Part shown: positions 1-64,000 of the stretch, piece by piece
Numbering within the stretch: the first letter of the stretch is position 1
Layout: the number at the start of each line of letters is the position of its first letter
Source: a virus
Direction: 5' to 3' (one strand)
IMG/VR virus record: IMGVR_UViG_3300045988_127579
DNA length: 64,000 nt
Position numbers and translations under genes: made by a program
The notes under the pieces: model-generated
The model's database searches: none
The model's input: the letters and a program-made list of their open reading frames with translations, nothing else
What the model was told of the DNA's origin: nothing

Positions 1-588
1 ATTGATAAAAACATAATAGAGAATTCGGGCGAAAGTCTTTTAAGAGAAACAAATAATTTTTAGATATTTATGACAATGATGAAAGAAAAAGAGATGGTCG
101 ATAAAAAACAAGCATCTATGTAGGTTCTTACATTATTGTTTCCAAAGCAAAATGTTTTATTTACCCCTAGGTCAATTGTTTTACAAGGTGACCCACAAAT
201 AATGATTGACGAAAGCAATTTTAATATATTATAGGAATATATTAAAGAAATATTTTGTTTTAAATCTAATGCTTCGCAAGAAATGGGATTTAATCCTGGA
301 AATGCGGCCGCGAAAAAGATAGCCGATAAATTAATGCGAGGTAGACAACGTGTCGCTGAATTAAACGGCACGGCTAATGCTAGTATATTTAGTTAGTATC
401 TTTCAATGCTCACTATAGGTCTTGATTCAATGTCTTTACAGGATTTAATGGATTTAACAATGTTCCAACTCTATGACCTTGTTGAAAGATATCAACTTTA
501 TATTAATTGGGATATTGATATCCGGTCTAGATTAGCTGGCGCGAAGCCTGATAACAAGCCGGATAACTGGATGAAAAATATCCATTAA
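1..588 (+). CDS. 5'-truncated late gene, head-assembly/scaffold-like, containing 4 in-frame TAG codons (at 61, 121, 232, 394)
   Basis: Frame 1 is open from position 1 to TAA at 586-588 if TAG is sense. The ORF-track entry 406..588 is its C-terminus. The product is helical and acidic, and the gene sits immediately upstream of the major structural gene. Confidence 0.5.
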
Positions 589-612
589 ATTTTTTAAGGA
601 GGAAAAAAACCT

Positions 613-1596
613 ATGAAATTTGGTGTACGCGAAATTTGCGATGTCGTTTTAAAGGCAAAGGCTAATCAAAAGATTGGTAATAAGCAATTTTATAAGAATG
701 AGCCAGTTATTTATTTCGACACTTTAAAGACTTCCAGTATGGAAGGCGCTGCTACCACCGTATACGCACAGGGCGGTCGTGGTAATACTAACTTAGTCGC
801 ATGGGAAGGCGAGCGTACTGTTACCTTCACAATGGAAGATGCTCTTATTTCTCCTGAAGGTTTCATGATTCTTTCCGGTGCTGGTCTTGTTGAGGCTTCT
901 GCTAACAATAAGATTAAGCAACATATTACTCAAACTGTTGATAAGACTAAAGACATTGTCCCTGCTAATACTGGAAAAGACATTAAAACTGATGGACTAA
1001 TCATCCCTGTTTCTTATGCACCTTATCTTGATAAAGAGCATAAAGATGATGACTATGTTTATGTTTTCTTTATGAAAGATGGCGAAATTATTTCTGAGCC
1101 TTATTTAGCACACGAAGGAGTTGCTGAGGGAGACGCCGGTTTTAGTGTTACTGTAAAAGGATTTGATCGTGCTACTGGAGCGGCTTATACCGCTAATGAC
1201 TTGGAAGCTGATTATGCTAAATGCGACTCTGTAATGGTTGATTATTACACTGAGCGTGAATCTGGTGCTAAGCAGATCGAAATTACTGCTGATAAATTTG
1301 GTGGTAACTATTATCTTGAAGCTTCTACTTTATTCCGTAACCAAGACGGCGTAGATATGCCTGCTGAATTTATTATTCCTAACTGTAAGATTCAGTCCAA
1401 CTTTAACTTCACAATGGCTTCTTCTGGTGATCCTTCCACTTTCACCTTTACTATGGATGCGTTCCCTGATTACACTCGTTTCGATCATAGTAAGAAAGTT
1501 TTGGCTGCTATTCAGATTATTGAAGAAGACGAAACTGTTGACAACGATATTCGTAGAAAGACCGCTGCTAATAGCACCATTGCTGTTGGAGGCTAA
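613..1596 (+). CDS. major virion structural protein (capsid or major tail), 327 aa, TAG-free
   Basis: Strongest RBS in the window (TAAGGAGG, 8 nt before ATG). No TAG, TAA or TGA in 327 codons. Position follows a scaffold-like gene and precedes a small basic protein, an SPP1-like layout. Confidence 0.6.
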   Translation: MKFGVREICDVVLKAKANQKIGNKQFYKNEPVIYFDTLKTSSMEGAATTVYAQGGRGNTNLVAWEGERTVTFTMEDALISPEGFMILSGAGLVEASANNKIKQHITQTVDKTKDIVPANTGKDIKTDGLIIPVSYAPYLDKEHKDDDYVYVFFMKDGEIISEPYLAHEGVAEGDAGFSVTVKGFDRATGAAYTANDLEADYAKCDSVMVDYYTERESGAKQIEITADKFGGNYYLEASTLFRNQDGVDMPAEFIIPNCKIQSNFNFTMASSGDPSTFTFTMDAFPDYTRFDHSKKVLAAIQIIEEDETVDNDIRRKTAANSTIAVGG

Positions 1597-1601
1597 TTGA
1601 T

Positions 1602-1784
1602 ATGGTTGTAAAAGGTCCAGTAAAATATACTCCACCAAAACAGCCTAAAAAAGAATCTACTAAAAAGCAGCCAAAAGTAGAAAAGGCTGTAAAGAAAGAG
1701 CTTATCGAGCCTATTGAGGAAGTAATTCTTCAAGAGGAAGATGAGGTAAGTAAGATTTTATCTGAATTAGATAAAAAAGATTAA
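1602..1784 (+). CDS. small Lys-rich protein (60 aa), possibly head-associated
   Basis: GGAGG RBS; ends TAA; followed by a terminator. Confidence 0.5.
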   Translation: MVVKGPVKYTPPKQPKKESTKKQPKVEKAVKKELIEPIEEVILQEEDEVSKILSELDKKD

Positions 1785-1789
1785 TTAAT

Positions 1790-1822
1790 GGGAGAGAATA
1801 GAAATATTCTCTCCCATTTTTT
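1790..1822 (+). terminator. rho-independent terminator
   Basis: Stem GGGAGAGAATA / TATTCTCTCCC with GAAA loop, followed by ATTTTTT. Confidence 0.7.
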
Positions 1823-1845
1823 CGTTATGTGGAAAAGGAGACAAT

Positions 1846-2916
1846 ATGATTATTAAATCAGATGGAAGTATTAAAGGTTCTATTATTAATGAAACTGAAA
1901 AATAGATTATTTAGGATATGAATACTGCTACTTAGTAGGATTGGGGACCTTTATTACAAAAATGGTCGATGGATATTTATAAATGGTTAAATAAAGCAAG
2001 GGCTTATGTAGTATCTCAAAATTCTGTTATAGAAAAATTATCTTCTTCTTTAATTATAACTAATAAAACTGGAAAACAAGAAATTAATTTAGTTGAAATT
2101 AATACTATGAAAAAAATGAGAATTAGTAAAAAAAATATTAATAATAAAGAAATTTTATGGGAAGGATATAGATTATTAAATGAGATAGGTGAAACTTTAC
2201 GTGGAGAAGAAATAATGTATTCTATTACTTTTACTAAAACTGGTGAAACTATAAGTAATTCTAATGAAGTATATACTTGGACTGTTCCAATGAGTGAGTT
2301 TTTTAATTTAGTTAGATTTAGTGAAACTCGTATAACTTTAAGAGATTCAAGTGCTATATATAAAATGATGTAGAAACAAATTTAGAATGATGAAAAAGAT
2401 ACTATGATTGAAAAATGGACTGAATAGAAAATTTAGGATTATGCTTTATTTAATGACGAAGTTAGAAATAATCCAAATTGGGAAAAATGGCATAAAATTA
2501 ATGAAGGTAATATGCTTGAAAGTTATTTAAGACTTTTGAGAAATGGTGGAACTGTATAGGATAGGAATAAAGTAAAAAAAGATTCAGAATATTGGCATAA
2601 ATTAGGAACTGCGGTTTCTTCTACTATGAAGTCTCCTGATGCATTCTTTAAAGGCGGAGATATTGATAACGAACAAATTAAAGGATTACACGCTTCGGTT
2701 ACTAATATTAATACTTTAATGTTAAACTTATAGAAAGTTTTTGCTATTTTAAAAAATGCTAAAATTAATGAAGAAGTTTTAAATAAATATTATAAAAAAA
2801 GCGGATTAAATTTAAAATAGTAGCAAAAAGAAGTAGAACAAGAAGTTATAAATAAATTAACTGATTTCTTTACAAGTAAAATTGATAGAAATATAAATAC
2901 TATAATTGAATTTTGA
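1846..2916 (+). CDS. late structural protein (about 356 aa), TAG-dense with about 14 in-frame TAGs
   Basis: RBS AAAGGAGA + ATG at 1846. Frame 1 runs without TAA/TGA to TGA at 2914-2916. The ORF-track entry 1969..2373 is an internal piece. Confidence 0.6.
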
Positions 2917-2941
2917 CTAAATAAAAAATTTTTTGTATAAT
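2913..2941 (+). promoter_or_regulatory. sigma-A-like promoter: TTGACT, 17-nt spacer, TG-extended TATAAT
   Basis: TTGACT at 2913-2918, spacer AAATAAAAAATTTTTTG, TATAAT at 2936-2941. It shares the AATAAAAAATTTTTT spacer with the early promoters at 63.3 and 63.5 kb. Confidence 0.5.
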
Positions 2942-2968
2942 ATAATAAAGAGTAAAAGGAGGCTAATT

Positions 2969-3502
2969 ATGGCTAAAATTTCATATAATAAATTAGGAAT
3001 TACTAAAGATGAACTTAATAGAGTTCAAACTGTTGAATATAATGATTAGACTATTGAGGTAAAGCAATATCTTCCTATTGCGGAAAAGAGTGAATTGATT
3101 ACTCGTGTATTGAATAATTCAGTGGATGAAAATACTGGATATTATAATCTTTTAAAGTTAGATATGAATCTTGGTTTAGAAATTGTTTATGCTTATAGTA
3201 ATATTTCATTTACCGAAAAACAAAAGGAAGATCCAATGAAGCTTTATGATATGCTTAATGCTTCTAAAGTACTTAATCTTATTATTGGCCTTGTGCCAGA
3301 TGGAGAATTTTATTATTTAAATAAAACAACTCATGAGATGGCTAATAATATTGTGACATATCGCAACTCTGTAATGGGTATTATGGAAGCAATTTCTACT
3401 GATTATAGTAATTTAGATTTGGATGCAACAGATATTCAAAAGAAGTTAAATGATCCAGATAATATGGCTTTATTAAAAGATGTGCTTACTAAATTGGGCT
3501 AA
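2969..3502 (+). CDS. putative tail assembly chaperone (about 177 aa), with an in-frame TAG
   Basis: RBS AAAGGAGG; frame 2 joins ATG 2969 to the ORF 3095..3502. The call rests only on its position immediately upstream of the tape measure gene. Confidence 0.45.
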
Positions 3503-3547
3503 TTAAATTAGTTAATAATATTATTTTTTGAAAAATAATAGAGTGAT

Positions 3548-3590
3548 GGGGATAAGAGTATAATTGCTCTTATCCCCGTTTTATTTTTAT
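3548..3590 (+). terminator. rho-independent terminator
   Basis: Stem GGGGATAAGAG / CTCTTATCCCC followed by GTTTTATTTTT. Confidence 0.65.
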
Positions 3591-3624
3591 ATAAAGATAA
3601 AACTTGGAGAGAAAGGAGATTTCT

Positions 3625-6600
3625 ATGGCTAAACAATTAAATAGTTATTAGGTTAATTTACAGTTTACTGCTGATTCTAAATAGGCTCAACAATAGTTGA
3701 AAGATTTACAAGAATAGCTTAATAATTTAACAAAAAATGTTAACAGCTATGGTAATTTAAGTTTATCGCAAGAAATTCAAAAAGCCTTGCCTTATGTTAG
3801 TGAATTACAAGGGATGTTAGTTACTTGTCGAACAGAGGCGGGGACTATTGATTTAGGAAAATTTAATCAATCATTAAAAAAAAGTGGAAGAACTATTAGT
3901 GAGTATGGAGATTAGCTACAAATTTTAGGTAGAGAAGGCGAATAGGCTTTCGCTAATTTAGCAAAATCTATTTCTACGGCGGAGTTGCCTTTAAAAAGAA
4001 GTAACGCTTTATTAAAAGAATTTGGAACTACTTTAGCTAACACGGCTCGTTGGCAAATATCTTCAAGTATTTTACATGGCTTTATGGGAGCAGTATAGTC
4101 TGCTTATTATTATGCTTAGGATTTAAATAAATCTTTAAATAATATTCGTATTGTTACCGGGCAAAGCGCCGATTAGATGGCAAAATTTGCAGTTTAGGCA
4201 AATAAAGCCGCTAAGGAGTTAAGCACTACAACTACTAAATATACTGATGCAGCCTTAATTTATTATCAGTAGGGTTTAAATGATGAATAGGTAAAAGAGC
4301 GCACTGATATTACTATAAAAATGGCAAATGTTGCTCGTGAAAGTGCTGAAATTGTTTCAGACCAAATGACTGCCGTTTGGAATAACTTTTATGATGGAAG
4401 TTAGTCATTAGAGCATTATGCTGATGCTATGGTGCGTTTAGGTGCAGATACCTCATCTAGCTCTGATGAGATTGCTGGCGGTCTGGAAAAATTCGCTGCA
4501 GTTGCTAATACAATTGGTTTAAGCTTTGATAATGCAGCAGCTGCACTGGCTACCATTACTGCTACTACTCGTCAAAGTGAAGACGTTGTAGGTACTGCTT
4601 TAAAAACGATTTTTGCTCGTATTCAAGGTTTAAAACTTGGTGAAACTTTAGAAGATGGCACTACATTAAATCAATATTCATAGGCTCTTGAAAAAGTTGG
4701 AATTAATATCAAAGATTCTAATGGTGAATTAAAAGATATGGATAATATCATCGAAGAGATGGGCAATAAATGGTAGAATATTGATAAAGATTAGCAAGTA
4801 GCTTTAGCGCAATAGGTTGCGGGTGTTCGTCAATATACTCAATTAATTGCTTTGATGGATCACTTTGATTATTATAAAGAAAATCTTGCTAGGGCACAGA
4901 GTGCTGATAGGTCTCTTCAAGAACAAGCTGATATTTATGCAGAATCTTGGGAGGCTGCTAGAGATAGAGTTACTGCTTCTTTAGAAACTATTTATGACTA
5001 GCTATTGGATGATAAAGCTTTTATTCAATTAACTAATATTTTTGCAAAATTATTAAATGCTATTAGTTAGTTAATCAAAGCGTTAGGAGGACTTCCTGGA
5101 GTTTTATCCATTATTGGAACTATTGGATTTAAAGTATTTGGGAATGATATTACAAAATCTATTCAACGAATGATGTATAATATTAAAATTTCTTCTAAAA
5201 ATGGAATAGATGAAATTGTAAAAATGCGTCAAGAAGCTAATAATAAATTAAGATCTATTATGGCAGATAATGTTGATTAGGGGCCTGATTATTCTACTCG
5301 CAGTGATATTTATACTTAGTAGGCTAATTTACAAGATGTTTTAATTTAGAAACAAAGAGAATTAATTGCTTAGGGAAGTTAGTTGACTGAAGAAGAATAG
5401 GCGTAGGCTAAATTTATTATAGATATTAATGAAAAACTTGGAGAACGAGCAATTAAGAGTGCTCAAGATTTAGAACAATAGCAAAAAATAACTCGTCAAT
5501 TAGAAAGATAGTTTGAAACGCAAATTAGGATGAAACAAGGGAATGTTTAGGATTATAGATCTTAGATAAATTCCACTAAACAGAATTTTGTTTTATCTAG
5601 CGTTTTAGATGATTTCCAAAGTGCTACAAGAGATATTGAAAATTTAGATGAATTAAAAGAAAAACTCCAACAGGTTCGTGATAAAACTTCTTAGTTAGGG
5701 ATGTCTTTTAATAATTTAGATAATATTCTTAATGGGACTTATAATACAACTGAAGAATTTAGAAATTAGTTAAATAGTTTAATTACTATTACAGAAAATG
5801 AAGCTAATTCAGCATTTTCATAGTTACGAAGCACTTTAGAAGGTACTTAGATGACTGAAGAACAGATTGAAAATACTATTAATTCACTACAAGATTCATA
5901 TTCTTCTATGGTTATTGAAATTCTTAATAATGTATAGGCTACTAATAGAGCCACTGATGCTAATCAAGAATATATTAATACTATAAATTCTTTTAAGGGA
6001 GTATTGCCCTCAGCAGAAGCAGGAGTAGCTTCTTTTGCTTAGGGATTAAGCAGTATTGCTATGGCAATAACTTCTATAAAAGGAATTGTAGATACATGGA
6101 ATAATGATGAAATTGGTATTGGAGATAAATTACTTTCAACCGTAACTGCTTTATCTATTGCCTTACCCTTATTAATGAATTCTTTAAATAAGACTTCAAT
6201 TGCTAATATGGGAATGTTATCTAGTTCTTTAATGACTGCTGTTGGATTAAATGGATAGGCCTTAGAACAAGAAGCGTTAAATTTAGTTACTTTAAAAGGA
6301 GCAGCAGCTTTTAAATTAGCAATTAAGGTATTTACTAAATCTTTAGGGCCAATAGCTTTGGTTGGTGCCGCTATTGGTGCGTTAGTGTTTATTATTAAAT
6401 CTGCTATAGATGAATATAATAAAGCAGATAATAATTTAAAATCTGCTAGTGAAACAGTAGAAAAATTAACTGAAAAATACAATGAATTAACTTCATCAAT
6501 TGAAGAATTTAAAAATAAAGCTAATGATTATACTACAGCCGTTGAGGCGCTTAATGGGTTAGATAAAAAAACATAGGAGTATACAGATTCTTTAGAATCA

Positions 6601-9600
6601 GCTAATGAGAAAGCTAAAGAACTAATTGAAACTTATAGATTATGGGACAAATATGAAATTAAAGATGGCTTAATTGTTTTTGATACAGGAGCTATTGAAG
6701 AAGCTCAAAAGAAGATTAATGATACTGCAAATAATATAAAAGTTCTTTAGTAGAGTGCTAAAATTGATGTTGAATCTGCTAAAAAAGAAGTTTCTAATAC
6801 TGATTTAAGTAGAAATATTGGTAAAGTAAAGCGAGAAGGAAACTCTGGCACAATTACAAATGGTGAAATTGAATTAATTACTCAATTTGCTATTGAAGCA
6901 TAGAAAGAAAGTATAAAAACTCATAAGAGTTAGGATGAAATTTTAAGACAAAAATTAGAAGAAAATACAACGTTTTATTCTGAGAGTATTGATAAAATTA
7001 TGGAAAGTAGTGATGCTTTCTTTAATTTAGCAGATAGTATTACTGAAGCCACTAAAGCTACTGATTATTATAGTAATGAAATATTAAAAAGTAAAAATAT
7101 TCAAAATAATTCTGGACGAGTTGAAAAGATTACTGATAATATTGTTTTATAGGATTATATTTATGCTGCTGAAGCAGGATATTAGCGTCAAATTCTTAAA
7201 AATAACGGTAAAGATTTTACTAATTTAACTTTGCCAGCTCATAATAATAATGCTGATTTAAATATAAATAATGATAAAGAATTAGCAAAAGCTTATGCAA
7301 GAGAAGTTTTAGGATTAACAGAAGAAGAGTTAGGTCAATATATTTATAGTGGTGGGACTGGAAAAGGAACTTTAAAGAATATAAACGGAACTGTTCTTTT
7401 TGAAGACGAAAATGATTCTTATATGCGAGAATAGATCGCTAGGAAAAGAGCAACAGATGAAATTTTTAATTCTTTAGAAAATAATGATTCTTATAATTTA
7501 GGAGAATTTGATAAATCTATTGAAAGCCTTCTTAAGAAAACAGAATTTTTTGATAAAACATTTGGTGCTAATTTTTCATAGGCAATTCTTGATAGTCTAG
7601 CAAATGCCGAAAGTGGTTTAGATTTAACTTCTATTTTATCTGAATTGTCTCCTGATTAGGTTGAAGAATTAAAACAACTTGGATCAGATGGATTTGCAGA
7701 AGCTTTAGGATTAACTAAAGAACAAATGGAATCTTTAGGATTAAATGATGGAGAAGCTTGGCTAGAAGGATTCGAAAATAGTTTAAATAATTATAATCCT
7801 GATAATTATAATTAGAGAATTGTTGACGCTGCCAAAACGGGCGAAAAAAATGCTTCTAATTTAATCAGTGGATTATAGAGTGGAGATGTTACTCAAGAAA
7901 ATATTTCTTCTAATGAAGATTATTCTAACTTGATATAGCAATTAGAAATAATAAAAAAACAATATCCTGAATTAGAATCTGCGGCTTTAGAATTATCTCA
8001 TACTTGGAATGTTGGTAGTCAAACTTATTATGAAGCTTTAGAACAAGTCCAAGATAAAATGGCTGAAATCAAATTAAATGATTTAAATAAAGATTCAGAT
8101 AAACTTCTTAAAGAACTTCAACAAAATTTATAGATCATAAATAAAAAAGAAGGAGTAAATGTTACTGTAGAGGCTGATCTTAGTAAATTTAAAGATTCTA
8201 TGGATGAATTAGCGGATTAGCAATATAGTATAAATGTTGAAGTTCATGGCCAAGCAGAACAAGAATTTAATAGTATTACGAATGCTATTAAAGATATGAA
8301 TACTTAGGCTTCTAAAATTGGTCCTAATTATACTGTTGCTGCTGATGACATTCGAGAATTAAATAATGTTTTTCCTGGCATTATTGAAGGAATGACAATA
8401 GCTAAAGATGGATCAGCTAAATTAAAAGAAAGTGTTGTTAAAGATTGTTTTGATGCTGCTAAAGCAGAAATTGCTGCTGACGCTGAAGCTACTGTTGAAT
8501 AGTTAAATAATTAGGCTACTTTATTAGAAGCGAAAGCCGTAAATTATAAAAATATAGCTCATTTAGCAGAAATTCTTGCCACAGCTGAAAATTTAAGTGC
8601 TCAGGAGTCTGCTGCTATTAGAAGTAGTATTTCTGGTAATTTAGCTGAATTAGAATCAAAAAATAGTAAAGATACAACTGATACATAGGCTGATAATCAA
8701 GAAATTGTTGCCAATTCTTCAAAAGATAACGCTAAAGTTGTAGCGGAAAATTGGTAGAAAGCTTTTAAATCAGCGGCATAGAATTCTGTAGATTTTGCTA
8801 ATACTGCTATAAATAATATGAAAAAAGCAGTTAGCGGAAAAGGAAAAGGAAAACTAGAAGGAAAATTCTAGGTCGATTATAAAGGGTCAACGGGTGTTAG
8901 CGCCGAAGCAAAAGTCTTAGAAGATGCATAGAAGACGTTAGATGAAGCATTAGCAGATGGAGAAAATACTTCCAAAGAAACTTGGGCTAAAATTGCAGCT
9001 ACTTATAATTCCCTTTATGCTTCTACTATGGCATAGGCGAATGATATTCGCGGAATGATTGCTTCTGTTGGAGCATCAACTTTAGAAACCAATAATGCTT
9101 TTAAAAATCTTGGAAAAAATGCGTCTGGGACTGCTAAAGAATTACAAAAAGTCGCTAAGCGCTATCATGAAATAACTCGTGAAATTCAATATTATCAAAA
9201 ACTTTTAGATAAATTAGCGGATAGTAAAGATAAACTTTATGGAAAAGCTAAAATTGATAATATAAATCAAGAAATTGAAGCTAATAAAAAATTAATTGAT
9301 TTATAGTCTTAGTTGTATAATTTAATTTTAGCAAATGTGGCTGTAGACCGGCAGGAAGTCCAAAAGCAGTTTGGTGGATAGGCAATTTTTAATAAGGACA
9401 CATTAGAAATTGATAATTATACTACTTTATATAATAAAGCTACTACTGATAAACAAAGAGAAGCTTTAGAACAATATGAAGAAACTTTAGATAAATTAAA
9501 AGAGCAGGAAAAAGCTTTAATTGATTTAAAGAATACAGTTCAAGAATTACATTATGAAAAATTAACTTATGAAGTTGAAGTAAAAATTCAATTAGATGAA

Positions 9601-11937
9601 AATGATACTAAAAAATTAGAATATTATTTTGATAAATTAAGTGATAATATTTATAAAGCTGCTGAAGCTCTTGGATATTTACAAGGTCAATTTGATCCAG
9701 TAATTAGCCAATTAGGAACTTATGAAAATTTCTATGGTTAGTTAAACAATGCTTATTCTAATGGAGAAATTTCTCAAGAAAATTATATTGAAGGCTTACA
9801 AGATGTATATGATAATACATTAGATAATTTAAATGCTTTGTAGGATTTAGATAAAGAAATGCTTGAATATTATGGTAATACTATAGATTTAGCAAATGAT
9901 GAATTATCTAAATATACAGATCATATGGAGCATTTAACTAGTGTATTGGATCATTATTGTTCTATTATTACTTTGTTAGGTAAAGACAAAGATTATGATA
10001 AAGTTTTATCAGTTTTGAATGGAACTGCTTAGACTAAGAAAAATAATTTTGATACTTCTAAACAATGGTATGAAAGCTTGAAGCGTGAACGTGATGCAGC
10101 AGCCGCAACTTTAGCCAGTTCAACCGATGAGGCTGAGCGTGAAGTGCTTCAAAAGAATTATGATGCTATATTAGCTGCATTCGATGAAGCGGAAGAAGAT
10201 ATGCTTTCTAAAGCTGAAGAATATGGTGAAGCATTAAAAGAAATCCTTACTACAAAGATGGAACAAGCTGCGGATGAAATGAATAAGCAATTAAGCACTA
10301 CCAAAGTGAGTATTAATGGTAATAACTTTAATATTTCCGGTTGGGATGCTTTAAATGATGCTTTGGATAGAATGTCTTCTTACCAAGATGAATATTTAAC
10401 AAAAACTAATTAGATTTATGAAATGAATAAACTACTTAATAATGTTAATTAGGCTATTGATAAGACAAATAATCAAGCAGCTAAAAATAGATACCAGCAA
10501 TTTACTAAAGAAATTGAGTAGTTAAGAGATAAAGATAAATTAAGTCAATTAGAATTAGAAATTGCTTAGGCTAAATATAAAGTGCTTGAAGCGCAAATCG
10601 CGTTAGAGGAAGCTCAAAACGCAAAATCCACAGTTAGATTACAACGTGATAATGAGGGTAATTTTGGTTATGTGTATACCGCAGACCAAGAGAAAGTAAA
10701 TGATGCGCAATAGGCTTTGGCGGACGCGGAAAATGATTTATATAACATTCGCCTTGATGCGACAAATAAATATGGTCAACAAAAACTTCAATATGAGAAA
10801 GAGTTGGCTGACAAACTTGCGGAACTTAATTAGAAAGCCGCGGAAGATGCTGTTTACCGTGAGACTACATATCAGCAAGAACGTGCGTTAGTAATTCAAC
10901 AATATACTGATTTAATTACTACTGCTGGAAATCTTTATGCGAAAGCTCAAGAAGAGGATAGTAGAGTCGTTCAAGACGCTTGGGTAAATTCTTTTGATAT
11001 TATCAAAGATAATAGTAATAGTTGGAAAGATACTATTACTGAAAACACTAATATTATCAATGATACATTTAAAGAATGGCAAGATAGCATGGATGAAATT
11101 AGTAAAATTGTTGGTGATGATTTAAAAGATACTCAATAGAAAGTTAAAGATGTTACTGATGAAAGTAATAAACTTTATCAAGAAGTATCTAATAAAGTTA
11201 TCCCCGCTCTTGAAGGTGAGTTAAGTTCCGTTCGTAGTGCCACTGAAGCTTGGGCACAACATCGTCAGCAATTACTTGATACTATTAGAGCTTATGAAGA
11301 GCTTTTGAACGCCATTCAAGCGACATTGCGCGCTTAGAGTGGATTTGGTAGCGATAGTAGTAATTCTTCAACAAGAGTTGATTGGTCTGAAAAAATGGGT
11401 CAAGTTGAATATGGTTCTGATAAATATAATGAATATTATCAAAATCGTGAAGATGTTATTAAAGGAGGATATGACATTAAAACAGCTACAAATGCTCGTG
11501 TTAATGCTTTTTATCAAAAAGGATTGACATTACCAATTACCCGCAATGGAAAAACTTATACTCATTTTACTGATATTCCTGATAGCGTTTGGAAACAATT
11601 AGTTGGGTTTAGAAGTGGCGGCTATACTGGCACTTGGAATGATGGTGGAAAATTAGCGTTCTTACATTAGAAAGAATTAGTTCTTAATGCTGATGACACG
11701 GAAAATATGTTAGCTTCTATCCAATTAGTTAGATAGATCGCGAAACAATTAGATTTCAATAGTCAACAAATTTCTACTCTTTCTTCTTCTGGATTTACTG
11801 TTAGTTCTCAAGATGGAACATTAGAATAGAATGTTAGAATTGAAGCTAATTTCCCGAACGCAACTGATAGATACGAAATTCAAGAAGCATTTAATACATT
11901 AGTTAATGTAGCTTCTCAGTATGCCAATAGAAAATAA
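3625..11937 (+). CDS. tail tape measure protein, about 2770 aa, with more than 100 in-frame TAG codons
   Basis: RBS AAAGGAGA + ATG 3625. All six ORF-track pieces (4429, 6358, 7231, 9055, 10078, 11395) lie in frame 1. The segments I spot-translated contain TAG but no TAA/TGA until TAA at 11935-11937. The translation is tape-measure-like, helical and Gln/Ala-rich (for example LIYYQQGLNDEQVKERTDITIKMANVARESAEIV). Confidence 0.85.
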
Positions 11938-11941
11938 AATT

Positions 11942-11980
11942 AAGGGTGAAGTCTTATAGGCTTCACCCTTTTTCTTTTTG
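11942..11980 (+). terminator. rho-independent terminator
   Basis: Stem AAGGGTGAAG / CTTCACCCTT followed by TTTCTTTTT. Confidence 0.7.
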
Positions 11981-12052
11981 GGTAATTATATTGAATAAAA
12001 CTAATTAATTTTTTAGAAAATTATAGAGTAATGAGTAAAAGGAGGGATTATT

Positions 12053-15000
12053 TTGGCTGATAATGCACTAAATATTCAAGAAAGTTTATGTCAAGCAATG
12101 AGTATTATTGCCAATTCAAGTGTTGATAAAGTTAAATTTGATAGTACCATTGAATGTACTATTATTGACGCAACTGATAAACTTATTGGTAAGTATAAGG
12201 TCAAAAATGAATCTTATGCGGAATTTTATGCTTATTCCCAAATAACCACTTATAACAAAGGCGATAAAGTGTATGTATAGATTCCAAAAGGAGATTATAA
12301 TAGCACTAAATTTATTGTCGGTAAAAAGACAGATAAAAATGAAAATAAACCATATAATTTTGTCAATCCTTTTAATACTTTTATTGATTTAACTGGTAAT
12401 TTTTTTATTGCCAAAGATAATAATAAAGAAATTTGGAGTATCTTAGCTAATGGTAATGAAGAGGAAATTGAGATTACTCCAAATGGCGGAATTACCTTTA
12501 CTGATGAGCAATAGGGATTTACGCGATTGGGGCTGCGTGCCGATTTCCGCGCCTGGCTTGAAACATTCGGTGTAATAAGTGGTAATTATGGATTAAAAAT
12601 AAATATATATGGTATTAAAGATGATACTGCGGATAATATTAAAAAAATAGAAGCAAGTATCAAAAATAATGGAGAAACCCCTTTAATCGCATCCATTGAT
12701 TTAGATACTAATGACATGTATGGCAATCCCTATAATTTTGAAGGATATTATTCTCAAGAAATTGTTATTGATACTAGCGCAGTAGCTAAAATATATAATA
12801 TAAAAATATTTTTATATCAAAAAGATAATTTTAAAGATAGTAATAATAATTTAATTAGTTATGCCAATGATTTCAATATGTCAATTCCGCCTAATAATAT
12901 CTTTGTAAAAGATATATATATGGGATTAGGTATTTCCGCAGATGAAATAGAAAATGAATATGTAAGACTGTATTCATTAGATGGAAGTACTTATGTAATT
13001 GATGATAAAGGTTAGATTGATTCTAAAACTATTAAATTGAAATGGGTTCATTTTGATGAAGATGGCAATAGAACTCAAATAACTGAACATAAAAAAGAAG
13101 ATACATTTGAAGTTCGCTGGTATGCGTATGAATTTGGAGCACCTTCCGCGGACGAATATTCTGGTGTCTATTGGACTGCGATTGAAGATAATAAAAATAA
13201 TTTTTATTATTAGCTAAAACCGCGCTCTAATAAAAATCAAGAATAGGTTAAAGTAATTATTTTATATAATGGAAAAGTTTATAGAAGTAATATAATTACT
13301 TTTAATAATGAAAAACAAGTTCCTAATGATGCGACTATTGATAGTTTAAATGCTTTGTCTATTCACTGTGAAGATTAGACTAATGGTAATTATTTAATTT
13401 ATAATTAGGCTAATTATTTGATGAATAGATCAGATGGAAAGATTAGTCGTAAATTAACTTTGCATTTTGATTCTAAGACTTATGCTATTAATAATGGTAT
13501 AATTGGTAAAAATTAGGATGGAGAAAGTAAATTAGTTGAAGCTTAGAGAGTAATTTGGCAAATTCCTATTAAAAATACTATGCTTAATTTTGGTATTAAA
13601 GATGATGGAACTGATGCTACTTATAAAGAAATTATTATTGATTTAACTAATGAAAACGTCAATGTTTCTCCTGGAGAATTTTCTTTAAATTATACTATTA
13701 ATACTTTTTATAGTAGTAATAAATCTAATAATACCGTAATTGCTAAAGTAGAAAAAGATGGTATTGTTTATACCTCCATTAAAGATTTCACTTTTGGATA
13801 GGTAGGAACTAATGGCACTGATTGTACTTTGGTAATTGATATGATAGCTCACGAGAATTTAAATAATAAAGTATTTACTGCTATAAAAAGTGGAGTAAGA
13901 GATAATTATACTTTTAGAGCTTAGTTATATGATAATGAAGGTAAAGAAATTACTAATTTTGAAAAATGTAATTGGACTTGGAGTTTTATGGCTGGATCAA
14001 CGGTTAATAATGTTGATTTATAGAATATTAATAATTAGAATTGTGTGTTAAGAGTTAATACTACAAACTCTATAATGAGTAATTTAATTATTTTGTAGGT
14101 AAAATTATCTGGTTGGGGAGACTATGATTTAACTGCTTACTATCCAGTTCCTATTACAACTTTAGATAATACTTATATAAATGGTCCAACAGAGGTAATT
14201 TATTTAAGTAATGGTGAACCTACATTTTCTAAAGAGCCTTATAAATTATTTGTAAATGGCGAAGTAGATGAAATTGCGACTTGGAGTATTTATTCTAGTA
14301 ATTCTAATGATGCTTTTATCGGTAAGATTAATTATAATGAAGATAAAAAAGAGTATAGATTAAGTCCTATGAGTTTTTATGTTGATGGAGTAAGCGTTTA
14401 TGGAGTCCAAGGAAAATAGGGAAATAAGATAGTTTGGACGTAGCCTATTTTAGTATTATAGAATAAATATCCATCTGCTATGGTAAATAAATGGGATGGA
14501 AAATTTTATACTGATGTAGAAAATAATTTTTTAGGTGTAGCTTAGATTGCTGCAGGTAAAAAAGATAAAAATGCTAATACTTTTACCGGAGTATTAATAG
14601 GTGATTTTGGAACAAAACAAAATGCAGATTCAAGTATTTCTTATAATACTGGGGTTTATGGATATAATAATGGATATCAAGTTTATGCTTTAAAAGATGA
14701 CGGAACTGCTACTTTTGGTAAATCTAGCACAGGATAGATTATAATTAATGGAACTTCAAGTATTATAGAATCTAAAGATTTTGAATATACTTATAATGAG
14801 TCTGGAGCTAGTGTAATAACAGGGTTAAGTTTAGATTTATTAAATGGTAAAATTTATGCTTAGTCTGGTACTTTTAGTGATAATATTAAAATTAATTATA
14901 ATGGTTCTACGGGATAGCCTTGGTATATTTAGTATGGAGCGGGAGAAAAATCATTAAGTGATATATTAAATGCAATTGGTAGCGCTGCTGCTGAAGCTAA

Positions 15001-15370
15001 AAGTGCCGCTAGTGCGGCGGGGGCTGCTGCTACTAAAGCTCAATAGGCAGCAGATGCAGCCGCGGATGTAGCGGAAACAGCTGCTTCAATTTCTATAGTA
15101 GCTAGCAATGCTGCGTCTAATGCATAGAGTGCGGTAGATGATTTAAGTTATTTATCAAAAATTTTGAATTATAAAAATAGTAGTAATATTTATTTAGGTC
15201 CTTCTGTTGAATATTCTTCTACTCCCAATTTAACTATTTTTAATGGCACAATTGGCTTAATGGGAGGAACTGGTAATTATCTTAATGTGACTGATAGGTC
15301 TATCTATTTACAAGGTCCCGTTGTAATAAATGGTTCATTGACTCTCAATGGAAAAGAAATAACAGGTTAA
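12053..15370 (+). CDS. large tail/baseplate protein (about 1105 aa), possibly an extended distal tail protein; TAG-recoded
   Basis: RBS AAAGGAGGG + TTG 12053. Frame 2 links ORFs 12053, 12527, 13580 and 15164 through about 30 TAGs with no TAA/TGA until TAA 15368-15370. The C-terminus is Ala-rich and coiled. Confidence 0.7.
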
Positions 15371-15392
15371 ATTAAAAAGGAGAAAAAGGAAA

Positions 15393-15569
15393 ATGAAAGA
15401 ACAAGATATTAATTTTTTAAAAGTTTTATACAATACTCTTTCTTTAGTATCAACTAAAGGAGAAGATACTATTCTTATGGGAGAGTGTTTAAAACAATTA
15501 AGAGATTTTACAAATAGATTAGTAGATCTTCAAGAGGAGAAGAATAACGAGAATAATTAGGAGGGATAA
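15393..15569 (+). CDS. small hypothetical protein (58 aa)
   Basis: RBS AAAAAGGAGA; ATG 15393; one TAG; ends TAA. Confidence 0.4.
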
Positions 15570-15570
15570 A

Positions 15571-18462
15571 ATGGTTAATAAATTATATCCACCTATTATA
15601 TCTGGAACTTTACCAGCATTTGTTGGATAGGAAATTACTATTCCATTTCAAATGAATCGTGCAGTTAGTATGGTAGAAGTTTCAGGATTATGTTATATAA
15701 TTAAAACAGTGTCAAGCAATGTCGTAATTGCTTAGGGAACAACCGCGGATTTTACTCCAAGCAAAGTCCGCGGTTGTTTGGAACAAGGTTCTATTACTTT
15801 TAATATAAATCTTAAATCAATTACTAATAATGGAAAACCTATTCAATATAAATTAAATCCAGGATAGTCTTACAAAATTCAGTTAGCATATATTAATACT
15901 AATGGAGTAGTTGGATATTATTCTACGGTTGGTATTGCTAAATGCACGACTAAGCCCGCAGTTTATATAAAAGGTTTTGAAGATAATTTAGTAGGAATAA
16001 ATAAAACAAATTTTATTGGAGTATATAGCCAAAAAGAAAAAAATGATGATATTACTGAAAAAGTTTATTCATATAGATTTAAAGTGTATGATGAAAATGG
16101 TAATATTTTTGCTGATAGTGGAGAGCAATTACATAATTCAATTAATGACACGGAATTAAATGAAAGTTATGATAGTTTTGAATTAAATAAAGAATTACAA
16201 AAAAATAAAAATTATTTTATTCAATATTCTATAACTACTATTAATAACTATGAAGCAGAGAGTGTTAGATACCAAATCATTAATAGAGAAACTATTAATC
16301 CAGAATTACAAGCAACCCTTTCCGCTACTATGGATGAAAATAATGGATATGTAAAAATTAATTTAAATGGAATCCGCGATAAAAAAACAGGGTTAGAAAT
16401 TCCTGCTACTGGGGCTTTTGCTTTATTAAGAGCCAGTAGCGAAGATGATTTCAATACTTGGAATACAGTATTAAAATTTAAATTAGTTGGTGAAACTCCA
16501 TCAAGAGAATTATATAGAGATTTTACTGTCGAGCATGGGTTTAGTTATCAATATGCGGTTCAGCAATATAGCGACGAAACTGCGGTCCGCAGCAATAAAA
16601 TCTTTTCTAATACTGTATATAGTATTTTTGAAGATAGTTTTTTATATAATAATGGATAGTTATTAAAAATAAGATTTAATCCAAAAGTAAGCAATTTTAA
16701 AATTAATACCCTTGAAAGTAAAACTGATACTATTGGAAGCCAATATCCTTATATTTTTAGGAATGGAAATACTTATTATCACGAATTTCCTATAAGTGGT
16801 TTAATTTCTTACCTTATGGATGAAGACCATTTATTTATAGGTAAATTAGGCGATGATGAAATTAAAGATTTTACATCAACTGATTTAACTAACTATAATA
16901 TTAATATAGAACGTCAATTTAAAACTAAGGCTTTAGAATTTTTAACTGATGGAGAACCTAAATTATTTAAATCTCCAACAGAAGGAAACTTTATTGTGCG
17001 TTTGTTAAATGTAAGTTTAAGCCCTGAAGATAAATTAGGACGTATGCTTCATACATTTAGTGGAACTGCATATGAGATTGATAAAGTTAGTTTTGATAAT
17101 CTTACTACTTATGGATTTATTGACGCGGACCCGCCCGAGAGCGAAATTCTTAAATGGGATAGTATTTCTTTTGATGGATGGTATAAAATTAATGGGTATA
17201 TTAATGATGTAAATACCTATATTGATAATTTGAAAGATGAAAATCTGACTTAGGTAGAAATTAATAAATTACAAGCAAATAAACAAACTTGTTTAGATAA
17301 TTTATTACAAACATTAAGTTTTTATCCTATGTTTGAATTACTTTATGACGGAGATCATTATAGTTTATAGACCAAAGATATTTTAGCTAATTCTCCTGCG
17401 ATAACGATTCGATTTGAAGGTTTTGCTCCTGGAGATAAGTTCAGCATTGATGGAGAAGAAATTGTTATTGGTATTACAGGAGCTTATTTAATAGATCATG
17501 TTGCTCCAATCTATAGTGTTAAAGTAGTAGAATTATCTGACGTGGGCTTATAGCAAGGAACTATTGTATATTCTTATTATGGCAAGCAGGCAAGTAAGTT
17601 TGATACTATTAATGATATTCAAGTTGCGGATTTGCCTTTAGAGCAATATTATGGAACTGAAGGTAATATTTTAAATCTTTATAATGATGATTTTAAATAC
17701 AAAGTAACATAGATTTATTTCTTGCGTTTTACTAAGCGTGATGTATAGAAATTATATACAAGTAATAAAGTTAATTTTTATACTACTCCCGGCAGAGCAA
17801 TTAGTGAAGAAGAAGGAGAAAAAGATCATTCTGTAGAAATTAAACGTGTAGATTTTGATCCTACCTTAATTTATCATATCTATTTAGTAAGTCAAACTGA
17901 AGAACAAGATTACTATATTGATGGATATACTAAGAAAGAAATTTATGATTCTGGCGTATTAGTTAGTGAAAAGAATTGGGCTTGTAATATTAGAATAAAT
18001 GAAGATGATAAACAAATTATTGGTATTGATTAGAAGAATGAATATTAGATTAAAGACTTAACTGATATTACTTCTATTGAAATCGATCCAGGCGTTTTAT
18101 GCGAATTATCAGTTCAACGTCAAGAAGTAGTTTACTCTTTTGAAAATGATAATCAAACTACTTATAGAATTTTTAATGGTTAGAATTATACTACAACTAC
18201 AATTTATCAATTAAAGCAAAATTGGTTAAGGGCTAAGAAGGCTTTAAAAGATTTTAAAGAATTAGAGCAAGATAAAAGCAATCCTGATTTTACTAAAGAT
18301 GATCCATTTTATAATGTAAATTAGAGTAATATTTAGACTTGTATAAAAAATTATAATAATAAAGTAGCAGAATTACAAAAGATAGTTGATGAAACATATA
18401 CTTTATTTATTGATACTTTAAGAAAGGCGGTAGAGGATTATGAAGACTCAAAGACAATATGA
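15571..18462 (+). CDS. large tail/baseplate protein (about 963 aa), TAG-recoded
   Basis: RBS AGGAGGG; ATG 15571. Frame 1 links ORFs 16084 and 16816 and continues to TGA 18460-18462, overlapping the next gene's start. Confidence 0.7.
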
Positions 18463-20746
18463 TACCGACTTTCTTAAAAAATTAGACGAATTTAAACATA
18501 AAGTAGTTTATGCTCGTATTGAGCTATTAACATTTGATGAATTGCCAATAGAGAGTATAGAAGGCAAGATAACCAGCGGATCGATTAATATTGATGGAAC
18601 ATCTGCGGTCCGCAGGTCTTGTTCCCTTACTATGATGACTAATGAGAAATTATATAGACAATATTCTTGGGGTTTAAATTCTAAATTTAGTTTAGCTATT
18701 GGATTAGAAAATAAGATTGATAGTAAATATCCAGATATTATTTGGTTTAATCAAGGTATTTATTTAATTACTTCTTTTAATACTTCTCAAAGTGCTAGCT
18801 CATATAGCATTTCTATTCAAGGTAAAGACAAAATGTGTTTATTAAATGGAGATTTGGGAGGAGATTTACCTGCTTCTATAGATTTTGGATAGGAAGAAGT
18901 AATTACTTATACTTATAATAAACAAGATAATATAACCAAAGATAACTATATAAAAGGTAAATATTGCTATATTGTCAATAGTGAGGAAGAAGCTAAGAAA
19001 CATAACGTTTATTATATTTCTACTTAGAATAAACAAACCACTTATTACGTTTTAGATGAAGAAGAATTTAGTAATAGAGAATACTATTTAAGAGAAAGTT
19101 ATTTAAATTTAATTCAAATTCCTATTTAGACTATTATTAAAAAACTTCTTACAGTTTATGGCAAAGAAAAAGAAAGTAATATAGTTATTAATGATTTAGA
19201 TCAATATGGTTATGAATTATTGGCTAATAAATGTGATGAAACTATGTATTTTTTTAAAGACGCGCAAACTAATAGAATAGTTAATGCTTCAATAGGGACA
19301 TTGCCAGATTTATTAGATATAAATAATGTAAAAATAACTGATACAAGCAATATTAAATTTGATAATTTAGATAGTAATAAATTATTAGATGATGCCCCTA
19401 AACCAACTAAAGTAAGATTAGTAAATAATGGGACTATTTATACTATTGTAAGTCGAACAACTAATGAAACAGTTGGTTATCGTATTTGTGATTTGGTTTA
19501 CGCTGGAGATCTTATCACCAGTGTTGGTGAAAATGTGGCTAGCGTGTTAGACAAAATTAAAAATATGTTAAGTTGTTTTGAATATTATTATGATATAGAT
19601 GGTAGATTTATTTTCCAAAGAAAGAAATTTTATGAATATTAGTCTTGGACTAGTATAGTGAATAATTCTAATGGAGATAGTTATATTGAGCCTGCAGTTT
19701 ATTCTTCATCTTCAATTTATTCATTTAGAGACGGATAGACAATTATTTCTTTTAACAACACTCCACAGATTGCTAATTTAAGAAATGATTTTTCTATTTG
19801 GGGATAGAGAGAAAGTGCGAGTGGTGCTGAGATTCCTATTCATCTAAGATACGCGATAGACCAAAAGCCTATTTAGTATACTACGATTATTGTAAATGAT
19901 AATGATATAAATAGATATAAATCTACAATGTATAATAATGATATTTTTGATACTATGAATCCGCAATTAGAACAAAAAACTTATAAAAATAAGTGGTATC
20001 GAAGTGAAAATGAACCAGGAGTTATTTATTGCGATTGGCGCGAAGTTCTATATCGTATGGCTGTAGATTATTATCAATATAATTATGCAGATGATTTTAC
20101 CAGTAAAGTGGCGACCGCGAATCCTGACCTCTATCCTTCTGGAATAACTGGTTATGAGACTTATTATGTAGATTTATTCTCCTTTTGGAGAGATATTTAT
20201 GATTATGATAAATTAGATTTCAAGGAAGAAGTAAAAAATAATCCTGAGAATTTAAATTTTTGGTTTGATTTTATTGGGGAAGAAAATGCGGACATTGCTA
20301 AATATTCAGTCCAATTAATTGGAGATAGAACAAAAGCAATTAATGATACTAATGTAAAAGTTATATGTTATAGAGATACACCTGATGTATTATTTATGAC
20401 ATAGACAGATTATGATTCTATTATTTAGAATAATTATCCAACAGAAAGTGGGTATATTTGGATTAATATTCCTTCTGGATATGATAATTATTTTAAAATT
20501 AGTTCTAAAGGTAAGAGTGCGGTTGATGAAATTGAAGATTTACTTTATACAACAGCCTATTGTACGGAAAGCGTTTCAATTTCTACTATTCCAGTTTATT
20601 ATTTAGAGCCTAATAATAGAATTTATATTGAAGATAAAAGAAGTGGCGTTGAAGGAGAATATTTAGTTAATAAAATAACTATTCCATTAACTTATAATGG
20701 TTCAATGTCTATTAGTGCCACCAAAGCAATATCAAGAGTATATTAA
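18440..20746 (+). CDS. tail/baseplate protein (about 768 aa), TAG-recoded
   Basis: RBS GAGG; ATG 18440. Frame 2 links ORFs 18440, 19220 and 19928 to TAA 20744-20746. Confidence 0.7.
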
Positions 20747-20759
20747 GGAGGACCACTAA

Positions 20760-21104
20760 ATGGCAAGAAAGATAAGACAAATTCGTTATTATGGTGAAGG
20801 TCTTAATTCTAAGAACTATCCAAGTGATGTTAATATGAGTAAATTAATTACAGGAACCGCATTTAAAAATAATAACCAAAATGTATTAATTACTCAATTA
20901 GGTATTTAGACTTTGCCAGGAACGAAATTTTATTTAAATGATAGCGCTAATGCTATTATTGTTGGAAATACTGGTATTTATGAATTAGATTTAGAAGGTA
21001 TTTCTACTATTAATTTGATTAAATTTGATAGAAGCTCTATGAATTTGATTAATCAAAATCAAGAAGCATATCTTATTATAGATTATTTATTTGAGGAGGG
21101 TTGA
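20760..21104 (+). CDS. small structural protein (114 aa), one TAG
   Basis: RBS AAGGAGG; ATG 20760; frame 3 continues through ORF 20913 to TGA 21102-21104. Confidence 0.6.
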
Positions 21105-23377
21105 TAATGGGTTTTTATGGTAATATAACTAATACTTCAAAAACAACCTTTACTTTTGATAAAATTTACAGTAATAGACTTCAAATGGATAATAGCTGTA
21201 CGAGTGATGGTATATTTTTAGGACGCTATGTTTTAGTTGAATATGGTCTTCCCGCCACTCAATATTTAGTAGGATATCTTGATAATAAAATTATGTATGA
21301 TGATCCTTCTGATAGAAGTGATTCTCATATTATTTTATGTGAGAATGGAAAATTAGTAAAAGTTAAAAGAAGCAACCAATGGTATTTATATGTGGGAAAT
21401 ATAACCGCGAGTGGGGTTAAAGAGTGGAAATATCTCACTAGAATTACTAATGACAGAGTTGATGATGAATAGTATAATTTAAATTATCAAATAGATTATC
21501 CTGTTTATGGTCGTGGCTATGATTCTACAGTTTGGATAAAACAATACATCAATAATCAAGAGACTTATGTTTAGATTGCTGAATTAAATACTGTTGTTCC
21601 TAATTTTTCAATTTACCCACTACTTCCTCAAGATCCCTATGTCGCAGTTGATGATAGTAATATCGTATATTAGCCAGGTAAGTATTATTATTATGATGAA
21701 ACTGATAGTCATTATAAATTAGATAATAATGATACTAAAACCGAGGGGCGCGTTTACTATTTAGAAAGTGAACTTGGACCTGCGATAACTACAGATCAAA
21801 GTAGCACAAATTTACTTTATAAATTAAGAGTTCCTACTAATTTCCAGCTTGATTTAGACGATAATAATATTTATTATAATAAAGAAGGATTTAGTAAGAC
21901 AAAACATTTTCGTGATGATAAAACAGAAAATACTATTAATTATAAATTAAGTTAGTCAGGATATAGATTTTACTATAATGTAGAATAGGATAATGTTGTT
22001 GGTGAGCCGATCGAAGATGGCTACGACCGCAAATCTCTCGTTGTAAAACTTCCTGCTCTTGGTAATGCGGTATGCGACACTTATGATTTGCTTTACGGTC
22101 AAAATCGCAATGATTCTGCTACCAATTTTGATAAAACTAACATTAAAGGTGCTTTAAATACTCTTAATAGAAAAATGAACTTAGATAAATTAGATACTAA
22201 TAAACTTATTTATTTTTCTACTGAGACTGATAATAATATTAATGATAATTATATGAAGTCTGCGACTATCAAAGGAGATAATTTGATTTCAGTAGATGCT
22301 AATATTGAGAAGAATAACGGAGTTATTAAAGTTACTCATAATAATTTAGATGTAAACAAAGCATCAAAAAGTTATGGTAAAGATGTTGATTTTAGTACTT
22401 TTGGTTCTTCTATTACTTTACCTAAATTATTTACTGATAAAGCGGGACATATTGTAAAAGAAGAAACATTTTCAGTTAGTATTCCAAAAGGCTCTTATAC
22501 TAATACTAAAGAAGGTAATGTTTTTACTTCTTTAAGTTTCACTGGTACTACTGGAGCTTTAAGTAGTGAGAAATCTTATTTAGGAACTTTAGCATTAGGT
22601 GAAGGGTATATTATTAACAATAAATTAAATACTATTACTAAAGACACAACTCTTAATGATAGTATTAGTAAATTGATTGATAATAGTGATAGTAAATATA
22701 ATACTTTATTAGGTCAATCTAATAATAATTTTGGTAAAGATATTATCCCGACTCTTTATGGGTTAAGATAGGGGATTAATGCTGATAGAGATAATATTAG
22801 TAATTTAAGCGGTAAAATTGATGTATTAAATGGAACTGTATCTACAACAAATTCAGTTGCTTATAGCATTAAATAGGCTATTGATAAATTAGATAAAGCT
22901 GATAATAAAGTAGATAAACAATTCGTTACGGCGGTAGAAGAAAAAGATGGTTTAATAACTGTTTCAAGAAGCGCTTTACAAGAAAGTGATTTACCTATTA
23001 CTTTTGATGGAACTTATAGTAGTAGTAATAAAGTTGCTACTATGAGTAGTTTAAATACTTTAAAAACTAATCTTTTAGGTGGCTATACTGGCACATTAGC
23101 TGATATAAATACTTTAGCAAGTGGCAAATTAAATGAAGGCGCGGTCCGCGGCCTTACATACAATGCGACTTCTGGAAATAATGGAGCTAAAACAATAGCA
23201 GAGATGTTTGATTTAATTGTAGAATTATAGAATAAAAATACATAGTTAAATACAACTATCAAAGCCCTATAGGATAAAGATATTGAATTAAATAATTTAA
23301 TTATTGGATTAAGAACTGATGTTGATGCTTTAAAAAATAGCTCAAATAATACTGATACTCCATCTGAAACAACTTAA
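21101..23377 (+). CDS. tail fibre / baseplate protein (about 758 aa), TAG-recoded
   Basis: ATGA overlap with the previous gene. Frame 2 links ORFs 21101, 22088 and 23042 to TAA 23375-23377; followed by a terminator. Confidence 0.7.
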
Positions 23378-23384
23378 TTTAAAT

Positions 23385-23418
23385 AAGGGTTTGGTCTTAA
23401 TAGGCCAAACCCTTTTAG
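23385..23418 (+). terminator. rho-independent terminator
   Basis: Stem AAGGGTTTGG / CCAAACCCTT followed by TTTT. Confidence 0.65.
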
Positions 23419-23464
23419 TATTGATTAAAAAGATTTTATAAATAATAGAAAGGAGTCGATTATC

Positions 23465-24046
23465 TTGCCTAATACATTAAATAAATATGTAAAATTTGTC
23501 AGAGGTTCTAAAACCGCTTTTGAAAATTTAGGGAATAGAAGAGACAATGATACTTTATATTTTATTTATGGGAAAAATGATTCTTCTGGAGAACTTTATT
23601 TAGGTAGTCGTCTAATTTGCGGTGGAATTAGTTCCGCGGGTAAGTTAAGCGATTTAAGTGATATTGTTCTCAATGAAGTTAAAACAAATCAAGTTTTAAT
23701 TTATGATGAAGAACAAAAGAAATGGGTTAATTAGGGTTTAGAAAATAATGAGACTTTAATTAATTCTATTGTTGAAAAATTATCTACAGAAGAAAATTTA
23801 GCTAAATTAGCTCCTGTTTTTAAGGGCACAGTTCCAGGGTTAGTTCCAGTTTCTTTACATGAAACTAAAGGAAAGCATATTCTTACCGATGCAGGTACAT
23901 GGATTGATATGCCAGTAGGAACATTAACTTAGGGAGATATTGAAACAATTAATATAGCTAATAAATATTTAGTAGATAAAGGTCCTGATAATTTGGTAAC
24001 TCGTGTTGAAGCAGTCGAACAAACTGTTTCTTGGGCTGATATTTAA
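23465..24046 (+). CDS. short tail-fibre-family protein (about 193 aa) carrying the shared N-terminal fibre anchor motif
   Basis: RBS GAAAGGAG; TTG start; frame 2 to TAA 24044-24046. The N-terminus (FVRGSKTAFENL...DTLYFIYG) resembles the N-termini of genes 24061, 25841 and 36274. Confidence 0.6.
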
Positions 24047-24060
24047 AGGAGTGAAAAAGA

Positions 24061-25722
24061 TTGAACGTTAAGTTTTTAAAAGGTTCTCAAGCCGAATTCG
24101 AAAAAGTGGCAGGTAGATATAAACCTGGTGCATTTTATTTAGTAATTAATGATAATAAGTCCGCAGAGGATTATAAAAAACCAAGTCGTCTTTACTATGG
24201 TGTAGATGAAAATAATTGCGTTCCTGTAAATTAGGGTATTAATGTAGTTGATACTACAGCAGGTTTACCTCAAAGTTTTAACCAAAATACAGCAGGCGAA
24301 TTTTATTATGTAAAAGATAAAAATATTTTATGTATTAACAATGGTAAAGGCTGGATTCAAACAAATACTGATACTGTTTTGGATACTGATAAGAAAAATA
24401 GTAATGTGTCAGTAAATACCAGCCCTAATAATGCTAACGGGGCTTCTATAACTAATACTATTGCTGATAGTAGCGGTAATGTTATTACTGAGACTTATGA
24501 TATTGTTGGTAGTGATTATATTCAAGTTGAAGTAATTCCTGCGACCGATAATAAAGGTGTAGACACTGTTAAATTAAGTTTAAAAGGAGTTAATTATCAA
24601 TTAAGTTCTTCTTTAAATAAAAAAACTTTAAATGTTAATCTAAAAAATGAAGATAAAGATGCGGGTAATTTTAATATTATTGCTGGTAGTAATGTCAATA
24701 TTGCTGAAAGTTCTGCGGGTAATTATACTTTAAGTGTCGATAAAGCAGTTAATGATATTAACATAATTAATCACGCTACTGGTACTGGTTTTACTGCTTC
24801 TATTAGCGGCCCTGGCGTTGAAGGAGCTAGTAATAGCACAACTTTATCTGCTGATATTGATCCAGAAATTGCTTTAGAAGGTAAGGACGGTAGCTATAAA
24901 TTTAAAGATGGTGTTTTAACTCTTCCAGTTTATAGTAAGCAAGACATTGATAATCAGCTTAGAACGATCAATGCTATGGTTTTCCGTGGCGGATTCCAAA
25001 TTAAAGATGGAGCCATTATCTATGATAGTTCTGATATTACTGAAATTGCTGAAGGTAATACCTTTATTTATACTGGCGCTGAAGATACTCTTTGGAACGG
25101 CCATTATTTACGTCCTGGGGATTTAATTATCGCTTCTGGTAAAGAGGTTGATGGAGTTATTACTAGCACTATTAACTGGACTTATGTTCCTTCTGCTGAT
25201 GATCCTGTTACCGAGGTTGAAGGAGCTAAAGATGAGAGCACTACTGGTTTTATTATTAAACTTGGTCCTACCAAAGAACTTTTAGAGTATGCTCTTAAAG
25301 GCGAAAATGGTATCACTTTAGAGACGAAAGTTATAAAAGATCCAAGTAATAACCCTACAAATTCTAAAGAAGTTACTATTAAACATAGTAATACTTTAAC
25401 TGTAAATGCTCCAGTCTCTCAAGATTATGCTGATGAGTAGACTATTGTTATCAATGAACCAACTGAAATTGATGCTCAAGGACATGTAGTAAAATCTACT
25501 CAAAAGACTTTTACAGTAAAAAATACTCATCAAGAGATTACTAATGCAGATTATACAGTAAATGGTACTGATACTTTAATTCCTAATCTTAAAGTTGCCG
25601 GTGCTGATCTTGAAGGTAAACCACTTGTTTTCGCTAGTGACAGCTTAAAGGTTAATGTTTCTGCGGCGACTACTACTAACGATGCAAAAGTTAGTTTTGA
25701 GTTAGAGTGGGGAACATTCTAA
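24061..25722 (+). CDS. tail fibre protein (about 553 aa), TAG-recoded
   Basis: RBS AAAGGAG; TTG 24061. Frame 1 continues into ORF 24379 and on to TAA 25720-25722. It carries the shared N-terminal motif (FLKGSQAEFEKV...GAFYLV). Confidence 0.7.
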
Positions 25723-25781
25723 GGGCAATACTATTTAATAATAAATATAATTTTTTCTATTTTATATAGAAGAATGTTTTT

Positions 25782-25822
25782 ATGGGGAAAGATGAAATAT
25801 TCTTTCCCCATATTTTTTTTAG
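25782..25822 (+). terminator. rho-independent terminator
   Basis: Stem ATGGGGAAAGA / TCTTTCCCCAT followed by ATTTTTTTT. Confidence 0.7.
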
Positions 25823-25840
25823 GATAGAAAGGAGTAAATT

Positions 25841-28800
25841 ATGTCTAAGATACGTTTTCGTCCTGTATAGGGTCCAGAAGAAAAGATAAAAGCATATCCA
25901 CAAACTGATGGATATTTTTATGTGGCAACAGATACCGGACGAGTTTATTTAGATACAGCGACTGAGAATAAAATACCAATAGGTTCAAGTGGCGTTTAGG
26001 TAATTTATGGAACTGAAAAAGACGTCGGAATTGATTATGATGCGGATGAAAACCCAATCGGATATTCAATTCGTTTATCTAATTTATCAAGTTCTAATCC
26101 TCATGTAAATGATTTAATTTTAAATAGCGATGGAGCATTTTATCGTATTAAAGAATTTAAATTAAATGATGATAAAGAAGAAGTCGCAAGTTGTGAAAAA
26201 TTAACTGTCGCCGGGGCGGGCGGTGGCGGAGAAGGAGACTCTGAACAAAAAGTTTTAGGAACTGTTTCTTTAACAAGAATTCCACCCGATAGTCCTGTTG
26301 ATGTTTTGAATGAAGAAAATGTTAAAGTAAAGGTATTGGTTAAATGTAGAACTGTTGGAGGAGTTCCACAATCTTCTTCTGTGCAAGGAATTATAACTAT
26401 AAGCGAAATTAAAAGTGCTACAGAAAAAGAAATTTATTATACTTCTCCTCCTACTACTTATGAGCATAATATTCCGCAAGAAATTGATTTAACTAATATT
26501 TTAAGAAATTCATGTTCTAGTGAAATTAATTTTAGTATTTATTATAATCCTGATAAAGAAAATAATAGATTTTAGAAAAGCTCTGATACTATTAATATTA
26601 ATAAACATCATCTTTCTTTTAGTTGGAAAGAAAGTAGTTTTAGTAATGATAGTCCAGTTGATAATGGACAAATATCTGTTAGTTGGTTAATGTCTGAAGA
26701 TATTGCTAGATCTGTTGAAGTTTATTTTGATGATTATTTAGTTTTAGATAGAACTTATAGTGATACTGATTCTTCTTCTGAAGATTCTTTTGTTATTACT
26801 CCTGATACAAATATATTAGGGACTGATAAAGTTTCTACTTTAAAAAATTATTTTACTCATGGTGAGCATATAATAAAGGCAAAGTTATATTTAATGAATA
26901 ATTCTAAAAAAGGTACAGGAACAGATTTTATTTAGAAAGAAATCGTTATTCAAGAACCAGGCAATAAAATGCCTTTAATTTGGGTACAAGATTTTAAAAC
27001 AGAATATTATACTTATGAGACAATAAGAATTCCTTTTAAAGTATTAGATCCAAATAATAATGGAGCTTTTATAACTCTTTATAAAAATGGTGTTCAAGTA
27101 GGAACTAGAGAATTAGATAGTTCGCAAGTTAGAGAATGGCAATATTGGGAAATTACTAATTTAACTGTAGATGATAGTTCTTATTATACTATTAAAGTTG
27201 GTACTGATCCTTATTCTTATTCTCGTAATTTTAATTTTACAATTTTAATTGACCCTTTAAGAGATATGAAGTTAGTAAAAAAAGATAATTTAAAGGTTAA
27301 TTTTATAGCTACTGGTCGTTCTAATTCAGAAGGAAAATTAGGTCGTGAAACTTATTTAATTAATAATAATAAATATGTAGAATTTAAAAATTTTAACTGG
27401 TATAATAATGGTTGGGTTTTTGATGAAAATAATACGACTTGTTTACGAGTAAGCAATGGTGCTGAAGTATCTATCCCAGTCGGAAAAATGGCTTTTAAAG
27501 ATGGATCATCATCTGCTACTATTGAGATTCAATTTAAAATAAAGAATCCTCAAAATTATGCTAAAGTTATAACTAAATATACTAGATATAAAGTAAGTAA
27601 AGATAATTGGGAAGATAATGATGCTTGGGATAAATTTAAAGCCCAAAATAAATATCTTAATTATGATGAGTTTTTAACTAAAGAATATTTACCGACAACT
27701 AATTATACTTATGATGATTTAGAATATAATAAAATAGAACAAGATTTTAATTTAAAGAATTTAGTTTGTGCATATGGTAAATTAGGGAATTCTGTTTCTC
27801 CTGGTATTTATTTTAGTCCATAGGATGCTGTATTTACAGCTAACGGGGCTCAAGAAACAGTTTCAGTTGATTTTATTGAAAATGAAATGCTAAATCTTTC
27901 ATTTGTTTATACTAAAAAGAAAAGTGATATAGAAGGCGGAAATTCTAAATTATTAGAAATTTTTATGAATGGCGTTTTAACTAGTGTTGTACGTTGTAGT
28001 AGTGATGTTTGGAATATTGATTCTGATTTCATTAAATTTATGTCTAATACTTGTGATATTGATATTTATAGTATTAGAGTTTATGATACAGATTTAACTA
28101 TTCCTGAAATAGTCCAAAATTACGCTTTTGATAAGAGAAGTATAAAACAGTGGGACCAAAAAGATCTTTATGAAAACAATACGGTATTAAAAGATGATGT
28201 ATTTTCTTATACTAAAATGAAAAAGTATAATGATAATCATCCGACTGAACCTTTAATGCCCTATATTATTCTAAGGACTACTAAAAATAATAAAAATAAT
28301 ACGGATAATAGATTACCTTATTCTAAAGCAAAAGGAAGCTAGGAAGGAACTTTAGAATTTGTTAACACTGCTTTAGACGCTGCTTACAATAGTGGTGAAT
28401 TAGAAAAAGTTGCTATAAAAGAAGGATGGAAACCTGTAATCGAAAAAAATGAAGAAACATAGGAAGAAGTAGTAAAATATACTGCGGTATAGAATTATTA
28501 TATGCATCATTGTCCTAGTTTTATAACTGTTCTTAATGGATGTACTTTCCAAGTTCAAGGTACTTCTTCACAATTTTATCCTCGTCGTAATTATAAAGCT
28601 AAATGCAAAGAATCAATGCTTTTAAATAGAGGCCCATTTGCTGAAGACTATAAAAAAGCAGGAGACTAGTATAATGAAGATATAACTAAACATCCTTGTT
28701 ATTTAGAGTGGTTTTATATGGATAATAAGACAGTCGGTACTACTAAATTTACTTTAAAAATAGATTTTATGGAATCTTCTGGAGATTATAATAGAGGATT

Positions 28801-31800
28801 TGCTAATTTAGTTAACGAGATTTATTCTAAACATCCAATAGAAGACTATAAAGATTCTTTTGATAATTATAATTTATATGGAAATTTAGAAGATTATCGC
28901 ACTTCGGTAAAAGGATTCCCCGTTTTAGCTTTCCATTATATGTCCAACGATGATAATACTTACTCTAAGGAAAATAGTAATAACTGTATTTTTATTGGCA
29001 AATATAATATGTTATTAGATAAAGGCTCAGATGAATGTTTTGGATTTAAGCCAAATAAAAAGATTTTACAAAATCAAATTACGGGCAACCCTAAAGTAAG
29101 AGATATGGCAGAATGTTGGGAATTTTAGAACAATTCAAGAACTTTTTGCTCTTTCCGCGACCCTTGGAATCGTTATAAATTATCATTTAGAAATCCTAAT
29201 ATGGTAATCCCTCCAGATGGAGATAATCCTGAATTAGTTAAAGGCGCTCCAAAAGTCGTTGATTCTTTTGAACCAAGATATAATCCAAATGATGATTTAA
29301 TTGCTGATAATTTATTTAGTTTAAAAGAGTGGCTTGATCCAGATGGGACATAGACTAAGATTGTTGGGGAAGAATTAAAAAATGTAGCCCCAGATAGACT
29401 TACTAAAAAAGAAATAGTTGATGAAATTACTGGTATAAAATCTATTAAATGGATTATAAAGAACCCAGACGGAGAAGAAATAGAATTTAATGTTGCTAAT
29501 GATACAAGTAAACAAGAATTACTCTTAGCTTTAATGTCTAACTGGGAAGACGCAGTTAGTTGGGTGTGGAGTACTTGTTTAGATTGCGATATTGAATTTG
29601 ATGATGGATAGAAATTAAAAATTCCATCTATGGGCATTTATACTAAAGTTGATGGATTAGCTGAAGCTATATATGTTCCTAATGTCTATTATGTTGAAGA
29701 TGGAGTTAATGAAAATGGAAAAATTATTTATAAATTAGCTTCTGAAGAATATAACTCTGAAACAAGATATTATAAGTAGATTAATGAAAATAATAGTTTA
29801 AAGTATGTAAGCATAAAACTTACAAATAATTCAGATAAAGTATATAAAGCAAATATTTATTATCTTTTAACTGATAGTAAAAATGAAATTTATGTATTAA
29901 GTTCTGATAAATTTAATTCTTCTTTAGATTATTATTCTTTTAATAAAAATGAAGAAGGTATTGAGGAAAGATGGAAATTACCTAATCCAGTAACCTATGG
30001 CTCTATTACTTATACTAAAGATAGTAAAGAATACCGTCAAGCTAAATTTAAAAATGAATTAAGTAATTTCTTTGATATTGAATATTTAGCTTCTTACCTT
30101 TTAATGACAGAAATTTTTGAATGTTATGATTCTCGTGGAAAAAATGCAATGTTTGCTTCTTGGGGACCTCAAAAAGGTAATATTCAAAAATCTACTGGCA
30201 AACAACATTATATTTGGTATCCTATCTTTTATGATATTGATACTCAATTAGGTATTAATAATACTGGTATCCCATCTTTTGAATACTACATTGATGCTAC
30301 TGAAGAAGGAAGTTTTTCAACTAATGATAGTGTTCTTTGGAATAATTTTTACACTTTCTTTAGAAGTAAGATGGTGGATAAATATAAGCAATTAATGGGA
30401 ACTCAAAATAATTCTTATAGTCCAAATGATTCAAGAGTAAATAAAATTTTTACCAAAGGAGCAGGAAGCGGGGCTAAAAAAAGTGATATTGTAGATAAAT
30501 GGTATCGTACTGATCCATCGGTATTTCTTGATAGCTATGCCGTTCTAGGAGACAGACCAATTGTTGCCTTAAGTTTAGACGAAGAATTTAAGTATATTAT
30601 TCCAACAAACTCTAAAGCCAAAGATATGCCAGTGTTTGGTCGTTTGACTGATGGAGGTTCATATGAGGTTGAAGATGATAAATATTTTTATGCTTTGCAA
30701 GGAGATAGAAATCTTTATCGCGCGCAATTTTTAGCAAATCGTCTTAATTACATCGACTCTTGGTTGACCGTTGGCACTTATGCTAGAAATGGTGGAGGAA
30801 GCTATATTAGAAGTCGTATTTCTGCAAACAATCCTAAGAATACGTCAGATAAATGGATTGAAGGCACTAATACTCAAAATATGGAAGGATTAATTACAAA
30901 TTCTCAGTATTGGAAAAATGATGTTGAATTCGAAGAGAAAAATCATATGTTCGATGGTGAGTATTGGATTAACATGGAGCCCGCGCGTAATGCTTATGTT
31001 ACTATTGGCACAGATGGAGAGAATTTTCCTTCAAAGAAATATAATGGTTTAGAACCAGTTAAATATGTAGCTCCTGATATTAAAAAAGGAATTATAAGTA
31101 GCGGTAATTATAAAGAACAATTATATTATATTTATGGAATGGATCAAATGAAATCTCTCGGTGATTTAAGTAAATTATATTTCCAAGAGTTCGCGGCTGA
31201 AGGAAAAATGGAGCGTTTAACTGATTTATTATTAGGATATGATGGAAAAGATGAAAGTGGTAATGAATATTTTAATAATGATGTAAATGACTGGTCCTTC
31301 TCAAAAGGCGGAATGCCTTTACTTAAAGAAATGAATCTTTGTAATATTAACTTTAAAAAAGACTAGGGGGCATTAGATTTAACTAAAAGTGAAAAACTTG
31401 AAAACTTTAGAAATACTAAATCTAATATCCCGAGAGTTAATTTTGCTCCTGGAGTAGCTTTAAATACTTTATATTTAACCAATCGAACAAATTATTTAAG
31501 TTTAATAGAAGCTAATTTATTAACGAAATTAATAACTAACTATATATATCCTGAAAAAAATCCAATTACTGGAAAACTTGAGGTCTCAGATGAAAATCGT
31601 GGTTTATATATTCAAGGTCTTACTGATGCTGAAGAAGGAAAAGAAAAAACCGAGATAAGAACTTTTGATATTCGAGGCGGTAATTTAGGTTATAATAGTT
31701 ATGAATTGTTACGCAAATATATTTCAGCTAGTAAAAATAGTAAATTAGATTTATCTAATTGTATTATTAATTTAAATAATGTTTAGTGGAGTCCATATAG

Positions 31801-33586
31801 ACTTCTGACTGACACTAAAACAACTCTTGATCCAGAAAGAAAATCTTATTATAGAGATAATGGACATTTTTAGTTGGTAGCTATTCCAAAAGATTAGGTT
31901 AATAAAATAACAAAATCTGATATTAAAAATAATTAGATTTATTATTTAGATACAATAAATGGAGACAATAATAATCATAGTATAATAACTGATTATAATT
32001 TATTAATTGATATTTATAATAATTATAGGGGTCTTAATACTAATAAGCCAGAAATATCTGGTGTTATGTATATAAAAAATAATAATTAGATTGATGAATC
32101 TATTATCTAGAATGAGTTATAGGATAAATACCCTGATTTAATAATTTTTGTAGAAAATGTTAAACAAGAATGTTCTGCCAAGTTTATTTTAGAAAAAGAA
32201 GATATTGATGGAGTATTAATTTAGGAGGTTCTAAAAACTTAGAAATTACCCTTATCTAGCAGTAAATTCTTTGATGATCCAACAAATTCTTCTAGCGAAA
32301 CTTATATTTCTTTTGGTAGCTTACAAGAAAAAATGCCAACTTATGATTTTAAAGGTTGGGAAGATGATACGGGAGAATTAGTAATTGCTGTTGGAAAAAA
32401 TGTAAATGAAGAAGACGTTGTTTTAAAAAGCGATTGGAATTCTTTGTCTTTACAATCTAATAAAATGGATTATATTTTTAAAGCGAGATTTGAGCGCAAA
32501 TCTTATACGATCACTTTCGTTAATGGTGACCGCGTTATTAATGATTCAACTGTAAAGAAAGTATTTAATTATGGTGAAAGAATTACTGTTCCAGAAGAAT
32601 TTTATTATTTTAATAATACAGAAGTATCTGATTTACCAGAAGGCGAAGACTCATTAGAATGGACTTGGAGATAGACGGGATGGGCGGATAAAGATGGAGT
32701 TAAAATTGATTTAACTAAACAATTAGCCTATGCTGACCGCGAATTCTACGCTGTTGGAGAGCCGATTAGTGTTTATGATAATATTTTAACTAATGATTCT
32801 ACTCATAAATATTATGATATTATAAATTCTGATGGAGAGTTATCATTTGTAATGACTGACTTAGCTAAGAATTTAAAAGGTAAAGTTACTTTACCTACAA
32901 CTTATAACGGTTAGCCGATTACAAGAATTAAATATAGCCAAGTTAATCCATCAGCAGCAGTTGGTATTCAAGTAAATCCTAATATCACTGCGATATTTTT
33001 TGCTCCAAAAGATAGCAATAAAATTTCTGTAATAGATGATTATGCTTTTATTTTAGATAGTGGGTTAGAATATTTCCAATTTAGTGATTGTTTAAAGAAA
33101 ATTGGTACTAAAGCATTTTATCAATGTCCTTTAAGTCGTAATAACATAATTCCTTATTCTTCTTCTACTGAAGGTTTGACTTTTGGAGCTCAAGCATTTT
33201 ATCAAAGTAAGATGGGTTCTTATTCTCCTTATAATTTAATTATAGAGGGATGCAAAGACGGTATTCTTAATTTTGATATAAATGCATTTTCTGGTCAGAC
33301 AATTTTAAATATGTCTGGTAATTAGTTTAAAGGTTATACTGGCGCTATTCAAGTATAGATTGGTACTAATAAACACCCAATTAAACAAATTACAGCAGAT
33401 AGCTCTGGCAATATTTTTACTCCTCGTCAAACTGGTATGCCTACAGTGGCTAATGGATACACAGGTCGTTTTAGATATTATTATGTTGCTAGTTATGGTG
33501 AAAGTATTAAAAATACTTTACACAATATTTATGAAGCAATGATATCTAATAGAGCGAATTTTGAAGAAGAGCCTATTGTAAAGTGA
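25841..33586 (+). CDS. giant tail fibre / adhesin, about 2581 aa, with about 40 in-frame TAGs and BspA-like leucine-rich repeats near the C-terminus
   Basis: RBS GAAAGGAG; ATG 25841. Frame 2 links ORFs 26306, 26690, 26969, 27887, 28718, 30104 and 32333. I translated every gap segment codon by codon and found no TAA/TGA until TGA 33584-33586. The N-terminus (FRPVQGPEEKIKAYPQTDGYFYVATDTGRVYLD) is the shared fibre motif. An LRR-like stretch (AFILDSGLEYFQFSDCLKKIGTKAFYQC) lies at about 33.0 kb. Confidence 0.75.
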
Positions 33587-33595
33587 GGATAAATT

Positions 33596-33796
33596 ATGGA
33601 AAAAGAAATTGTTTATAGATATATGGGTTCTAACGGTATTATTGAATCTTCTATATAGTTGACAGGAATTCCTGCGACTACTTTGTATAGATTAATAGCA
33701 GATTACAATAAGAAATTAACGAGAGATGGAAAAGAATTCTTTTCCATCTCTCCTTTAGTTCCCGAAGATGAATTAGAAGAATGGTATGAGGTCTAA
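33596..33796 (+). CDS. small hypothetical protein (66 aa), one TAG
   Basis: RBS GAGG; ATG 33596; ends TAA; followed by a terminator. Confidence 0.4.
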
Positions 33797-33830
33797 ATAG
33801 GCCAGAATACATTGATTTAAATATAAAAAA

Positions 33831-33876
33831 AATTAGGTTAAATAGGAAAAGAAACTATTTAACCTAATTTTTTTAG
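33831..33876 (+). terminator. rho-independent terminator
   Basis: Stem AATTAGGTTAAATAG / CTATTTAACCTAATT followed by TTTTT. Confidence 0.65.
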
Positions 33877-33892
33877 AAAGGAAGAGATAGAT

Positions 33893-35575
33893 TTGATAGT
33901 TAAAAATGATAGTGTTATCGAACAAGCTAAATGGGAAGAGCTTCAAAAGAAAATCAATACTTTAGCTAAAGATAACTCAATAAAAAACGTTAATGGAAAA
34001 ATCGTTGAAATAAAATCTATTGAAGACTATTATAGTAATATCACTGGTATCGTTCAAATGAAGAAATTAGATCCATCTGTTCTTCGTATACCTTTAGATG
34101 AACCTATTATAAATATAAACGCTGATACTCGTCAAATTGAATTAACTAAAGAATTTGGAAAAACACAATTACTTACTGTTGAAAATGATCATTTGGCAGA
34201 AACAATTTATTTTCAAATTGATAGATATTTTGATTTACAAGATTTAGCGGCTGATGATATTAAAATTTATATTCAGTATTATTTAAACGATCAAGTTCAA
34301 GGTTATTCTGAAGCTATTTGTCCTGATATCGGGACTGCTGGAAAACTGATTTTTGGATGGCAAATTAGTGATGAAGTGACTAGTGAATCTGGTACTTTAT
34401 AGTTTTCTATTATTTTCTTTAAAAAGAATCCAAAAGATAATAATAATTTAATGTATGTATTTAATACATTACCGGCGCAAATGGTTATTAATAAAACTTT
34501 AGATATTGACGAAGATTTAATTACCGCTTAGCCTGTTGATTATTTAACTGGTTATCTAGAAAGCCTAATTGATTCAAAGAAATCTGCTGGTTTTGGTGTT
34601 CCTGATAATGTTGCTTTCTTGACAAGTATTTTAAATAATAAATCTGTTTATTTAACAGGTGATAAATTATATGCTTTAGCCTATAATGATACTTTAAATA
34701 ATCCAGATAATACTACAATTGAATATAAATGGATTTGTAATTATAGAGGAACTAATACTGAATTAAAAAGTGGTATTGGTTATGAATATAAAAAAATTAT
34801 TGAAGATAATAGTATTTTTAGTGGAGATATGGTTTATAATGAAAAATTAACTTATTTCACTAAAAATGGAGATTCTTATATTAATAGCAGTAGTGATATT
34901 AATCTTGAAAACTACACTGCTAAGAAAAATGATCTCTATTTAAAAGTTCAATATTGTGAAGTTGATGGATGCGGAAGCTATAGTGTCACCGCGTTTGGCG
35001 CTACTGCTAATCAAGTAAGCAAAGAAGTTAAATGGACTGGATTGGCTATTTCTGTTGAAGGAATTAGTGAAAATTTTAGAATTGTTCTTGATCCTTCTCC
35101 TGATAATGGATGCTATTATGGTTCTTCTAACACTATTACTGCTGTTGGATAGAATGATGAAGGTGTTTAGTGTACTTATCTTTGGAAAAAGAATGGCTCT
35201 GATTTTAGTACTGAAAAAACTGTAACCTTAACTAAAGAAGATAATTATACTTTGTCAGTTCATGGCTATAAAAATAAAGATAGTATAGATTATCCTACAA
35301 TTAGTTTCACTAATTATTTTGATCCAACTAATTTAGTTCCTGTCATTGATAAAAAAGTTAAAATTGAGAATGGAAAATATATTGTTACAGTTACTAACAC
35401 TAGTGAATTAGGCAATGGTATTTATGAATATCAATGGAAAAATGCGTAGGGTGCTACTTTAAAGACAACTTCTGATAATTCAACAGAAGTAGATGAAAAT
35501 ATTACTCAAGGAGCTGTAATTATCCAGAAGGGTGAAAGAAAATCGCAACCAGGAACCTTTAAGATTGAGGGGTAA
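33893..35575 (+). CDS. tail-associated protein (about 560 aa); its N-terminal 200 aa are paralogous to gene 35581..36201
   Basis: TTG 33893. Frame 2 links ORFs 33893, 34619 and 35252 to TAA 35573-35575. Shared motifs with the downstream gene include DHLAETIYFQIDRYFD and NTLPAQ. Confidence 0.65.
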
Positions 35576-35580
35576 GATAA

Positions 35581-36201
35581 ATGATAACTAATCCAACTGA
35601 TTATTATAGTGTTTTACATCAAATACAAGATGAAAATTTTCCAGTTAAATATCCTGCTCTTCCAGCCCCAGAAGATGAGAAGTTGGTTTAGATAGATTTA
35701 AACTCAAGAATTATTAGTAATGAAAATAGTTATATTACAGTTGAAGGTGATCATGCTGCTGAAATTATTTATTTTGAAATAGATAGATATTTTGATACCA
35801 TGGATTTAACTAATATGATGTGTATTATTTAGTATATTAATGCTGATAATGAAAAACGCATTTATCCAGTTCCATATTATGATACTTTAACTCATAAAGA
35901 TAAAATTATTTTTCCTTGGGTTTTAAATTATAGTGCTACTAAAAAATCTGGCAATTTAAATTATATGATAACTTTTTATAAAATAGAAAAAGATTCTAAT
36001 AATTTATTATATAATTTAAACACATTGCCAGCAAGTCTTTAGGTTTATTCTAAACTTAATTTAGATTCTATTGTAAAAGAAGAAGATTATTATGTAATTG
36101 ATGATAGCCAAGTAGTCCAACAAATTTGGGAGCGTTTAGCTCGTTTAGAAGGATTTGTTGGTGGTAATGGGTTGGATGTTTATTGGATTGTTCTTGAATA
36201 A
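35581..36201 (+). CDS. paralogue of the N-terminal domain of the preceding gene (206 aa), 3 in-frame TAGs
   Basis: ATG 35581 (RBS GAGGGG). Frame 1 runs to TAA 36199-36201. Matching motifs include EGDHAAEIIYFEIDRYFDTMDL and NTLPASLQVYSKL. Confidence 0.6.
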
Positions 36202-36210
36202 ATAAACTAA

Positions 36211-36243
36211 ATGGTATAGAATTATTAATTAATTCTATACCAT
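36211..36243 (+). terminator. hairpin, possible terminator
   Basis: 13-bp stem ATGGTATAGAATT / AATTCTATACCAT; the 3' T-run is weak. Confidence 0.4.
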
Positions 36244-36273
36244 TAATTTATAGAAAGGAGTTATTGAAGATCG

Positions 36274-37302
36274 ATGGCTCTATTTAAAATTTTAAAAGGA
36301 AACTCAGACAGATTAGTCACCTATAATGCAGAAACAATTAATGGGAAAATACCTTTTCCATCTTTGGATTCTGGAAAAACTTTATTTACAACAGTAGATG
36401 ATACTACCCCTATTACAGAAGGGTATGCCTATTTTACAGAAGATACTCATAAATTTTATATTGATACGGCAAACAAAAGATTAAATTTATATACTGACCA
36501 TGCGGATTATGCTACTTATGATGAGAATGGACGTAATTTAGCGGAATTGTCAGAAGTATCTTATGAAAATATCGATGATACTGGAAGTAAAATTGGTACA
36601 ATAAATATTAATGGAATTGAATATAATGTTACTTGTCCGGCAGATATAGTGAGTAAACCTGTAAATAAATATGTGTTTACAGCAAAAGCAAACTAGAATA
36701 CATTTACAATTCCTTTCGATTTTGATGATAGCAGTGCTTTAACTTTATATTATAATGGTATTATGTTAAAAGAAACAGATCATTATACTATTAAAGGAAA
36801 AGTTATTACTTTAAATGGATGGACTAGTGAAGCTGATGATTATCTTGCGGTTATGGGTATTGAAGGAGCTGCTGCTATTAATGTAGATGAAAAAGTTGCT
36901 TAGATTTAGGAAGCAATAGATAACGCTGAAGTAACTATTAATAATAAAGTAAGTAGTGCTATTAAACAAATTGACGATAAATTAGCAACTGTTCCTGACG
37001 ATGTAACACAAGCAGTATATAAAAATAAATCTAATATAATGACTGCTGATGGTAGAATTACGATGGATAGTAGTTATGTTCCTACGGCTGATATGGAATT
37101 AGCTACTAAAAAATATGTTGATAATGCTACTCCTCCTACGGTTGGAACTACTACTGATTATTCTATTTATATTGGATCTACACAACCTGCTTCGGGGACC
37201 GCGCCTTTAGTATGGATAGATACAACTGCCAAAACTGGCACTTTTAAATATAGAACTTCTACCACGGGTACTTGGACACCTGTTCCTGTAGCTTGGATTT
37301 AA
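36274..37302 (+). CDS. tail fibre protein (about 342 aa) with the shared N-terminal motif
   Basis: RBS GAAAGGAG; ATG 36274. Frame 1 joins ORFs 36274 and 37039 through 3 TAGs to TAA 37300-37302. Confidence 0.65.
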
Positions 37303-37336
37303 TATAAATTTATTGTAAGAAAAAGGAGATAATATT

Positions 37337-37747
37337 ATGGATCAAAATTTAATTAATCAATTATTCCAAGTATGTTTGATTCCTATGCTTGGCGCTTTAA
37401 CTACTTTTATAGTTATTTGGATTAAAGCAAAAAGCGCGGAATTACAAAAGAAAACTAATAATGATATTTTAAATAAATATGTGCAAATGGCTACTGACAC
37501 AATTACTAACTGTGTTATTGCCACTAATCAAACTTATGTAAATTCTCTTAAAGAACAAGGTAAGTTTGATGAAGCTGCTCAAAAAGAAGCATTTTAGAGA
37601 ACTTATCAAGCAGTATTGCTTATTTTAAGTGATGATGCTAAAGAGTATTTAAATAATGCTTTTGGTGATTTGAATAAATATTTACAAGAGAAAATTGAGT
37701 CTACAGTAAATAATTATCGTACTCCAAGTAATGATTTAAAACAATAA
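37337..37747 (+). CDS. holin, LL-H (phage_holin_1) family, about 136 aa, one in-frame TAG
   Basis: RBS AAAAGGAGA; N-terminal transmembrane helix. The motif FGDLNKYLQEKIESTV matches FGDLDDYLGNKVEAGV in the Lactobacillus phage LL-H holin. Ends TAA 37745-37747. Confidence 0.75.
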
Positions 37748-37752
37748 AAAAT

Positions 37753-37794
37753 AAGGGAGACATTCTTAATTGAATGTCTCCCTTATTTTTTTTA
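37753..37794. terminator. bidirectional rho-independent terminator between the convergent late (+) and early (-) modules
   Basis: Stem AAGGGAGACATTC / GAATGTCTCCCTT with TTAATT loop, A-run on the 5' side and T-run on the 3' side. Confidence 0.75.
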
Positions 37795-37972
37795 TCTAAA
37801 TGGATTTTTCCATCGTCGATTAATTTCTTCATAGCCTTTTTTAGGAAAATATAAAACTTCACCATATTTTTTTTTATTAGTCTTTAAGCGGTAATTTTAA
37901 AGTCCTTTCATAGTACTCTTTAGCCTATCCATTTCCACCTAAACCTGCATATACTTTAAAGAATTCGACTAA

Positions 37973-38305
37973 CTATTCATACTGCCCTGAAGTCATATAT
38001 CCTTGTTTTAAGAAACTTTGACATAACTGAATTAATCTAAATCTATAAGAAGCAAGAATTATTTCAATATATCTCTCACTAATTTTCTTTTCTTCCAATA
38101 CGAAAGATCTTAAATTATTTAGATCTTCTTTGATTGGAGCTATATGCTCTTCAATTAATTCTTCTAATTGTTCATCTTTCTTTTCTTCTGCCAATTTTTG
38201 ATACATTTTCATTTGAGTATAAATATATCTACAAAAGGCTAAGAGGCCAGCAGAAATAAGACCAAAAAATATTTCTATAAAATGCTAGGCAATAAAAGTA
38301 GACAT
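37973..38305 (-). CDS. small membrane protein: N-terminal TM helix plus charged helical tail; holin- or spanin-like; one in-frame TAG
   Basis: RBS AAGGAGG; ATG at 38305; TAG at about 38286; in frame with ORF 37973..38212. The sequence FIEIFFGLISAGLLAF is hydrophobic. Ends TAA. Confidence 0.55.
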
Positions 38306-38382
38306 AAAAAATACCTCCTTCCATTAACTTCTAATATATTTTAAAAAAAAGGAAGGAGGATTATTTATTTAAGGCCTATCTA

Positions 38383-38895
38383 TTATTCCCAATTAAAATT
38401 ATTATTGGAACTTTCTTTCGTGAAATATGCAGTATATAAACATATAGCATCACATATATCATCATTGGCTTTTATATTATATTTTTGCTATACAAAATCA
38501 ATATCGGCTTGTTTAAGAGTTTCACGTTTAATACTGCGACCGGTTTTAATTCCGAGTTTTTTACGCCATTCGCTGGCCTACATCAGCTCTAATGTTTTGG
38601 AAGTAAATGAAGAATTAACTTCATGTGCGCCTAACATTACTGCACCTTGAAGCCACATTAATAAACGTGAAGTGTCAGAATATCCATAAGTTTCAGGATG
38701 AACATCTTCCGCTACTATTTTCTCTATATTATATTTTTTTACTAATTCAATAATCTAATCTTGTATTTTTTGTATTCTATCTAAATTATTAGAGGAAACT
38801 GCGGTTAGCAGTCCATAATTTAACATTTCTCCCTCGTTATTAGATACACAATAACCAGTAGATTTAGTAGATAAATCTAAAAAGAGGATATTCAA
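38383..38895 (-). CDS. ruvC: RuvC-like Holliday junction resolvase (about 170 aa), 3 in-frame TAGs
   Basis: RBS GAAAGGAGG + TTG start. The translation NILFLDLSTKSTGYCVS...EDVH...NDDICDAICLYTAYF matches RuvC motifs. It is missed by the ORF track because of the TAGs. Confidence 0.65.
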
Positions 38896-38928
38896 GTAAT
38901 TACCTCCTTTCTTTAAGGTTTGAGGTAA

Positions 38929-39447
38929 TTACTTTGAAGTTGAGCCAAATCCTCCAAGGCGGTCACCAGAAGCATTATCGTCTTCGGTGATTAAATAAGG
39001 TTTAATAATACCTTGACCAATAACATCACCTTTATGAAGTTGAATATCAAAAGGAGATAAATTAATCATTTGAAAATAAATATGTCCTTCATTATCAGGA
39101 TTATTATAATAATCTGCATCAATAATCCCAACGCCATTAGCAAGAATAAGCCAATATTTTAAAGGGCAAGAACTGCGAACTGACAATTCAAGATATGTAT
39201 TATCATTTAATTCACATTTAATTCCAGTAGGCACAAGAGTTGGTTTTGCTTTAAGATTTTTTGTCATATTACCCATATCTTCAAGAGAAATTGAATCAAA
39301 ATAACGTGTTGGAAATCTATTTAACAAATTCTTGTATGCTGGAATTACAATATCTTCCGCTACTGTAAAATCGTAGCCTGCGGATTTTGCTGTTTTTCTT
39401 ACAGGCAAAACCGCATCAGGATATTTGCTTACTCGTTCAAACTTCAT
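38929..39447 (-). CDS. dut: dUTP diphosphatase
   Basis: Motifs SAGYDF, GVIDADY and RLGGFGSTSK; TAG-free; ends TAA. Confidence 0.85.
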   Translation of the reverse strand: MKFERVSKYPDAVLPVRKTAKSAGYDFTVAEDIVIPAYKNLLNRFPTRYFDSISLEDMGNMTKNLKAKPTLVPTGIKCELNDNTYLELSVRSSCPLKYWLILANGVGIIDADYYNNPDNEGHIYFQMINLSPFDIQLHKGDVIGQGIIKPYLITEDDNASGDRLGGFGSTSK

Positions 39448-39695
39448 TAAAAGCTTACCTCATAATTTACATCAATATTACTAATAGGATCTTTTTCATC
39501 ATTGAATTTCTTAACAAGAGTGACTTGATACCATTCATCGACAATTTCACCCTTAGCCTTTTTTTCTTTCTTTACTGAACTATACTTAGCTAAAATATAT
39601 TTAGTTTCAGCCTTAGCCTCATCAATAAGCGCGGCCGCACTCTCTTCATTATCTACACGATAAACTTCTGTAGCACTTACAAGATACTTATTCAT
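39447..39695 (-). CDS. hypothetical protein (82 aa)
   Basis: ORF in the operon, abutting its neighbours. Confidence 0.5.
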   Translation of the reverse strand: MNKYLVSATEVYRVDNEESAAALIDEAKAETKYILAKYSSVKKEKKAKGEIVDEWYQVTLVKKFNDEKDPISNIDVNYEVSF

Positions 39696-39955
39696 TAACC
39701 TACCTCAACTTTAATTTCTTTTCTATTGGAATAATTTAAATTATTACTTTCATAAATTTTTGGAATTAATTCATTAATAAAATCTTCAATACCATATAAA
39801 CGTATAGTATCAGTATCGTTTTTATAACAAGATGCTACTAAAACATTTGGAAGATCAGAAATACTACAAGTTCCAATAGTTACTGCCATTCCGTCATCAT
39901 AAGTTTTAAAAATATTTTGTTCCATTGAAAATAAATTAATATTACAAACAATCAT
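39695..39955 (-). CDS. hypothetical protein (86 aa)
   Basis: ORF in the operon. Confidence 0.5.
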   Translation of the reverse strand: MIVCNINLFSMEQNIFKTYDDGMAVTIGTCSISDLPNVLVASCYKNDTDTIRLYGIEDFINELIPKIYESNNLNYSNRKEIKVEVG

Positions 39956-40489
39956 TTAATTACACTCCACAATACCAGCATCATATTGGAATAAATAAAA
40001 ACAATAAGATTCATTATCAATATTTATCCAAATTTCAATAGCGCCATTATTATTTTTTTCCCAACCAACAATACTTCCTAATTCTTGACAAAGTATAATT
40101 ACCATACTCGCTAAAGAACCAGTTGAAATAATTGGAGGAATATTTTTGTGAAAAATGGTATAATAATTATAATCTTTACATAATAACATATAATACATTC
40201 CATATTCACTCATTTCATTAATACTACTCATTAATTTATTTAATTCTTCTTTATTAATCGGATCCATTTGTATCATAATATTTTTATTAAAATCATATAA
40301 ATTCATTCCAGTTTGAAATGTAGTAGAATTATCTGACAAATTATTAGTAGTAGTTCCTATCATTACCCATTCATTTCCAGTGTAACAATATTGTTTCTGA
40401 TCTTCACCAGAAATGGCAATAGTTCCTTCTTCGAATTTACGAGGAGAATTATATAATTCTCCCATCGTATTAGTATAAAAAACATTCAT
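39956..40489 (-). CDS. hypothetical protein (177 aa)
   Basis: ORF with AGGAG RBS, downstream of a consensus promoter. Confidence 0.55.
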   Translation of the reverse strand: MNVFYTNTMGELYNSPRKFEEGTIAISGEDQKQYCYTGNEWVMIGTTTNNLSDNSTTFQTGMNLYDFNKNIMIQMDPINKEELNKLMSSINEMSEYGMYYMLLCKDYNYYTIFHKNIPPIISTGSLASMVIILCQELGSIVGWEKNNNGAIEIWINIDNESYCFYLFQYDAGIVECN

Positions 40490-40522
40490 TGTTATATAAT
40501 CTCCTATCTATTTCATAGAAAA

Positions 40523-40551
40523 ATTATATCACAAATTTTCTTTTTTGTCAA
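40523..40551 (-). promoter_or_regulatory. consensus sigma-A promoter: TTGACA, 17-nt spacer, TATAAT
   Basis: On the - strand: TTGACAaaaaagaaaatttgtgaTATAAT; drives gene 39956..40489. Confidence 0.6.
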
Positions 40552-41023
40552 GTTTTAAATTAATAATGTTCTAATTGCGAGAACCGCGCAAAGGTAAAGT
40601 AATATCTCTTTCCTTTTGGATATATGGTCCATCAATTAGATAATCAGCAGTTTTTAGTATATTCTTAATTCTAATATTATTACTATTCTTTAAATCATCA
40701 TAAACATATCCAGTCCATATATATATTTTAATGTTTGGATATATTTTTTTAATTTCAGTAATAACTAAATTAGTTAAAAATTCGTTTTCAGGGCAGAGAG
40801 GTTCTCCACCCATAATACAAAGATTACGCGCAACATTATTCGCATTAATAGCAGTAATTAATTCATCTAATACTTTATTAGTAAATTCTTTGCCACCATT
40901 AAAATCCCACGTTTCAGGATTCTGACATCCTTCACAATGGTGCGGGCACCCTTGTGTAAAAAATGATACACATACTCCGGGTGCCGCCGCCAAATCATTC
41001 TTTATAATTCCTGCATATTTCAT
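40529..41023 (-). CDS. nrdG: anaerobic ribonucleotide reductase activating protein (radical SAM); canonical end is a TAG followed by a 14-codon extension to TGA
   Basis: CxxxCxxC motif CPHHCEGC. Overlaps nrdD by 4 nt. The ORF-track end at 40571 is a TAG. Confidence 0.8.
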
Positions 41024-43341
41024 TCTAATGCTCCTGTATGTTTTACTCTTGCTTCAACTTCTTTTTGTTTACCCCAGTTAAAAGCAGTTTTATAATTGCC
41101 TGTAAGATAGCCAGTTACACGACGTAATTGCTGAATATTATGGCTTCCACACACTGGGCAAGAATCATTAAATTCATCACAATAACCGCATTCAAGGCAA
41201 GTGTCATTAGGAACATTTACTGCGAAATAAGGAATATCATGATCCATAGCATAATTAACAATAGTTTTAAGAGCATCAATATTATGTTTTACAGTAGAAT
41301 CAAGTTCAACATAAGTGATACATCCTGCGGATGAATAACCAGTCAGCTCAGATTCAATATCAATTTTTTCAAATGGACTCATTTCTTTCCACACCGGAAC
41401 ATGAATACTGTTAGTGAAAAATTCTCTATCACTAACATTAGGGATAATTCCATACCTTTCTTTAAATTTCGTCATAGCTGTATAACAAAGATTTTCTGCT
41501 GGAGTATAGTATACACCAAAATTTAATTTATATTTTTCTTTGTATTCAGCGCATCTTTCTTTAAATAATTGTTCAATTTGTTTAGCTAATTCCATTCCTT
41601 CTGAAGTGGTGTGGTCTTTACCAATAAGAATTTGAAGAGTTTCTGCCAAACCTAACTGACCAATAGCAAGAGTTCCATGCTTAAGAGCAGAACGAATTCC
41701 CTCTTCTGGGATATAGCCTGCCATAACGTTATTTTCATACATAAATTTCGCGGAACCTGGATCTTGAGAACAAATCCACTCAAAACGCTCCATTAATTGA
41801 ATACGCGCTTCATTGATTTTTCTATCGAGTAAAGACATAAATCGTTCTACGCCAATTTTAGTCCGTTCTTCTTGAGACAATGATTTATAGTCATCCCAAT
41901 TATCATTTTCATTTAGAGTAACGGCCATCATCGCTAGAGTAGGAAGAATAATAGTAACTGGACAAATATTTCCACGTCCATCTTTAAGCTGGCCGAATCC
42001 ATTAATATCCCATCCATTCGCGGTTCTGCATCCCATCGTAGAAAAATAAGTGCGAGGATCATTAATATCATATCCAGCATTACCGGACCAATCAACATTT
42101 GCATAATTAGGATAAAGGCGTCTTGCGGTGCTTTCTAATGCTAATCTATATAAATCATAGTTAGGATCACCAGGTTTGCGGTTAACACCTTTCATACATT
42201 GGAAAATTCCACAAGGGAAAATCGAAGTTTTATGAAGTTTACCAAGACCTTCAATAGAAACATCTAATAACGCCTTAGTCACCATTCTGCCTTCTGGTAA
42301 GGTGCAAGTGCCATAATTAATACTCGTAAATGGTAATTGGTTACCGCTACGAGACTGTAAAGTATTAAGATTATGGTAAAGACCTTCTGCAGCTTGATGA
42401 GTCTCACGGACAGTCATATCATAGGCATAATCATAAGCCTTTTTATAAGTTTCAGAAGCTAATAAATAACTAACTGCATTTTCTTCTTCAGTTTTTGTTG
42501 TGGCATTTCGGTATGATTGAATAGGCATTTTTGATGTGTCTAAATCTCCTAATACATTATTAACAATATAGTTATAATCATTAGGACTATATAAGTATTT
42601 AACTCCATCTTTAAAATGCTTCCAAAAAGATTTTCTTACATAAGGAACCATAGTCCAATCTAAGTGAGTGGCACTAACTCCGCCAAACTAACAAAGACTT
42701 TGGATTTGAAAAATAACAGCAATTAATTGAAATGCTGTATTAATTGAACCCGCAGGACGAACATCTGCTTGACGAGTATTAAATCCATTAGCAAGCAAAT
42801 TATCAAAAGGAATACTTAAACAGTTATGAGAACCAACATAATAAGAATCAAGATCGTGAGTATATATCATATTATCAATATGATTCTTACGAGCCATAGG
42901 GGAAAGTAAGTAATCAAGTGCAAGTTGTTTGGTGACAACACCACTTGCTTCACCTATACGACCACCGAATGAATGTTCATCAACATTAGCATTTTGATTT
43001 TTTACGTTATTACCATCGAGCTTTTCACGAATTGCTTTAATAAAATCATCTTTTTTATTACGAGCAACTTCTTTTTTATATCTATATCTGATATAAGCAC
43101 GAGCAACATCGCGTCGCTCAGAACGCATTAAATAATCTTCAATCCAATCTTGAAGATCTTCTACTCCAACACTTCCATCGGGGAAATGATTTATTTGTCT
43201 TTCAATGTCTTCCGCGATATCTTTTGCGGTATCATCTTCATATAGTTTACCATCAACTTCAATAAATGCTTTATTTATTGCGTTAATAATTTTCTTTTTA
43301 TTAAATTGAGTTATACTTCCATCACGTTTAATAATATACAA
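41020..43341 (-). CDS. nrdD: anaerobic ribonucleoside-triphosphate reductase (class III), about 773 aa, one in-frame TAG at 42688-42690
   Basis: ORFs 42688..43341 (ATP-cone N-terminus, TTG start, GGAGG RBS) and 41020..42651 are in one frame, joined by TAG + FGGVSATHLDWT. Has the C-terminal Cys cluster and glycyl-radical region RVTGYLTG. Confidence 0.85.
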
Positions 43342-43358
43342 TTTTTTTTGCCTCCAAA

Positions 43359-43399
43359 CTAAATATAGTAGTTCTTTTAGAATATTCTACTATATTTAG
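43359..43399. repeat. 13-bp perfect inverted repeat (CTAAATATAGTAG, 15-nt spacer, CTACTATATTTAG) in the nrdD upstream region
   Basis: Read directly from the sequence; it has no flanking T-run, so it is not a typical terminator. Candidate operator. Confidence 0.5.
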
Positions 43400-43416
43400 G
43401 TTTTGTTAGTAAATAA

Positions 43417-44022
43417 TTATTTATCTTGGTCCATTTCCGCCCATTGCTTAACTTTTTGAGTTAAAAGATTAACAATATTATTATAATCTTCTAATGTTTC
43501 ATTTGTCACAACATTGCACTTAATATCATTCATTAGCTAAAATTGAATTTCATCAGTAGTATATCTTCTAATGATTTCATTTACATCAGGATTTTTTTCT
43601 CTATTTAATTGCCTAATTAAGCGTGTCTTTCCTTTAGCGGTAATATAATATATCTCCAATTCAATTCTATCATCTTTAAGAAGACTTATAATTCCTTCAG
43701 GATTAAAAACACCAATATTAACTTTACTATCAGACAAACTATCAATACTTGTGCCATAATACCAATTATTAAAAGAAGTGGTTTCTAACATTTTATTTTC
43801 ATCAATTAAAGTTAAAAACTGGTCATCTGAAACAAAATGATAATTTTTGTCTGCTATTTCTTTTTCACGCTTCGGGCGCGTAGTGTGGCTTATAATAGGA
43901 TTTAAATATTCCTCTAAGTGGGAAAAGGTAGCCATCATTAGGCTATCTTTTCCCGCACCAGATTTTCCACATAATGCAATAATTTTATACATCTTCTTCA
44001 ATTCCTCCTTGATAACGAGCAT
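43417..44022 (-). CDS. guanylate-kinase-like dNMP kinase with a TAG-bridged C-terminal extension
   Basis: P-loop GKSGAGKDS and motif ISHTTRPKRE. The ORF-track end at 43537 is a TAG, and the frame continues 40 codons to TAA. Confidence 0.65.
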
Positions 44023-47000
44023 CTTTTAAAACTAAATCGCCATTAGATAAAATTTCATCAATTTTATATAATTGATGCCCTCCAGAAGAAGCATATTTTT
44101 TTGACATGAAATTATCTCCATTGCGGATTCCAGAGACTACAATCATATTTCCGCGATTAAACCAAGATTTTTCAACAATATGTTTGGTTCCATCTGCACC
44201 GCGCTCTGAAATTTGTTTATCAAACAAACTAAAATATTCTTTTCTAAATTTTACTTCTACAGGACCAGTAGTAGTAAGGATAGTTACGGTACTTTTAGTT
44301 TTATTTTTGGCAATACAAGTTCCGCAAATTTTAAATAACTTATAAATATGAATAGTATGATTTCCTTTAGTAAAACTTCTATCAATTATTGGGTCTTCTG
44401 GAAGTTTAAAGAAATCTACAAATCCATATTTATCATTGTTAATATTGTTTAATTCATGAGTATGATAATAATAACAAAGAACTTCCATTTCCCAAGCGGA
44501 TAGATTATTTTTATTAGCGTATTTATCCCAATCATCTTTAAATATTTTTATATTCAGATTATTCAAAATTTCATCTTTATTATTAGCAATCCAAGTGCGA
44601 AATATATCCATCCACTTTTGGTATATACCATTCCAAATATTTTCACTTAAAGAATAATTAGTTCCATCAAATTGAATATTATTATCTTCTCCAATTTCTA
44701 CTAAGAAATTAATAGCTCGTTCATCAAGTTGATATAAACCATTATTTTTTGTAGTTTTACAAATTGCTTTTAAATATCTATTAAATTCATAAATACGGCG
44801 AGCCATAATTTGATTTTCATTTTCTTCTGGAAGAAGATCATACTTCATAAGTCCGCCCATATTTTGAAGAGTAATTCTTTTCTTTTTGTCGCAAGTTTCC
44901 CAAATATACCAAATCATTAATTCTTTTCTATCCATCATATTATCAAAAGCTCCGCCTTTAATAAGAGAAATCATAGCTTGTTTACCTGGCTTAATACGAT
45001 ATAAAAATTCTTTAGGATTTGAATAAGGGCGATTGGCAATGATTGTATTAACTAATTCATCACCAACATTTAGCATACCTTTTAGTCCAAAAAGGATTTT
45101 ATTATTTTCAATATCAGGGGCAAATCCAAATTTAGATTTGTTAATATCAGGAAGACCTACTTCAATTCCTGCTTTTTGAATGTCACTAATAGCCTTGGCA
45201 ATTTTTCCATAATCAGTAGCCGCGGTTTTGCGGATTTTGCCACTTTTGTCAGGAAGATCTTCAAATGTTACTCCATTAGCTAAATCATCGCCTTCAGGAG
45301 CATAAATATCGACAATCTCTTCTTCGCTATTATCTTCAAGGGAACCACTATTAACAATTAAACAAGCGGTATCCCAATAGATAGGATTAAAATGAATTAC
45401 TAAGTAAATCATTTGAATTGCTACAAATGAATAAGGAAGGGAATGGTTAAGGCTAAATGCATATCCTAATTGAGGAGCAACTGCAATTTCCCAAAAGTAT
45501 TCAGCAGATTTTTCATTATCAAATTTACTAAATACTTGTTCTCTCAGTTGTGGAATTTTAGCCATTTGCTTTTTAGCAACAATCTTACGCGCAGTATTAG
45601 CTTCACCAAGAGTAAAATGAGCTACATCCATAAGGATTTCCATCATTTGCTCTTGAATAGGACAACATCCATAATATTTATCACAATGCTTATGCATCTT
45701 ATCAATTAATTCTTGTGGAAGATGCTGAGCCTTCATTTCATCATCAAATACTTTAATACCCGAATGTTGAATGCGATAATATCTATCTTGCTGTGATTCC
45801 TTGCCTTTTTCAGACATAAGACGCATCATAGCATTTGCCGCCGTCATTTCCATAGGGTCTTGGGGTTTAAGACGTTTCGCAATTGCTAAACCAACTCCCG
45901 TAGAAAATTGGAATACATCTAATACATCACCCGCGGCAAGGTGGTCCCAAATTGCTTGGTCAGTTGTATCTATTACTTCTGGATGAATATATTTATTATA
46001 GAATTCTCGTAAAGATAATTCTGGAATTTGTTTATCTTTTAGAAGTAATTGATAACAAGTAATAATTTTGTCAGAAGCTTCAGTTACAAGGAAGTCATAT
46101 TTTGTATCTCCCGCGGCTTCCGCTTTATGAAGATCCCAACAAGTAATCATATCTCCACTAGGAGTTCTCATAAATGATGCTGTATCAAATGGATCGTCAC
46201 CATACAAAATAACGCCAGAAGCATGAGAAGAACGTTTATTAACCATTCCTTCAATATATACAATAATATTCAAAAGACCAGGATATTGGTTTACTTCTCG
46301 AATAAATGCTTGAACGGGTTTACGGTCTTTTTCTTCATTACCATAAATAACATCATGGATAGGCCATAAAAATCCACGCTCTTGGGGAATTAATGAAGAC
46401 ATATATTGAGCATTATCAACATCAATTCCTTCTGGAAATTCTTCACTTCTATATCCACGACAAGCAGTTAAAATACTTTGTTTAGTGCCTTCAGTTCCAA
46501 ATGTAGCAACTTGAACCAATCCCAATTCTCCGCGTTCTTTTCTAATTGCTTTAAAAATTGCGGGACGCTTACTTGGGGCAAGGTCAATATCAATATCGGG
46601 CAATTCCGCGCGCTCCTTATTTAAAAATCTCCAATAAGGAAGTCCCCAACGAATTGGGTCTAATTGAGTAATACCTAAAAGATAATTAGATAAAAAGCCA
46701 GTCGCAGAACCACGTCCAGGACCTACAATACTTCCACATTCCCAAAATAAATTAATATAATGTTGGAAAGTATTAAAATAAGCAAAAAGACAGTCATCTA
46801 ATTTTTCGCCAATATCTTTTATGATATCAGCTTCAATTTCAAGTCGTTCCAAATAATTTTTATTATTATAAAGTTGCTTTTCTTGTAAAGCTTTAATACA
46901 TTCATTTACCCAATATCGTTCTTGAATATTGTCGCTATTAATTAAAGAACAGATAATTGGATATTTATCGAACCAATTTGAAGGAATAAATCCTTTCTTA

Positions 47001-47976
47001 TAATCCTTTACTTCAACTTTTGGAATAATTTGTTTTCTTTCTAATGAATAAAAAGAAATTTTATTTTGGATTTCTTGAGTGTTATCAAGAATCCAATTTA
47101 TCAATTCTTTTCCTGTTTTATTACCTTTATCCCAATCATTAGCATAAGGTTCCATTAATTCAAAAATTTCATCACTCGTCATTAAGTAAGTAAATTTATA
47201 AAAATCGTCAACTTCTCTTTCTCCTGGCTTAGAAGTAAGATATGCTTTATGAATGGATCTATCGTCTTTAGTTAAATAATGCGCATCTGTTCCAACTACC
47301 ATTTTTAAATCAAATGCCTTGGCGATTTGATAAATTTTATGATTTACAATTATTTGCTCAGCATCAGTAGATGGCGCACATTCAAGATAAAAATCATCTT
47401 TTCCAAATACTTTAATACAAAAATTGATATAATCAATTATTTGATTATAATATTTAGTTTGAGTTTCAATATCTTTGTTTAATTCAGCTTGGAACATTGG
47501 TAAAATACAACTCCCAAGTTCTCCACCAATACAAGCAGTTGTTGCTATAACATGCCCTTTATATTGTTCCATTACCATTTCAAGTTCACTTTTTAAAGTA
47601 GGAACTCGTTCCATACGTCTATCAACATAACTATGAATCCAAGCAATAGAACTTAATTCTCTTAACGCTTTATGTCCAATGGCATCTTTAGCAATAAGAA
47701 TAAAGTGGTAATATTTTTGTCCGTTATCTCTTGTATCAGTGAGATAAATTTCATTACCAAGAGCAATAGTAAAATCAGGATTTTCTTCTCTTATTTTTTT
47801 TGCATATTGATTTACTTCCATATGCGCAGAAAGGCATTCATGGTCTGTAATAGTTATTCCTGATAGGCCTAATTCTATCGCTTTGTCAATAAGAGCTTGT
47901 GGTCTATTAATACAGTCAAAGTAAGCGGAGATTCGAATACATAGTATGATTATGGATACCAAAATATGATCTCATT
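43985..47976 (-). CDS. dnaE: DNA polymerase III alpha subunit (DnaE family), TAG-free; apparent +1 frameshift needed after 19 codons
   Basis: The 1325-aa ORF 43985..47962 carries PHP and polymerase domains. A well-placed ATG (RBS GGAG, ATGA overlap with the HNH stop) starts a 19-codon frame encoding MRSYFGIHNHTMYSNLRLL (PHP motif HxH[ST]xYS) that stops at TGA inside CTT TGA C. Confidence 0.8.
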
Positions 47977-48637
47977 CTAACTCCAGCCCTCCTTCCAAAT
48001 TCATTATTTTATCAATAAAATAATCTGAAGTAGTATTTGTTTTTATTTTAAAAGCATTCCATTCTTCCATTGTCATATCTCTTTTTGAAAAATTTTCATA
48101 AACTGTTAAAAATTGATAATTTTCTAATTTTTCTTCTCCACCTTTGGAGATTGGAATTATATGATCTAAGCTAGGTTTGGCCCAATCATAAAATGTTTTA
48201 TTTTTATTCTTATTATTATTCCAAAATTGGTATACTTTATTAAATTGTTTATCTTGCCAAAAATATCTTATAATAGTTTTATATTCTTCAATATGATTAT
48301 TATAATAAAGCAAATCTCTATGAGTAATTCTTAATGCTTTATGTAAAAATAAATATTTTTCAAAATCTTCTTTAAATTCATTAAGAAAATCTTCTTCAAC
48401 TTCTATATAAGTTGTTGCTTGGAAAGCTTTTTTCTTTCTATCACAACCACAACTAGTTTGGGTATAATTCCCATTCCCTGTTAAATATGAAGTAGGCACT
48501 TTACAATAATTGCCGCATTCACATTTACACAGCCAATAATTTCCATGGGTTTGTGTCGGACGTTCTTCTATTGAGCAAAGACGTATAACTTTTAATTTTC
48601 CAATTTGTTTATCAGTTAAGTCATATTTTGTAGCCAT
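47972..48637 (-). mobile_element. free-standing HNH homing endonuclease gene (221 aa)
   Basis: HNH motif PSLDHIIPISKGGEEKLENYQFLTVYEN with an N-terminal Cys cluster; TAG-free; located immediately upstream of dnaE. Confidence 0.75.
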
Positions 48638-48738
48638 AAAAAATCTCCTTTAATTTTGTTATATTATTTGAAAATCTAACAATAGAAATTTTTTAAGGTT
48701 GCCCGATTTTCATTTATATTTATATAATATCATATTAT

Positions 48739-49002
48739 TTAATAATAATCAAATCGAGAGATATAATTATCGCATATACTACGAATATCTTTTAAAAAAT
48801 CAGCAAATTCCCTTGACCGAGATGATATCTTATGCATATTATCACAAACCATAGAATTTAATGTATCTAATTCTACATTTAAGTCATGGGTAAAAAGTTC
48901 TAAATTAGAATTTAAATCCTAAGCTAAATCCGCGTCTTTAAGAAACATATTATTTTCAAGTATAGCATTAATACTTGAATTTAAATTAGATGTATTTAAC
49001 AT
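48739..49002 (-). CDS. small hypothetical protein (87 aa), one in-frame TAG
   Basis: RBS AAGGAAG; ATG overlaps the helicase stop; ends TAA. Confidence 0.45.
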
Positions 49003-49003
49003 A

Positions 49004-50203
49004 TTACTTCCTTATAATTACTAATTTATCACTGGCTCTAGTAGCCATAGTATATAAATATTTTTTATGTTCTTCTCGATCAAAAGGATGATTTTCTTCA
49101 AATCCTAATACTTTTCCATACTCACTACCTTGTGCTTTCCAACAGGTAATAGCGTAAGCATAGGAGAAATCAAGTGGAGGATCGAGACATTGTTTATTAT
49201 TTCTTAATTGATAGCATTGGCTACCTGTAAGAGTCCCTTCACCGGTGATAAGTTGTTTATAATCAATTGGAGTCCCACAAAATTTATCTCCATCGCTTAA
49301 AACAATTTGAGTAAACATATAAGTAATAGGAACTTCTGAAATATAATAAGGGACTCGAATGTCTTCAGTATAAAAATCTTCAATAGTTCCAACAGTGCCA
49401 TTAGTTAAGGCCCATACTCGATTCTCAGACATAAAATCCCAGTTATTATGTAACCCAATAATTTTATCTCCAATTTGAGGGACATTAGGATCAAACCCTT
49501 TTCTTAATCGGACTACATTATTAATTTTAGTTCTCGTAGCATTTTTAGCACAAATAATCTAATCTGCCCAATCGTACATTTCAGGTATAACTTGACTTTT
49601 ATCATATACTCTTACTTGTTTTCCTTCTGGACGATAAGAAATTAAAGATTTGCCTTCTCTAATCCACATTGAAAAACGAATAATTTCACTATCTTGCGCT
49701 TGACGCATAATTTCATCGAGAAAAATATGTGGTTTATCTAATACACGATTATTTTCATTAGGATCTACAGGAGGTAATTGACCTGGATCGCCGGCCGCAA
49801 TAATATAAATACCATGGGTTAGCATTAAGTCCCATAACTTTTTAGGAAGCATTGATACTTCATCGACAACAATTACTTTATATTGGGCTAATTCACTGTT
49901 ATCTTTTGGAAAAAATTTAAAAGTTCCATTAGCCATCATTTTAGCTTTATATAAAAGTTTATGCGCGGTTGTCGCATTCGGGCAACCCTTTTGTTGAAGC
50001 ACAGTCGCAGCTTTACCTGTAAATGCTACATAACAAACTTCTTCTTCTGGATCAACATCAAGAGCAGAAATAATAAATTTAATCAAAGTGCTCTTTCCGC
50101 TTCCCGCGTATCCCGCTATACAAGTCCAACGCTCATGGGCGTAATAGCGCTCAACCGCAATTTTCAATCCTTCTTCTTGTTTACGAGTTAATTCCATTTT
50201 CAC
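49004..50203 (-). CDS. SF1B Dda/RecD-like DNA helicase (about 399 aa), one in-frame TAG at 49559
   Basis: ORFs 49559..50203 (Walker A GYAGSGKST, Walker B VVDEVSM) and 49004..49432 (motifs V/VI TCWKAQGSEYGKV) are in one frame bridged by TAG. Confidence 0.7.
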
Positions 50204-50402
50204 ACTCTCCAGGGTTTAATCTATAATATTTATTTTCATCAGCTATAAAATAATCACAAGCCCATTTTAATGTTCCATAAACACCTGTCGTATGTCTATC
50301 TATATTATCTAATTTAGAAATTAATTCTTGAGCTTTATTATAATAAGAACAATTTTCATAATTAGAACAATAATTACATTGTTCTTTCCAGTAAATCCAC
50401 AT
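50181..50402 (-). CDS. small Cys-rich hypothetical protein
   Basis: ORF in the operon. Confidence 0.4.
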   Translation of the reverse strand: MWIYWKEQCNYCSNYENCSYYNKAQELISKLDNIDRHTTGVYGTLKWACDYFIADENKYYRLNPGECENGINS

Positions 50403-50680
50403 TAATCATGTTCTCCAATTGCTTCATTAAGAATTTGGTAAAAACGTATACAATCTCTTTCATAAAGGTCTCTAGCCGCGTTTTCAGCTTCTCTTTTAGA
50501 ATATCCTTTACTATTAATATACATTTCAATATCTTCCTTCATAGCTTTATAGCGGGCTAATTGATATCTATAACAAAGACTATCATATATATAACCTTTA
50601 GTATGTTTTTCTCTTTCTTCAAAAAATTCTAAATTATTATCGTATTTATGAGCTTTATCAACCATTTCTTTTAAATCCAT
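50402..50680 (-). CDS. small hypothetical protein
   Basis: ORF in the operon. Confidence 0.45.
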   Translation of the reverse strand: MDLKEMVDKAHKYDNNLEFFEEREKHTKGYIYDSLCYRYQLARYKAMKEDIEMYINSKGYSKREAENAARDLYERDCIRFYQILNEAIGEHD

Positions 50681-50683
50681 ATT

Positions 50684-50998
50684 TTATACCTCTTTAAAAT
50701 CAACATCTTCGGGTTCATCTATATCAAATAATTCAAATAGCATTGGGATAGTTGCAACACAAGCATTAACTTCATCATTACAACAATTATTTAAAAAATT
50801 CGAGGTAACAATACCTGCTACAAAACAAGCAAAATCTTTATGATTCTAATTAAATTTTTTTACAAGAGATTCTAACTCTTCTTCGTTTAAAGAAAGTAAA
50901 TAATCCTTTGAAAATTGTTTCTAATATTTAGTTAAATAACTATTCCATTCTATATAAGACCTTAAAATCTTTTTATAACATAAAGATGGACTACCCAT
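50684..50998 (-). CDS. hypothetical protein (104 aa), 2 in-frame TAGs
   Basis: Contiguous frame from ATG to TAA with two TAGs; it fills a gap in the ORF track. Confidence 0.4.
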
Positions 50999-51061
50999 AA
51001 TATTTTTCTTCTTTCTTCATTTATATTTATATAATACCATATTTTAATTATTTAGTCAAAT

Positions 51062-51508
51062 TTAGAATATAATAAAGTCATTATCTGTATTGTCAGCTTT
51101 AATTATCATAGGTGGTCCAAAAGAAATAGTTTTTGTGCGTGGCTGGTTAGATTCAGAAAAAATTTCAGATTTAAGTTTTTCCCCAAAAATTTCTAAATCA
51201 CTTTTTTCATTTGACTTGTCGGTTTCTTCGTCTGTTCCCGGCCCGAGCAACCACCCTTTTTCTTTATAACCAGGGGTAGAAGCTTTAATCCATAAGTCTG
51301 CGATTTCATCTAATACCTTGAACAAATCGTCTTTAGAAGAAATTCCCAGTTCATTTAATTGTTTATTTATTCTATTATTCACTTCATTATATGTATACCC
51401 ATATGACCCTAAAGATTCTAAAATCTCGTGCAGGGCTTCACCACTTTTTTGTGGGGTTGCCTAATATATCATATTAATGTCATCAGCATAATAATTAAAT
51501 TTTCCCAT
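51062..51508 (-). CDS. hypothetical protein (about 148 aa), one TAG
   Basis: ATG with GGAG RBS upstream of the ORF-track GTG start; same frame. Confidence 0.45.
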
Positions 51509-51533
51509 AATCTACTCCATAAATGAAAATAAT

Positions 51534-51565
51534 GGCTATATGAAGAAATAAATCTTCATATAGCC
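51534..51565 (-). terminator. hairpin terminator after the lysozyme-like gene
   Basis: 13-bp stem GGCTATATGAAGA / TCTTCATATAGCC, followed on the - strand by a T-rich tract. Confidence 0.5.
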
Positions 51566-51571
51566 GTAAAA

Positions 51572-52411
51572 TTAATTAGTAAAATAATTATAAGCAGTGG
51601 TCGCATTCTTTTGTCTTTGATTTAAAGAACTTGATCCACAACGCTCATAACATTTTGCAAAAGCTTTAGCAACTTCTTTTTCATCATTTAAATTTAAAAA
51701 AGAATTAAAATTAAATCCTCTTTTATATGAAGAACCAAAAGTATTAAATTCATATCCAATAGTATTTATTAAGAATTCGCATTGTGTATCTAAATCAGAA
51801 TACCAAACACTTGAATATCCTTTACTCCATTGACAAATTCCATAATAATATTTATTAGAAGCAGTTGGCTGTAAAGATAAAGTATTACCGCCACATTCTG
51901 CCATCATATTACCCAAAATACCGGCGCAAACCGCGTCATTCCATCCTTGGTCTTTCATATAAAGCCAAATTTCTGTCGCTACTGGATAAGTAGATGATTT
52001 ATCATTCCATTGAGAATTAATTTTATCTAAACGATTCTGATAAATTTCCAAATATCCATTAGCGGTTTCATATTCTTTTTTAGCAAATTCAATAATAGGA
52101 TGATTTTCATCATATCCTAATGCTCTCGTTGCTTCGGCTAAGTCATGAGCACTATTTACAATCTCTTGATACTCTTGGATTAGAGATTTGAGCTCTTTAC
52201 GGTTAACTGTATTATTAATTTCTCTATCCATAGGCTCCATATCAATAGTTTCTTCTGGTAAAAAATTATATACAGTTGATGATTCAGAAGGGATGTAAGC
52301 TTCCGAAAAAGTAGTGATTTCGCTATAATTTAGAGCAAGAGCTGATGTTTGTAAAATAAAAATTAATACAAAACAAATAATGCTTCCTGCTAAAATCTTA
52401 TATCTTTTCAT
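51572..52411 (-). CDS. secreted peptidoglycan hydrolase with a phage-tail-lysozyme-like domain (279 aa), TAG-free
   Basis: Signal peptide MKRYKILAGSIICFVLIFILQTSALA; motif AGILGNMMAECGG...YGICQW; strong RBS TAGGAGGAAA. Confidence 0.6.
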   Translation of the reverse strand: MKRYKILAGSIICFVLIFILQTSALALNYSEITTFSEAYIPSESSTVYNFLPEETIDMEPMDREINNTVNRKELKSLIQEYQEIVNSAHDLAEATRALGYDENHPIIEFAKKEYETANGYLEIYQNRLDKINSQWNDKSSTYPVATEIWLYMKDQGWNDAVCAGILGNMMAECGGNTLSLQPTASNKYYYGICQWSKGYSSVWYSDLDTQCEFLINTIGYEFNTFGSSYKRGFNFNSFLNLNDEKEVAKAFAKCYERCGSSSLNQRQKNATTAYNYFTN

Positions 52412-52464
52412 AAATGATTTCCTCCTAATAGGTTTTTTAAGTCTATTAGTCGTAGTGTCAATTA

Positions 52465-54213
52465 TTAAAAATAATAAGCAGCCCTATCTACAATTTCGTA
52501 ATCTTCTATAATAATCTAAGGACTAATGTTATTATTCCATATATTTCGTTCGCATTTACCAACGATATTAATTGTCACATAACCCTATTCAGAATACAAT
52601 TTCTCGTATTCCTCCTCGGACGACTTAAACTTGATTAAACTGATGCCATCTGGCATAGTTATCTTCAAGGTAGGATTTTTATCTTTTGACATTAAAGTTA
52701 AGTTATTTGATGCAACTTTTATTCCTTCAACGGCAATAGATGCTTCTTCTACCCCTTGGCCCCAAAGTGATTTAAGTTGAGCGATATCAATAATATCTTT
52801 TCCAACTAAATCATTAGTGTGATAAATAAAATCAACACTATAAATTGGGGTGAAATCAAAATCTTGTAAAGCAGAATTCGCATATTCAATAAATTTATCA
52901 AAATTATCATCAATAATACCAAATCCAAAAGCATTAGGATGTCCTTCCGCATACATAATTAGATTTGATTTTTGACAAAATTCTCTAAAGTCTTTAAGCG
53001 CGGATTTGTCGTATCCTCTGCCGGAGCCTTCCCAACAAATTTGTTGAGTTTCTTCATCTATTGTTTTATTAAGAATTAAAACAGGACGTTGATATTTGCT
53101 CATTAATTGATTGGCCATTAATCCAGTCAAATTTTTGTCAGCAGCAAATCCATCTAACTTAATTCCTAAGATTTTATTACTTAAAAGATTTTGATTTGCG
53201 ATTATCTATTCAATTTTTTCCAAGCTAGTGTCTCTGATTTTAGTTTGCCTATTCTTGATATTAGTACAATTACGACAAGCTTGTTCTACTCTTGTCTCTG
53301 CTTGACCTTTACATCCACGTTTTGTTGAAGGGACAAGTTCGTATCCCTTAAAATCAAGCATTGACTCGAATAGCATGAGCTTTTCTTCTTGCGTCCCAAC
53401 ACGAGTAGTTGCATTAACTAAAGGAGCAATATAGAAAGCTACTCCAATAGGCGTAATCTCATTATTAAAATGAAACTAATCTCTATTGATTATGCCTCTG
53501 AAGCAAGGATTGGTGATTTGTTGTAAGCCTTTATTAATTAAATGTTTTGTTTCAAAATCACGCATATCCATCATGTCGGCCACCATTCCAAGAGCAACTA
53601 AATCCAATATATGATCCGCGTATTGAACGTTCATAAGTTCATCAATATAACAACAAAACTTATAAACCATTCCTACGCCAGATAAAGATTTTGTCGGATA
53701 ATCACATAATTGATTGTTAATAATACAAGCATACTATGATATTTTATCAGCTTCATGGTGGTCTATTACCAACACGTCAATACCATTTTTATATAAATAT
53801 TCGTGTTCTAAATAATCATTTGATGAAGAATCTGGAGCAATTACTAATTTAATATCTTTATCAATACTATCTGGTATAATTCCGTGTTGTTTTCCTGCAT
53901 GGACACGATAAAAAATATTGTTTTGCACAAACGCAGGAAAAAGACAGTATAAGTAATTCATGAGTGCGGCCGCCGAAGTATAGCCATCACAATCACTATC
54001 TACCTATATAAGAACTTTGTCATTTTGTGCAATATGTTTGACGAGCATTTTTGCACCATTTTCTATTCTATCAATAGTTGCTGGTTCTATAATGTCATCA
54101 TCAGTGGTATTAAGATAATGAGGAATATCTTGTAATTTAATTCCTCTATTGGTTAGCACCTGTTCGACCGCTGAATACTGCGGGATGCGAGGGGCTTTTA
54201 GTTGATAGTCCAT
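52465..54213 (-). CDS. recJ: RecJ-like DHH/DHHA1 ssDNA exonuclease (about 582 aa), 5-6 in-frame TAGs
   Basis: Four ORF-track pieces (54004, 53734, 53476, 52585) are in one frame through TAGs. Motifs DSDCDGYTSAA, LVIDHH and AEGHPNAFGFG. The canonical end is a TAG followed by a 39-codon extension to TAA. Confidence 0.7.
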
Positions 54214-54282
54214 AGGCTATTCAACCTCCTTTCATAATACCACCACTATTATTTAAGAATTTCTATAATTTACTTATTCATA

Positions 54283-54600
54283 TCAGTCCTCTCCTACTGG
54301 ATCACCATAGTAATGATAAGCAGTATAAGGAAGGGCTCTTGTGCATGGAAAAATAATAGTTTCAATAACTGAAAGAGGGGTTTGACAAGAAATATAAGAA
54401 ATATTACACTTATATCCTCTGGCATTTCCAGTAGAAATAACTACTTTCCAATAATCTTCATTTTCAAAAACTATAGAATAACGATTGATAGATTTAATTT
54501 TTTCTATTGGTTTTATATCCATTGCTTTGTATTGTTCTTCAATTCTTTCCAATTGTTCAATTCCTTCAATGAAAGTATTACACCAAACAATGCCTGTCAT
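54283..54600 (-). CDS. hypothetical protein (105 aa)
   Basis: ORF with an ATGA overlap to its upstream neighbour. Confidence 0.45.
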   Translation of the reverse strand: MTGIVWCNTFIEGIEQLERIEEQYKAMDIKPIEKIKSINRYSIVFENEDYWKVVISTGNARGYKCNISYISCQTPLSVIETIIFPCTRALPYTAYHYYGDPVGED

Positions 54601-54887
54601 AAACCGCTCTCTCCCATCTTATGCCCTAATGGACAAATATGAAAAAGAACAGGAATTTCCATTTCCGTATATCCTTTTTCTAAATCTCCATTATATCTAA
54701 TTACTTTTCGAGTTTCAATTCCACTTGATATACACTTACTGGTTTTATCATAATATTTATTACATTTATCGCAATAAATACAACTTCGGAGCAAACTATC
54801 TCTTTGTTTTTTTAATCCTTCGATTTGCGCGCTCAGTGAAATAATTGTATCATTTACAGAGATAGGAATATCATAATCATCATTCAT
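54597..54887 (-). CDS. small zinc-ribbon protein (96 aa)
   Basis: CxxC...CxxxC pattern; ORF. Confidence 0.45.
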   Translation of the reverse strand: MNDDYDIPISVNDTIISLSAQIEGLKKQRDSLLRSCIYCDKCNKYYDKTSKCISSGIETRKVIRYNGDLEKGYTEMEIPVLFHICPLGHKMGESGL

Positions 54888-55987
54888 ATAAATATCCTTT
54901 CCTTATATAATTGTAAAAATTTTTCTTTACCATCATCAATTGGTGAATCTTTGTATTTTGTAATCATATTTTTATCAAAAATAAAAGATATAAGCACATC
55001 ATTTTTAAATTTAGTTCTAATTTTTAAAAGATTTAACTTTAAGTGTTGAAATTCTGCGTCTCCAATTTCTTGGAATTGTCTATCAAAAGCAATTATAATT
55101 TCTTGCGCACCACTATCTAATAATAATTGAATTTGATGCGAAGAAACATTACTTCCGCAACAAGCTACTGATATATTGTTATTCCAACCGAAATCAGTAG
55201 CATATTTCAATACTGATTTTTCACTTTCAAAAATGATTGCTTTTTTCATTATGCCAATGGCCTTTTTAGACCAATTTAATCCATATAAGTTCATTCCAAG
55301 AGGATGATTATATAATTGATTATTTATTTTCATTGGTCTATATTTCCCATATAGCTCCGCCTCGTCTTTGCACATGGTGCGTCCGCGCAAGCCTACAAAT
55401 CTTCCGCTAATATCATAATGAGGAATTGTAATTTGATCGGCTCCTGGATAAAAACCAATACGTGCTTTATTAATTACTTCTTGAGAAATTCCTTCATCAA
55501 GCCAAGGAATTATTTTAATATTATAATTTAATCTATTTAAAATAGAATCATCATAATCTTTTAAAATAATTTTATTATTTTTTAATTCAATCTCTTGGAT
55601 ACGAGAATAATTTGATAAAATTTTCCAATCATCTAAAGTTTTACCCATATCGTCATCTTTTATCATGCCTGACAAACCAAAACGACGAGCAACCCATAAC
55701 ACTGAATCATTTAAATCAAATTCTTCATCATATTGAATTTTCATTACTTTAGAACATAATTCAAAAATATCAAAAGTTGAATCGCATCCCGTGTAGCATT
55801 TAAATAATCCTGTATTTTCATAAAAATAAAGTTTTCTACTACCTTCTCCAGGAGGATTATGACAAATGGTGGAAGAGAGAATCCCGAATTCTGTATATTC
55901 AGGATCTCCGCCCCATTCAATTAATAAATCATAAATATTTTCAAGCCCAAGAGCTTGACGAATTTCTGATTTATCAAATACTATCAT
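54884..55987 (-). CDS. dnaG: DnaG-type DNA primase (367 aa), TAG-free
   Basis: CHC2 zinc finger ICHNPPGEGSRKLYFYENTGLFKCYTGC; TOPRIM motifs IIFESEKSVL and AFDRQ. Confidence 0.8.
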   Translation of the reverse strand: MIVFDKSEIRQALGLENIYDLLIEWGGDPEYTEFGILSSTICHNPPGEGSRKLYFYENTGLFKCYTGCDSTFDIFELCSKVMKIQYDEEFDLNDSVLWVARRFGLSGMIKDDDMGKTLDDWKILSNYSRIQEIELKNNKIILKDYDDSILNRLNYNIKIIPWLDEGISQEVINKARIGFYPGADQITIPHYDISGRFVGLRGRTMCKDEAELYGKYRPMKINNQLYNHPLGMNLYGLNWSKKAIGIMKKAIIFESEKSVLKYATDFGWNNNISVACCGSNVSSHQIQLLLDSGAQEIIIAFDRQFQEIGDAEFQHLKLNLLKIRTKFKNDVLISFIFDKNMITKYKDSPIDDGKEKFLQLYKERIFI

Positions 55988-56156
55988 AAGTAATTACTTT
56001 AGAACAATTTCTCATAAGCCCACACTGTTCATTAACATAATGAACAAGCATTTCCTGCGGACGAAGCTTAGCAAGACTGGGAACAGCTTTATAAGAACGA
56101 ATAATCTCCTTAGCCATTCTATTACTCATCTTGTATTCAACATTACCACTCTTCAT
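55974..56156 (-). CDS. small hypothetical protein (60 aa)
   Basis: ORF between the helicase and primase genes. Confidence 0.35.
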   Translation of the reverse strand: MKSGNVEYKMSNRMAKEIIRSYKAVPSLAKLRPQEMLVHYVNEQCGLMRNCSKVITYDSI

Positions 56157-56173
56157 AATTTTTCTCCTTAATT

Positions 56174-57709
56174 TTAAAAAGCTGACTCTTCTTCAAGAGT
56201 AATTTTTATATCATCAATAGGAACAAGTTCATAAGCATATGTAGTACAAAACATAGGAATAATTCTACAAGTTCCTAAATCTGCTTTACACCATAAAATA
56301 ACTCCTTTATACCTACCACGTCTATTTTTATAAACAGACATTTTAATAGTTGGAGTATCAAATAATTTTGTGTTTAGTATTTTTTCTAATGAAATTAAGT
56401 CATCATCTTGAACATTTAAAAGAATTGATCCATAATCTACTTTATCTGCGATAGATTTTGCTCCACGCAAAAGATTCTGGTCAGGAGTTTTAGAATCAAC
56501 ATAATCACCATTTAACTGTGTTGCTGACATAATAAAAACACCGTATTGATTACAAATATCTTTTAATTTGTTAGATAGCATAAAAAGTATGTTATCTTCA
56601 CGAAGTTTTACTCCACCACTACGACGAGTAATTTCTTCAAGAATTTTCATGCTTGTATGAATATAGTCGTGAAATATATATTTTACATCGTGATCTCGGA
56701 TGCCTTTTTTGATTTCATTCTCGACATCCTGCAATGAAAAATCAGGTAATTCACGGATATACAATGGGCTATCTTTAAGAATTTTTGCGGCCTCTATTAC
56801 TCGTTCTTTTTCATTTCCTTGATATTCATTATAAATAATATGTTCTTCATTCACATTAGAAAGAAAAGCAAGCATCATTGTTTGAATTTCATTTTTATCT
56901 TGCTCTGTAGTTATATACAATACTGGTTCTTGAATTCCGTTTTTAATCCAACTTCCAAAAGTATCATCATATATTTTATTACAAGCAATATAGCACGAAT
57001 CCGCAATCATAGAACGAGTTTTACCTACTCCTGTGGCCGCGGAACGCAAATAAAACTTTTTAAGTCTTGCACCACGAGTAACTGTATTAATTAATGGCCC
57101 ATATAGAGGACTTCCTGCTATTGGATGTTGCTCTAAGTCATCAAGCAATTCAAAAATTCCATCACCTGCTTGAACCGCAACTCCTTCAACGTCATTTACA
57201 TACTCATATTTAATTTGTTCTATGCGGTCATCAATTAATTGTGCGATATGCTCTAATGAAGAATTATCAAGATTATCTTCTTGTAATTGTTTTTTTTCAG
57301 TATCTAAAATATTATCAGGGTCATAAATAAAAGAAACATCAATGCCATATCTGTCATAAGCGCGAAGTAGAGACATTTTTTTTAAACGACCATAATAATA
57401 ATCAAATGATAAAGGTTTCGCATTTTCAGAAACTTTTAATAACCACTCTTCGCCTTTATTAACTTTAAATGTAGCTTCATATTTAGGGCGAGAAGAAAGA
57501 AAATCACTAATATTTTCTAAAGTAATTTTCTAAGCTCCTAATTCATGAATTTTATATATTGCTCCAAAAACAATTCTATGAAATTCATCAGCGAAATCTT
57601 CATCAGTTATTATATATCTATCAGTAAAATCCAAAAGCTAAGGAGTATTATATACGCACCCTATAACTTGTGTAATCGCTGTTGGGTCTACATATTTACT
57701 CGGCATTTA
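56174..57709 (-). CDS. dnaB: DnaB-family replicative helicase (about 511 aa), 2 in-frame TAGs in the N-terminal domain
   Basis: RBS AGGAGG + ATG at 57709. The frame joins through two TAGs to ORF 56174..57376, which has Walker A AATGVGKT and a RecA-like C-terminal domain. Confidence 0.75.
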
Positions 57710-58250
57710 AGTCCTCCTATTCATCTAAAAATGTAAAAACTGATTTTTTTCGAGGTTCTTTTTTAGGAATAGGAATTTTTATTTCCTTTAATTTAGGAAC
57801 GTAATCAATAACATTTTTATCTTTATTGGATTGTTGAATCATCCAAAGATTATAATAATAATTGTAAGCGTCTTTATAAATAAAAGGTATAATACCAATT
57901 CCACCATTAGCTTTATTTTTATTATTTCCCTTAACCTCATAAAAATAAACTAAGGCTTTTAACATTCCAGAATATGTATATTGGTATTCTCTTATATAAT
58001 CATTCATTTGCTTGCGGACGCGAGCATTAATATATGATTCTCCCAATAAGTTTTTTACATATTCTTCAAATTTTTCTTTATCTAAATCTTCTTTTGTTTT
58101 TACTTTTTCGGGCGGATTATGAACTTGTAAAGGAGTGTCTTCATTTTCAGCCTATTTAGCACATTCAGGGTGCGCGTATCTTCGAGATTTTATTTGAACA
58201 TAAGGAAACTTATCTCTATCAAAAGTTTGCTGACAATAAATACATTTAAC
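57696..58250 (-). CDS. zinc-ribbon protein (about 180 aa); 5' boundary uncertain; one internal TAG and a TAG-bridged 7-codon tail
   Basis: The frame of ORF 57717..58046 extends upstream through KCIYCQQ...HPECAK (one TAG) to an AAAGGAG RBS with no clear ATG. Downstream, TAG + 7 codons + TAA. Confidence 0.4.
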
Positions 58251-58320
58251 TTTATGTATATAAATTACTCCTTTCCATTACTTTATATAAATATTATACA
58301 ATATTTTTAAATAAAAGTCA

Positions 58321-58348
58321 AACCGGAGCGACTTTTATCACTCCGGTT
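58321..58348 (-). terminator. hairpin terminator
   Basis: Stem AACCGGAG / CTCCGGTT with a 12-nt loop; T-rich flanks on both strands. Confidence 0.6.
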
Positions 58349-58364
58349 ATAAATTATATTTTAT

Positions 58365-59360
58365 TTACTTATTTTCCATTTGAGGAAGAAGATCATCTTT
58401 AATTTCGCCAACAATTAAAGATACAAATTCTGCCTGTTCAGGAGTGGCGTCAGAAATTTTCTTGCCTTTACCCAAATATTTATCAATAATTTGAGTGATA
58501 CGAGGACCAAAGAATCCAGGATTCTTATTCATCATATCTCCAGCAAGATTTTGGAATTCAGCCATAAGTGCTTCATAATCATAAGTAGGAGCTTCAGGGG
58601 CAACGACCATCTTTTCATCAGTGACAAATTTACCACCATTGTCAGCTGCTTCCTTATCAATAGCCTCATGGATAGCATTAATAAGACTATCATAATTCAT
58701 AGGAATTTCGCTTTCAATATACTTGAAACGACCACCACAGTCAATAAGGTCATTACCAGAACGAAGAGTTAGGACAGACATTTGGCCGGCCGCCTTTTGA
58801 TGAGCATATCCATAAACATCAGCCATACCGGTGATAATAGTGCGAGTGGATTGAGAAAGATTTGGTCTTACTGCCACAACCTCAGTGCCATCAGGACGAG
58901 TTACAGTTTGTTCTTTTTCATGTCCGATAAAGAAAACGGCATATCCAAGACGAGTTAAACCTCTAAAGACTTCATTAAATTCATCTTTAAACTTAGACCA
59001 GCCCTTACCATAACCAAGGTCTCCAAGAGATTCAATCTGATTTTGATTACAGATATATTTCTCACAATATTTAGCGGCTTCATCAATAGTATCTACAATA
59101 ATAGCATTATACATTGCCTTTACTTCTGGACGCTTCAAATCACGATAAACTTGCTTCATTTCTGCCCAAGAAGTAATGTCCGCGGCCATAACACCAGGAA
59201 GGCAGTTATAGCCTTGCTCAAAAGCTAAAAGCAAAGAATTCGGCATTTGAGTCGCCAAAGTAGTCTTGCCTGTCTTGGGCTTGCCATAAATAAAAGTAAT
59301 ATAACCAGAAAGATCTTTACTTACCTTATGAGGTTGAATTTTAGTTAAATCAATAGCCAT
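58365..59360 (-). CDS. Sak4-like (AAA_24) RecA-fold recombination ATPase (331 aa), TAG-free
   Basis: Walker A GKPKTGKTT; typical size and context, next to an SSB-like gene. Confidence 0.65.
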   Translation of the reverse strand: MAIDLTKIQPHKVSKDLSGYITFIYGKPKTGKTTLATQMPNSLLLAFEQGYNCLPGVMAADITSWAEMKQVYRDLKRPEVKAMYNAIIVDTIDEAAKYCEKYICNQNQIESLGDLGYGKGWSKFKDEFNEVFRGLTRLGYAVFFIGHEKEQTVTRPDGTEVVAVRPNLSQSTRTIITGMADVYGYAHQKAAGQMSVLTLRSGNDLIDCGGRFKYIESEIPMNYDSLINAIHEAIDKEAADNGGKFVTDEKMVVAPEAPTYDYEALMAEFQNLAGDMMNKNPGFFGPRITQIIDKYLGKGKKISDATPEQAEFVSLIVGEIKDDLLPQMENK

Positions 59361-59507
59361 TATGTTATTTCTCCTTATTTGTTTTAATTATTATCTCTTT
59401 AAGTATTTCTTCTAAATTTAGTATATTACAAAAATCATCATATAAATTAACTTTAGCGCAATGGCCTCTTATTGAGAGGCCATTGCTATTTAATGGCTAA
59501 TTCATGA

Positions 59508-60455
59508 TTAGAATTTAAAACCTTCTGTAGCAGGGGATGCGACAGTAGTAGCAGTAGTAACATTCTGCTTAGAAGCTTTATATTCATCTTGACGCTGCTT
59601 CAAAGTAGCAAGGTAAGTCTCACGCGCGGCCATAGCTTCAGTAAGCTCTTTCGCAGTGATAGAACTTTCATCATCCCAAACATAAGGCTCCTTAGCGCCA
59701 CCGGTAATAACAAAATCCTTACGAGTGCTTTGAACCTCACGAACATTATCATCGCCAAACGCAGACTCTTCACGAATCTCGCGCTTAATTACTTCAGATA
59801 CCTGACGACCCCAAAGCTTTGTGAACACAGGCTCAGAAGGAGAGGCTCCAAGACCTTCGTAATAAGCCATAGCTCCAGGATTAGTAGCTGTAAATTCAAC
59901 AGGAAGCAAAGACTTACGAAAATCAAAAATTGCTCCCTTAACAATTACTTTTTCAGGGATATTGTGCTCTTCATCAGCATCAACATGAGTTACATTGGTG
60001 ATAATCATGTCGCACTTAAAAGTATTGCGCTGCTTTTCATCATCAATAAGAGTAGTAGTAGTATGAACAAATCCACCCTCATTGCGCTTAGTGCTTACAA
60101 GCTCTTCCTTACCATTACGGTCAGAATAAAATTCATTAAGACCAATCGCGGAATCAACACGAAGCTTAGCAGCTTTATCTTCTCCATCAGCCATATAATT
60201 ACCGATTGTACCATCAATAATATTCTGAAGAATACTATATGTAGCATTAGGAGTGCCCTTAGTAGTAGTTTGAGTTACATAAGTAAAGTGAACCTGGACG
60301 ATATTAGTAAGAGCATTATCAGTAGCAATACTAATAGTACCAGAAATAAAAGGAGTGCCGGGGTTTTTAGAATTTGGTCCGGTTACCTTATTTTCCAAAG
60401 CATGTTCGTACAAGATACCTTCAATATGAGTAGCATTTTCCATTACTTTCTTCAT
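59508..60455 (-). CDS. abundant early protein, putative ssDNA-binding protein (315 aa); GC-rich and TAG-free
   Basis: Adjacent to the Sak4-like gene. GC content is well above the genome average, and no stops occur on the antisense strand either. Confidence 0.45.
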   Translation of the reverse strand: MKKVMENATHIEGILYEHALENKVTGPNSKNPGTPFISGTISIATDNALTNIVQVHFTYVTQTTTKGTPNATYSILQNIIDGTIGNYMADGEDKAAKLRVDSAIGLNEFYSDRNGKEELVSTKRNEGGFVHTTTTLIDDEKQRNTFKCDMIITNVTHVDADEEHNIPEKVIVKGAIFDFRKSLLPVEFTATNPGAMAYYEGLGASPSEPVFTKLWGRQVSEVIKREIREESAFGDDNVREVQSTRKDFVITGGAKEPYVWDDESSITAKELTEAMAARETYLATLKQRQDEYKASKQNVTTATTVASPATEGFKF

Positions 60456-60469
60456 AAATAAATTTCTCC

Positions 60470-60847
60470 TTAATTAAATAAATTCAATAAATTAATATTT
60501 TTTCCTTTTTCTGTTAAAGTATAAATAATTGGATCTTGACTAACTTTTTCTACGAAACCATCAGATACTAATTTGCGCATGGAACCCGCAACTCCACGGC
60601 TAGACACACCGAGATATTCGGCAATTTCTCTTGATTTAACAAGAGGAATATCTTTATTATTATCTTGCATCCATTTAATAATGGCCTTTCCGCCCTCAGT
60701 AAATAGAGGCTTTTCAGTTTCTTCTTTAGCTTTTAACGCTTCCCAATAGATACGAGCGTCTTCACTCATTACTACTGGATAGCGGTTTTCATTAGTGGCA
60801 ACAATTAATTCTTCAACATAATCAATAAATGCTTGTTTCTTACTCAT
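60470..60847 (-). CDS. small winged-helix DNA-binding protein (125 aa)
   Basis: HTH-like SREIAEYLGVSSRGVAGSMRKLVSDGFVEKV; paralogous in pattern to gene 62935..63204. Confidence 0.5.
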   Translation of the reverse strand: MSKKQAFIDYVEELIVATNENRYPVVMSEDARIYWEALKAKEETEKPLFTEGGKAIIKWMQDNNKDIPLVKSREIAEYLGVSSRGVAGSMRKLVSDGFVEKVSQDPIIYTLTEKGKNINLLNLFN

Positions 60848-60884
60848 TTTAAAAAGTTTATAACCTTTCTTTATCTTATATAAA

Positions 60885-60914
60885 TATTATATAATATTTA
60901 TTTAGAAAAATCAA
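60885..60914 (-). promoter_or_regulatory. sigma-A-like promoter: TTGATT, 18-nt spacer, TATAAT
   Basis: On the - strand: TTGATTtttctaaaataaatattaTATAAT; upstream of gene 60470..60847. Confidence 0.45.
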
Positions 60915-60921
60915 GTTGTGA

Positions 60922-61584
60922 TTAATTTACCAATAGTTCTTCCGCATAAGGAAGAGTTTCAATCCATTTACAGAACTCTCTCCATTCGGGAAGACGATGG
61001 TTTTTTCTCTAAATATATATGTTTCTTAAACATCTATAATTAGTAGTTAATCTTGCGGTAAGCAAAAATCCAGCAGGATTAGAGTATAGAATTTCAAGAT
61101 ATTTTTCTTTTCTAATCTCTTCTAACTGCTCAAGCATTTTAATTTTCTCATTTTTATTTTCAGTTTCACAATGCTTAATTCTATCAATAATACTTAAAAG
61201 TTTATTATAAATATCAACTTTTTCACGCATTATCTCAATGATTCTTGAATCAACATATTCATTATATTGTTCATTTAAATCAAATTTAGTAATGCAATGC
61301 ATTGTGGATTGTGAAGATACAAATTCAAGGAATCTATATCTTTCTGCTTCGACCCAAGCCTTATTGGAAAAAGTTAAATCAAAATTAACTCTAATACCAG
61401 TTAAAAATTGGGCATGAGCCATATTGCCACTTTTTGTGGCAGACACAAGACTCTAACATCTTGTCATATCTTTATCATTAATTGGATGTTGCTCGGTATC
61501 CGTTCTCATTGGATATCCAGAAGCAACCATACTTTCTGGTAAGTCATAGACTCTTACGTTACTGACGATTTTATTATTTTTCAT
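60922..61584 (-). CDS. hypothetical protein (about 220 aa), 2 in-frame TAGs, the second bridging a 28-codon extension
   Basis: ATG at 61584 joins ORF 61009..61446 through a TAG. The ORF-track end at 61009 is a TAG, and the frame continues to TAA at about 60922. Confidence 0.5.
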
Positions 61585-61586
61585 AA

Positions 61587-61862
61587 TCAATCCTCATTAC
61601 TTAAAGTATATCCGCTTAGATTATGCCCAAGAGAACGAACAAAACAATCAAGTTCATCAATAAATACCATACTGCCTTTTGGATAATTCCCATTTATATA
61701 ATCATAATATGAAATAAAATCAATTCCAATAATTCCATATCCTTCTGACTTAATTCTCATAGCATCAGGATTAGAACAAGCAATAATAGCATTTTTCTCT
61801 TTGGCTAACAGTATTAATCTACTCGTTTTTCCTGTTCCACGTTTATCAATTATTCTATACAT
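61587..61862 (-). CDS. small P-loop protein (91 aa)
   Basis: Motif GTGKTS; ORF ending TGA. Confidence 0.45.
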   Translation of the reverse strand: MYRIIDKRGTGKTSRLILLAKEKNAIIACSNPDAMRIKSEGYGIIGIDFISYYDYINGNYPKGSMVFIDELDCFVRSLGHNLSGYTLSNED

Positions 61863-62287
61863 TATTTTATACTATACCCAAATTCCTTAGCTTTAAAATA
61901 GTCTTGCCAGTAATCTTCTCGCACATCTAACTCTTCACGAGAACATTCTTCTATTACTTCAAAACTAAAATTTTCTACTCCAATAGCCAACATAGCAGGA
62001 TAAAGTTTATTGCGTGTGGCGGGTTCCGCCCCAATTCCGCGTTTAATATGCTGTTTCCAACGTGCGGAAAGATCGACTGCTTGACCCACATAACACATTT
62101 GATTTTCTAAATTAGTAATTTTATAAATTCCTGTGTGGATTCCAGAGCCAATTACTCGACCAATTAAATCTGTGGTTGGTTTTTCATAATAGCTTTTCCA
62201 AATTACTTTATTTAAAATATCTTTATCACGAAGTTTCGGCTCAATAGAACGAAGAAGACTGATTTCATCAATATCTATTTGAGGCAA
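61862..62287 (-). mobile_element. GIY-YIG homing-endonuclease-like ORF (141 aa), in frame with the upstream gene through a TAG
   Basis: GIYKITNLENQMCYVGQAVDLSARWKQH motif; TTG start with no RBS, immediately after the TAG at 62288-62290. Confidence 0.65.
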
Positions 62288-62875
62288 CTATAATTTATAG
62301 AAATCAGCTTGGTTTTTAATTTCTTCGGCACGTTTCGCAGCATCAACTGCGGCCGCGACTTCTCTACTATGTAATTGAATTTCTTCATCTAATTTATTTA
62401 ATTCTTCTTTTTTAGAATCAATTAAATTAGATAATTCTAAAGAACAATCAACAAGAGTTGATTGATATTCATTTTCATATTCTTCTTTAGCTTTCGTATA
62501 TTTAAATTCTTGTTTATTTAAATCATATTCAAGGCGAACACGAGCATTTTCCATTGATTGCTGATAGAAAATATCCGCTGATTGCTTTGCTTGGTTCTAT
62601 AAAGAATTTAAACTATTTTCAACTTCGTCTCTTTTGGACTAAAGAATATTTAAATTATTTTCTACTTCTTCTTTTCTGGAAGTAATACCTTTTACTGCCG
62701 TTGATAATATTGTATACTAATCATCTAAATCTGAATTTTTATATTCAAGCTCTTTATTTTGTTTTATTATTTCTTCATTAAGCTTTTGAATATTATTTAG
62801 TCGTGGACGTAAAATAAAATATATTAAAAATCCACCAATAATAAACGCCAGTATAGCAATTATTAAAGTAAGCAT
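62288..62875 (-). CDS. membrane-anchored coiled-coil protein (about 195 aa), 3 in-frame TAGs; terminal TAG abuts the GIY-YIG ORF in the same frame
   Basis: ATG at 62875; N-terminal TM helix LIIAILAFIIGGFLIYFIL followed by a long heptad-rich region; joins ORF 62288..62554. Confidence 0.5.
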
Positions 62876-62934
62876 AAATATTTAAAAAAGAAGGGGCAGA
62901 TATTAAATATCTACCCCTTAATAATTTATATTAA

Positions 62935-63204
62935 TTACTCCGCGTCAGGAGCGTCGGGATCAAAGCTCATGCCAGCGGGAGTGAGAGAGAGGAACTTGAC
63001 CTGCTTATGAGTGCCATCCTCAAGCTCAACCTCAGCGGGAGTGCGAAGACCGAGACCCTTGCGCTGAATAGCACTGGTAAAGATACCATCAACAGAACGC
63101 TTCTCGAGACCGAGAGCCTCAGCAACATCAGCAGCGGTAACTTCCTGACCGTTAACTTCCTTCAAATAATTAAGAACCTTCTTAGAATTTTCCTTCATAG
63201 CCAT
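62935..63204 (-). CDS. small winged-helix / histone-like DNA-binding protein (89 aa), strongly GC-rich and TAG-free
   Basis: TAADVAEALGLEKRSVDGIFTSAIQRKGL; about 55% GC locally in a roughly 30% GC genome; sits under a consensus promoter. Confidence 0.55.
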   Translation of the reverse strand: MAMKENSKKVLNYLKEVNGQEVTAADVAEALGLEKRSVDGIFTSAIQRKGLGLRTPAEVELEDGTHKQVKFLSLTPAGMSFDPDAPDAE

Positions 63205-63278
63205 AATAATAATAATCTCCTTTAAATAATTAAATATTTTTTTTTATTTTTTTCTTTTAACCTTTAGGTTATGTAAAT

Positions 63279-63307
63279 ATTATAGTAAAAAATTTTTTAT
63301 TTGTCAA
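63279..63307 (-). promoter_or_regulatory. consensus sigma-A promoter TTGACA-N17-TATAAT with an A6T6 spacer
   Basis: On the - strand: TTGACAaataaaaaattttttacTATAAT; upstream of gene 62935..63204. Confidence 0.65.
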
Positions 63308-63497
63308 GAATTTTTCCAAGAATTTCTTGAACCATTTCATCAATGGTTGTAATATCATCAAGACTGTGAACGTGGCTCGAAAGTTCCATAATTTGATTCT
63401 GGGCTTTACGAACAGCTTGCGGGTCTTCACTTGTCTGAACGACTAATTCTGCATTAGCAATTTTTTTTGCGAGATTCTTGAGTTCTTTTGTTTTCAT
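63297..63497 (-). CDS. small hypothetical early protein (66 aa)
   Basis: RBS AAGGAAG; ORF; downstream of the promoter at 63531-63559. Confidence 0.5.
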   Translation of the reverse strand: MKTKELKNLAKKIANAELVVQTSEDPQAVRKAQNQIMELSSHVHSLDDITTIDEMVQEILGKILDK

Positions 63498-63530
63498 TTA
63501 AAAATTTTCTTCCTTAATTTTTACAAGTTT

Positions 63531-63559
63531 ATTTTACAAAAAATTTTTTTATTTGTCAA
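63531..63559 (-). promoter_or_regulatory. consensus sigma-A promoter TTGACA-N17-TAAAAT with the same spacer repeat
   Basis: On the - strand: TTGACAaataaaaaaattttttgTAAAAT; near-identical 21-nt element to the 63279-63307 promoter. Confidence 0.6.
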
Positions 63560-63854
63560 AACATTCCGCCAAAGTGCAGTCGGTAATGTTCTTATCATCG
63601 CGGAATCCTTTAAAAAATCCATGTCTTAAAGTGTGGTCTTTGCTATTTTTTTCCATACACTGTATGGCAACTACTCGATTAAGGTATTTTTCAGGTTCCT
63701 TAGCAAAAGCTTCTTTAAGTTCATCGGTTAATCCAGAAGATACCGTTCCGATTTCAATAAGATTTCCTTTATCATCATAGGCGCCTAACTTCATAGATGT
63801 CTTCCATCCATAATAATAGCCTTTGGTAACTGGCATATAGTATCTTTCATCATC
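63549..63854 (-). CDS. ATP-dependent DNA ligase C-terminal OB-domain ORF (about 101 aa); N-terminal catalytic part not found in frame
   Basis: Motif VI-like RHGFFKGFRDDK and SSGLTDELKEAF... resemble ligase OB domains. TAA TAA lie in frame upstream, and another ORF overlaps in a different frame up to the window edge. Confidence 0.4.
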   Translation of the reverse strand, partial: DDERYYMPVTKGYYYGWKTSMKLGAYDDKGNLIEIGTVSSGLTDELKEAFAKEPEKYLNRVVAIQCMEKNSKDHTLRHGFFKGFRDDKNITDCTLAECFDK

Positions 63855-64000
63855 GTTTATTAGTTGAGACCTACAATTTGTATTATTACAATTTTGAGTA
63901 TACTTATAATAATAATTACCACTTAATAATTGAGGATTAATCCAACCAGCAAAACAATGGTCTTCTTCAAAGCAATCATAAAAACTTGGTTCTTTTACTT

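Follow-up and report, generated by a model that had tools for sequence, protein, structure and literature searches.

A 2,770-codon tail tape measure gene with 79 in-frame TAG codons in a predicted code-15 siphophage of the human gut

We describe a gene at positions 3625-11937 of a 64-kb stretch of phage DNA (the window, by which we mean the whole stretch that was analysed). With a probability of about 0.9, this gene encodes one tape measure protein of 2,770 residues in which TAG is read as glutamine through a tRNA(CUA) of the phage lineage, a low-GC (30%), SPbeta-like, code-15 siphophage of the human gut with a genome of ~193 kb. In the mechanism that we propose, the lineage would encode an amber-suppressor tRNA(CUA) in a tRNA cluster outside the window, and this tRNA would insert glutamine at the 79 TAG codons of the tape measure. 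Without the suppressor, translation of the tape measure would halt at codon 9, so that this protein and other tail proteins would be made only once phage decoding is active. The recoding may therefore serve to time the expression of late genes. The features on which the argument draws are collected in Table 1.

Table 1. Features of the tape measure locus and the candidate suppressor tRNA of close relatives
Feature	Position	Strand	Basis
Tail tube protein, YomU_Tube family	613..1596	+	phrog_2729, 1.9e-55; PF27173 precomputed on identical protein
189-aa protein directly 5' of the tape measure, 1 TAG	2933..3502	+	phrog_30570, function unknown
Terminator-like hairpin, 16-pair stem, 4-nt loop, then T-run	3545..3590	+	hairpin 3545-3580 by scan
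Ribosome-binding site AAGGAG	3613..3618	+	6 nt 5' of ATG 3625; read from sequence
Predicted tail tape measure protein gene, 2,770 codons, 79 TAG read as Gln, TAA stop	3625..11937	+
PhageMin_Tail (PF10145) domain, residues 193-400	4201..4824	+	Pfam E=1.3e-29
Hydrophobic Gly/Ala/Leu-rich stretch, ~residues 797-930	6013..6414	+	read from translation, descriptive
Conserved C-terminal region, residues 2641-2770	11545..11934	+	similarity to L001
Terminator-like hairpin, 13-pair stem, 3-nt loop, then T-run	11942..11980	+	hairpin 11942-11970 by scan
First tail gene 3' of the tape measure, 1,105 aa, 24 TAG, TTG start	12053..15370	+	similarity to L001
tRNA(CUA) in close relatives	L341 2832-2904; L339 1286-1358; L329 263-335; L333 773-845		ARAGORN

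Reading frame, product and gene neighbourhood

An earlier note on this DNA had proposed a frame of about 2770 codons, running from ATG 3625 to TAA 11935-11937. This frame was borne out: it is 8,313 nt long (2,770 sense codons and a stop) and contains 79 TAGs, no TGA, and a TAA solely at 11935. From base composition, the probability of finding no TAA or TGA in 2,769 codons is ~1e-84, and the remaining five frames of the same interval hold 117-409 TAA and TGA codons each. The TAGs are more widely spaced than the one per 15-30 codons that had been claimed (mean spacing 35 codons, median gap 25). Similarly, the ORF fragments obtained under the standard code do share frame 1, as had been said, but they number seven rather than six at a cut-off of 60 aa, and two out-of-frame ORFs are also present at that cut-off. 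With a TAG as early as codon 9 and no TAG-free run exceeding 126 codons, no meaningful product would be expected without suppression. The base following TAG (G in 33, A in 22, T in 16 and C in 8 of the 79) is distributed much as it is after all codons, which indicates no special TAG context. These observations support 3625-11937 as one continuous gene that exists only with TAG as a sense codon; codon reassignment through a suppressor tRNA is a better name for what had been termed readthrough.

The nature of the product is supported by several kinds of similarity. An HMM search of the table-15 translation gave tape-measure families in both Pfam and PHROG, as had been predicted. The PF10145 match scores 104 bits against a gathering cut-off of 33.2 and covers the profile from 1 to 201 of 201 while spanning seven in-frame TAGs (codons 216, 222, 260, 353, 384, 390 and 397); 13 PHROG tape-measure families were matched, the best at 1.1e-65. 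With residues 1-1000 of the 2,770-aa protein as the query, 377 homologs were found at E<=1e-5, and identity to the tape measures of cultured phages (e.g. Bacillus, Enterococcus) is only 23-30%. The protein is rich in A, L, E, N, K and Q. Its conserved C-terminal region is 48.6% identical to residues 1410-1542 (the C-terminus) of the second half of the tape measure frame in the related locus L001, and the peptide quoted in the earlier note lies at residues 272-315. Hydrophobic stretches are common in tape measure proteins and, at the textbook value of ~1.5 Angstrom per residue, 2,770 aa would correspond to a tail of roughly 400 nm. The Pfam search gave no lytic domain in the protein. Thus, PF10145, the PHROG families and the homologs uphold the earlier reading of a typical tape measure, and support the prediction that 3625-11937 encodes one of the PhageMin_Tail / TP901 type.

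Upstream of ATG 3625, the closest in-frame stop is TAA 3598, and the alternative in-frame TTG at 3604 is without a ribosome-binding site like AAGGAG. Terminators had been placed before (3548-3590) and after (11942-11980) the gene, and a hairpin with a T-run was indeed found at both sites, the 3' hairpin beginning 5 nt past the TAA stop. Terminator-like sites number 12 in positions 1-16000, compared with 5.5+/-2.5 in shuffles. The two flanking hairpins would be expected to act as terminators or attenuators, modulating transcription.

The gene sits in a tail module, 3' of the tube gene and 5' of further tail genes, and the order is the same in L001. The product of the small gene directly upstream is 47% identical to that of the same-position gene in L001, and from its position it would be a tail assembly chaperone. 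On the other side, an AGGAGG site precedes the TTG start of the next gene, whose product is 27% identical over ~1,000 aa to that of the gene after the L001 tape measure; further on, 18440-20746 matches the PHROG tail family phrog_1887 (5.5e-11). The annotation of the downstream tail genes, and of an ORF of 2,581 aa, comes from PHROG or precomputed matches only. Contig L004 matches the window at 100% identity over 11.6 kb, and precomputed Pfam matches on it identify the SPbeta-type virion gene set YonD, YonB, YomW, YomV and YomU (PF27290, PF27364, PF27256, PF27211 and PF27173), the first four of these lying further upstream of the tube; L001 has the same set. The tape measure gene belongs to an SPbeta-type tail module. 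Furthermore, the window encodes a DnaE-type DNA polymerase III alpha at 43985-47962 (phrog_405, 8e-213), whose orthologue contains PHP, DNA_pol3_alpha, finger and HHH_6 domains and whose nearest cultured matches are in Enterococcus EF1-type and Bacillus phages. By its virion gene set and this replicase, the phage would classify as an SPbeta-like, phAss-related gut siphophage. The terminase gene falls outside the window.

Selection on the frame among related loci

Across 77 complete related loci, the frame delimited by TAA or TGA measures 2,678-3,404 codons whether it contains 0 or 110 TAGs, and ten of the 77 have the entire frame with no TAG at all. When the window is compared with the same-length strain L192, code 15 makes 75% of the 591 codon differences synonymous, as against 15% and 10% in the off-frames, the nucleotide differences fall 131/57/477 on the three codon positions, and the synonymous share lies between 66% and 91% in every 500-codon bin. 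Purifying selection thus acts across all the TAGs of the frame. The earlier claim that the gene exists only with its TAGs read through is sustained by both comparisons, that of length among the relatives and that of synonymous change against L192.

These data also bear on two other explanations of the interval. With 79 stops under the standard code, it could be taken for a decaying pseudogene or an assembly artefact, but all 79 are TAG, and the third-position bias and synonymous excess denote ongoing selection. The same sequence was, moreover, assembled independently in several samples (L004 at 100%, L006 at 99.99% and L005 at 99.98% identity), and exact copies of the tube protein occur in at least 45 collection blocks; we consider this explanation refuted. 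It is also very improbable that the frame comprises two or more shorter products, with some of the TAGs acting as real stops. Selection is uniform along the frame, and the ten TAG-free relatives keep it whole. The locus that might suggest such a division is L001, where a single TAG stands at codon 1652 of 3,236 and the gene caller places a new start 42 codons further on, but this 42-codon gap is itself in frame and free of TAA and TGA.

Among family members, the number of in-frame TAGs forms a series of 0, 1 (L001), 6, 15-16, 21-36, 43-72, 80-88 and 98-110, along which the total of glutamine codons is roughly constant. The 'low-TAG' loci L199 and L210 have their TAGs at the very end or the very beginning of the extended frame, and these two are probably standard-code. 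The sparse members (1-6 TAGs) might represent genuine early intermediates in which a suppressor is already needed, although we hold this to be rather doubtful. If it were true, the order of events in the code change (tRNA gain, first TAGs, spread from late to replication genes) could be reconstructed and tested. In this one orthologous gene of 8-10 kb, the family provides a natural series of codon reassignment that is unusually fine.

Glutamine at TAG and the candidate suppressor tRNA

Four lines of sequence comparison show that TAG should be read as glutamine in the tape measure gene. In 120 homologs, Q is found opposite TAG more often than any other residue (28.6%, against a background of 6.9%), and the TAG at codon 216, inside PF10145, aligns to Q in all 120. 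When TAG was masked as X, eight standard-code tape measures had Q opposite TAG in 22.6% of cases and opposite CAA/CAG in 22.2%. Among 68 distinct relatives, those with more CAA+CAG per 1000 codons have fewer TAG per 1000 (r=-0.83, p=4e-18, slope -0.79). Finally, CAA is the commonest exchange partner of TAG among 13 strains (83 columns), followed by CAG (35), and 17 of 20 TAG gains or losses among same-length strains involve CAA or CAG.

This evidence makes it highly unlikely that TAG is read as another amino acid, e.g. Glu, Lys or pyrrolysine. E and K are, after Q, the residues most often opposite TAG, but the whole spectrum, their shares included, is that found opposite CAA/CAG, and the column at codon 216 holds nothing but Q. 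Exchange is mainly with CAA and CAG, with which TAG also trades off in frequency, despite the two base changes that TAG to CAA requires. As to pyrrolysine, ARAGORN does label the tRNA described below 'tRNA-Pyl', but it prints this for any CUA anticodon, and no Pyl machinery was seen in the window. The body of that tRNA is not clearly Gln-like by overall similarity, being no closer to tRNA-Gln than to others (the best match in a small set is Asn, at 68%). Its amino-acid identity therefore rests on the alignments and on features of the acceptor stem, which we take to act as in E. coli. Every suppressor in the family has a weak or mismatched 1:72 pair, plus G73, and the T-loop, ATCGACA, is unusual.

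The candidate decoder comes from close relatives. No tRNA of any kind was found within the window, in a walk outward from 20 kb upstream of the portal to 30 kb past the right end of the window, or in ~146 kb of close-relative sequence outside two tRNA clusters. The first cluster (Thr to Cys) includes no tRNA with a CUA anticodon, nor did a sensitive Rfam search to the left of its tRNA-Thr reveal one. In the second cluster, ARAGORN at default settings finds a 73-nt tRNA(CUA), which scores 52 bits with the Rfam tRNA model (gathering 29). In the genome of the window, this tRNA would be expected to be of the type TGAGGGGTAGCATAGCGG...CCCCTCCGC and to lie beside tRNA-Tyr and tRNA-Val. In five close relatives, a well-scoring tRNA(CUA) occupies one and the same position in the cluster, and more distant TAG-recoded relatives have one or two each. 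Where they align with the window, the suppressor-bearing relatives share 91-96% identity with it, and they are mosaic within the tape measure; one of them, L341, has an overlap of 98.2% identity with the close relative L300. By synteny, the tRNA(CUA) site would lie ~45 kb beyond the right end of the window, which on the window's own contig (ENA ERZ27229700 k119_103379; 193,118 bp, with the window at about 87,196-151,195) would place it close to the contig end or slightly beyond, or close to the start should the contig be circular; our reach on this contig extended over the window and ~10 kb either side, short of that site. We infer that this genome, too, encodes the tRNA(CUA) of the close relatives and that TAG is decoded by it.

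With the gene itself as described, suppression might instead have another source: a suppressor of the host, interference with release factor 1, or a non-canonical tRNA that escaped detection. The tRNA-free sequence listed above and the limited reach on the phage's own contig are consistent with this, as is the finding that a TAG suppressor was detected in no more than 40% of the TAG-recoded genomes studied by Borges et al. (bioRxiv 10.1101/2021.08.26.457843). However, the expected site falls outside the sequence read, and the presence of a tRNA(CUA) in five close relatives, and in distant recoded ones, makes such a source unlikely.

An 89-nt 'tRNA(CUA)' at L174 17694-17782, which appeared at a lowered ARAGORN threshold, has two T.T acceptor-stem mismatches and a weak D-arm, lies inside a conserved ORF and was rejected. 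Low-score tRNA(UCA) and intron-containing 'suppressor' candidates from the lowered-threshold run were likewise disregarded. As a separate observation, relatives also carry tRNA(UCA) or tRNA(UUA).

Recoding in the window and in known phages

Over the whole window, reading TAG as sense gives 20,756 aa in ORFs of 100 aa or more, compared with 10,668 aa under the standard code, so that half of the coding capacity is lost in the latter case. All of the long ORFs can be closed by TAA (31) or TGA (12), and TAGs occur inside the PF10145, NrdD, RecJ, Dda and DnaB matches. TAG density is 16.2 per 1000 codons in the plus-strand block (17 ORFs, mostly tail genes) and 4.1 in the minus-strand block (26 ORFs, replication genes included). 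Because conserved replication genes are also interrupted (NrdD at codon 218, RecJ by six TAGs), a strict lock on late genes only would be too simple. In a few minus-strand ORFs (40529-41023, 57696-58046 and 43417-44022), a TAG stands 6-39 codons before the closing stop, and these TAGs could be real early-phase stops.

The tape measure has 28.5 TAGs per 1000 codons, 2.3x the density of other late genes and, across the family, 1.85x that of neighbouring genes. TAG makes up 39% of its glutamine codons and 35% of those of other late genes (the tube gene has 0 TAG, 5 CAA and 4 CAG). The high count is thus explained by length and glutamine-richness, and we have dropped the idea that this gene is specially loaded with TAG; the earlier note had seen in it the cleanest demonstration of the recoding, but it is not special in its genome.

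No new mechanism is involved, as earlier publications cover the reassignment, the suppressor tRNA, the bias in favour of structural genes and, for a related group, giant tape measures interrupted by TAG, and public gene calls already hold this ORF as a 2,770-aa product. The locus does serve as an annotation warning: the standard code breaks an essential 8.3-kb gene into fragments of at most 126 codons. In the phAss-1 record, similarly, the tape measure region is annotated as short hypothetical fragments.

The nearest known system is phAss-1 / Phassvirus, a human-gut, siphophage-type group that is related to Spbetavirus, reads TAG as Gln and has a DNA polymerase III alpha (PMC10607447; GenBank OQ749652, labelled 'Caudoviricetes code 15 clade' by NCBI). 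Its genomes, only three of which were described (Babkin et al., 2023; PMC10607447), contain genes for tRNA-Sup(CTA) as well as tape measure ORFs of 3,149-3,209 aa that TAG breaks under the standard code (PMC10607447). Our phage is like this group in its human-gut origin, SPbeta relationship, replicase and very long, TAG-interrupted tape measure. The relationship is distant, however: by tblastn, the phAss-1 tape measure region matches the window protein at 33% identity (E=5e-36), in the conserved N-terminal domain, and the genome is ~193 kb, against 133-138 kb in the phAss group. Phassvirus membership calls for more than ~70% genome nucleotide identity with the same synteny, and the phage falls outside it, with 33% protein identity, ~193 kb against 136 kb, and, when the locus was compared with the phage collection by megablast, no match to any record. 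The lineage of the window is, furthermore, far commoner in public data than Phassvirus.

Code-15 gut phages in general (crAss-like, Lak and 'gemstone' clades) are low-GC, infect standard-code hosts and carry suppressor tRNAs; their TAGs are concentrated in genes for structure and lysis, with few in those for replication, and standard-code and recoded phages occur together within one clade (bioRxiv 10.1101/2021.08.26.457843; PMC9523058). Peptides of crAss-like phages prove TAG=Gln in structural proteins, one of them tail-related (PMC9523058). The present phage resembles these in the denser TAGs of its tail block relative to the replication-bearing block and in relatives with 0-110 TAGs in one gene, but differs in that several conserved replication genes also carry TAG. 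With the TP901/PhageMin_Tail tape measures of standard-code siphophages, the gene shares its N-terminal domain, its position after the tube and a small gene, its great length and its Gln/Ala/Glu/Lys-rich composition; those genes, in contrast, are open under the standard code, and no lytic domain was detected here by Pfam. To the known TAG-to-Gln phages, this work adds one abundant human-gut lineage (~193 kb, SPbeta-like), in which relatives of a single locus span the range from unrecoded to heavily recoded.

A single open frame for a tape measure protein

The earlier note had described an 8.3-kb tape measure gene open solely under TAG readthrough, and this description is correct save for small details. 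A count of stop codons confirmed a single frame of 8,313 nt, about 2770 codons as claimed, from the ATG at 3625 to the TAA at 11935-11937 (+), with 79 TAG, no TGA and the terminal TAA alone; the proposal excluded any earlier in-frame TAA or TGA, and none is present. From base composition, the probability of finding neither in 2,769 codons is about 1e-84, and the remaining five frames of the interval hold from 117 to 409 TAA and TGA codons each. The closest upstream in-frame stop is a TAA at 3598. TAG first occurs at codon 9, and the longest stretch free of it has 126 codons; a spacing of one TAG per 15-30 codons, as had been suggested, is roughly right for the median gap (25) but not for the mean (35). 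Similarly, the standard-code fragments do lie in frame, but at a 60-aa cut-off they number seven, not six, alongside two out-of-frame ORFs. The terminators noted on either side of the gene were recovered as terminator-like hairpins with T-runs (see table).

An HMM search of the translation with TAG as Gln bore out the identity of the product. The Pfam profile PhageMin_Tail matched residues 193-400 over its full length (104 bits against a cut-off of 33.2; E=1.3e-29), spanning seven TAG codons, and 13 PHROG families labelled tail length tape measure protein were also matched (best 1.1e-65). With residues 1-1000 as the query, 377 homologs reach E<=1e-5; the top 120 score 1e-168 to 1e-229, and many span the entire query as unbroken ORFs. 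Window 3625-11937 is a tape measure gene, and it lies within a tail module.

Features of the window and of related sequences (L-numbers)
Feature	Sequence	Position	Strand	Remark
YomU-type tube protein	window	613-1596	+	
14-pair hairpin	window	1787-1818		terminator-like on both strands
356-codon ORF	window	1846-2916	+	12 TAG
Small protein in chaperone position	window	2933-3502	+	
Hairpin + T-run	window	3545-3590		terminator-like; upstream of tape measure gene
AAGGAG site	window	6 nt 5' of ATG 3625	+	
147-aa ORF	window	6039-6482	-	antisense to tape measure gene
Hairpin + T-run	window	11942-11980		terminator-like; downstream of tape measure gene
Large tail genes	window	from 12053 onward		downstream of tape measure
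Second giant ORF	window	25841-33586	+	27 TAG; stop TGA
NrdD, RecJ, Dda-like helicase and DnaB, with in-frame TAG	window	41020-43341, 52465-54213, 49004-50203, 56174-57706	-	family matches span TAG sites
ORFs with TAG near the stop	window	40529-41023, 43417-44022, 57696-58046	-	
GIY-YIG protein	window	61862-62875	-	337 aa; 4 in-frame TAG
73-nt tRNA(CUA)	L341; L339; L329; L333	2832-2904; 1286-1358; 263-335; 773-845		examples
RAGATH-33 RNA	L300; L302; L304; L314; L339	4854-4982; 5451-5579; 2909-3037; 2809-2937; 19594-19722		RF03102
UCA and UUA tRNAs	L113; L118	18090-18164; 18990-19074		PhoH-adjacent arrays
Long Rfam tRNA matches	L304; L317; L337	4118-4257; 4458-4641; 190-335		missed by ARAGORN
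39-45% GC region	L010; L170	1-4500; 10000-20306		close relatives

The neighbourhood of the gene has features of its own. The tube gene contains no TAG, its nine Gln codons being five CAA and four CAG; this has a chance of about 2%, its neighbours being TAG-rich late genes in which TAG makes up about 35% of Gln codons, possibly because codons that depend on a suppressor are avoided in the virion gene with the highest expression. The 14-pair hairpin follows the tube gene and a 60-aa ORF, and the hairpins at 1787-1818, 3545 and 11942 may jointly set the tube/chaperone/tape measure expression ratios. At 34 TAG per 1000 codons, the 356-codon ORF between the tube and chaperone-position genes is denser in TAG than any other in the window; it matches no family, and the 97%-identical IMG/VR strain 148355 has unrelated sequence in its place (L003 5130-6184). 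The second giant ORF (2,581 codons) is carried in public gene calls as a 2,581-aa product with no Pfam match. The antisense ORF, which lacks TAG, is probably spurious because the + strand frame has a strong codon-position signal.

That the frame is one gene, rather than several, was addressed with 80 related tape-measure loci from IMG/VR, the matched frame being extended until a TAA or TGA was reached. The 77 complete loci all have a frame of 2,678-3,404 codons, independent of TAG number; ten loci are TAG-free, and the others carry 6, 15-16, 21-36, 43-72, 80-88 or 98-110. For one relative (L001), public gene calls give two genes, divided at a lone TAG; the halves are in frame, the 42 codons between them hold no TAA or TGA, the total is 3,236 codons, and the window's protein aligns to both halves. 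Furthermore, L192, a strain with a frame of identical length, differs from the window at 591 codons, of which 75% are synonymous with TAG as Gln, versus 15% and 10% in the other two frames. The nucleotide differences fall 131/57/477 on codon positions 1/2/3, and the synonymous share is 66-91% in every 500-codon bin. By this synonymous excess, the position bias and the pattern across all bins, the whole frame is a single coding sequence under purifying selection.

The L001 locus (10001-19711, on a 134-kb contig of 35% GC) is broken by exactly one TAG, at codon 1652, and 13/13 neighbouring genes end in TAA. This lone TAG could mark recoding at a very early stage, a site of regulated readthrough or a true split.

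Meaning and distribution of TAG

Four measures concur that TAG stands for glutamine. Opposite the window's TAG codons, the most frequent residue in 120 aligned homologs is Q (28.6%; the figure is 41% at CAA/CAG and 6.9% for all columns together), and at TAG codon 216 it is present in 120/120. As a control for bias from entering Q at each TAG, TAG was masked as X and the full protein aligned solely to eight TAG-free relatives; Q then occupied 22.6% of cells opposite TAG versus 22.2% opposite CAA/CAG. Among 68 distinct relatives, TAG density falls as CAA+CAG density rises (r=-0.83, p=4e-18, slope -0.79), the sum of the three codons staying at 66+/-6 per 1000 codons. Finally, CAA (83 columns) and CAG (35) are the commonest replacements of TAG among 13 strains, and TAG is the commonest partner of CAA, though this exchange takes two base changes; in same-length strains, 17/20 TAG gains or losses involve CAA or CAG.

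Reading TAG as sense raises the content of ORFs of at least 100 aa in the window to 20,756 aa, versus 10,668 aa in the standard code. The + strand block (70 to 37,747; 17 ORFs, mainly tail and virion genes) has 16.2 TAG per 1000 codons, and the - strand block (37,877 to 63,836; 26 ORFs, including DNA polymerase III alpha, NrdD, Dda-like helicase, RecJ, primase and DnaB) has 4.1. The share of TAG among Gln codons is 39% for the tape measure, 35% for the other late genes and 11% for the - strand genes. As 39% is close to 35%, the high TAG count of the tape measure is due to size and Gln-richness, not special loading. TAG also lies inside conserved regions of NrdD (codon 218), RecJ (six sites), Dda-like helicase (codon 215) and DnaB (codons 23 and 59). 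These replication and nucleotide-metabolism genes need TAG decoding, and thus the recoding extends beyond late genes.

In three - strand ORFs a TAG stands just 6-39 codons ahead of the TAA or TGA stop; it might still end translation in the early phase of infection, with readthrough following later. The GIY-YIG homing-endonuclease domain is C-terminal in a protein encoded among the replication genes; strain L007 has a related gene at another position.

Suppressor tRNAs, lineage and host

ARAGORN and Rfam found no tRNA genes within the window. In close relatives the search, which covered sequence from about 20 kb upstream of the portal up to some 30 kb past the right end of the window, was also negative. 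Their first tRNA cluster, past a 598-aa gene, comprises Thr, Ser, Ser, Leu, a RAGATH-33 RNA, Gly, Lys, Met and Cys; a CUA tRNA is absent from it. The second, past a fibre-like 447-aa gene, comprises Arg, His, Ile, Pro, Val and Tyr together with a 73-nt tRNA(CUA), scored by the Rfam tRNA model at 52 bits (gathering score 29). Overlap identities are 98.2% between L341 and L300, a close relative, and 99.2% between L339 and L304. More distant recoded relatives have one or two tRNA(CUA) genes in the same array. Every one of these suppressors has a mismatched or weak 1:72 pair and G73, which in the E. coli system are acceptor-stem identity features of bacterial tRNA-Gln; overall similarity to tRNA-Gln was uninformative. 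The lineage's tRNA(CUA) would be the TAG decoder in the window's strain, and synteny with relatives would place it some 45 kb to the right of the window, close to either the end or the start of its 193-kb contig.

The RAGATH-33 RNA scores 123-127 bits (gathering score 120.4) and comes immediately after tRNA-Leu(UAA) in the phage tRNA cluster. UCA (opal) and UUA (ochre) anticodons occur in more distant relatives (PhoH 67-68% identical), suggesting that the broad family also includes reassignments of other stop codons. The long Rfam matches (140-184 nt) may be tRNA genes with an insertion or intron.

An ENA contig (ERZ27229700 k119_103379; 193,118 bp) is 100% identical to the window over 11.6 kb, and its public gene calls already give the tape measure ORF as a 2,770-residue PhageMin_Tail product. 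Close IMG/VR relatives, on contigs of 190-196 kb, are 91-96% identical over aligned stretches and mosaic within the tape measure gene. The upstream virion genes belong to the SPbeta families YonD, YonB, YomW, YomV and YomU. The exact tube protein recurs in at least 45 protein-collection blocks and the exact dUTPase-like protein in 233, and thus the lineage is common. Matches in the genome collection come from MAGs with the labels Clostridium, Eubacteriales, Oscillospiraceae, Acutalibacteraceae and Ruminococcus; the closest of all (97%) is to a 164-kb contig, assigned to an 'uncultured Mollicutes' bin, that probably represents the phage itself. A gut-dwelling member of the Bacillota is the likely host.

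In close relatives, about 15 kb upstream of the terminase/portal region is at 39-45% GC, versus about 30% elsewhere, with small ORFs and essentially zero in-frame TAG, a compositionally distinct module.

Comparison with known recoded phages

Gut phages with suppressor tRNAs are known to reassign TAG to Gln; it is likewise established that their structural and lysis genes are enriched in TAG and that one clade can combine different codes (bioRxiv 10.1101/2021.08.26.457843). In crAss-like phages the reassignment is peptide-confirmed, a tail-related protein included (PMC9523058). It has been proposed that recoding times late translation (PMC9523058; bioRxiv 10.1101/2021.08.26.457843), and here it could hold back translation of tail genes until the phage machinery is in place. 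This idea fits only loosely, because NrdD, RecJ, Dda-like helicase and DnaB also carry TAG in conserved regions.

The tape measure gene is real, single and selected, and TAG in it is Gln. As an instance of code 15 the locus is clean and well supported; it is of a kind already known, with practical value for annotation and little surprise for specialists. The most interesting by-product is the graded TAG load in one orthologous gene across the family, a series that might let the steps of a code change be ordered.

A known parallel is phAss-1 (GenBank OQ749652), of the proposed Phassvirus group; it and its relatives are human-gut, SPbeta-related phages that use code 15 and have two or three tRNA-Sup(CTA) genes (Babkin et al., PMC10607447), and read in the standard code, their tape measure ORFs (3,149-3,209 aa) are likewise 'destroyed' by TAG codons (PMC10607447). 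The window's tape measure finds a match in phAss-1 at 33% identity, in the conserved N-terminal domain. However, as megablast of the locus gave no nucleotide match in the phage collection, and the genome here is about 193 kb versus 136 kb, the window phage lies outside that genus.

Follow-up and report, generated by a model that had tools for sequence, protein, structure and literature searches.

A giant tail-module gene of a TAG-recoded phage encodes a putative modular adhesin with a conserved CotH-like core

We asked whether a 7,746-nt stretch of the window (the whole 64-kb piece of viral DNA that was analysed) is one gene, and what so large a protein would do for the phage. The original prediction had proposed a single frame open except for TAGs, coding for a giant fibre or adhesin. 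We found one ORF at 25841-33586 (plus strand) with 2,581 sense codons and a TGA stop at 33584-33586. A TAA or TGA inside the frame would speak against a single gene, and neither was present; the only in-frame stop triplets were 27 TAGs. When TAG was translated as glutamine (genetic code 15), the stretch gave a single read-through ORF, as proposed. The ATG at 25841 is the earliest possible start because an in-frame TAA lies just upstream (25835-25837), and a Shine-Dalgarno sequence (AAAGGAG) is found about 8 nt upstream of this ATG. In the other two plus-strand frames of the same stretch, TAA and TGA together account for 4.8% and 15.9% of codons. At these rates the log10 probability of 2,581 stop-free codons is -56 and -194, which excludes a chance origin of the ORF (P < 1e-55).

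TAG is read as glutamine in this phage (code 15). When the giant gene was compared with that of a 96%-identical relative, each difference between TAG and a sense codon was an exchange with CAA or CAG. Between the window and the related locus L001, such exchanges accounted for 9/9 differences in the giant gene and 12/14 in six other structural genes. Residues aligned to TAG positions in relatives were glutamine in 23% of cases, against a background of 3%. Across the window, 228 in-frame TAGs were counted in 41 genes, none of which (0/41) ended in TAG, and TAG made up 37% of the glutamine codons of plus-strand genes. The homologues in loci L002 and L004 have no TAG over 2,575 and 2,218 codons and can be translated with the standard code; distant relatives with the standard code also encode the same collinear protein free of TAG. 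A tRNA search of the window, about one third of the genome, and of loci L001-L004 detected no tRNA and hence no suppressor tRNA(CUA).

Tail proteins (phrog_1887, phrog_21056) are encoded upstream of the giant gene and a holin (phrog_13712) downstream. Six related loci share one arrangement, in which baseplate genes precede two or three fibre genes and the giant gene; a small gene comes next, then a pair of paralogous genes, another fibre gene, and a holin or lysin. This bears out the predicted placement in a tail or fibre block; location in a tail or baseplate module is a mark of fibre and receptor-binding genes that the giant gene carries. The neighbouring genes considered here are:

23465..24046, plus strand: upstream fibre-like gene, 193 aa, TTG start, N-terminus YVKFVRGSKTAFENL...DTLYFIYG...GELYLG
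24061..25722, plus strand: upstream fibre-like gene, 553 aa, TTG start, putative N-terminal motif with a 10-aa insertion
33596..33796, plus strand: small gene, 66 aa, starting 10 nt past the giant gene; a gene of 66-72 aa was called there in L001, L002, L004, L006 and L007
36274..37302, plus strand: downstream fibre gene, 342 aa, ATG start, same N-terminal motif as the giant gene (ITEGYAYFTEDTHKFYIDT)

Both TTG starts are preceded by good Shine-Dalgarno sequences. The 66-aa gene is a candidate assembly partner of the giant protein.

The giant protein has 80 homologues, mostly of 2,100-2,900 aa (family range 2,100-3,000 aa), full-length, collinear and found in a tail module in every case; one of them, P0001, is 97% identical and of equal length. 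A family profile (alignment A1) matched ORF 31489-38226 of p00, the widespread Bacteroides Hankyphage, in four collinear blocks (E 4.6e-131). BLASTP of the giant protein against the Hankyphage protein gave E 2e-16 and 9e-14, and tblastn to Hankyphage p00 gave a match that supports the second part of the CotH-like core described below. Pairwise identity is only ~22%, and the two proteins are linked by intermediates, P0080 and P0076, which are 52% (end to end) and 33% identical to the Hankyphage protein. The 3' end of the Hankyphage ORF holds a DGR variable repeat (PMC6199706).

The giant protein is a member of the family of the Hankyphage DGR target (category f1 in Wu 2017; PC_00012 in Roux). 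It has the length of ~2,000 aa or more and the alignable core of the members and, at family level (P0076; 8/14 core segments), the central CotH motif; it ends in an LRR_5-type region, not in the C-type lectin with a DGR variable repeat that family members have together with a template repeat and RT nearby. No direct or inverted repeats of at least 70 nt were detected in the 64-kb window and no TR/VR-like repeats of at least 40 nt within 23-38 kb, and a non-exhaustive scan of the window ORFs identified no reverse transcriptase. The giant gene is a non-DGR, LRR-tipped variant in a TAG-recoded genome. The family, missed by the original prediction, has been noted in the DGR literature, where long CotH plus Laminin_G_3 proteins are known phage DGR targets (PMC5758913; bioRxiv 10.1101/2020.04.01.020958; PMC8008677); Wu et al. 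also described a LamG-like motif in it (PMC5758913). The Hankyphage protein is regarded as a tail fibre, and the Hankyphage DGR is active (PMC12135933). Hankyphage tail proteins were seen by MS in particle preparations, one of them in a >250 kDa gel fraction, under an accession not matched to the giant ORF (PMC12135933, Table S6).

Along the giant protein we distinguished the following regions:

25841..26209, plus strand: N-terminal domain, aa 1-123, with the fibre-type motif F-x-P-V-x-G...G-x-x-Y-x-A-T-D-T-G-x-x-Y-L-D and a small beta-barrel
26210..26233, plus strand: Gly-rich linker, aa 124-131 (GAGGGGEG); alignments A1 and A4 give the consensus LTVAGxGGGG
26234..27280, plus strand: variable beta-rich region, aa 132-480, predicted as probable Ig-like domains; poor conservation over aa ~125-340, conserved from ~340
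27281..28240, plus strand: putative LamG/ConA-like lectin-type region, aa ~481-800, from alignment to P0076 and phrog_24896
28508..29335, plus strand: CotH-like core, first part, aa ~890-1165, from invariant columns in A1 and A3
29336..29977, plus strand: lineage-specific insertion splitting the core, aa ~1166-1379; BLASTP blocks break at ~q1165 and ~q1380
29978..30940, plus strand: CotH-like core, second part, aa ~1380-1700, from alignment to the CotH-matched stretch of P0076
31148..31810, plus strand: putative LRR-like stretch, aa ~1770-1990, LxxLxLxxN-type pattern by eye
32288..32770, plus strand: two YxFxGW repeats, aa ~2150-2310, A1 consensus YDFxGW ... YxFxGW, Listeria-Bacteroides (Flg_new / InlB B-repeat)-like
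32858..33340, plus strand: LRR domain of BspA type, aa ~2340-2500, with degenerate repeats in the window copy, from LRR_5 and PDB profile matches

The central CotH-like core (putative atypical kinase fold) is the most conserved part of the protein and was overlooked in the original prediction. About 43 of the 63 invariant columns in alignment A1 fall within aa 906-1634. Invariant in the first part are QGTSSxxYPxxN (906-917), KxDxMxSS (973-980) and DK (1060-1061); this part aligns upstream of the Pfam CotH matches in P0076 and P0065. Distant homologues lack the insertion that follows or have a different one. The second part holds D1430-S-R-G-K-N1435 (nt 30128-30145) and F-Y-D1465-I-D1467-T (nt 30227-30244) and is matched by phrog_14959 with E 7.6e-52. 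Here aa 1402-1517 of the giant protein align to aa 1074-1170 of P0076, overlapping the match of P0076 to Pfam CotH PF08757 (aa 1051-1140, 43.8 bits, cut-off 23.8). Eight of 14 core segments of the family matched Pfam CotH, and no other family was matched by more than one; the CotH search suggested at the outset was positive at family level.

Pfam CotH did not match the window protein or P0001 at E <= 1, and the core segment of the nearest relative, 98% identical to that of the window copy, likewise gave no CotH match by itself; no Pfam family passed its gathering threshold in the window protein. Since the homologues match CotH and the window protein does not, the CotH relationship of the window copy is transitive, holding at the level of the family. 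AF2 gave only a poor model for the core (pLDDT 52.6), and Foldseek with this model returned no fold match. No CotH structure turned up when the PDB was searched by sequence, and these searches gave no alignment to a solved CotH. The invariant D1430, N1435, D1465 and D1467 fit a kinase-type pattern by motif only.

A possible, though doubtful, alternative is that the main role of the protein is enzymatic, its CotH-like domain being an active atypical kinase or related phosphotransferase, on the tail or ejected from it. During infection this enzyme would modify host proteins or components of the host envelope, and the lectin and LRR modules would serve only for targeting, which is compatible with an adhesin. 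The core is by far the most conserved region and was retained while both ends were swapped; its D-x4-N and F-Y-D-x-D (1463-1467) resemble kinase catalytic or metal-binding residues, and the Pfam matches of the core segments point the same way. Catalysis by B. subtilis CotH involves D228 and D251 (PMC7821199), and host manipulation was proposed by Roux et al. for DGR-linked relatives (10.1101/2020.04.01.020958). Against catalysis, the invariant residues are placed on catalytic positions by motif, neither the model nor Foldseek backs the fold, a kinase would find little ATP outside the cell, and 2,581 aa with many binding-type modules make an ejected effector unlikely. Mucorales CotH proteins are described as host-cell invasins, so a CotH fold alone does not imply catalysis. 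The core may have a catalytic role.

Ahead of the core, a LamG-like part is tentatively suggested by relatives. Residues 659-799 align to aa 694-826 of P0076, where Pfam Laminin_G_3 reaches 25.3 bits, slightly short of its cut-off of 27.6. Precomputed annotation lists PF13385 for both P0076 and P0080, and phrog_24896 matches aa 659-1071 of the giant protein. Laminin_G_3 did not match the window protein itself, and a Pfam search of aa 132-480 gave no match.

At the other end, LRR_5/BspA-like repeats were located at ~32.9-33.2 kb, where they had been predicted. Pfam LRR_5 (PF13306) matched aa 2393-2454 (nt 33017-33202), which show the AFxxCxxLxxI pattern, with 19.9 bits (E 7e-4; gathering threshold 27.7). 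Homologues at the aligned position scored 47-54 bits, above the Pfam threshold. The window C-terminus matched PDB 4gt6 with E 0.006; the family profile matched 4fs7 with E 1.3e-39, and its matches to 4fs7, 4gt6, 4h09 and PcpA (4cp6) span E 1e-39 to 1e-19. The C-terminus is a BspA-type LRR, below threshold in the window copy and clear across the family. The stretch at aa ~1770-1990 is conserved out to Hankyphage (profile block 4); we infer its LRR-like nature, as Pfam gives no support in the window copy. The YxFxGW repeats are consistent with weak matches of Pfam Flg_new in P0057 (E 0.0045) and of PDB 2y5p InlB (E 0.17).

The original prediction also held that four genes share an N-terminal anchor domain. 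An HMM of the giant-family N-termini matched 36274 with E 1.9e-6 among 348 window ORFs (6.8e-9 after one iteration) as well as positional orthologues of 36274 in L001, L003 and L004; a motif common to these two genes is statistically supported. The window proteins 24061 and 23465 gave no score with this HMM (E > 5). Positional orthologues of 24061 in related phages were matched with E 1.3e-6 to 0.03, and 24061 is orthologous end to end (E 6e-34) to L002 8310-9863, whose N-terminus was matched with E 1.3e-6, suggesting by transitive orthology that 24061 shares the motif. Gene 23465, with orthologues in L001, L002 and L004, may share it too, judging by eye and by a weak match to Pfam PF24243 'phage tail tip domain' (E 0.024, aa 10-35). 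The claim therefore holds firmly for two genes and indirectly for a third, and the common part is a motif of ~35 aa, not the entire ~125-aa domain. Recurrence of the motif in neighbouring fibre genes is consistent with the proposed virion attachment, which we infer. N-terminal fold matches in BFVD include proteins annotated as Mtd_N, tail-collar and hyaluronidase. Pfam Mtd_N had no significant match among 39 members (one scored E 0.15), and the resemblance is a lead, not membership.

Both ends of the protein vary between relatives. Nucleotide identity shifts abruptly past the first ~500 nt, placing a recombination boundary near the Gly-rich linker, and close relatives show recombination within the giant gene. 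In Hankyphage-type members the N-terminus is of another kind (Alanine_zipper in P0076) and the tip is a C-lectin. In near-identical phages the divergent part is the central 6 kb of the gene and not the C-terminal tip, which is unexpected if the tip alone sets specificity.

We favour, with a probability of roughly 0.62, the reading that the giant protein is a modular adhesin or receptor-binding protein of the tail tip or baseplate with exchangeable ends. A ~190-kb low-GC SPbeta-like siphophage of gut type, decoding TAG as Gln, would make it late in infection as one 2,581-aa polypeptide, and it would mediate adhesion to the host or surroundings as part of the tail. The ~125-aa N-terminal domain with its fibre-type motif may dock the protein to the tail. 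Beta-rich and then LamG-like modules would follow the Gly-rich linker, then the strongly conserved CotH-like core with kinase-type D..N..D residues, and then LRR-like and B-repeat-like modules before the C-terminal BspA-type LRR, the likely ligand-binding tip. In the Hankyphage protein the same core bears a hypervariable C-type lectin tip in place of LRRs. Location in the tail or fibre block, the BspA-type C-terminus and the recurring N-terminal motif agree with the predicted fibre or adhesin; the form of a classical fibre does not, as the protein is a chain of globular modules free of fibrous repeats in its sequence.

It seems improbable that the protein is instead a virion decoration binding the environment, such as gut mucus or glycans ('bacteriophage adherence to mucus'), the receptor being recognised by the smaller fibres 23465, 24061 and 36274. 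Those three genes are at hand for receptor binding, gut-bacterial surface adhesins typically contain modules of the BspA-type LRR, LamG-like and B-repeat-like kinds, and mucus adherence was suggested by Benler et al. for the Hankyphage protein (PMC6199706). However, the giant gene lies inside the fibre cluster and has the N-terminal motif common to fibre genes, and its Hankyphage homologue is a DGR target; in BPP-1, DGR targeting of a tail protein is tied to host tropism (summarised in PMC6199706). A row of 28 short standard-code ORFs or a decayed pseudogene would fit the 42-265 aa fragments labelled 'hypothetical protein' by standard-code pipelines and a window free of suppressor tRNA, but this reading is refuted by the comparative data: TAG swaps only with CAA or CAG, terminates no gene in the window and is dispensed with in standard-code relatives encoding the whole protein, and the fragments, several of them below 10 codons, all share one frame uninterrupted by TAA or TGA.

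Several known systems resemble parts of the giant protein. CotH (PF08757), the spore-coat atypical protein kinase of B. subtilis and B. cereus, compares with the family's matched stretch, which holds the invariant D-x4-N and D-x-D; CotH is a stand-alone enzyme of ~360 aa, whereas the window domain is split by a ~215-aa insertion within a 2,581-aa protein. In the Mtd_N type (Bordetella BPP-1 Mtd) and streptococcal phage HylP, a short N-terminal motif '(F)xxG...G-x-x-Y-x-x-x-D-T-x-x-x-Y-x-D/G' is shared by several fibre genes within the same phage, as here. The C-terminal repeats of the family match structures of BspA-like LRR proteins (LRR_5 PF13306; 4fs7, 4gt6, 4h09, 4cp6); these proteins sit on the bacterial cell surface and have signal peptides or anchors, while the window protein is phage-encoded and, read from its sequence, has no N-terminal hydrophobic signal. 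A further parallel is the Hankyphage p00 DGR target (BK010646 nt 31489-38226, 2,245 aa), which is similarly giant, also directly follows tail genes and contains at aa 330-1828 a collinear homologous core with LamG-like and CotH-like parts. The two differ at both ends, with a fibre-type motif in the window protein against an alanine-zipper-like coiled region at the N-terminus of the Hankyphage-type relative P0076, and a BspA-type LRR against a DGR-diversified C-type lectin at the C-terminus. Their genomes differ as well, a ~190-kb TAG-recoded SPbeta-like phage with Firmicutes-type Shine-Dalgarno sequences compared with a 43-kb Mu-like Bacteroides prophage.

The giant gene (25841-33586, + strand; 7,746 nt) starts with ATG, ends with TGA and contains 27 in-frame TAG codons. 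As the original prediction of a single read-through ORF had it, no in-frame TAA or TGA was found between 25841 and 33583. An in-frame TAA lies two codons upstream of the ATG, which an AAAGGAG ribosome-binding site also precedes. In the other two + frames of this stretch TAA and TGA together account for 4.8% and 15.9% of codons; at such frequencies the chance of a 2,581-codon open run is below 1e-55. Read with the standard code, the stretch falls into 28 pieces, the longest of 528 codons. A 154-aa ORF without TAG, on the opposite strand within the gene (29173-29637, - strand), was taken as probably spurious.

The window has a GC content of 30%, and its strand polarity flips at about 37.8 kb. 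Its main features were as follows (fibre-like genes are named by their start coordinates).

Features of the window around the giant gene
613-1596, + strand: virion protein, phrog_2729
3625-11937, + strand: tape-measure-like ORF (likeness by eye) of 2,770 aa, coiled-coil rich and more densely set with in-frame TAGs (79) than any other in the window
After the 3625-11937 ORF, + strand: tail proteins phrog_21056, phrog_30026 and phrog_1887/32343
21107, 23465 and 24061, + strand: fibre-like genes, followed by the giant gene
33596-33796, + strand: small gene of 66 aa, starting 10 nt past the giant-gene stop, with weak Pfam matches
34058-35575 and 35581-36201, + strand: two adjacent paralogous genes with a common N-terminal domain of ~145 aa (BLASTP E 1e-16; DNA repeat D2)
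36274, + strand: fibre gene, after the 34058/35581 pair
Downstream of 36274, + strand: holin, phrog_13712
Past ~37.8 kb, - strand: replication genes (DNA polymerase III alpha, primase, Sak4, dUTPase, HNH)

If the 3625-11937 ORF is a tape-measure protein, a very long tail is implied. Five related loci have a 66-72-aa gene at the position of 33596-33796, whose product is a candidate that may act as an assembly or chaperone partner of the giant protein. The 34058/35581 pair has the common motif DHxAExIYFxIDRYFDxxDL and is kept downstream of the giant gene in L001-L004 (related loci, read at sequence level). In the close relatives L001 (21953-25844) and L006 (21911-25803) a block of ~4 kb, including a response-regulator-like gene, separates the holin from the first - strand gene; it is absent from the window (37747-37877).

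Over 98% of its length the DNA polymerase III alpha-type replicase (43985-47821, - strand) shares 39% identity with that of SPbeta/phi3T-type Bacillus phages, which puts this recoded phage close to the large SPbeta-like siphophages. Among 50,697 GenBank phage records no DNA-level match was found, either by blastn of the giant gene or by megablast of 24 kb from the replication module; close relatives were found in metagenome assemblies, on contigs of 188-198 kb, with ENA ERZ27288114 k119_54680 (192,919 bp) and ERZ1026801 NODE_4 (192,581 bp) among them. Taken together, GC content, gene order, ribosome-binding sites and the relatives' contigs indicate a large long-tailed phage of low GC, with ribosome-binding sites of the Firmicutes type. 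A crAss-like phage was considered and rejected, as by eye the 2,770-aa ORF resembles a tape measure rather than a virion RNA polymerase, and the nearest relatives of the DNA polymerase are in SPbeta-type phages.

Long TAG-containing ORFs fill the whole + strand block (1-37747), and the 41 delimited genes of the window stop at TAA (32) or TGA (9), never at TAG. At codon level, we compared the giant gene with that of the 96%-identical L001 (a 192,919-bp metagenome contig). TAG was retained in L001 at 23 window positions, and all nine TAG differences were exchanges between TAG and CAA or CAG; the same was true of 12 of the 14 TAG differences in six other structural genes. Among residues aligned with window TAGs in homologues, Gln was commonest (23% vs 3% background). 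The distant relatives L002 and L004 encode the same collinear giant protein with no TAG and translate correctly under the standard code. From these sequence comparisons we conclude that TAG is a sense codon for glutamine in the window phage. TAG makes up 33% of Gln codons in the giant gene and 37% in the + strand (structural) genes, compared with 11% in the - strand (replication) genes, where DNA polymerase, primase and Sak4 have none; recoded gut phages have been described with this late-gene bias (PMC10879173, PMC11210395). No tRNA, suppressor or other, was detected in the 64-kb window or in the fetched pieces of relatives (L001-L004), and an Rfam search found no family. We also observed two codes within one family and one conserved gene order: L002 and L004 are standard, and L001, L003, L006 and L007 are recoded (13-28 TAG).

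A protein search returned 80 homologues, representing hundreds of database sequences, nearly all of 2,100-2,900 aa and collinear with the giant protein at identities from 97% down to about 22%. The cluster of homologue P0002 comprises ~400 near-identical database copies. The gene was found at the same position in the tail module in 6/6 related loci. An alignment of 38 family members (A1) gave conserved blocks at aa 1-125, 340-1165, 1380-1900 and 1900-2470, separated by variable stretches at aa 125-340 and 1166-1379, and about 43 of its 63 invariant columns fell within aa 906-1634. In PHROGs only phrog_14959 (E 8e-52) and phrog_24896 were matched, both of unknown function, and no Pfam family scored above threshold in the window copy. 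This describes a large, hitherto unnamed set of 2,100-3,000-aa tail-module proteins in phages of ~155-210 kb, many of them TAG-recoded. TAG recoding leads standard annotation to shred the gene into 'hypothetical' fragments. In public standard-code annotations (JGI/IMG, NCBI) it appears as pieces of 42-265 aa, called 'hypothetical protein' or even 'Hcp' or 'transthyretin-like', as seen in the clusters of homologues P0002, P0013, P0019, P0054 and P0063 and in hits P0193-P0312. In practice, such genes become visible only under code-15 translation.

We consider the giant protein most likely to be a late, TAG-read-through tail-tip protein of the virion that adheres to the host or to its surroundings (probability about 0.6). 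Its N-terminal domain would dock it to the tail, its lectin-like and LRR modules would bind host or surroundings, and its CotH-like core would have an essential role. No N-terminal hydrophobic signal sequence was seen on reading the protein.

About 70 of the 80 homologues start with the motif F-x-P-V-R/Q-G-x-E-x-x-I...G-x-x-Y-F-A-T-D-T-G-x-I-Y-L-D...P-x-G-G, followed by D-L-I-L-N-S-D-G-x-F-Y-R-V and a Gly-rich linker. An HMM built from these N-termini was searched against all window ORFs, translated with TAG as Q, and matched only the giant protein and 36274 (E 1.9e-6). In the related loci, positional counterparts of 36274 were matched, as were those of 24061 in L002 (1.3e-6), L003 (2.5e-4) and L004 (0.03). 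The window 24061 protein itself is an orthologue of the L002 protein over the full length (E 6e-34), with a 10-aa insertion that breaks its motif. The 23465 protein and its orthologues show on inspection a similar-looking motif, YVKFVRGxxxAxxxL...TLYFI...LYLG, and a weak Pfam PF24243 match (E 0.024). The predicted N-terminal module common to at least four fibre genes therefore stood for 36274 directly and for 24061 through its orthologues, but for 23465 it came down to inspection and the weak Pfam match. HMM matches, orthology and inspection together argue for a fibre-type N-terminal motif common to several genes of the cluster, which plausibly serves as a baseplate anchor. Relatives of the type of Hankyphage (Bacteroides phage p00) have a different N-terminus, with an alanine-zipper-like region there in homologue P0076; such replacement fits an exchangeable docking module. 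In a check for co-segregation with N-terminal alleles, upstream baseplate genes were similar in all three close relatives. A database search with the N-terminal profile for other architectures yielded nothing but fragments (70-265 aa). Most came from short contigs and a few from contigs of up to 200 kb; they resemble giant genes truncated at a TAG or by the end of the contig.

At the other end, the family profile matched BspA-type LRR structures (4fs7, E 1.3e-39, then 4gt6, 4h09 and PcpA). The BspA-like LRR C-terminus claimed originally thus held for the family, with homologues passing the LRR_5 threshold, but the window copy is degenerate (19.9 bits; 4gt6, E 0.006). Two YxFxGW repeats ahead of the LRR are weakly like Listeria-Bacteroides repeats. 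A LamG-like region is weakly indicated by P0076 (25.3 bits vs a cut-off of 27.6) at the stretch aligned to giant aa 659-799.

A search for a CotH domain, suggested along with the original prediction, was positive at family level, with the window copy itself below threshold. P0076 scored 43.8 bits against Pfam CotH (cut-off 23.8) at its aa 1051-1140, overlapping its residues 1074-1170, which correspond to giant aa 1402-1517. When core segments were scanned separately, eight of 14 matched CotH (best E 1.2e-9) and other families appeared at most once each. Among the invariant core residues are D1430-S-R-G-K-N1435 and F-Y-D1465-I-D1467-T. In analogy to D228 and D251 of CotH (PMC7821199), these motifs may supply the Asp/Asn of the catalytic loop and the Asp that binds metal in a kinase-like fold. 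An AF2 model of the core, made from 14 sequences on aa 840-1720 of P0001 (a near-identical database protein, used in place of the window copy), was poor (pLDDT 52.6), and Foldseek of this model against the PDB gave no match with E below 2. Neither profile nor single-sequence searches found a CotH entry among PDB sequences.

An enzymatic role for the core, drawing on these invariant residues and compatible with the adhesin reading, seems to us unlikely overall. That the core would function as a phosphotransferase, displayed by the phage tail or delivered from it, is somewhat more doubtful still. If so, these would be the first virion-borne kinase-type enzymes acting on host surface or proteins at adsorption or entry, in a widespread family whose phages include the Bacteroides Hankyphage at one end and recoded ~190-kb phages of Firmicutes type at the other, and the swappable tips would only aim the enzyme. 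For experiments on how gut phages recognise their hosts, D1430, N1435, D1465 and the LRR tip offer concrete handles.

Against L006 (the phage of homologue P0013), identity was 92-100% in the genes flanking the giant gene, 96% in its first ~500 nt and 87-100% in its last ~1.2 kb, but only 67-81% in the central ~6 kb (26341-32341). L001 and L007 gave the opposite pattern, with 84-86% over the first 500 nt and 90-100% over the remainder. The alignments suggest that recombination broke the gene close to the Gly-rich linker and around aa ~2170, and the opposite patterns mark it as a hot spot of recombination with two or more break regions. Recombination hot spots are typical of host-interaction genes. 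Divergence in the centre and not at the tip does not fit a simple picture in which the tip decides specificity. Adherence to the environment (mucus or glycan) in place of receptor binding we rate improbable, a little below even a working phosphotransferase. That the stretch is no gene at all is refuted by the comparative data and has next to no probability.

The family extends to Hankyphage, which is among the most widespread human-gut phages. A tblastn search of GenBank phages with giant aa 1380-1900 found 29 records, 22 of them Bacteroides phages, including p00-type Hankyphage records. In BK010646 the match falls within a 6,738-nt ORF (31489-38226) directly after a 'minor tail protein', and its 3' end holds the variable repeat of a diversity-generating retroelement (DGR). 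The A1 profile matched this 2,245-aa protein with E 4.6e-131 in four collinear blocks (its residues 330-1828), and homologues P0080 (52% identity with it over the full length) and P0076 (33%) bridge the two. Benler et al. described a large ORF that contains a C-type lectin domain and resembles no characterised protein (PMC6199706), and for the protein it encodes a 2025 study used the name putative tail fibre and found its DGR active (PMC12135933). DGR targets of ~2,000 aa with CotH and Laminin_G_3 motifs in phage contexts (Wu et al., PMC5758913) and viral ones of 2,284 aa that contain a CotH-like kinase domain (Roux et al., 10.1101/2020.04.01.020958) have been reported, and phage CotH-lectin fusions were called 'currently unstudied' (Benler et al. 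2021, PMC8008677). Profile match, bridging homologues and literature together make the window protein a member of a known but uncharacterised family.

Two things seen separately, the giant DGR target of Hankyphage and the unnamed giant proteins of tail modules, are now linked. The family keeps a CotH-like core with invariant kinase-type residues and exchanges its N-terminal docking and distal binding modules. This is a useful unification and no surprise in principle, and it raises a testable question, the role of a conserved kinase-like domain on a phage tail. The kind itself is known, as giant CotH/LamG phage proteins so far seen as DGR targets. The window copy and many relatives form a variant that is undescribed as far as our searches show, with a fibre-type N-terminus and a BspA-LRR tip, in ~190-kb recoded SPbeta-like phages. 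No DGR-like repeat was found in the 64-kb window. Where Hankyphage carries a DGR-diversified C-lectin tip, the window protein carries a BspA-LRR one.

Follow-up and report, generated by a model that had tools for sequence, protein, structure and literature searches.

Gene-specific use of TAG as a glutamine codon in a recoded lineage of human-gut siphoviruses

TAG usage in the phage lineage analysed here is probably set by selection acting gene by gene, with the TAG-rich genes being delayed until suppressor tRNA is abundant. The analysis was performed on a stretch of 64,000 nt of viral DNA (the window, meaning that whole stretch) and on related metagenomic contigs. The timing model, with which the sequence data appear consistent, is the published Ivanova/Yutin/Borges hypothesis and not a new one, and the class-biased pattern has already been described in other recoded phages (10.1101/2021.08.26.457843; PMC7886860; PMC9523058; PMC10607447). 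What is added is a well-sampled non-crAss lineage, represented by hundreds of contigs and comprising TAG-recoded, standard-code and apparently TGA-recoded members, in support of the view that the extent of stop-codon reassignment in phages varies with gene class.

The phage lineage and its reading of TAG

The window is ~40% of a ~160 kb human-gut siphovirus genome of 30% GC, a member of the Enterococcus-EF1/phAss-1-like group. Using tblastn, 40-50% identity to EF1/phAss-1-like phages was obtained for both the tail tube protein and the major capsid protein (MCP), and 37-39% for DnaE; the portal matched phrog_2739. No nucleotide match, dnaE included, was found in the GenBank phage collection. 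A crAss-like identity was ruled out, the tube, MCP and DnaE matching EF1, phAss-1 and SPbeta-type phages, and so was a prophage with host flanks: the 40-47% GC DNA upstream of the terminase is a block of at least 14 kb that is conserved across all contigs and dense in small phage-like genes. A host search in GTDB matched solely MAG bins ('Mollicutes', 'Clostridium sp.') in which the contigs are the phage itself.

Within the monophyletic EF1-like group (Babkin 2023, PMC10607447; NCBI 'Caudoviricetes code 15 clade'), phAss-1 (proposed Phassvirus) has homologous MCP (50%), tube (~50% over the aligned part) and DnaE (37%), uses code 15 with a tRNA-Sup-CTA, encodes a very long tape-measure protein, and carries TAG chiefly in virion genes and some DNA-processing genes. 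However, protein identity is merely 37-50% and gene order is not shared; the phAss-1 stretch examined is 136 kb at ~43% GC, and its suppressor tRNAs adjoin nrdD, whereas the tRNA(CUA) of the window's lineage sits among fibre-like genes.

TAG is glutamine in the phage of the window. Coverage of the window by open reading frames of at least 100 aa rose from 62% under code 11 to 95% with TAG as sense, and the tape-measure, portal and tail genes were intact solely under the latter reading. In homologues, the residues opposite TAG ranked Q > TAG > E > K, as did those opposite CAA/CAG, and an invariant Gln faced TAG at nrdG-151, nrdD-218, Dda-213 and recJ-566; the codons facing the nrdG and nrdD TAGs were CAA 20/CAG 2 and CAG 12/CAA 10/TAG 7, respectively. 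With TAG as sense, all gene models terminated in TAA or TGA, and TAGs near 3′-ends matched sense codons in orthologues. Five small code-11 ORFs ending in TAG were present in the high-GC block, all of which have non-ATG starts and look spurious.

No suppressor tRNA was found in the 64,000 nt scanned. A lineage lacking a suppressor tRNA had been considered after ~137 kb of viral contigs were scanned without a match, and was overturned by tRNA(CUA) genes identified by metagenome scan in two relatives (L286, 4705-4777; L295, 6230-6302) that are 95-96% identical to the lineage of the window. These tRNAs have G73 and an unpaired 1:72 position (U1*C72), and the gene lies ~45-50 kb beyond the window, flanked by TAG-rich fibre-like genes. 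From these relatives, the exact genome of the window probably carries its own tRNA(CUA). A GGQHVN-type release-factor motif was absent at all loci examined.

TAG partition between arms and among genes

The window comprises a structural arm (1-37750, + strand) and a replication arm (37877-64000, - strand). TAG share was defined as TAG/(TAG+CAA+CAG), that is, the TAG fraction of Gln-type codons. The features of the structural arm are as follows.

613-1596, + strand: tail tube (major tail) protein, 327 aa; 0 TAG, 5 CAA, 4 CAG
1787-1818: terminator downstream of the tube gene
1846-2916, + strand: 356-aa gene between the tube and tape-measure genes; TAG at 12 of 19 Gln-type codons
3625-11937, + strand: tape-measure-like protein, 2770 aa; 79 TAG, one per 35 codons, 39% of Gln-type codons
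12053-15370, + strand: tail protein, 1105 aa, weak PHROG match to minor tail protein; TAG at 24 of 39 Gln-type codons
15571-23377, + strand: tail and baseplate genes of 963, 768, 114 and 756 aa; 14, 9, 1 and 10 TAG
25841-33586, + strand: virion-arm protein, 2581 aa; 27 TAG, one per 96 codons
37746-37791: bidirectional terminator with a 20-bp stem, where both arms converge

The tube gene matched phrog_2729 (virion structural protein, E 2e-55), its profile matched the tail tube proteins 8k98/9jgh in the PDB (E 0.009), and it lies directly upstream of chaperone-like genes and the tape-measure gene. It has the highest fraction of C-ending codons in the window; its ribosome-binding site had been called the strongest, but the AAGGAGG core recurs in several genes. 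Based on size and position, 3625-11937 probably encodes the tape-measure protein, and many of its TAG positions are also TAG, or CAA/CAG, in relatives. The highest TAG ratio among large genes was found in 12053-15370. The replication arm contains the following features.

37877-38305, - strand: putative holin-like protein, 142 aa, one N-terminal transmembrane segment; TAG at 3 of 10 Gln-type codons
38383-38895, - strand: RuvC-like resolvase, ~170 codons, weak Pfam RuvC match; TAG at 3 of 8 Gln-type codons
38929-39447, - strand: dUTPase (dut); 0 TAG
40523-40551: sigma-70-type consensus match, 12/12, with TG
40529-43341, - strand: nrdG (1 TAG, codon 151) and nrdD (1 TAG, codon 218, in 773)
43985-47975, - strand: DNA polymerase III alpha (dnaE), in two frames, 1329 codons; 0 TAG, 50 CAA/CAG
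47972-48637, - strand: HNH-like endonuclease, 221 aa, found in some relatives only; 0 TAG
49004-50197, - strand: Dda/PIF1-like helicase, ~397 codons; 1 TAG at a conserved Gln, codon 213
51572-52411, - strand: signal-peptide lysozyme (Phage_lysozyme2); 0 TAG
52465-54213, - strand: RecJ-like DHH nuclease, 582 codons; TAG at 6 of 30 Gln-type codons
54884-55987, - strand: DNA primase (phrog_47), 367 codons; 0 TAG
56174-57706, - strand: DnaB-like helicase, ~510 codons; 2 TAG (codons 23 and 59), confined to the window's lineage
58293-58321 and 63531-63559: sigma-70-type consensus matches, 11/12
58365-59360, - strand: Sak4-like AAA_24 ATPase, 331 codons; 0 TAG
59508-60455, - strand: 315-aa protein; 0 TAG, CAG 6/CAA 3, 39.6% GC
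61862-62875, - strand: GIY-YIG domain protein; TAG at 4 of 19 Gln-type codons
63279-63307, - strand: perfect sigma-70-type consensus match TTGACA-17-TATAAT, upstream of 62935-63204

The family search identified nrdG domains in nrdG. The product of 59508-60455, formerly called SSB-like, had no Pfam, NCBIfam or PDB match, its sole PHROG match being phrog_2367 (function unknown), and its single-sequence AlphaFold model was unusable (pLDDT 34). The total of sigma-70-type sites did not exceed that in shuffled controls; the few perfect sites lie on the coding strand of the replication arm.

The TAG share was 0.365 in the structural arm versus 0.104 in the replication arm (odds ratio 5.0, Fisher p = 1.3e-17), and the ratio of in-frame to out-of-frame TAG trinucleotides was 0.31 versus 0.11. 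TAG density is thus non-uniform after correction for Gln content (36.5% versus 10.4% of Gln-type codons, p = 1.3e-17), in line with the original prediction, whose TAG counts for tube, primase, Sak4-like, 59508-60455, dut, lysozyme, nrdD, dnaB, Dda-like, ruvC-like and recJ-like genes were reproduced by recount. The density of one TAG per 15-30 codons given there for tail, fibre and tape-measure genes was overstated, the recount giving one per 30 to one per 96. In a composite genome map, TAG shares were 0.28-0.37 in structural blocks, 0.10-0.11 in replication blocks and 0.04 in an early-like block, and dnaE, primase, topoisomerase-like subunits and ligase were TAG-free or nearly so. TAG-rich fibre-like genes (TAG share 0.32) adjoin the tRNA cluster, and a TAG-rich endolysin lies inside the replication super-arm; the partition follows function rather than strand or position, and it is kept across diverged TAG-recoded relatives.

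Chance, with a uniform low rate acting on short genes, is a very improbable source of the whole pattern. The replication arm contains 19 TAG-free genes versus 18.8-19.2 expected by chance, and single-gene P values were mostly above 0.2; of the TAG-free replication genes listed earlier, dnaE alone stands out and most others match a uniform low rate, and dnaE itself, the sole individually depleted gene of this arm (p ~0.005), is not significant after correction for 35 genes. Nevertheless, the contrast between arms (p = 1e-17), the heterogeneity within the replication arm (permutation p = 0.004) and the retention of gene-specific patterns across lineages all stand against it. Chance is refuted for the module-level contrast and stands for individual short genes of the window only.

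The gene-specific patterns were assessed by pooling recoded lineages, against a background of 7.8% TAG among Gln-type codons; the P values are optimistic because the pooled lineages share ancestry. No TAG occurred in dnaE (0/192 over four lineages, P 2e-7), primase (0/94, P 5e-4) or the signal-peptide lysozyme (0/65, and 0 in all lineages), and nrdD carried 5/192. The ruvC-like gene was TAG-rich in all recoded lineages (22/47, P 8e-13) and the recJ-like gene in several (27/148, P 3e-5); the holin-like gene, rich in TAG in sister lineages, had 6/19, and the endolysin (Phage_lysozyme2 + Amidase_2) 8/25. The MCP carried 0-1/12 TAG in three alleles and 0/17 and 0/15 in two distant lineages, and the tube 0/9, 0/10 and 1/12. 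Together with the 305-aa neighbour of the MCP, both avoid TAG and strongly prefer CAG in three lineages, which lends support to the suggestion that TAG-free structural genes encode abundant virion proteins.

Historical mosaicism would have replication modules swapped with standard-code or TGA-recoded relatives, and fast-evolving tail genes gaining TAG by C-to-T drift from CAG. One DnaE family does hold TAG-recoded, standard-code (L017, L030, L036, L044, L046) and apparently TGA-recoded (L027, L038) genomes, and identity differs strongly among the modules of one contig (_122866; DnaE 100% versus tube 76%). We nevertheless regard this explanation as quite unlikely. The recJ-like gene, rich in TAG, and dnaE, which has none, are conserved to the same degree (75% and 76% identity, respectively), so conservation does not explain the pattern; moreover, the lysozyme is TAG-free even at 43% identity, TAG-rich genes alternate with TAG-free ones over a few kb of one arm, and 0/192 in dnaE over four lineages would hardly arise by drift at the 7.8% background.

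Proposed timing, throughput and competition with RF1

Under the gene-by-gene selection that we favour, every TAG would be a contest between tRNA(CUA) and host RF1, and TAG-rich genes would therefore be translated efficiently only when suppressor tRNA is abundant, and delayed after transcription; we infer from the distribution of the codon when these genes are translated, that tRNA(CUA) competes with RF1 and that each TAG costs yield. Two kinds of gene would avoid TAG. One would be made without reliance on suppression and may include the early-like blocks, dnaE, primase, topoisomerase-like subunits, ligase and nrdD. The other would need maximal throughput and may include the MCP, its 305-aa neighbour and the tail tube, which also switch from CAA to CAG. 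TAG would be tolerated or favoured in low-copy virion, fibre, endolysin, holin-like and late DNA-processing genes (ruvC-like, recJ-like). Since the virion proteins made in the largest amounts are spared recoding, suppression seems to carry a cost even late in infection.

The claim that core replication genes are TAG-free held for dnaE and primase but not for dnaB, with its two TAGs, nor for nrdD, nrdG and Dda, which carry TAG at conserved Gln positions. Suppression must therefore already be working when replication genes are translated, and the lineage of the window has no clean phase of replication before suppression. The TAG-free dut appears to be transcribed in one unit with the TAG-rich ruvC-like and holin-like genes; with this, and with TAG-rich genes inside TAG-poor arms, any gating must be translational. 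The published model is sharpened in three respects: individual genes (dnaE, primase, MCP, tube) avoid the recoded codon and do so across lineages; TAG-rich late-function genes (endolysin, holin-like, ruvC-like, recJ-like) lie within otherwise TAG-poor arms; and, as noted above, the virion proteins of highest abundance are not recoded.

Expression level alone, with no temporal gating and with TAG purged as a slow, leaky codon in proportion to protein yield, appears unlikely to account for the distribution, although part of the evidence agrees with it. Besides the MCP, its neighbour and the tube in three lineages, 59508-60455 and 62935-63204 are TAG-free, GC-rich and CAG-rich, and the C-ending codon index tracks the CAG share (rho 0.81 and 0.61). 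On the other hand, TAG is absent from dnaE, primase and the topoisomerase-like subunits although their codon bias is unremarkable (index 0.10-0.13), polymerases are not made in large amounts, and the endolysin, ruvC-like and sister-lineage holin-like genes are strongly TAG-rich. The codon-bias index did not correlate with TAG fraction in the window (rho -0.26 and -0.04) and was set aside as a general guide to TAG avoidance; a throughput effect can be seen only in the handful of genes with the strongest bias.

Ivanova and colleagues reportedly described stop-codon recoding biased to late and lysis genes in gut phages in 2014. The window's lineage shares with recoded gut phages TAG as Gln, a phage tRNA(CUA), an AT-rich genome, close relatives with different codes, and replication genes that fit the standard code beside recoded structural and lysis genes. 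It differs in being another lineage, a large siphovirus with DnaE and probable Bacillota hosts, and in that several replication genes carry essential TAGs; the tail tube of the window avoids TAG, whereas preferential recoding has been reported for the tube gene of crAss-like phages. No release-factor or GlnRS/aaRS gene of a 'code-change module' was found in the ~147 kb examined of this lineage. Late- or lysis-gene-biased recoding has been reported for crAss-like, Lak, Garnet, Topaz, Agate and Jade clades (Yutin 2021, PMC7886860; Borges 2021/2022, 10.1101/2021.08.26.457843; Peters 2022, PMC9523058).

A candidate prfB-like +1 frameshift site in dnaE

A less expected item, which may merit separate study, is a putative +1 frameshift in dnaE. 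The gene, earlier given as ~1345 codons, has 1329 on recount, starting at ATG 47975 and needing a change to the +1 frame at 47921-47915.

47915-47921, - strand: shift site CTT TGA C in dnaE; +1 shift needed; identical to the prfB/RF2 heptamer

PHP motif I (HxH..YS) is encoded in the ATG frame and the remaining DnaE in the +1 frame; the Pfam domains PHP, DNA_pol3_alpha, finger and HHH_6 were identified. Five distinct frameshift alleles were found among 10 sequences, some of them relatives from other samples that share only 71% identity, and four further ENA assemblies from different samples have the site; the neighbouring HNH protein appears in the index of 64 blocks of the collection. The site is thus reproducible and not an assembly error. 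It varies between genomes, sisters whose DnaE is 99% identical being in frame, and in comparison with one in-frame allele 11 of the first 20 codons differ, all synonymously.

As in prfB (RF2), the motif is CUU UGA C, a short zero-frame ORF ends at UGA, and full length needs a +1 shift. In contrast to prfB, no Shine-Dalgarno-like stimulator was found ~3 nt upstream of CUU (upstream sequence AAUCUCCGCUUA), and the local RNA fold was no stabler than shuffles (z = +1.05); furthermore, prfB encodes a release factor, whereas the phage gene encodes a replicative polymerase and its site is polymorphic. In the literature library searched, no report of a +1 frameshift in a phage dnaE was found. It is possible, though doubtful, that DnaE synthesis in many of these genomes depends on a prfB-type +1 shift whose output would read RF2 availability and couple replication to host termination. 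If so, TAG reassignment would perturb the termination machinery that DnaE output senses; for example, with RF1 out-competed, every UAA would be left to RF2, raising its load. The TGA stop of the HNH-like gene overlaps the dnaE ATG (ATGA).

TAG use in the two arms of the window

The window is AT-rich (30% GC) and its gene calls form two convergent arms:

1 to ~37750, + strand: structural arm
37746-37791: strong bidirectional terminator at the meeting point of both arms
37877-64000, − strand: replication arm

ORFs of at least 100 aa covered 62% of the window in the standard code, 95% with TAG as sense and 66% with TGA as sense. Genes were called with TAG as sense, and TAG, CAA and CAG were tallied for each, the TAG share being the TAG fraction of these Gln-type codons. 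The structural arm carried 200 TAG vs 348 CAA+CAG in 12,346 codons (TAG share 36.5%) and the replication arm 31 vs 268 in 8,223 codons (10.4%), an odds ratio of 5.0 (Fisher p 1.3e-17). As out-of-frame TAG trinucleotides showed a mere 1.5-fold arm difference, base composition is not the cause of this contrast, and the TAG partition that the original prediction had proposed is real and significant at the level of modules.

The per-gene counts behind that prediction were reproduced for the tube gene (613-1596), primase, the Sak4-like gene, the 315-aa gene (59508-60455), dut and the signal-peptide lysozyme, and likewise for nrdD, dnaB, the Dda-like helicase and the ruvC-like and recJ-like genes. 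Most gene names were backed by Pfam and PHROGs, the exception being 'SSB-like' for the 315-aa gene, which found no support. The dnaE gene, given as about 1345 codons, has 1329 and a frame change, and the tail, fibre and tape-measure genes, said to carry one TAG per 15-30 codons, measured one per 30-96. The replication arm held 19 TAG-free genes against 18.8-19.2 expected under a uniform low rate; therefore the finer gradation drawn inside the window between TAG-free genes and those with few TAGs could not be separated from noise. Only dnaE was individually unusual in this arm (0 of ~50 Gln codons TAG, p ~0.005), and TAG was heterogeneous within both arms (permutation p = 0.004). A codon-bias index did not generally predict the TAG fraction in the window, and since neither dnaE nor primase is codon-biased, throughput alone cannot explain why these two are TAG-free.

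Gene-specific TAG patterns across lineages and along the genome

TAG use was then compared at the dnaE-flanking loci of diverged TAG-recoded lineages, with one representative each (DnaE identity 76%, 85%, 71%, 63%, ~46% and 37%).

TAG among Gln codons, pooled over lineages (background TAG share 7.8%); the P values take no account of common descent and are thus optimistic
dnaE: 0/192, depleted, P = 2e-7
primase: 0/94, depleted, P = 5e-4
signal-peptide lysozyme: 0/65, depleted, P = 0.005; TAG-free in every lineage
nrdD: 5/192, depleted, P = 0.002
ruvC-like: 22/47, enriched, P = 8e-13
recJ-like: 27/148, enriched, P = 3e-5
142-aa membrane protein: 6/19, enriched, P = 0.002

Evolutionary rate is not the cause of this pattern, because the recJ-like gene and dnaE, at 75-76% identity, are conserved to the same degree and opposite in TAG content. 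TAG avoidance in this lineage is gene-specific and conserved.

Residues opposite the window TAGs were scored in orthologues less than 90% identical. Q was the commonest, followed by TAG, E and K, a profile equal to that opposite genuine CAA/CAG codons; TAG is thus read as Gln. The TAGs at nrdG-151, nrdD-218, Dda-213 and recJ-566 occupy essentially invariant Gln positions, and dnaB carries two N-terminal TAGs restricted to the window lineage. The statement that core replication is TAG-free was therefore too strong, and the TAGs at invariant Gln in nrdG, nrdD and Dda mean that suppression must work while nucleotide-metabolism and helicase genes are being translated.

The side hypothesis, in which a suppression limit is evaded by the most abundant virion proteins, was supported. 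The MCP (368 aa, annotated from distant homologues), its 305-aa neighbour and the tube protein had no TAG or almost none in three lineages and relied on CAG for nearly all their Gln codons; CAG made up 15/15, 16/17 and 9/11 of the Gln codons of the MCP and its neighbour (related phage loci L047 3994-6035, L061 4484-6078 and L001 15266-16303) in genomes that otherwise favour CAA ~4-10 to 1. In this lineage, abundant virion proteins are exempt from recoding.

Walking along related contigs gave a composite layout of the genome beyond the window (L-numbers denote contig loci, with local positions):

GC 40-47% block, at least 14 kb (L202 6000-20360; L122-L139 1-5000): small code-neutral same-strand genes, densely packed, beside the terminase module
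terminase, portal, capsid, tube, tape-measure and tail genes: TAG share 0.28-0.37
replication arm: composite TAG share 0.10-0.11
ligase and two topoisomerase-like subunits (putative, from N-terminal motifs): TAG share ~0
bifunctional endolysin, Phage_lysozyme2 + Amidase_2 (L063 1592-2896): TAG in 8/25 Gln-type codons
holin-like gene accompanying the endolysin: TAG-rich in sister lineages
early-like block: TAG share 0.04
RNA-ligase region and first tRNA cluster: after the early-like block
fibre-like genes, between the two tRNA clusters: TAG share 0.32
second tRNA cluster: last in the layout

These blocks show that TAG density goes with gene function, not with strand or position. The two genes with a lysozyme domain are opposed, the signal-peptide Phage_lysozyme2 protein (51572-52411) being TAG-free and the endolysin TAG-rich. 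The 40-47% GC block, common to all contigs in a genome otherwise of 30% GC, lacked any convincing TAG, whether in frame or as a stop, and includes a putative AbrB/SpoVT-like gene recognised by eye. In the early-like block, a gene for a 461-aa membrane protein (L107 7698-9083; by eye putatively SPFH/flotillin-like) has 47% GC and uses CAG 19 times and CAA twice; it resembles a gene acquired recently from a source of higher GC.

Suppressor tRNA and the predicted timing of late genes

The window has no tRNA gene. ARAGORN, which works here since it recovers the suppressors of phage phAss-1, detected no tRNA with a CUA anticodon across ~137 kb of the 159 kb reference contig. A metagenome scan located tRNA(CUA) at L286 4705-4777 and L295 6230-6302, on contigs 95-96% identical to the window lineage. 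The gene lies ~45-50 kb past the window's right end, on the strand of the replication genes, in a cluster with Leu, His, Arg, Ile, Val and Tyr tRNAs. Its U1•C72 is unpaired and its discriminator is G73; an unpaired 1:72 and G73 suit recognition by GlnRS, so these features fit a glutamine identity. No release-factor-like motif was present in any locus examined. In L275 (IMGVR_UViG_3300045988_122866), a tRNA-Lys(UUU) gene at 9742-9881 is split in the anticodon loop by a 68-nt insert. By eye this insert folds into a tRNA-like mini-element that has an acceptor stem of 7 bp, both a D and a T arm and GCCA at its 3′ end, and that lacks an anticodon arm. Rfam detected this interrupted gene, ARAGORN missed it, and it is uninterrupted in sister contigs. 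Within the tRNA cluster, a RAGATH-33 RNA (L275 8537-8665; 126.8 bits, above the gathering score) occupies the place of tRNA-Leu(UAA) in sister contigs.

The proposal that amber suppression gates late genes is reasonable, fits these data and is already published, in a model with early genes compatible with the standard code and late and lysis genes gated by suppression (10.1101/2021.08.26.457843; PMC7886860; PMC9523058). The timing of TAG-rich vs TAG-free genes is here predicted from sequence. TAG-rich late-function genes are interspersed with TAG-free ones in one arm, apparently in shared transcription units, and any gating would therefore be translational. A few perfect sigma-70-type sites occur on the replication-arm coding strand, but totals of such sites were not above shuffled controls.

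The dnaE reading frame and the wider phage group

The 5′ end of dnaE comprises:

47972-48637, − strand: HNH-like endonuclease gene abutting dnaE (ATGA overlap), present in only some relatives
47975, − strand: dnaE start ATG, with GGAGGG upstream at proper spacing, overlapping the stop of the HNH-like gene
within 47915-47975, − strand: frame junction CTT TGA C

The ATG frame runs for 19 codons, MRSYFGIHNHTMYSNLRLL, holds PHP motif I and stops at TGA; the remaining 1310 aa (DCINRPQ...) lie in the +1 frame, and dnaE would thus need a +1 frameshift. The junction is identical to the prfB/RF2 +1 frameshift heptamer, but unlike prfB/RF2 it has no SD-like stimulator, neither this nor an RNA structure being found nearby. 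Relative to in-frame alleles (..TTA CTT GAC..), which occur in other genomes that are 99% identical, the junction has one extra T. This T recurred in five distinct alleles across 10 sequences, including only 71%-identical relatives from other samples, and in four further ENA assemblies from different samples, where pipelines call a truncated 1278-aa DnaE. Compared with an in-frame allele lacking the HNH gene, the first 20 codons include 11 that differ, all synonymously in the ATG frame; this frame is therefore translated. The differing stretch beside the HNH gene resembles a tract of homing-endonuclease co-conversion or immunity. In the literature searched, no phage dnaE is described with a site of this kind. 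Distant dnaE relatives (46-47% identity; L039, L040 and L045, locus ~10000) have a disrupted frame, with an in-frame TAG/TAA right after the PHP-domain HNH motif (AAT TAG C in L040); each may mark another recoding site, a different start or an error.

A crAss-like phage was ruled out, as the 613-1596 protein, the capsid protein and DnaE match other phages. The 613-1596 protein, DnaE and the capsid protein encoded just upstream in relatives share 37-50% identity with Enterococcus EF1/VRE9, SPbeta-type phages and phAss-1. Babkin et al. (PMC10607447) described the last of these together with related phages, and NCBI lists it under 'Caudoviricetes code 15 clade'. GenBank phages gave no nucleotide-level match to the window lineage; near-identical contigs of 97-197 kb are numerous in IMG/VR, ENA and two GTDB MAG bins, and the genome is probably 159-164 kb, as in several of them. 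OLFZ01000029.1 (164,101 bp) is one complete genome of the lineage, and the ZEEV15 samples SAMEA3664621 and SAMEA3664854 are rich in this phage. The lineage is a new, well-sampled addition to the known recoded phages. One contig with a 98% identical DnaE (L283; CAMELE010000001.1, 163,874 bp) is the first of the GTDB species-representative MAG 'uncultured Mollicutes bacterium' and is probably a mis-binned phage of this lineage. TAG-recoded, TGA-recoded and standard codes all seem to occur within one phage group. The same DnaE family holds L017, L030, L036, L044 and L046 vs L023, L027 and L038, some of which look standard-code; in others, ORF coverage rises with TGA as sense only (for example 0.79 to 0.945 in L038).
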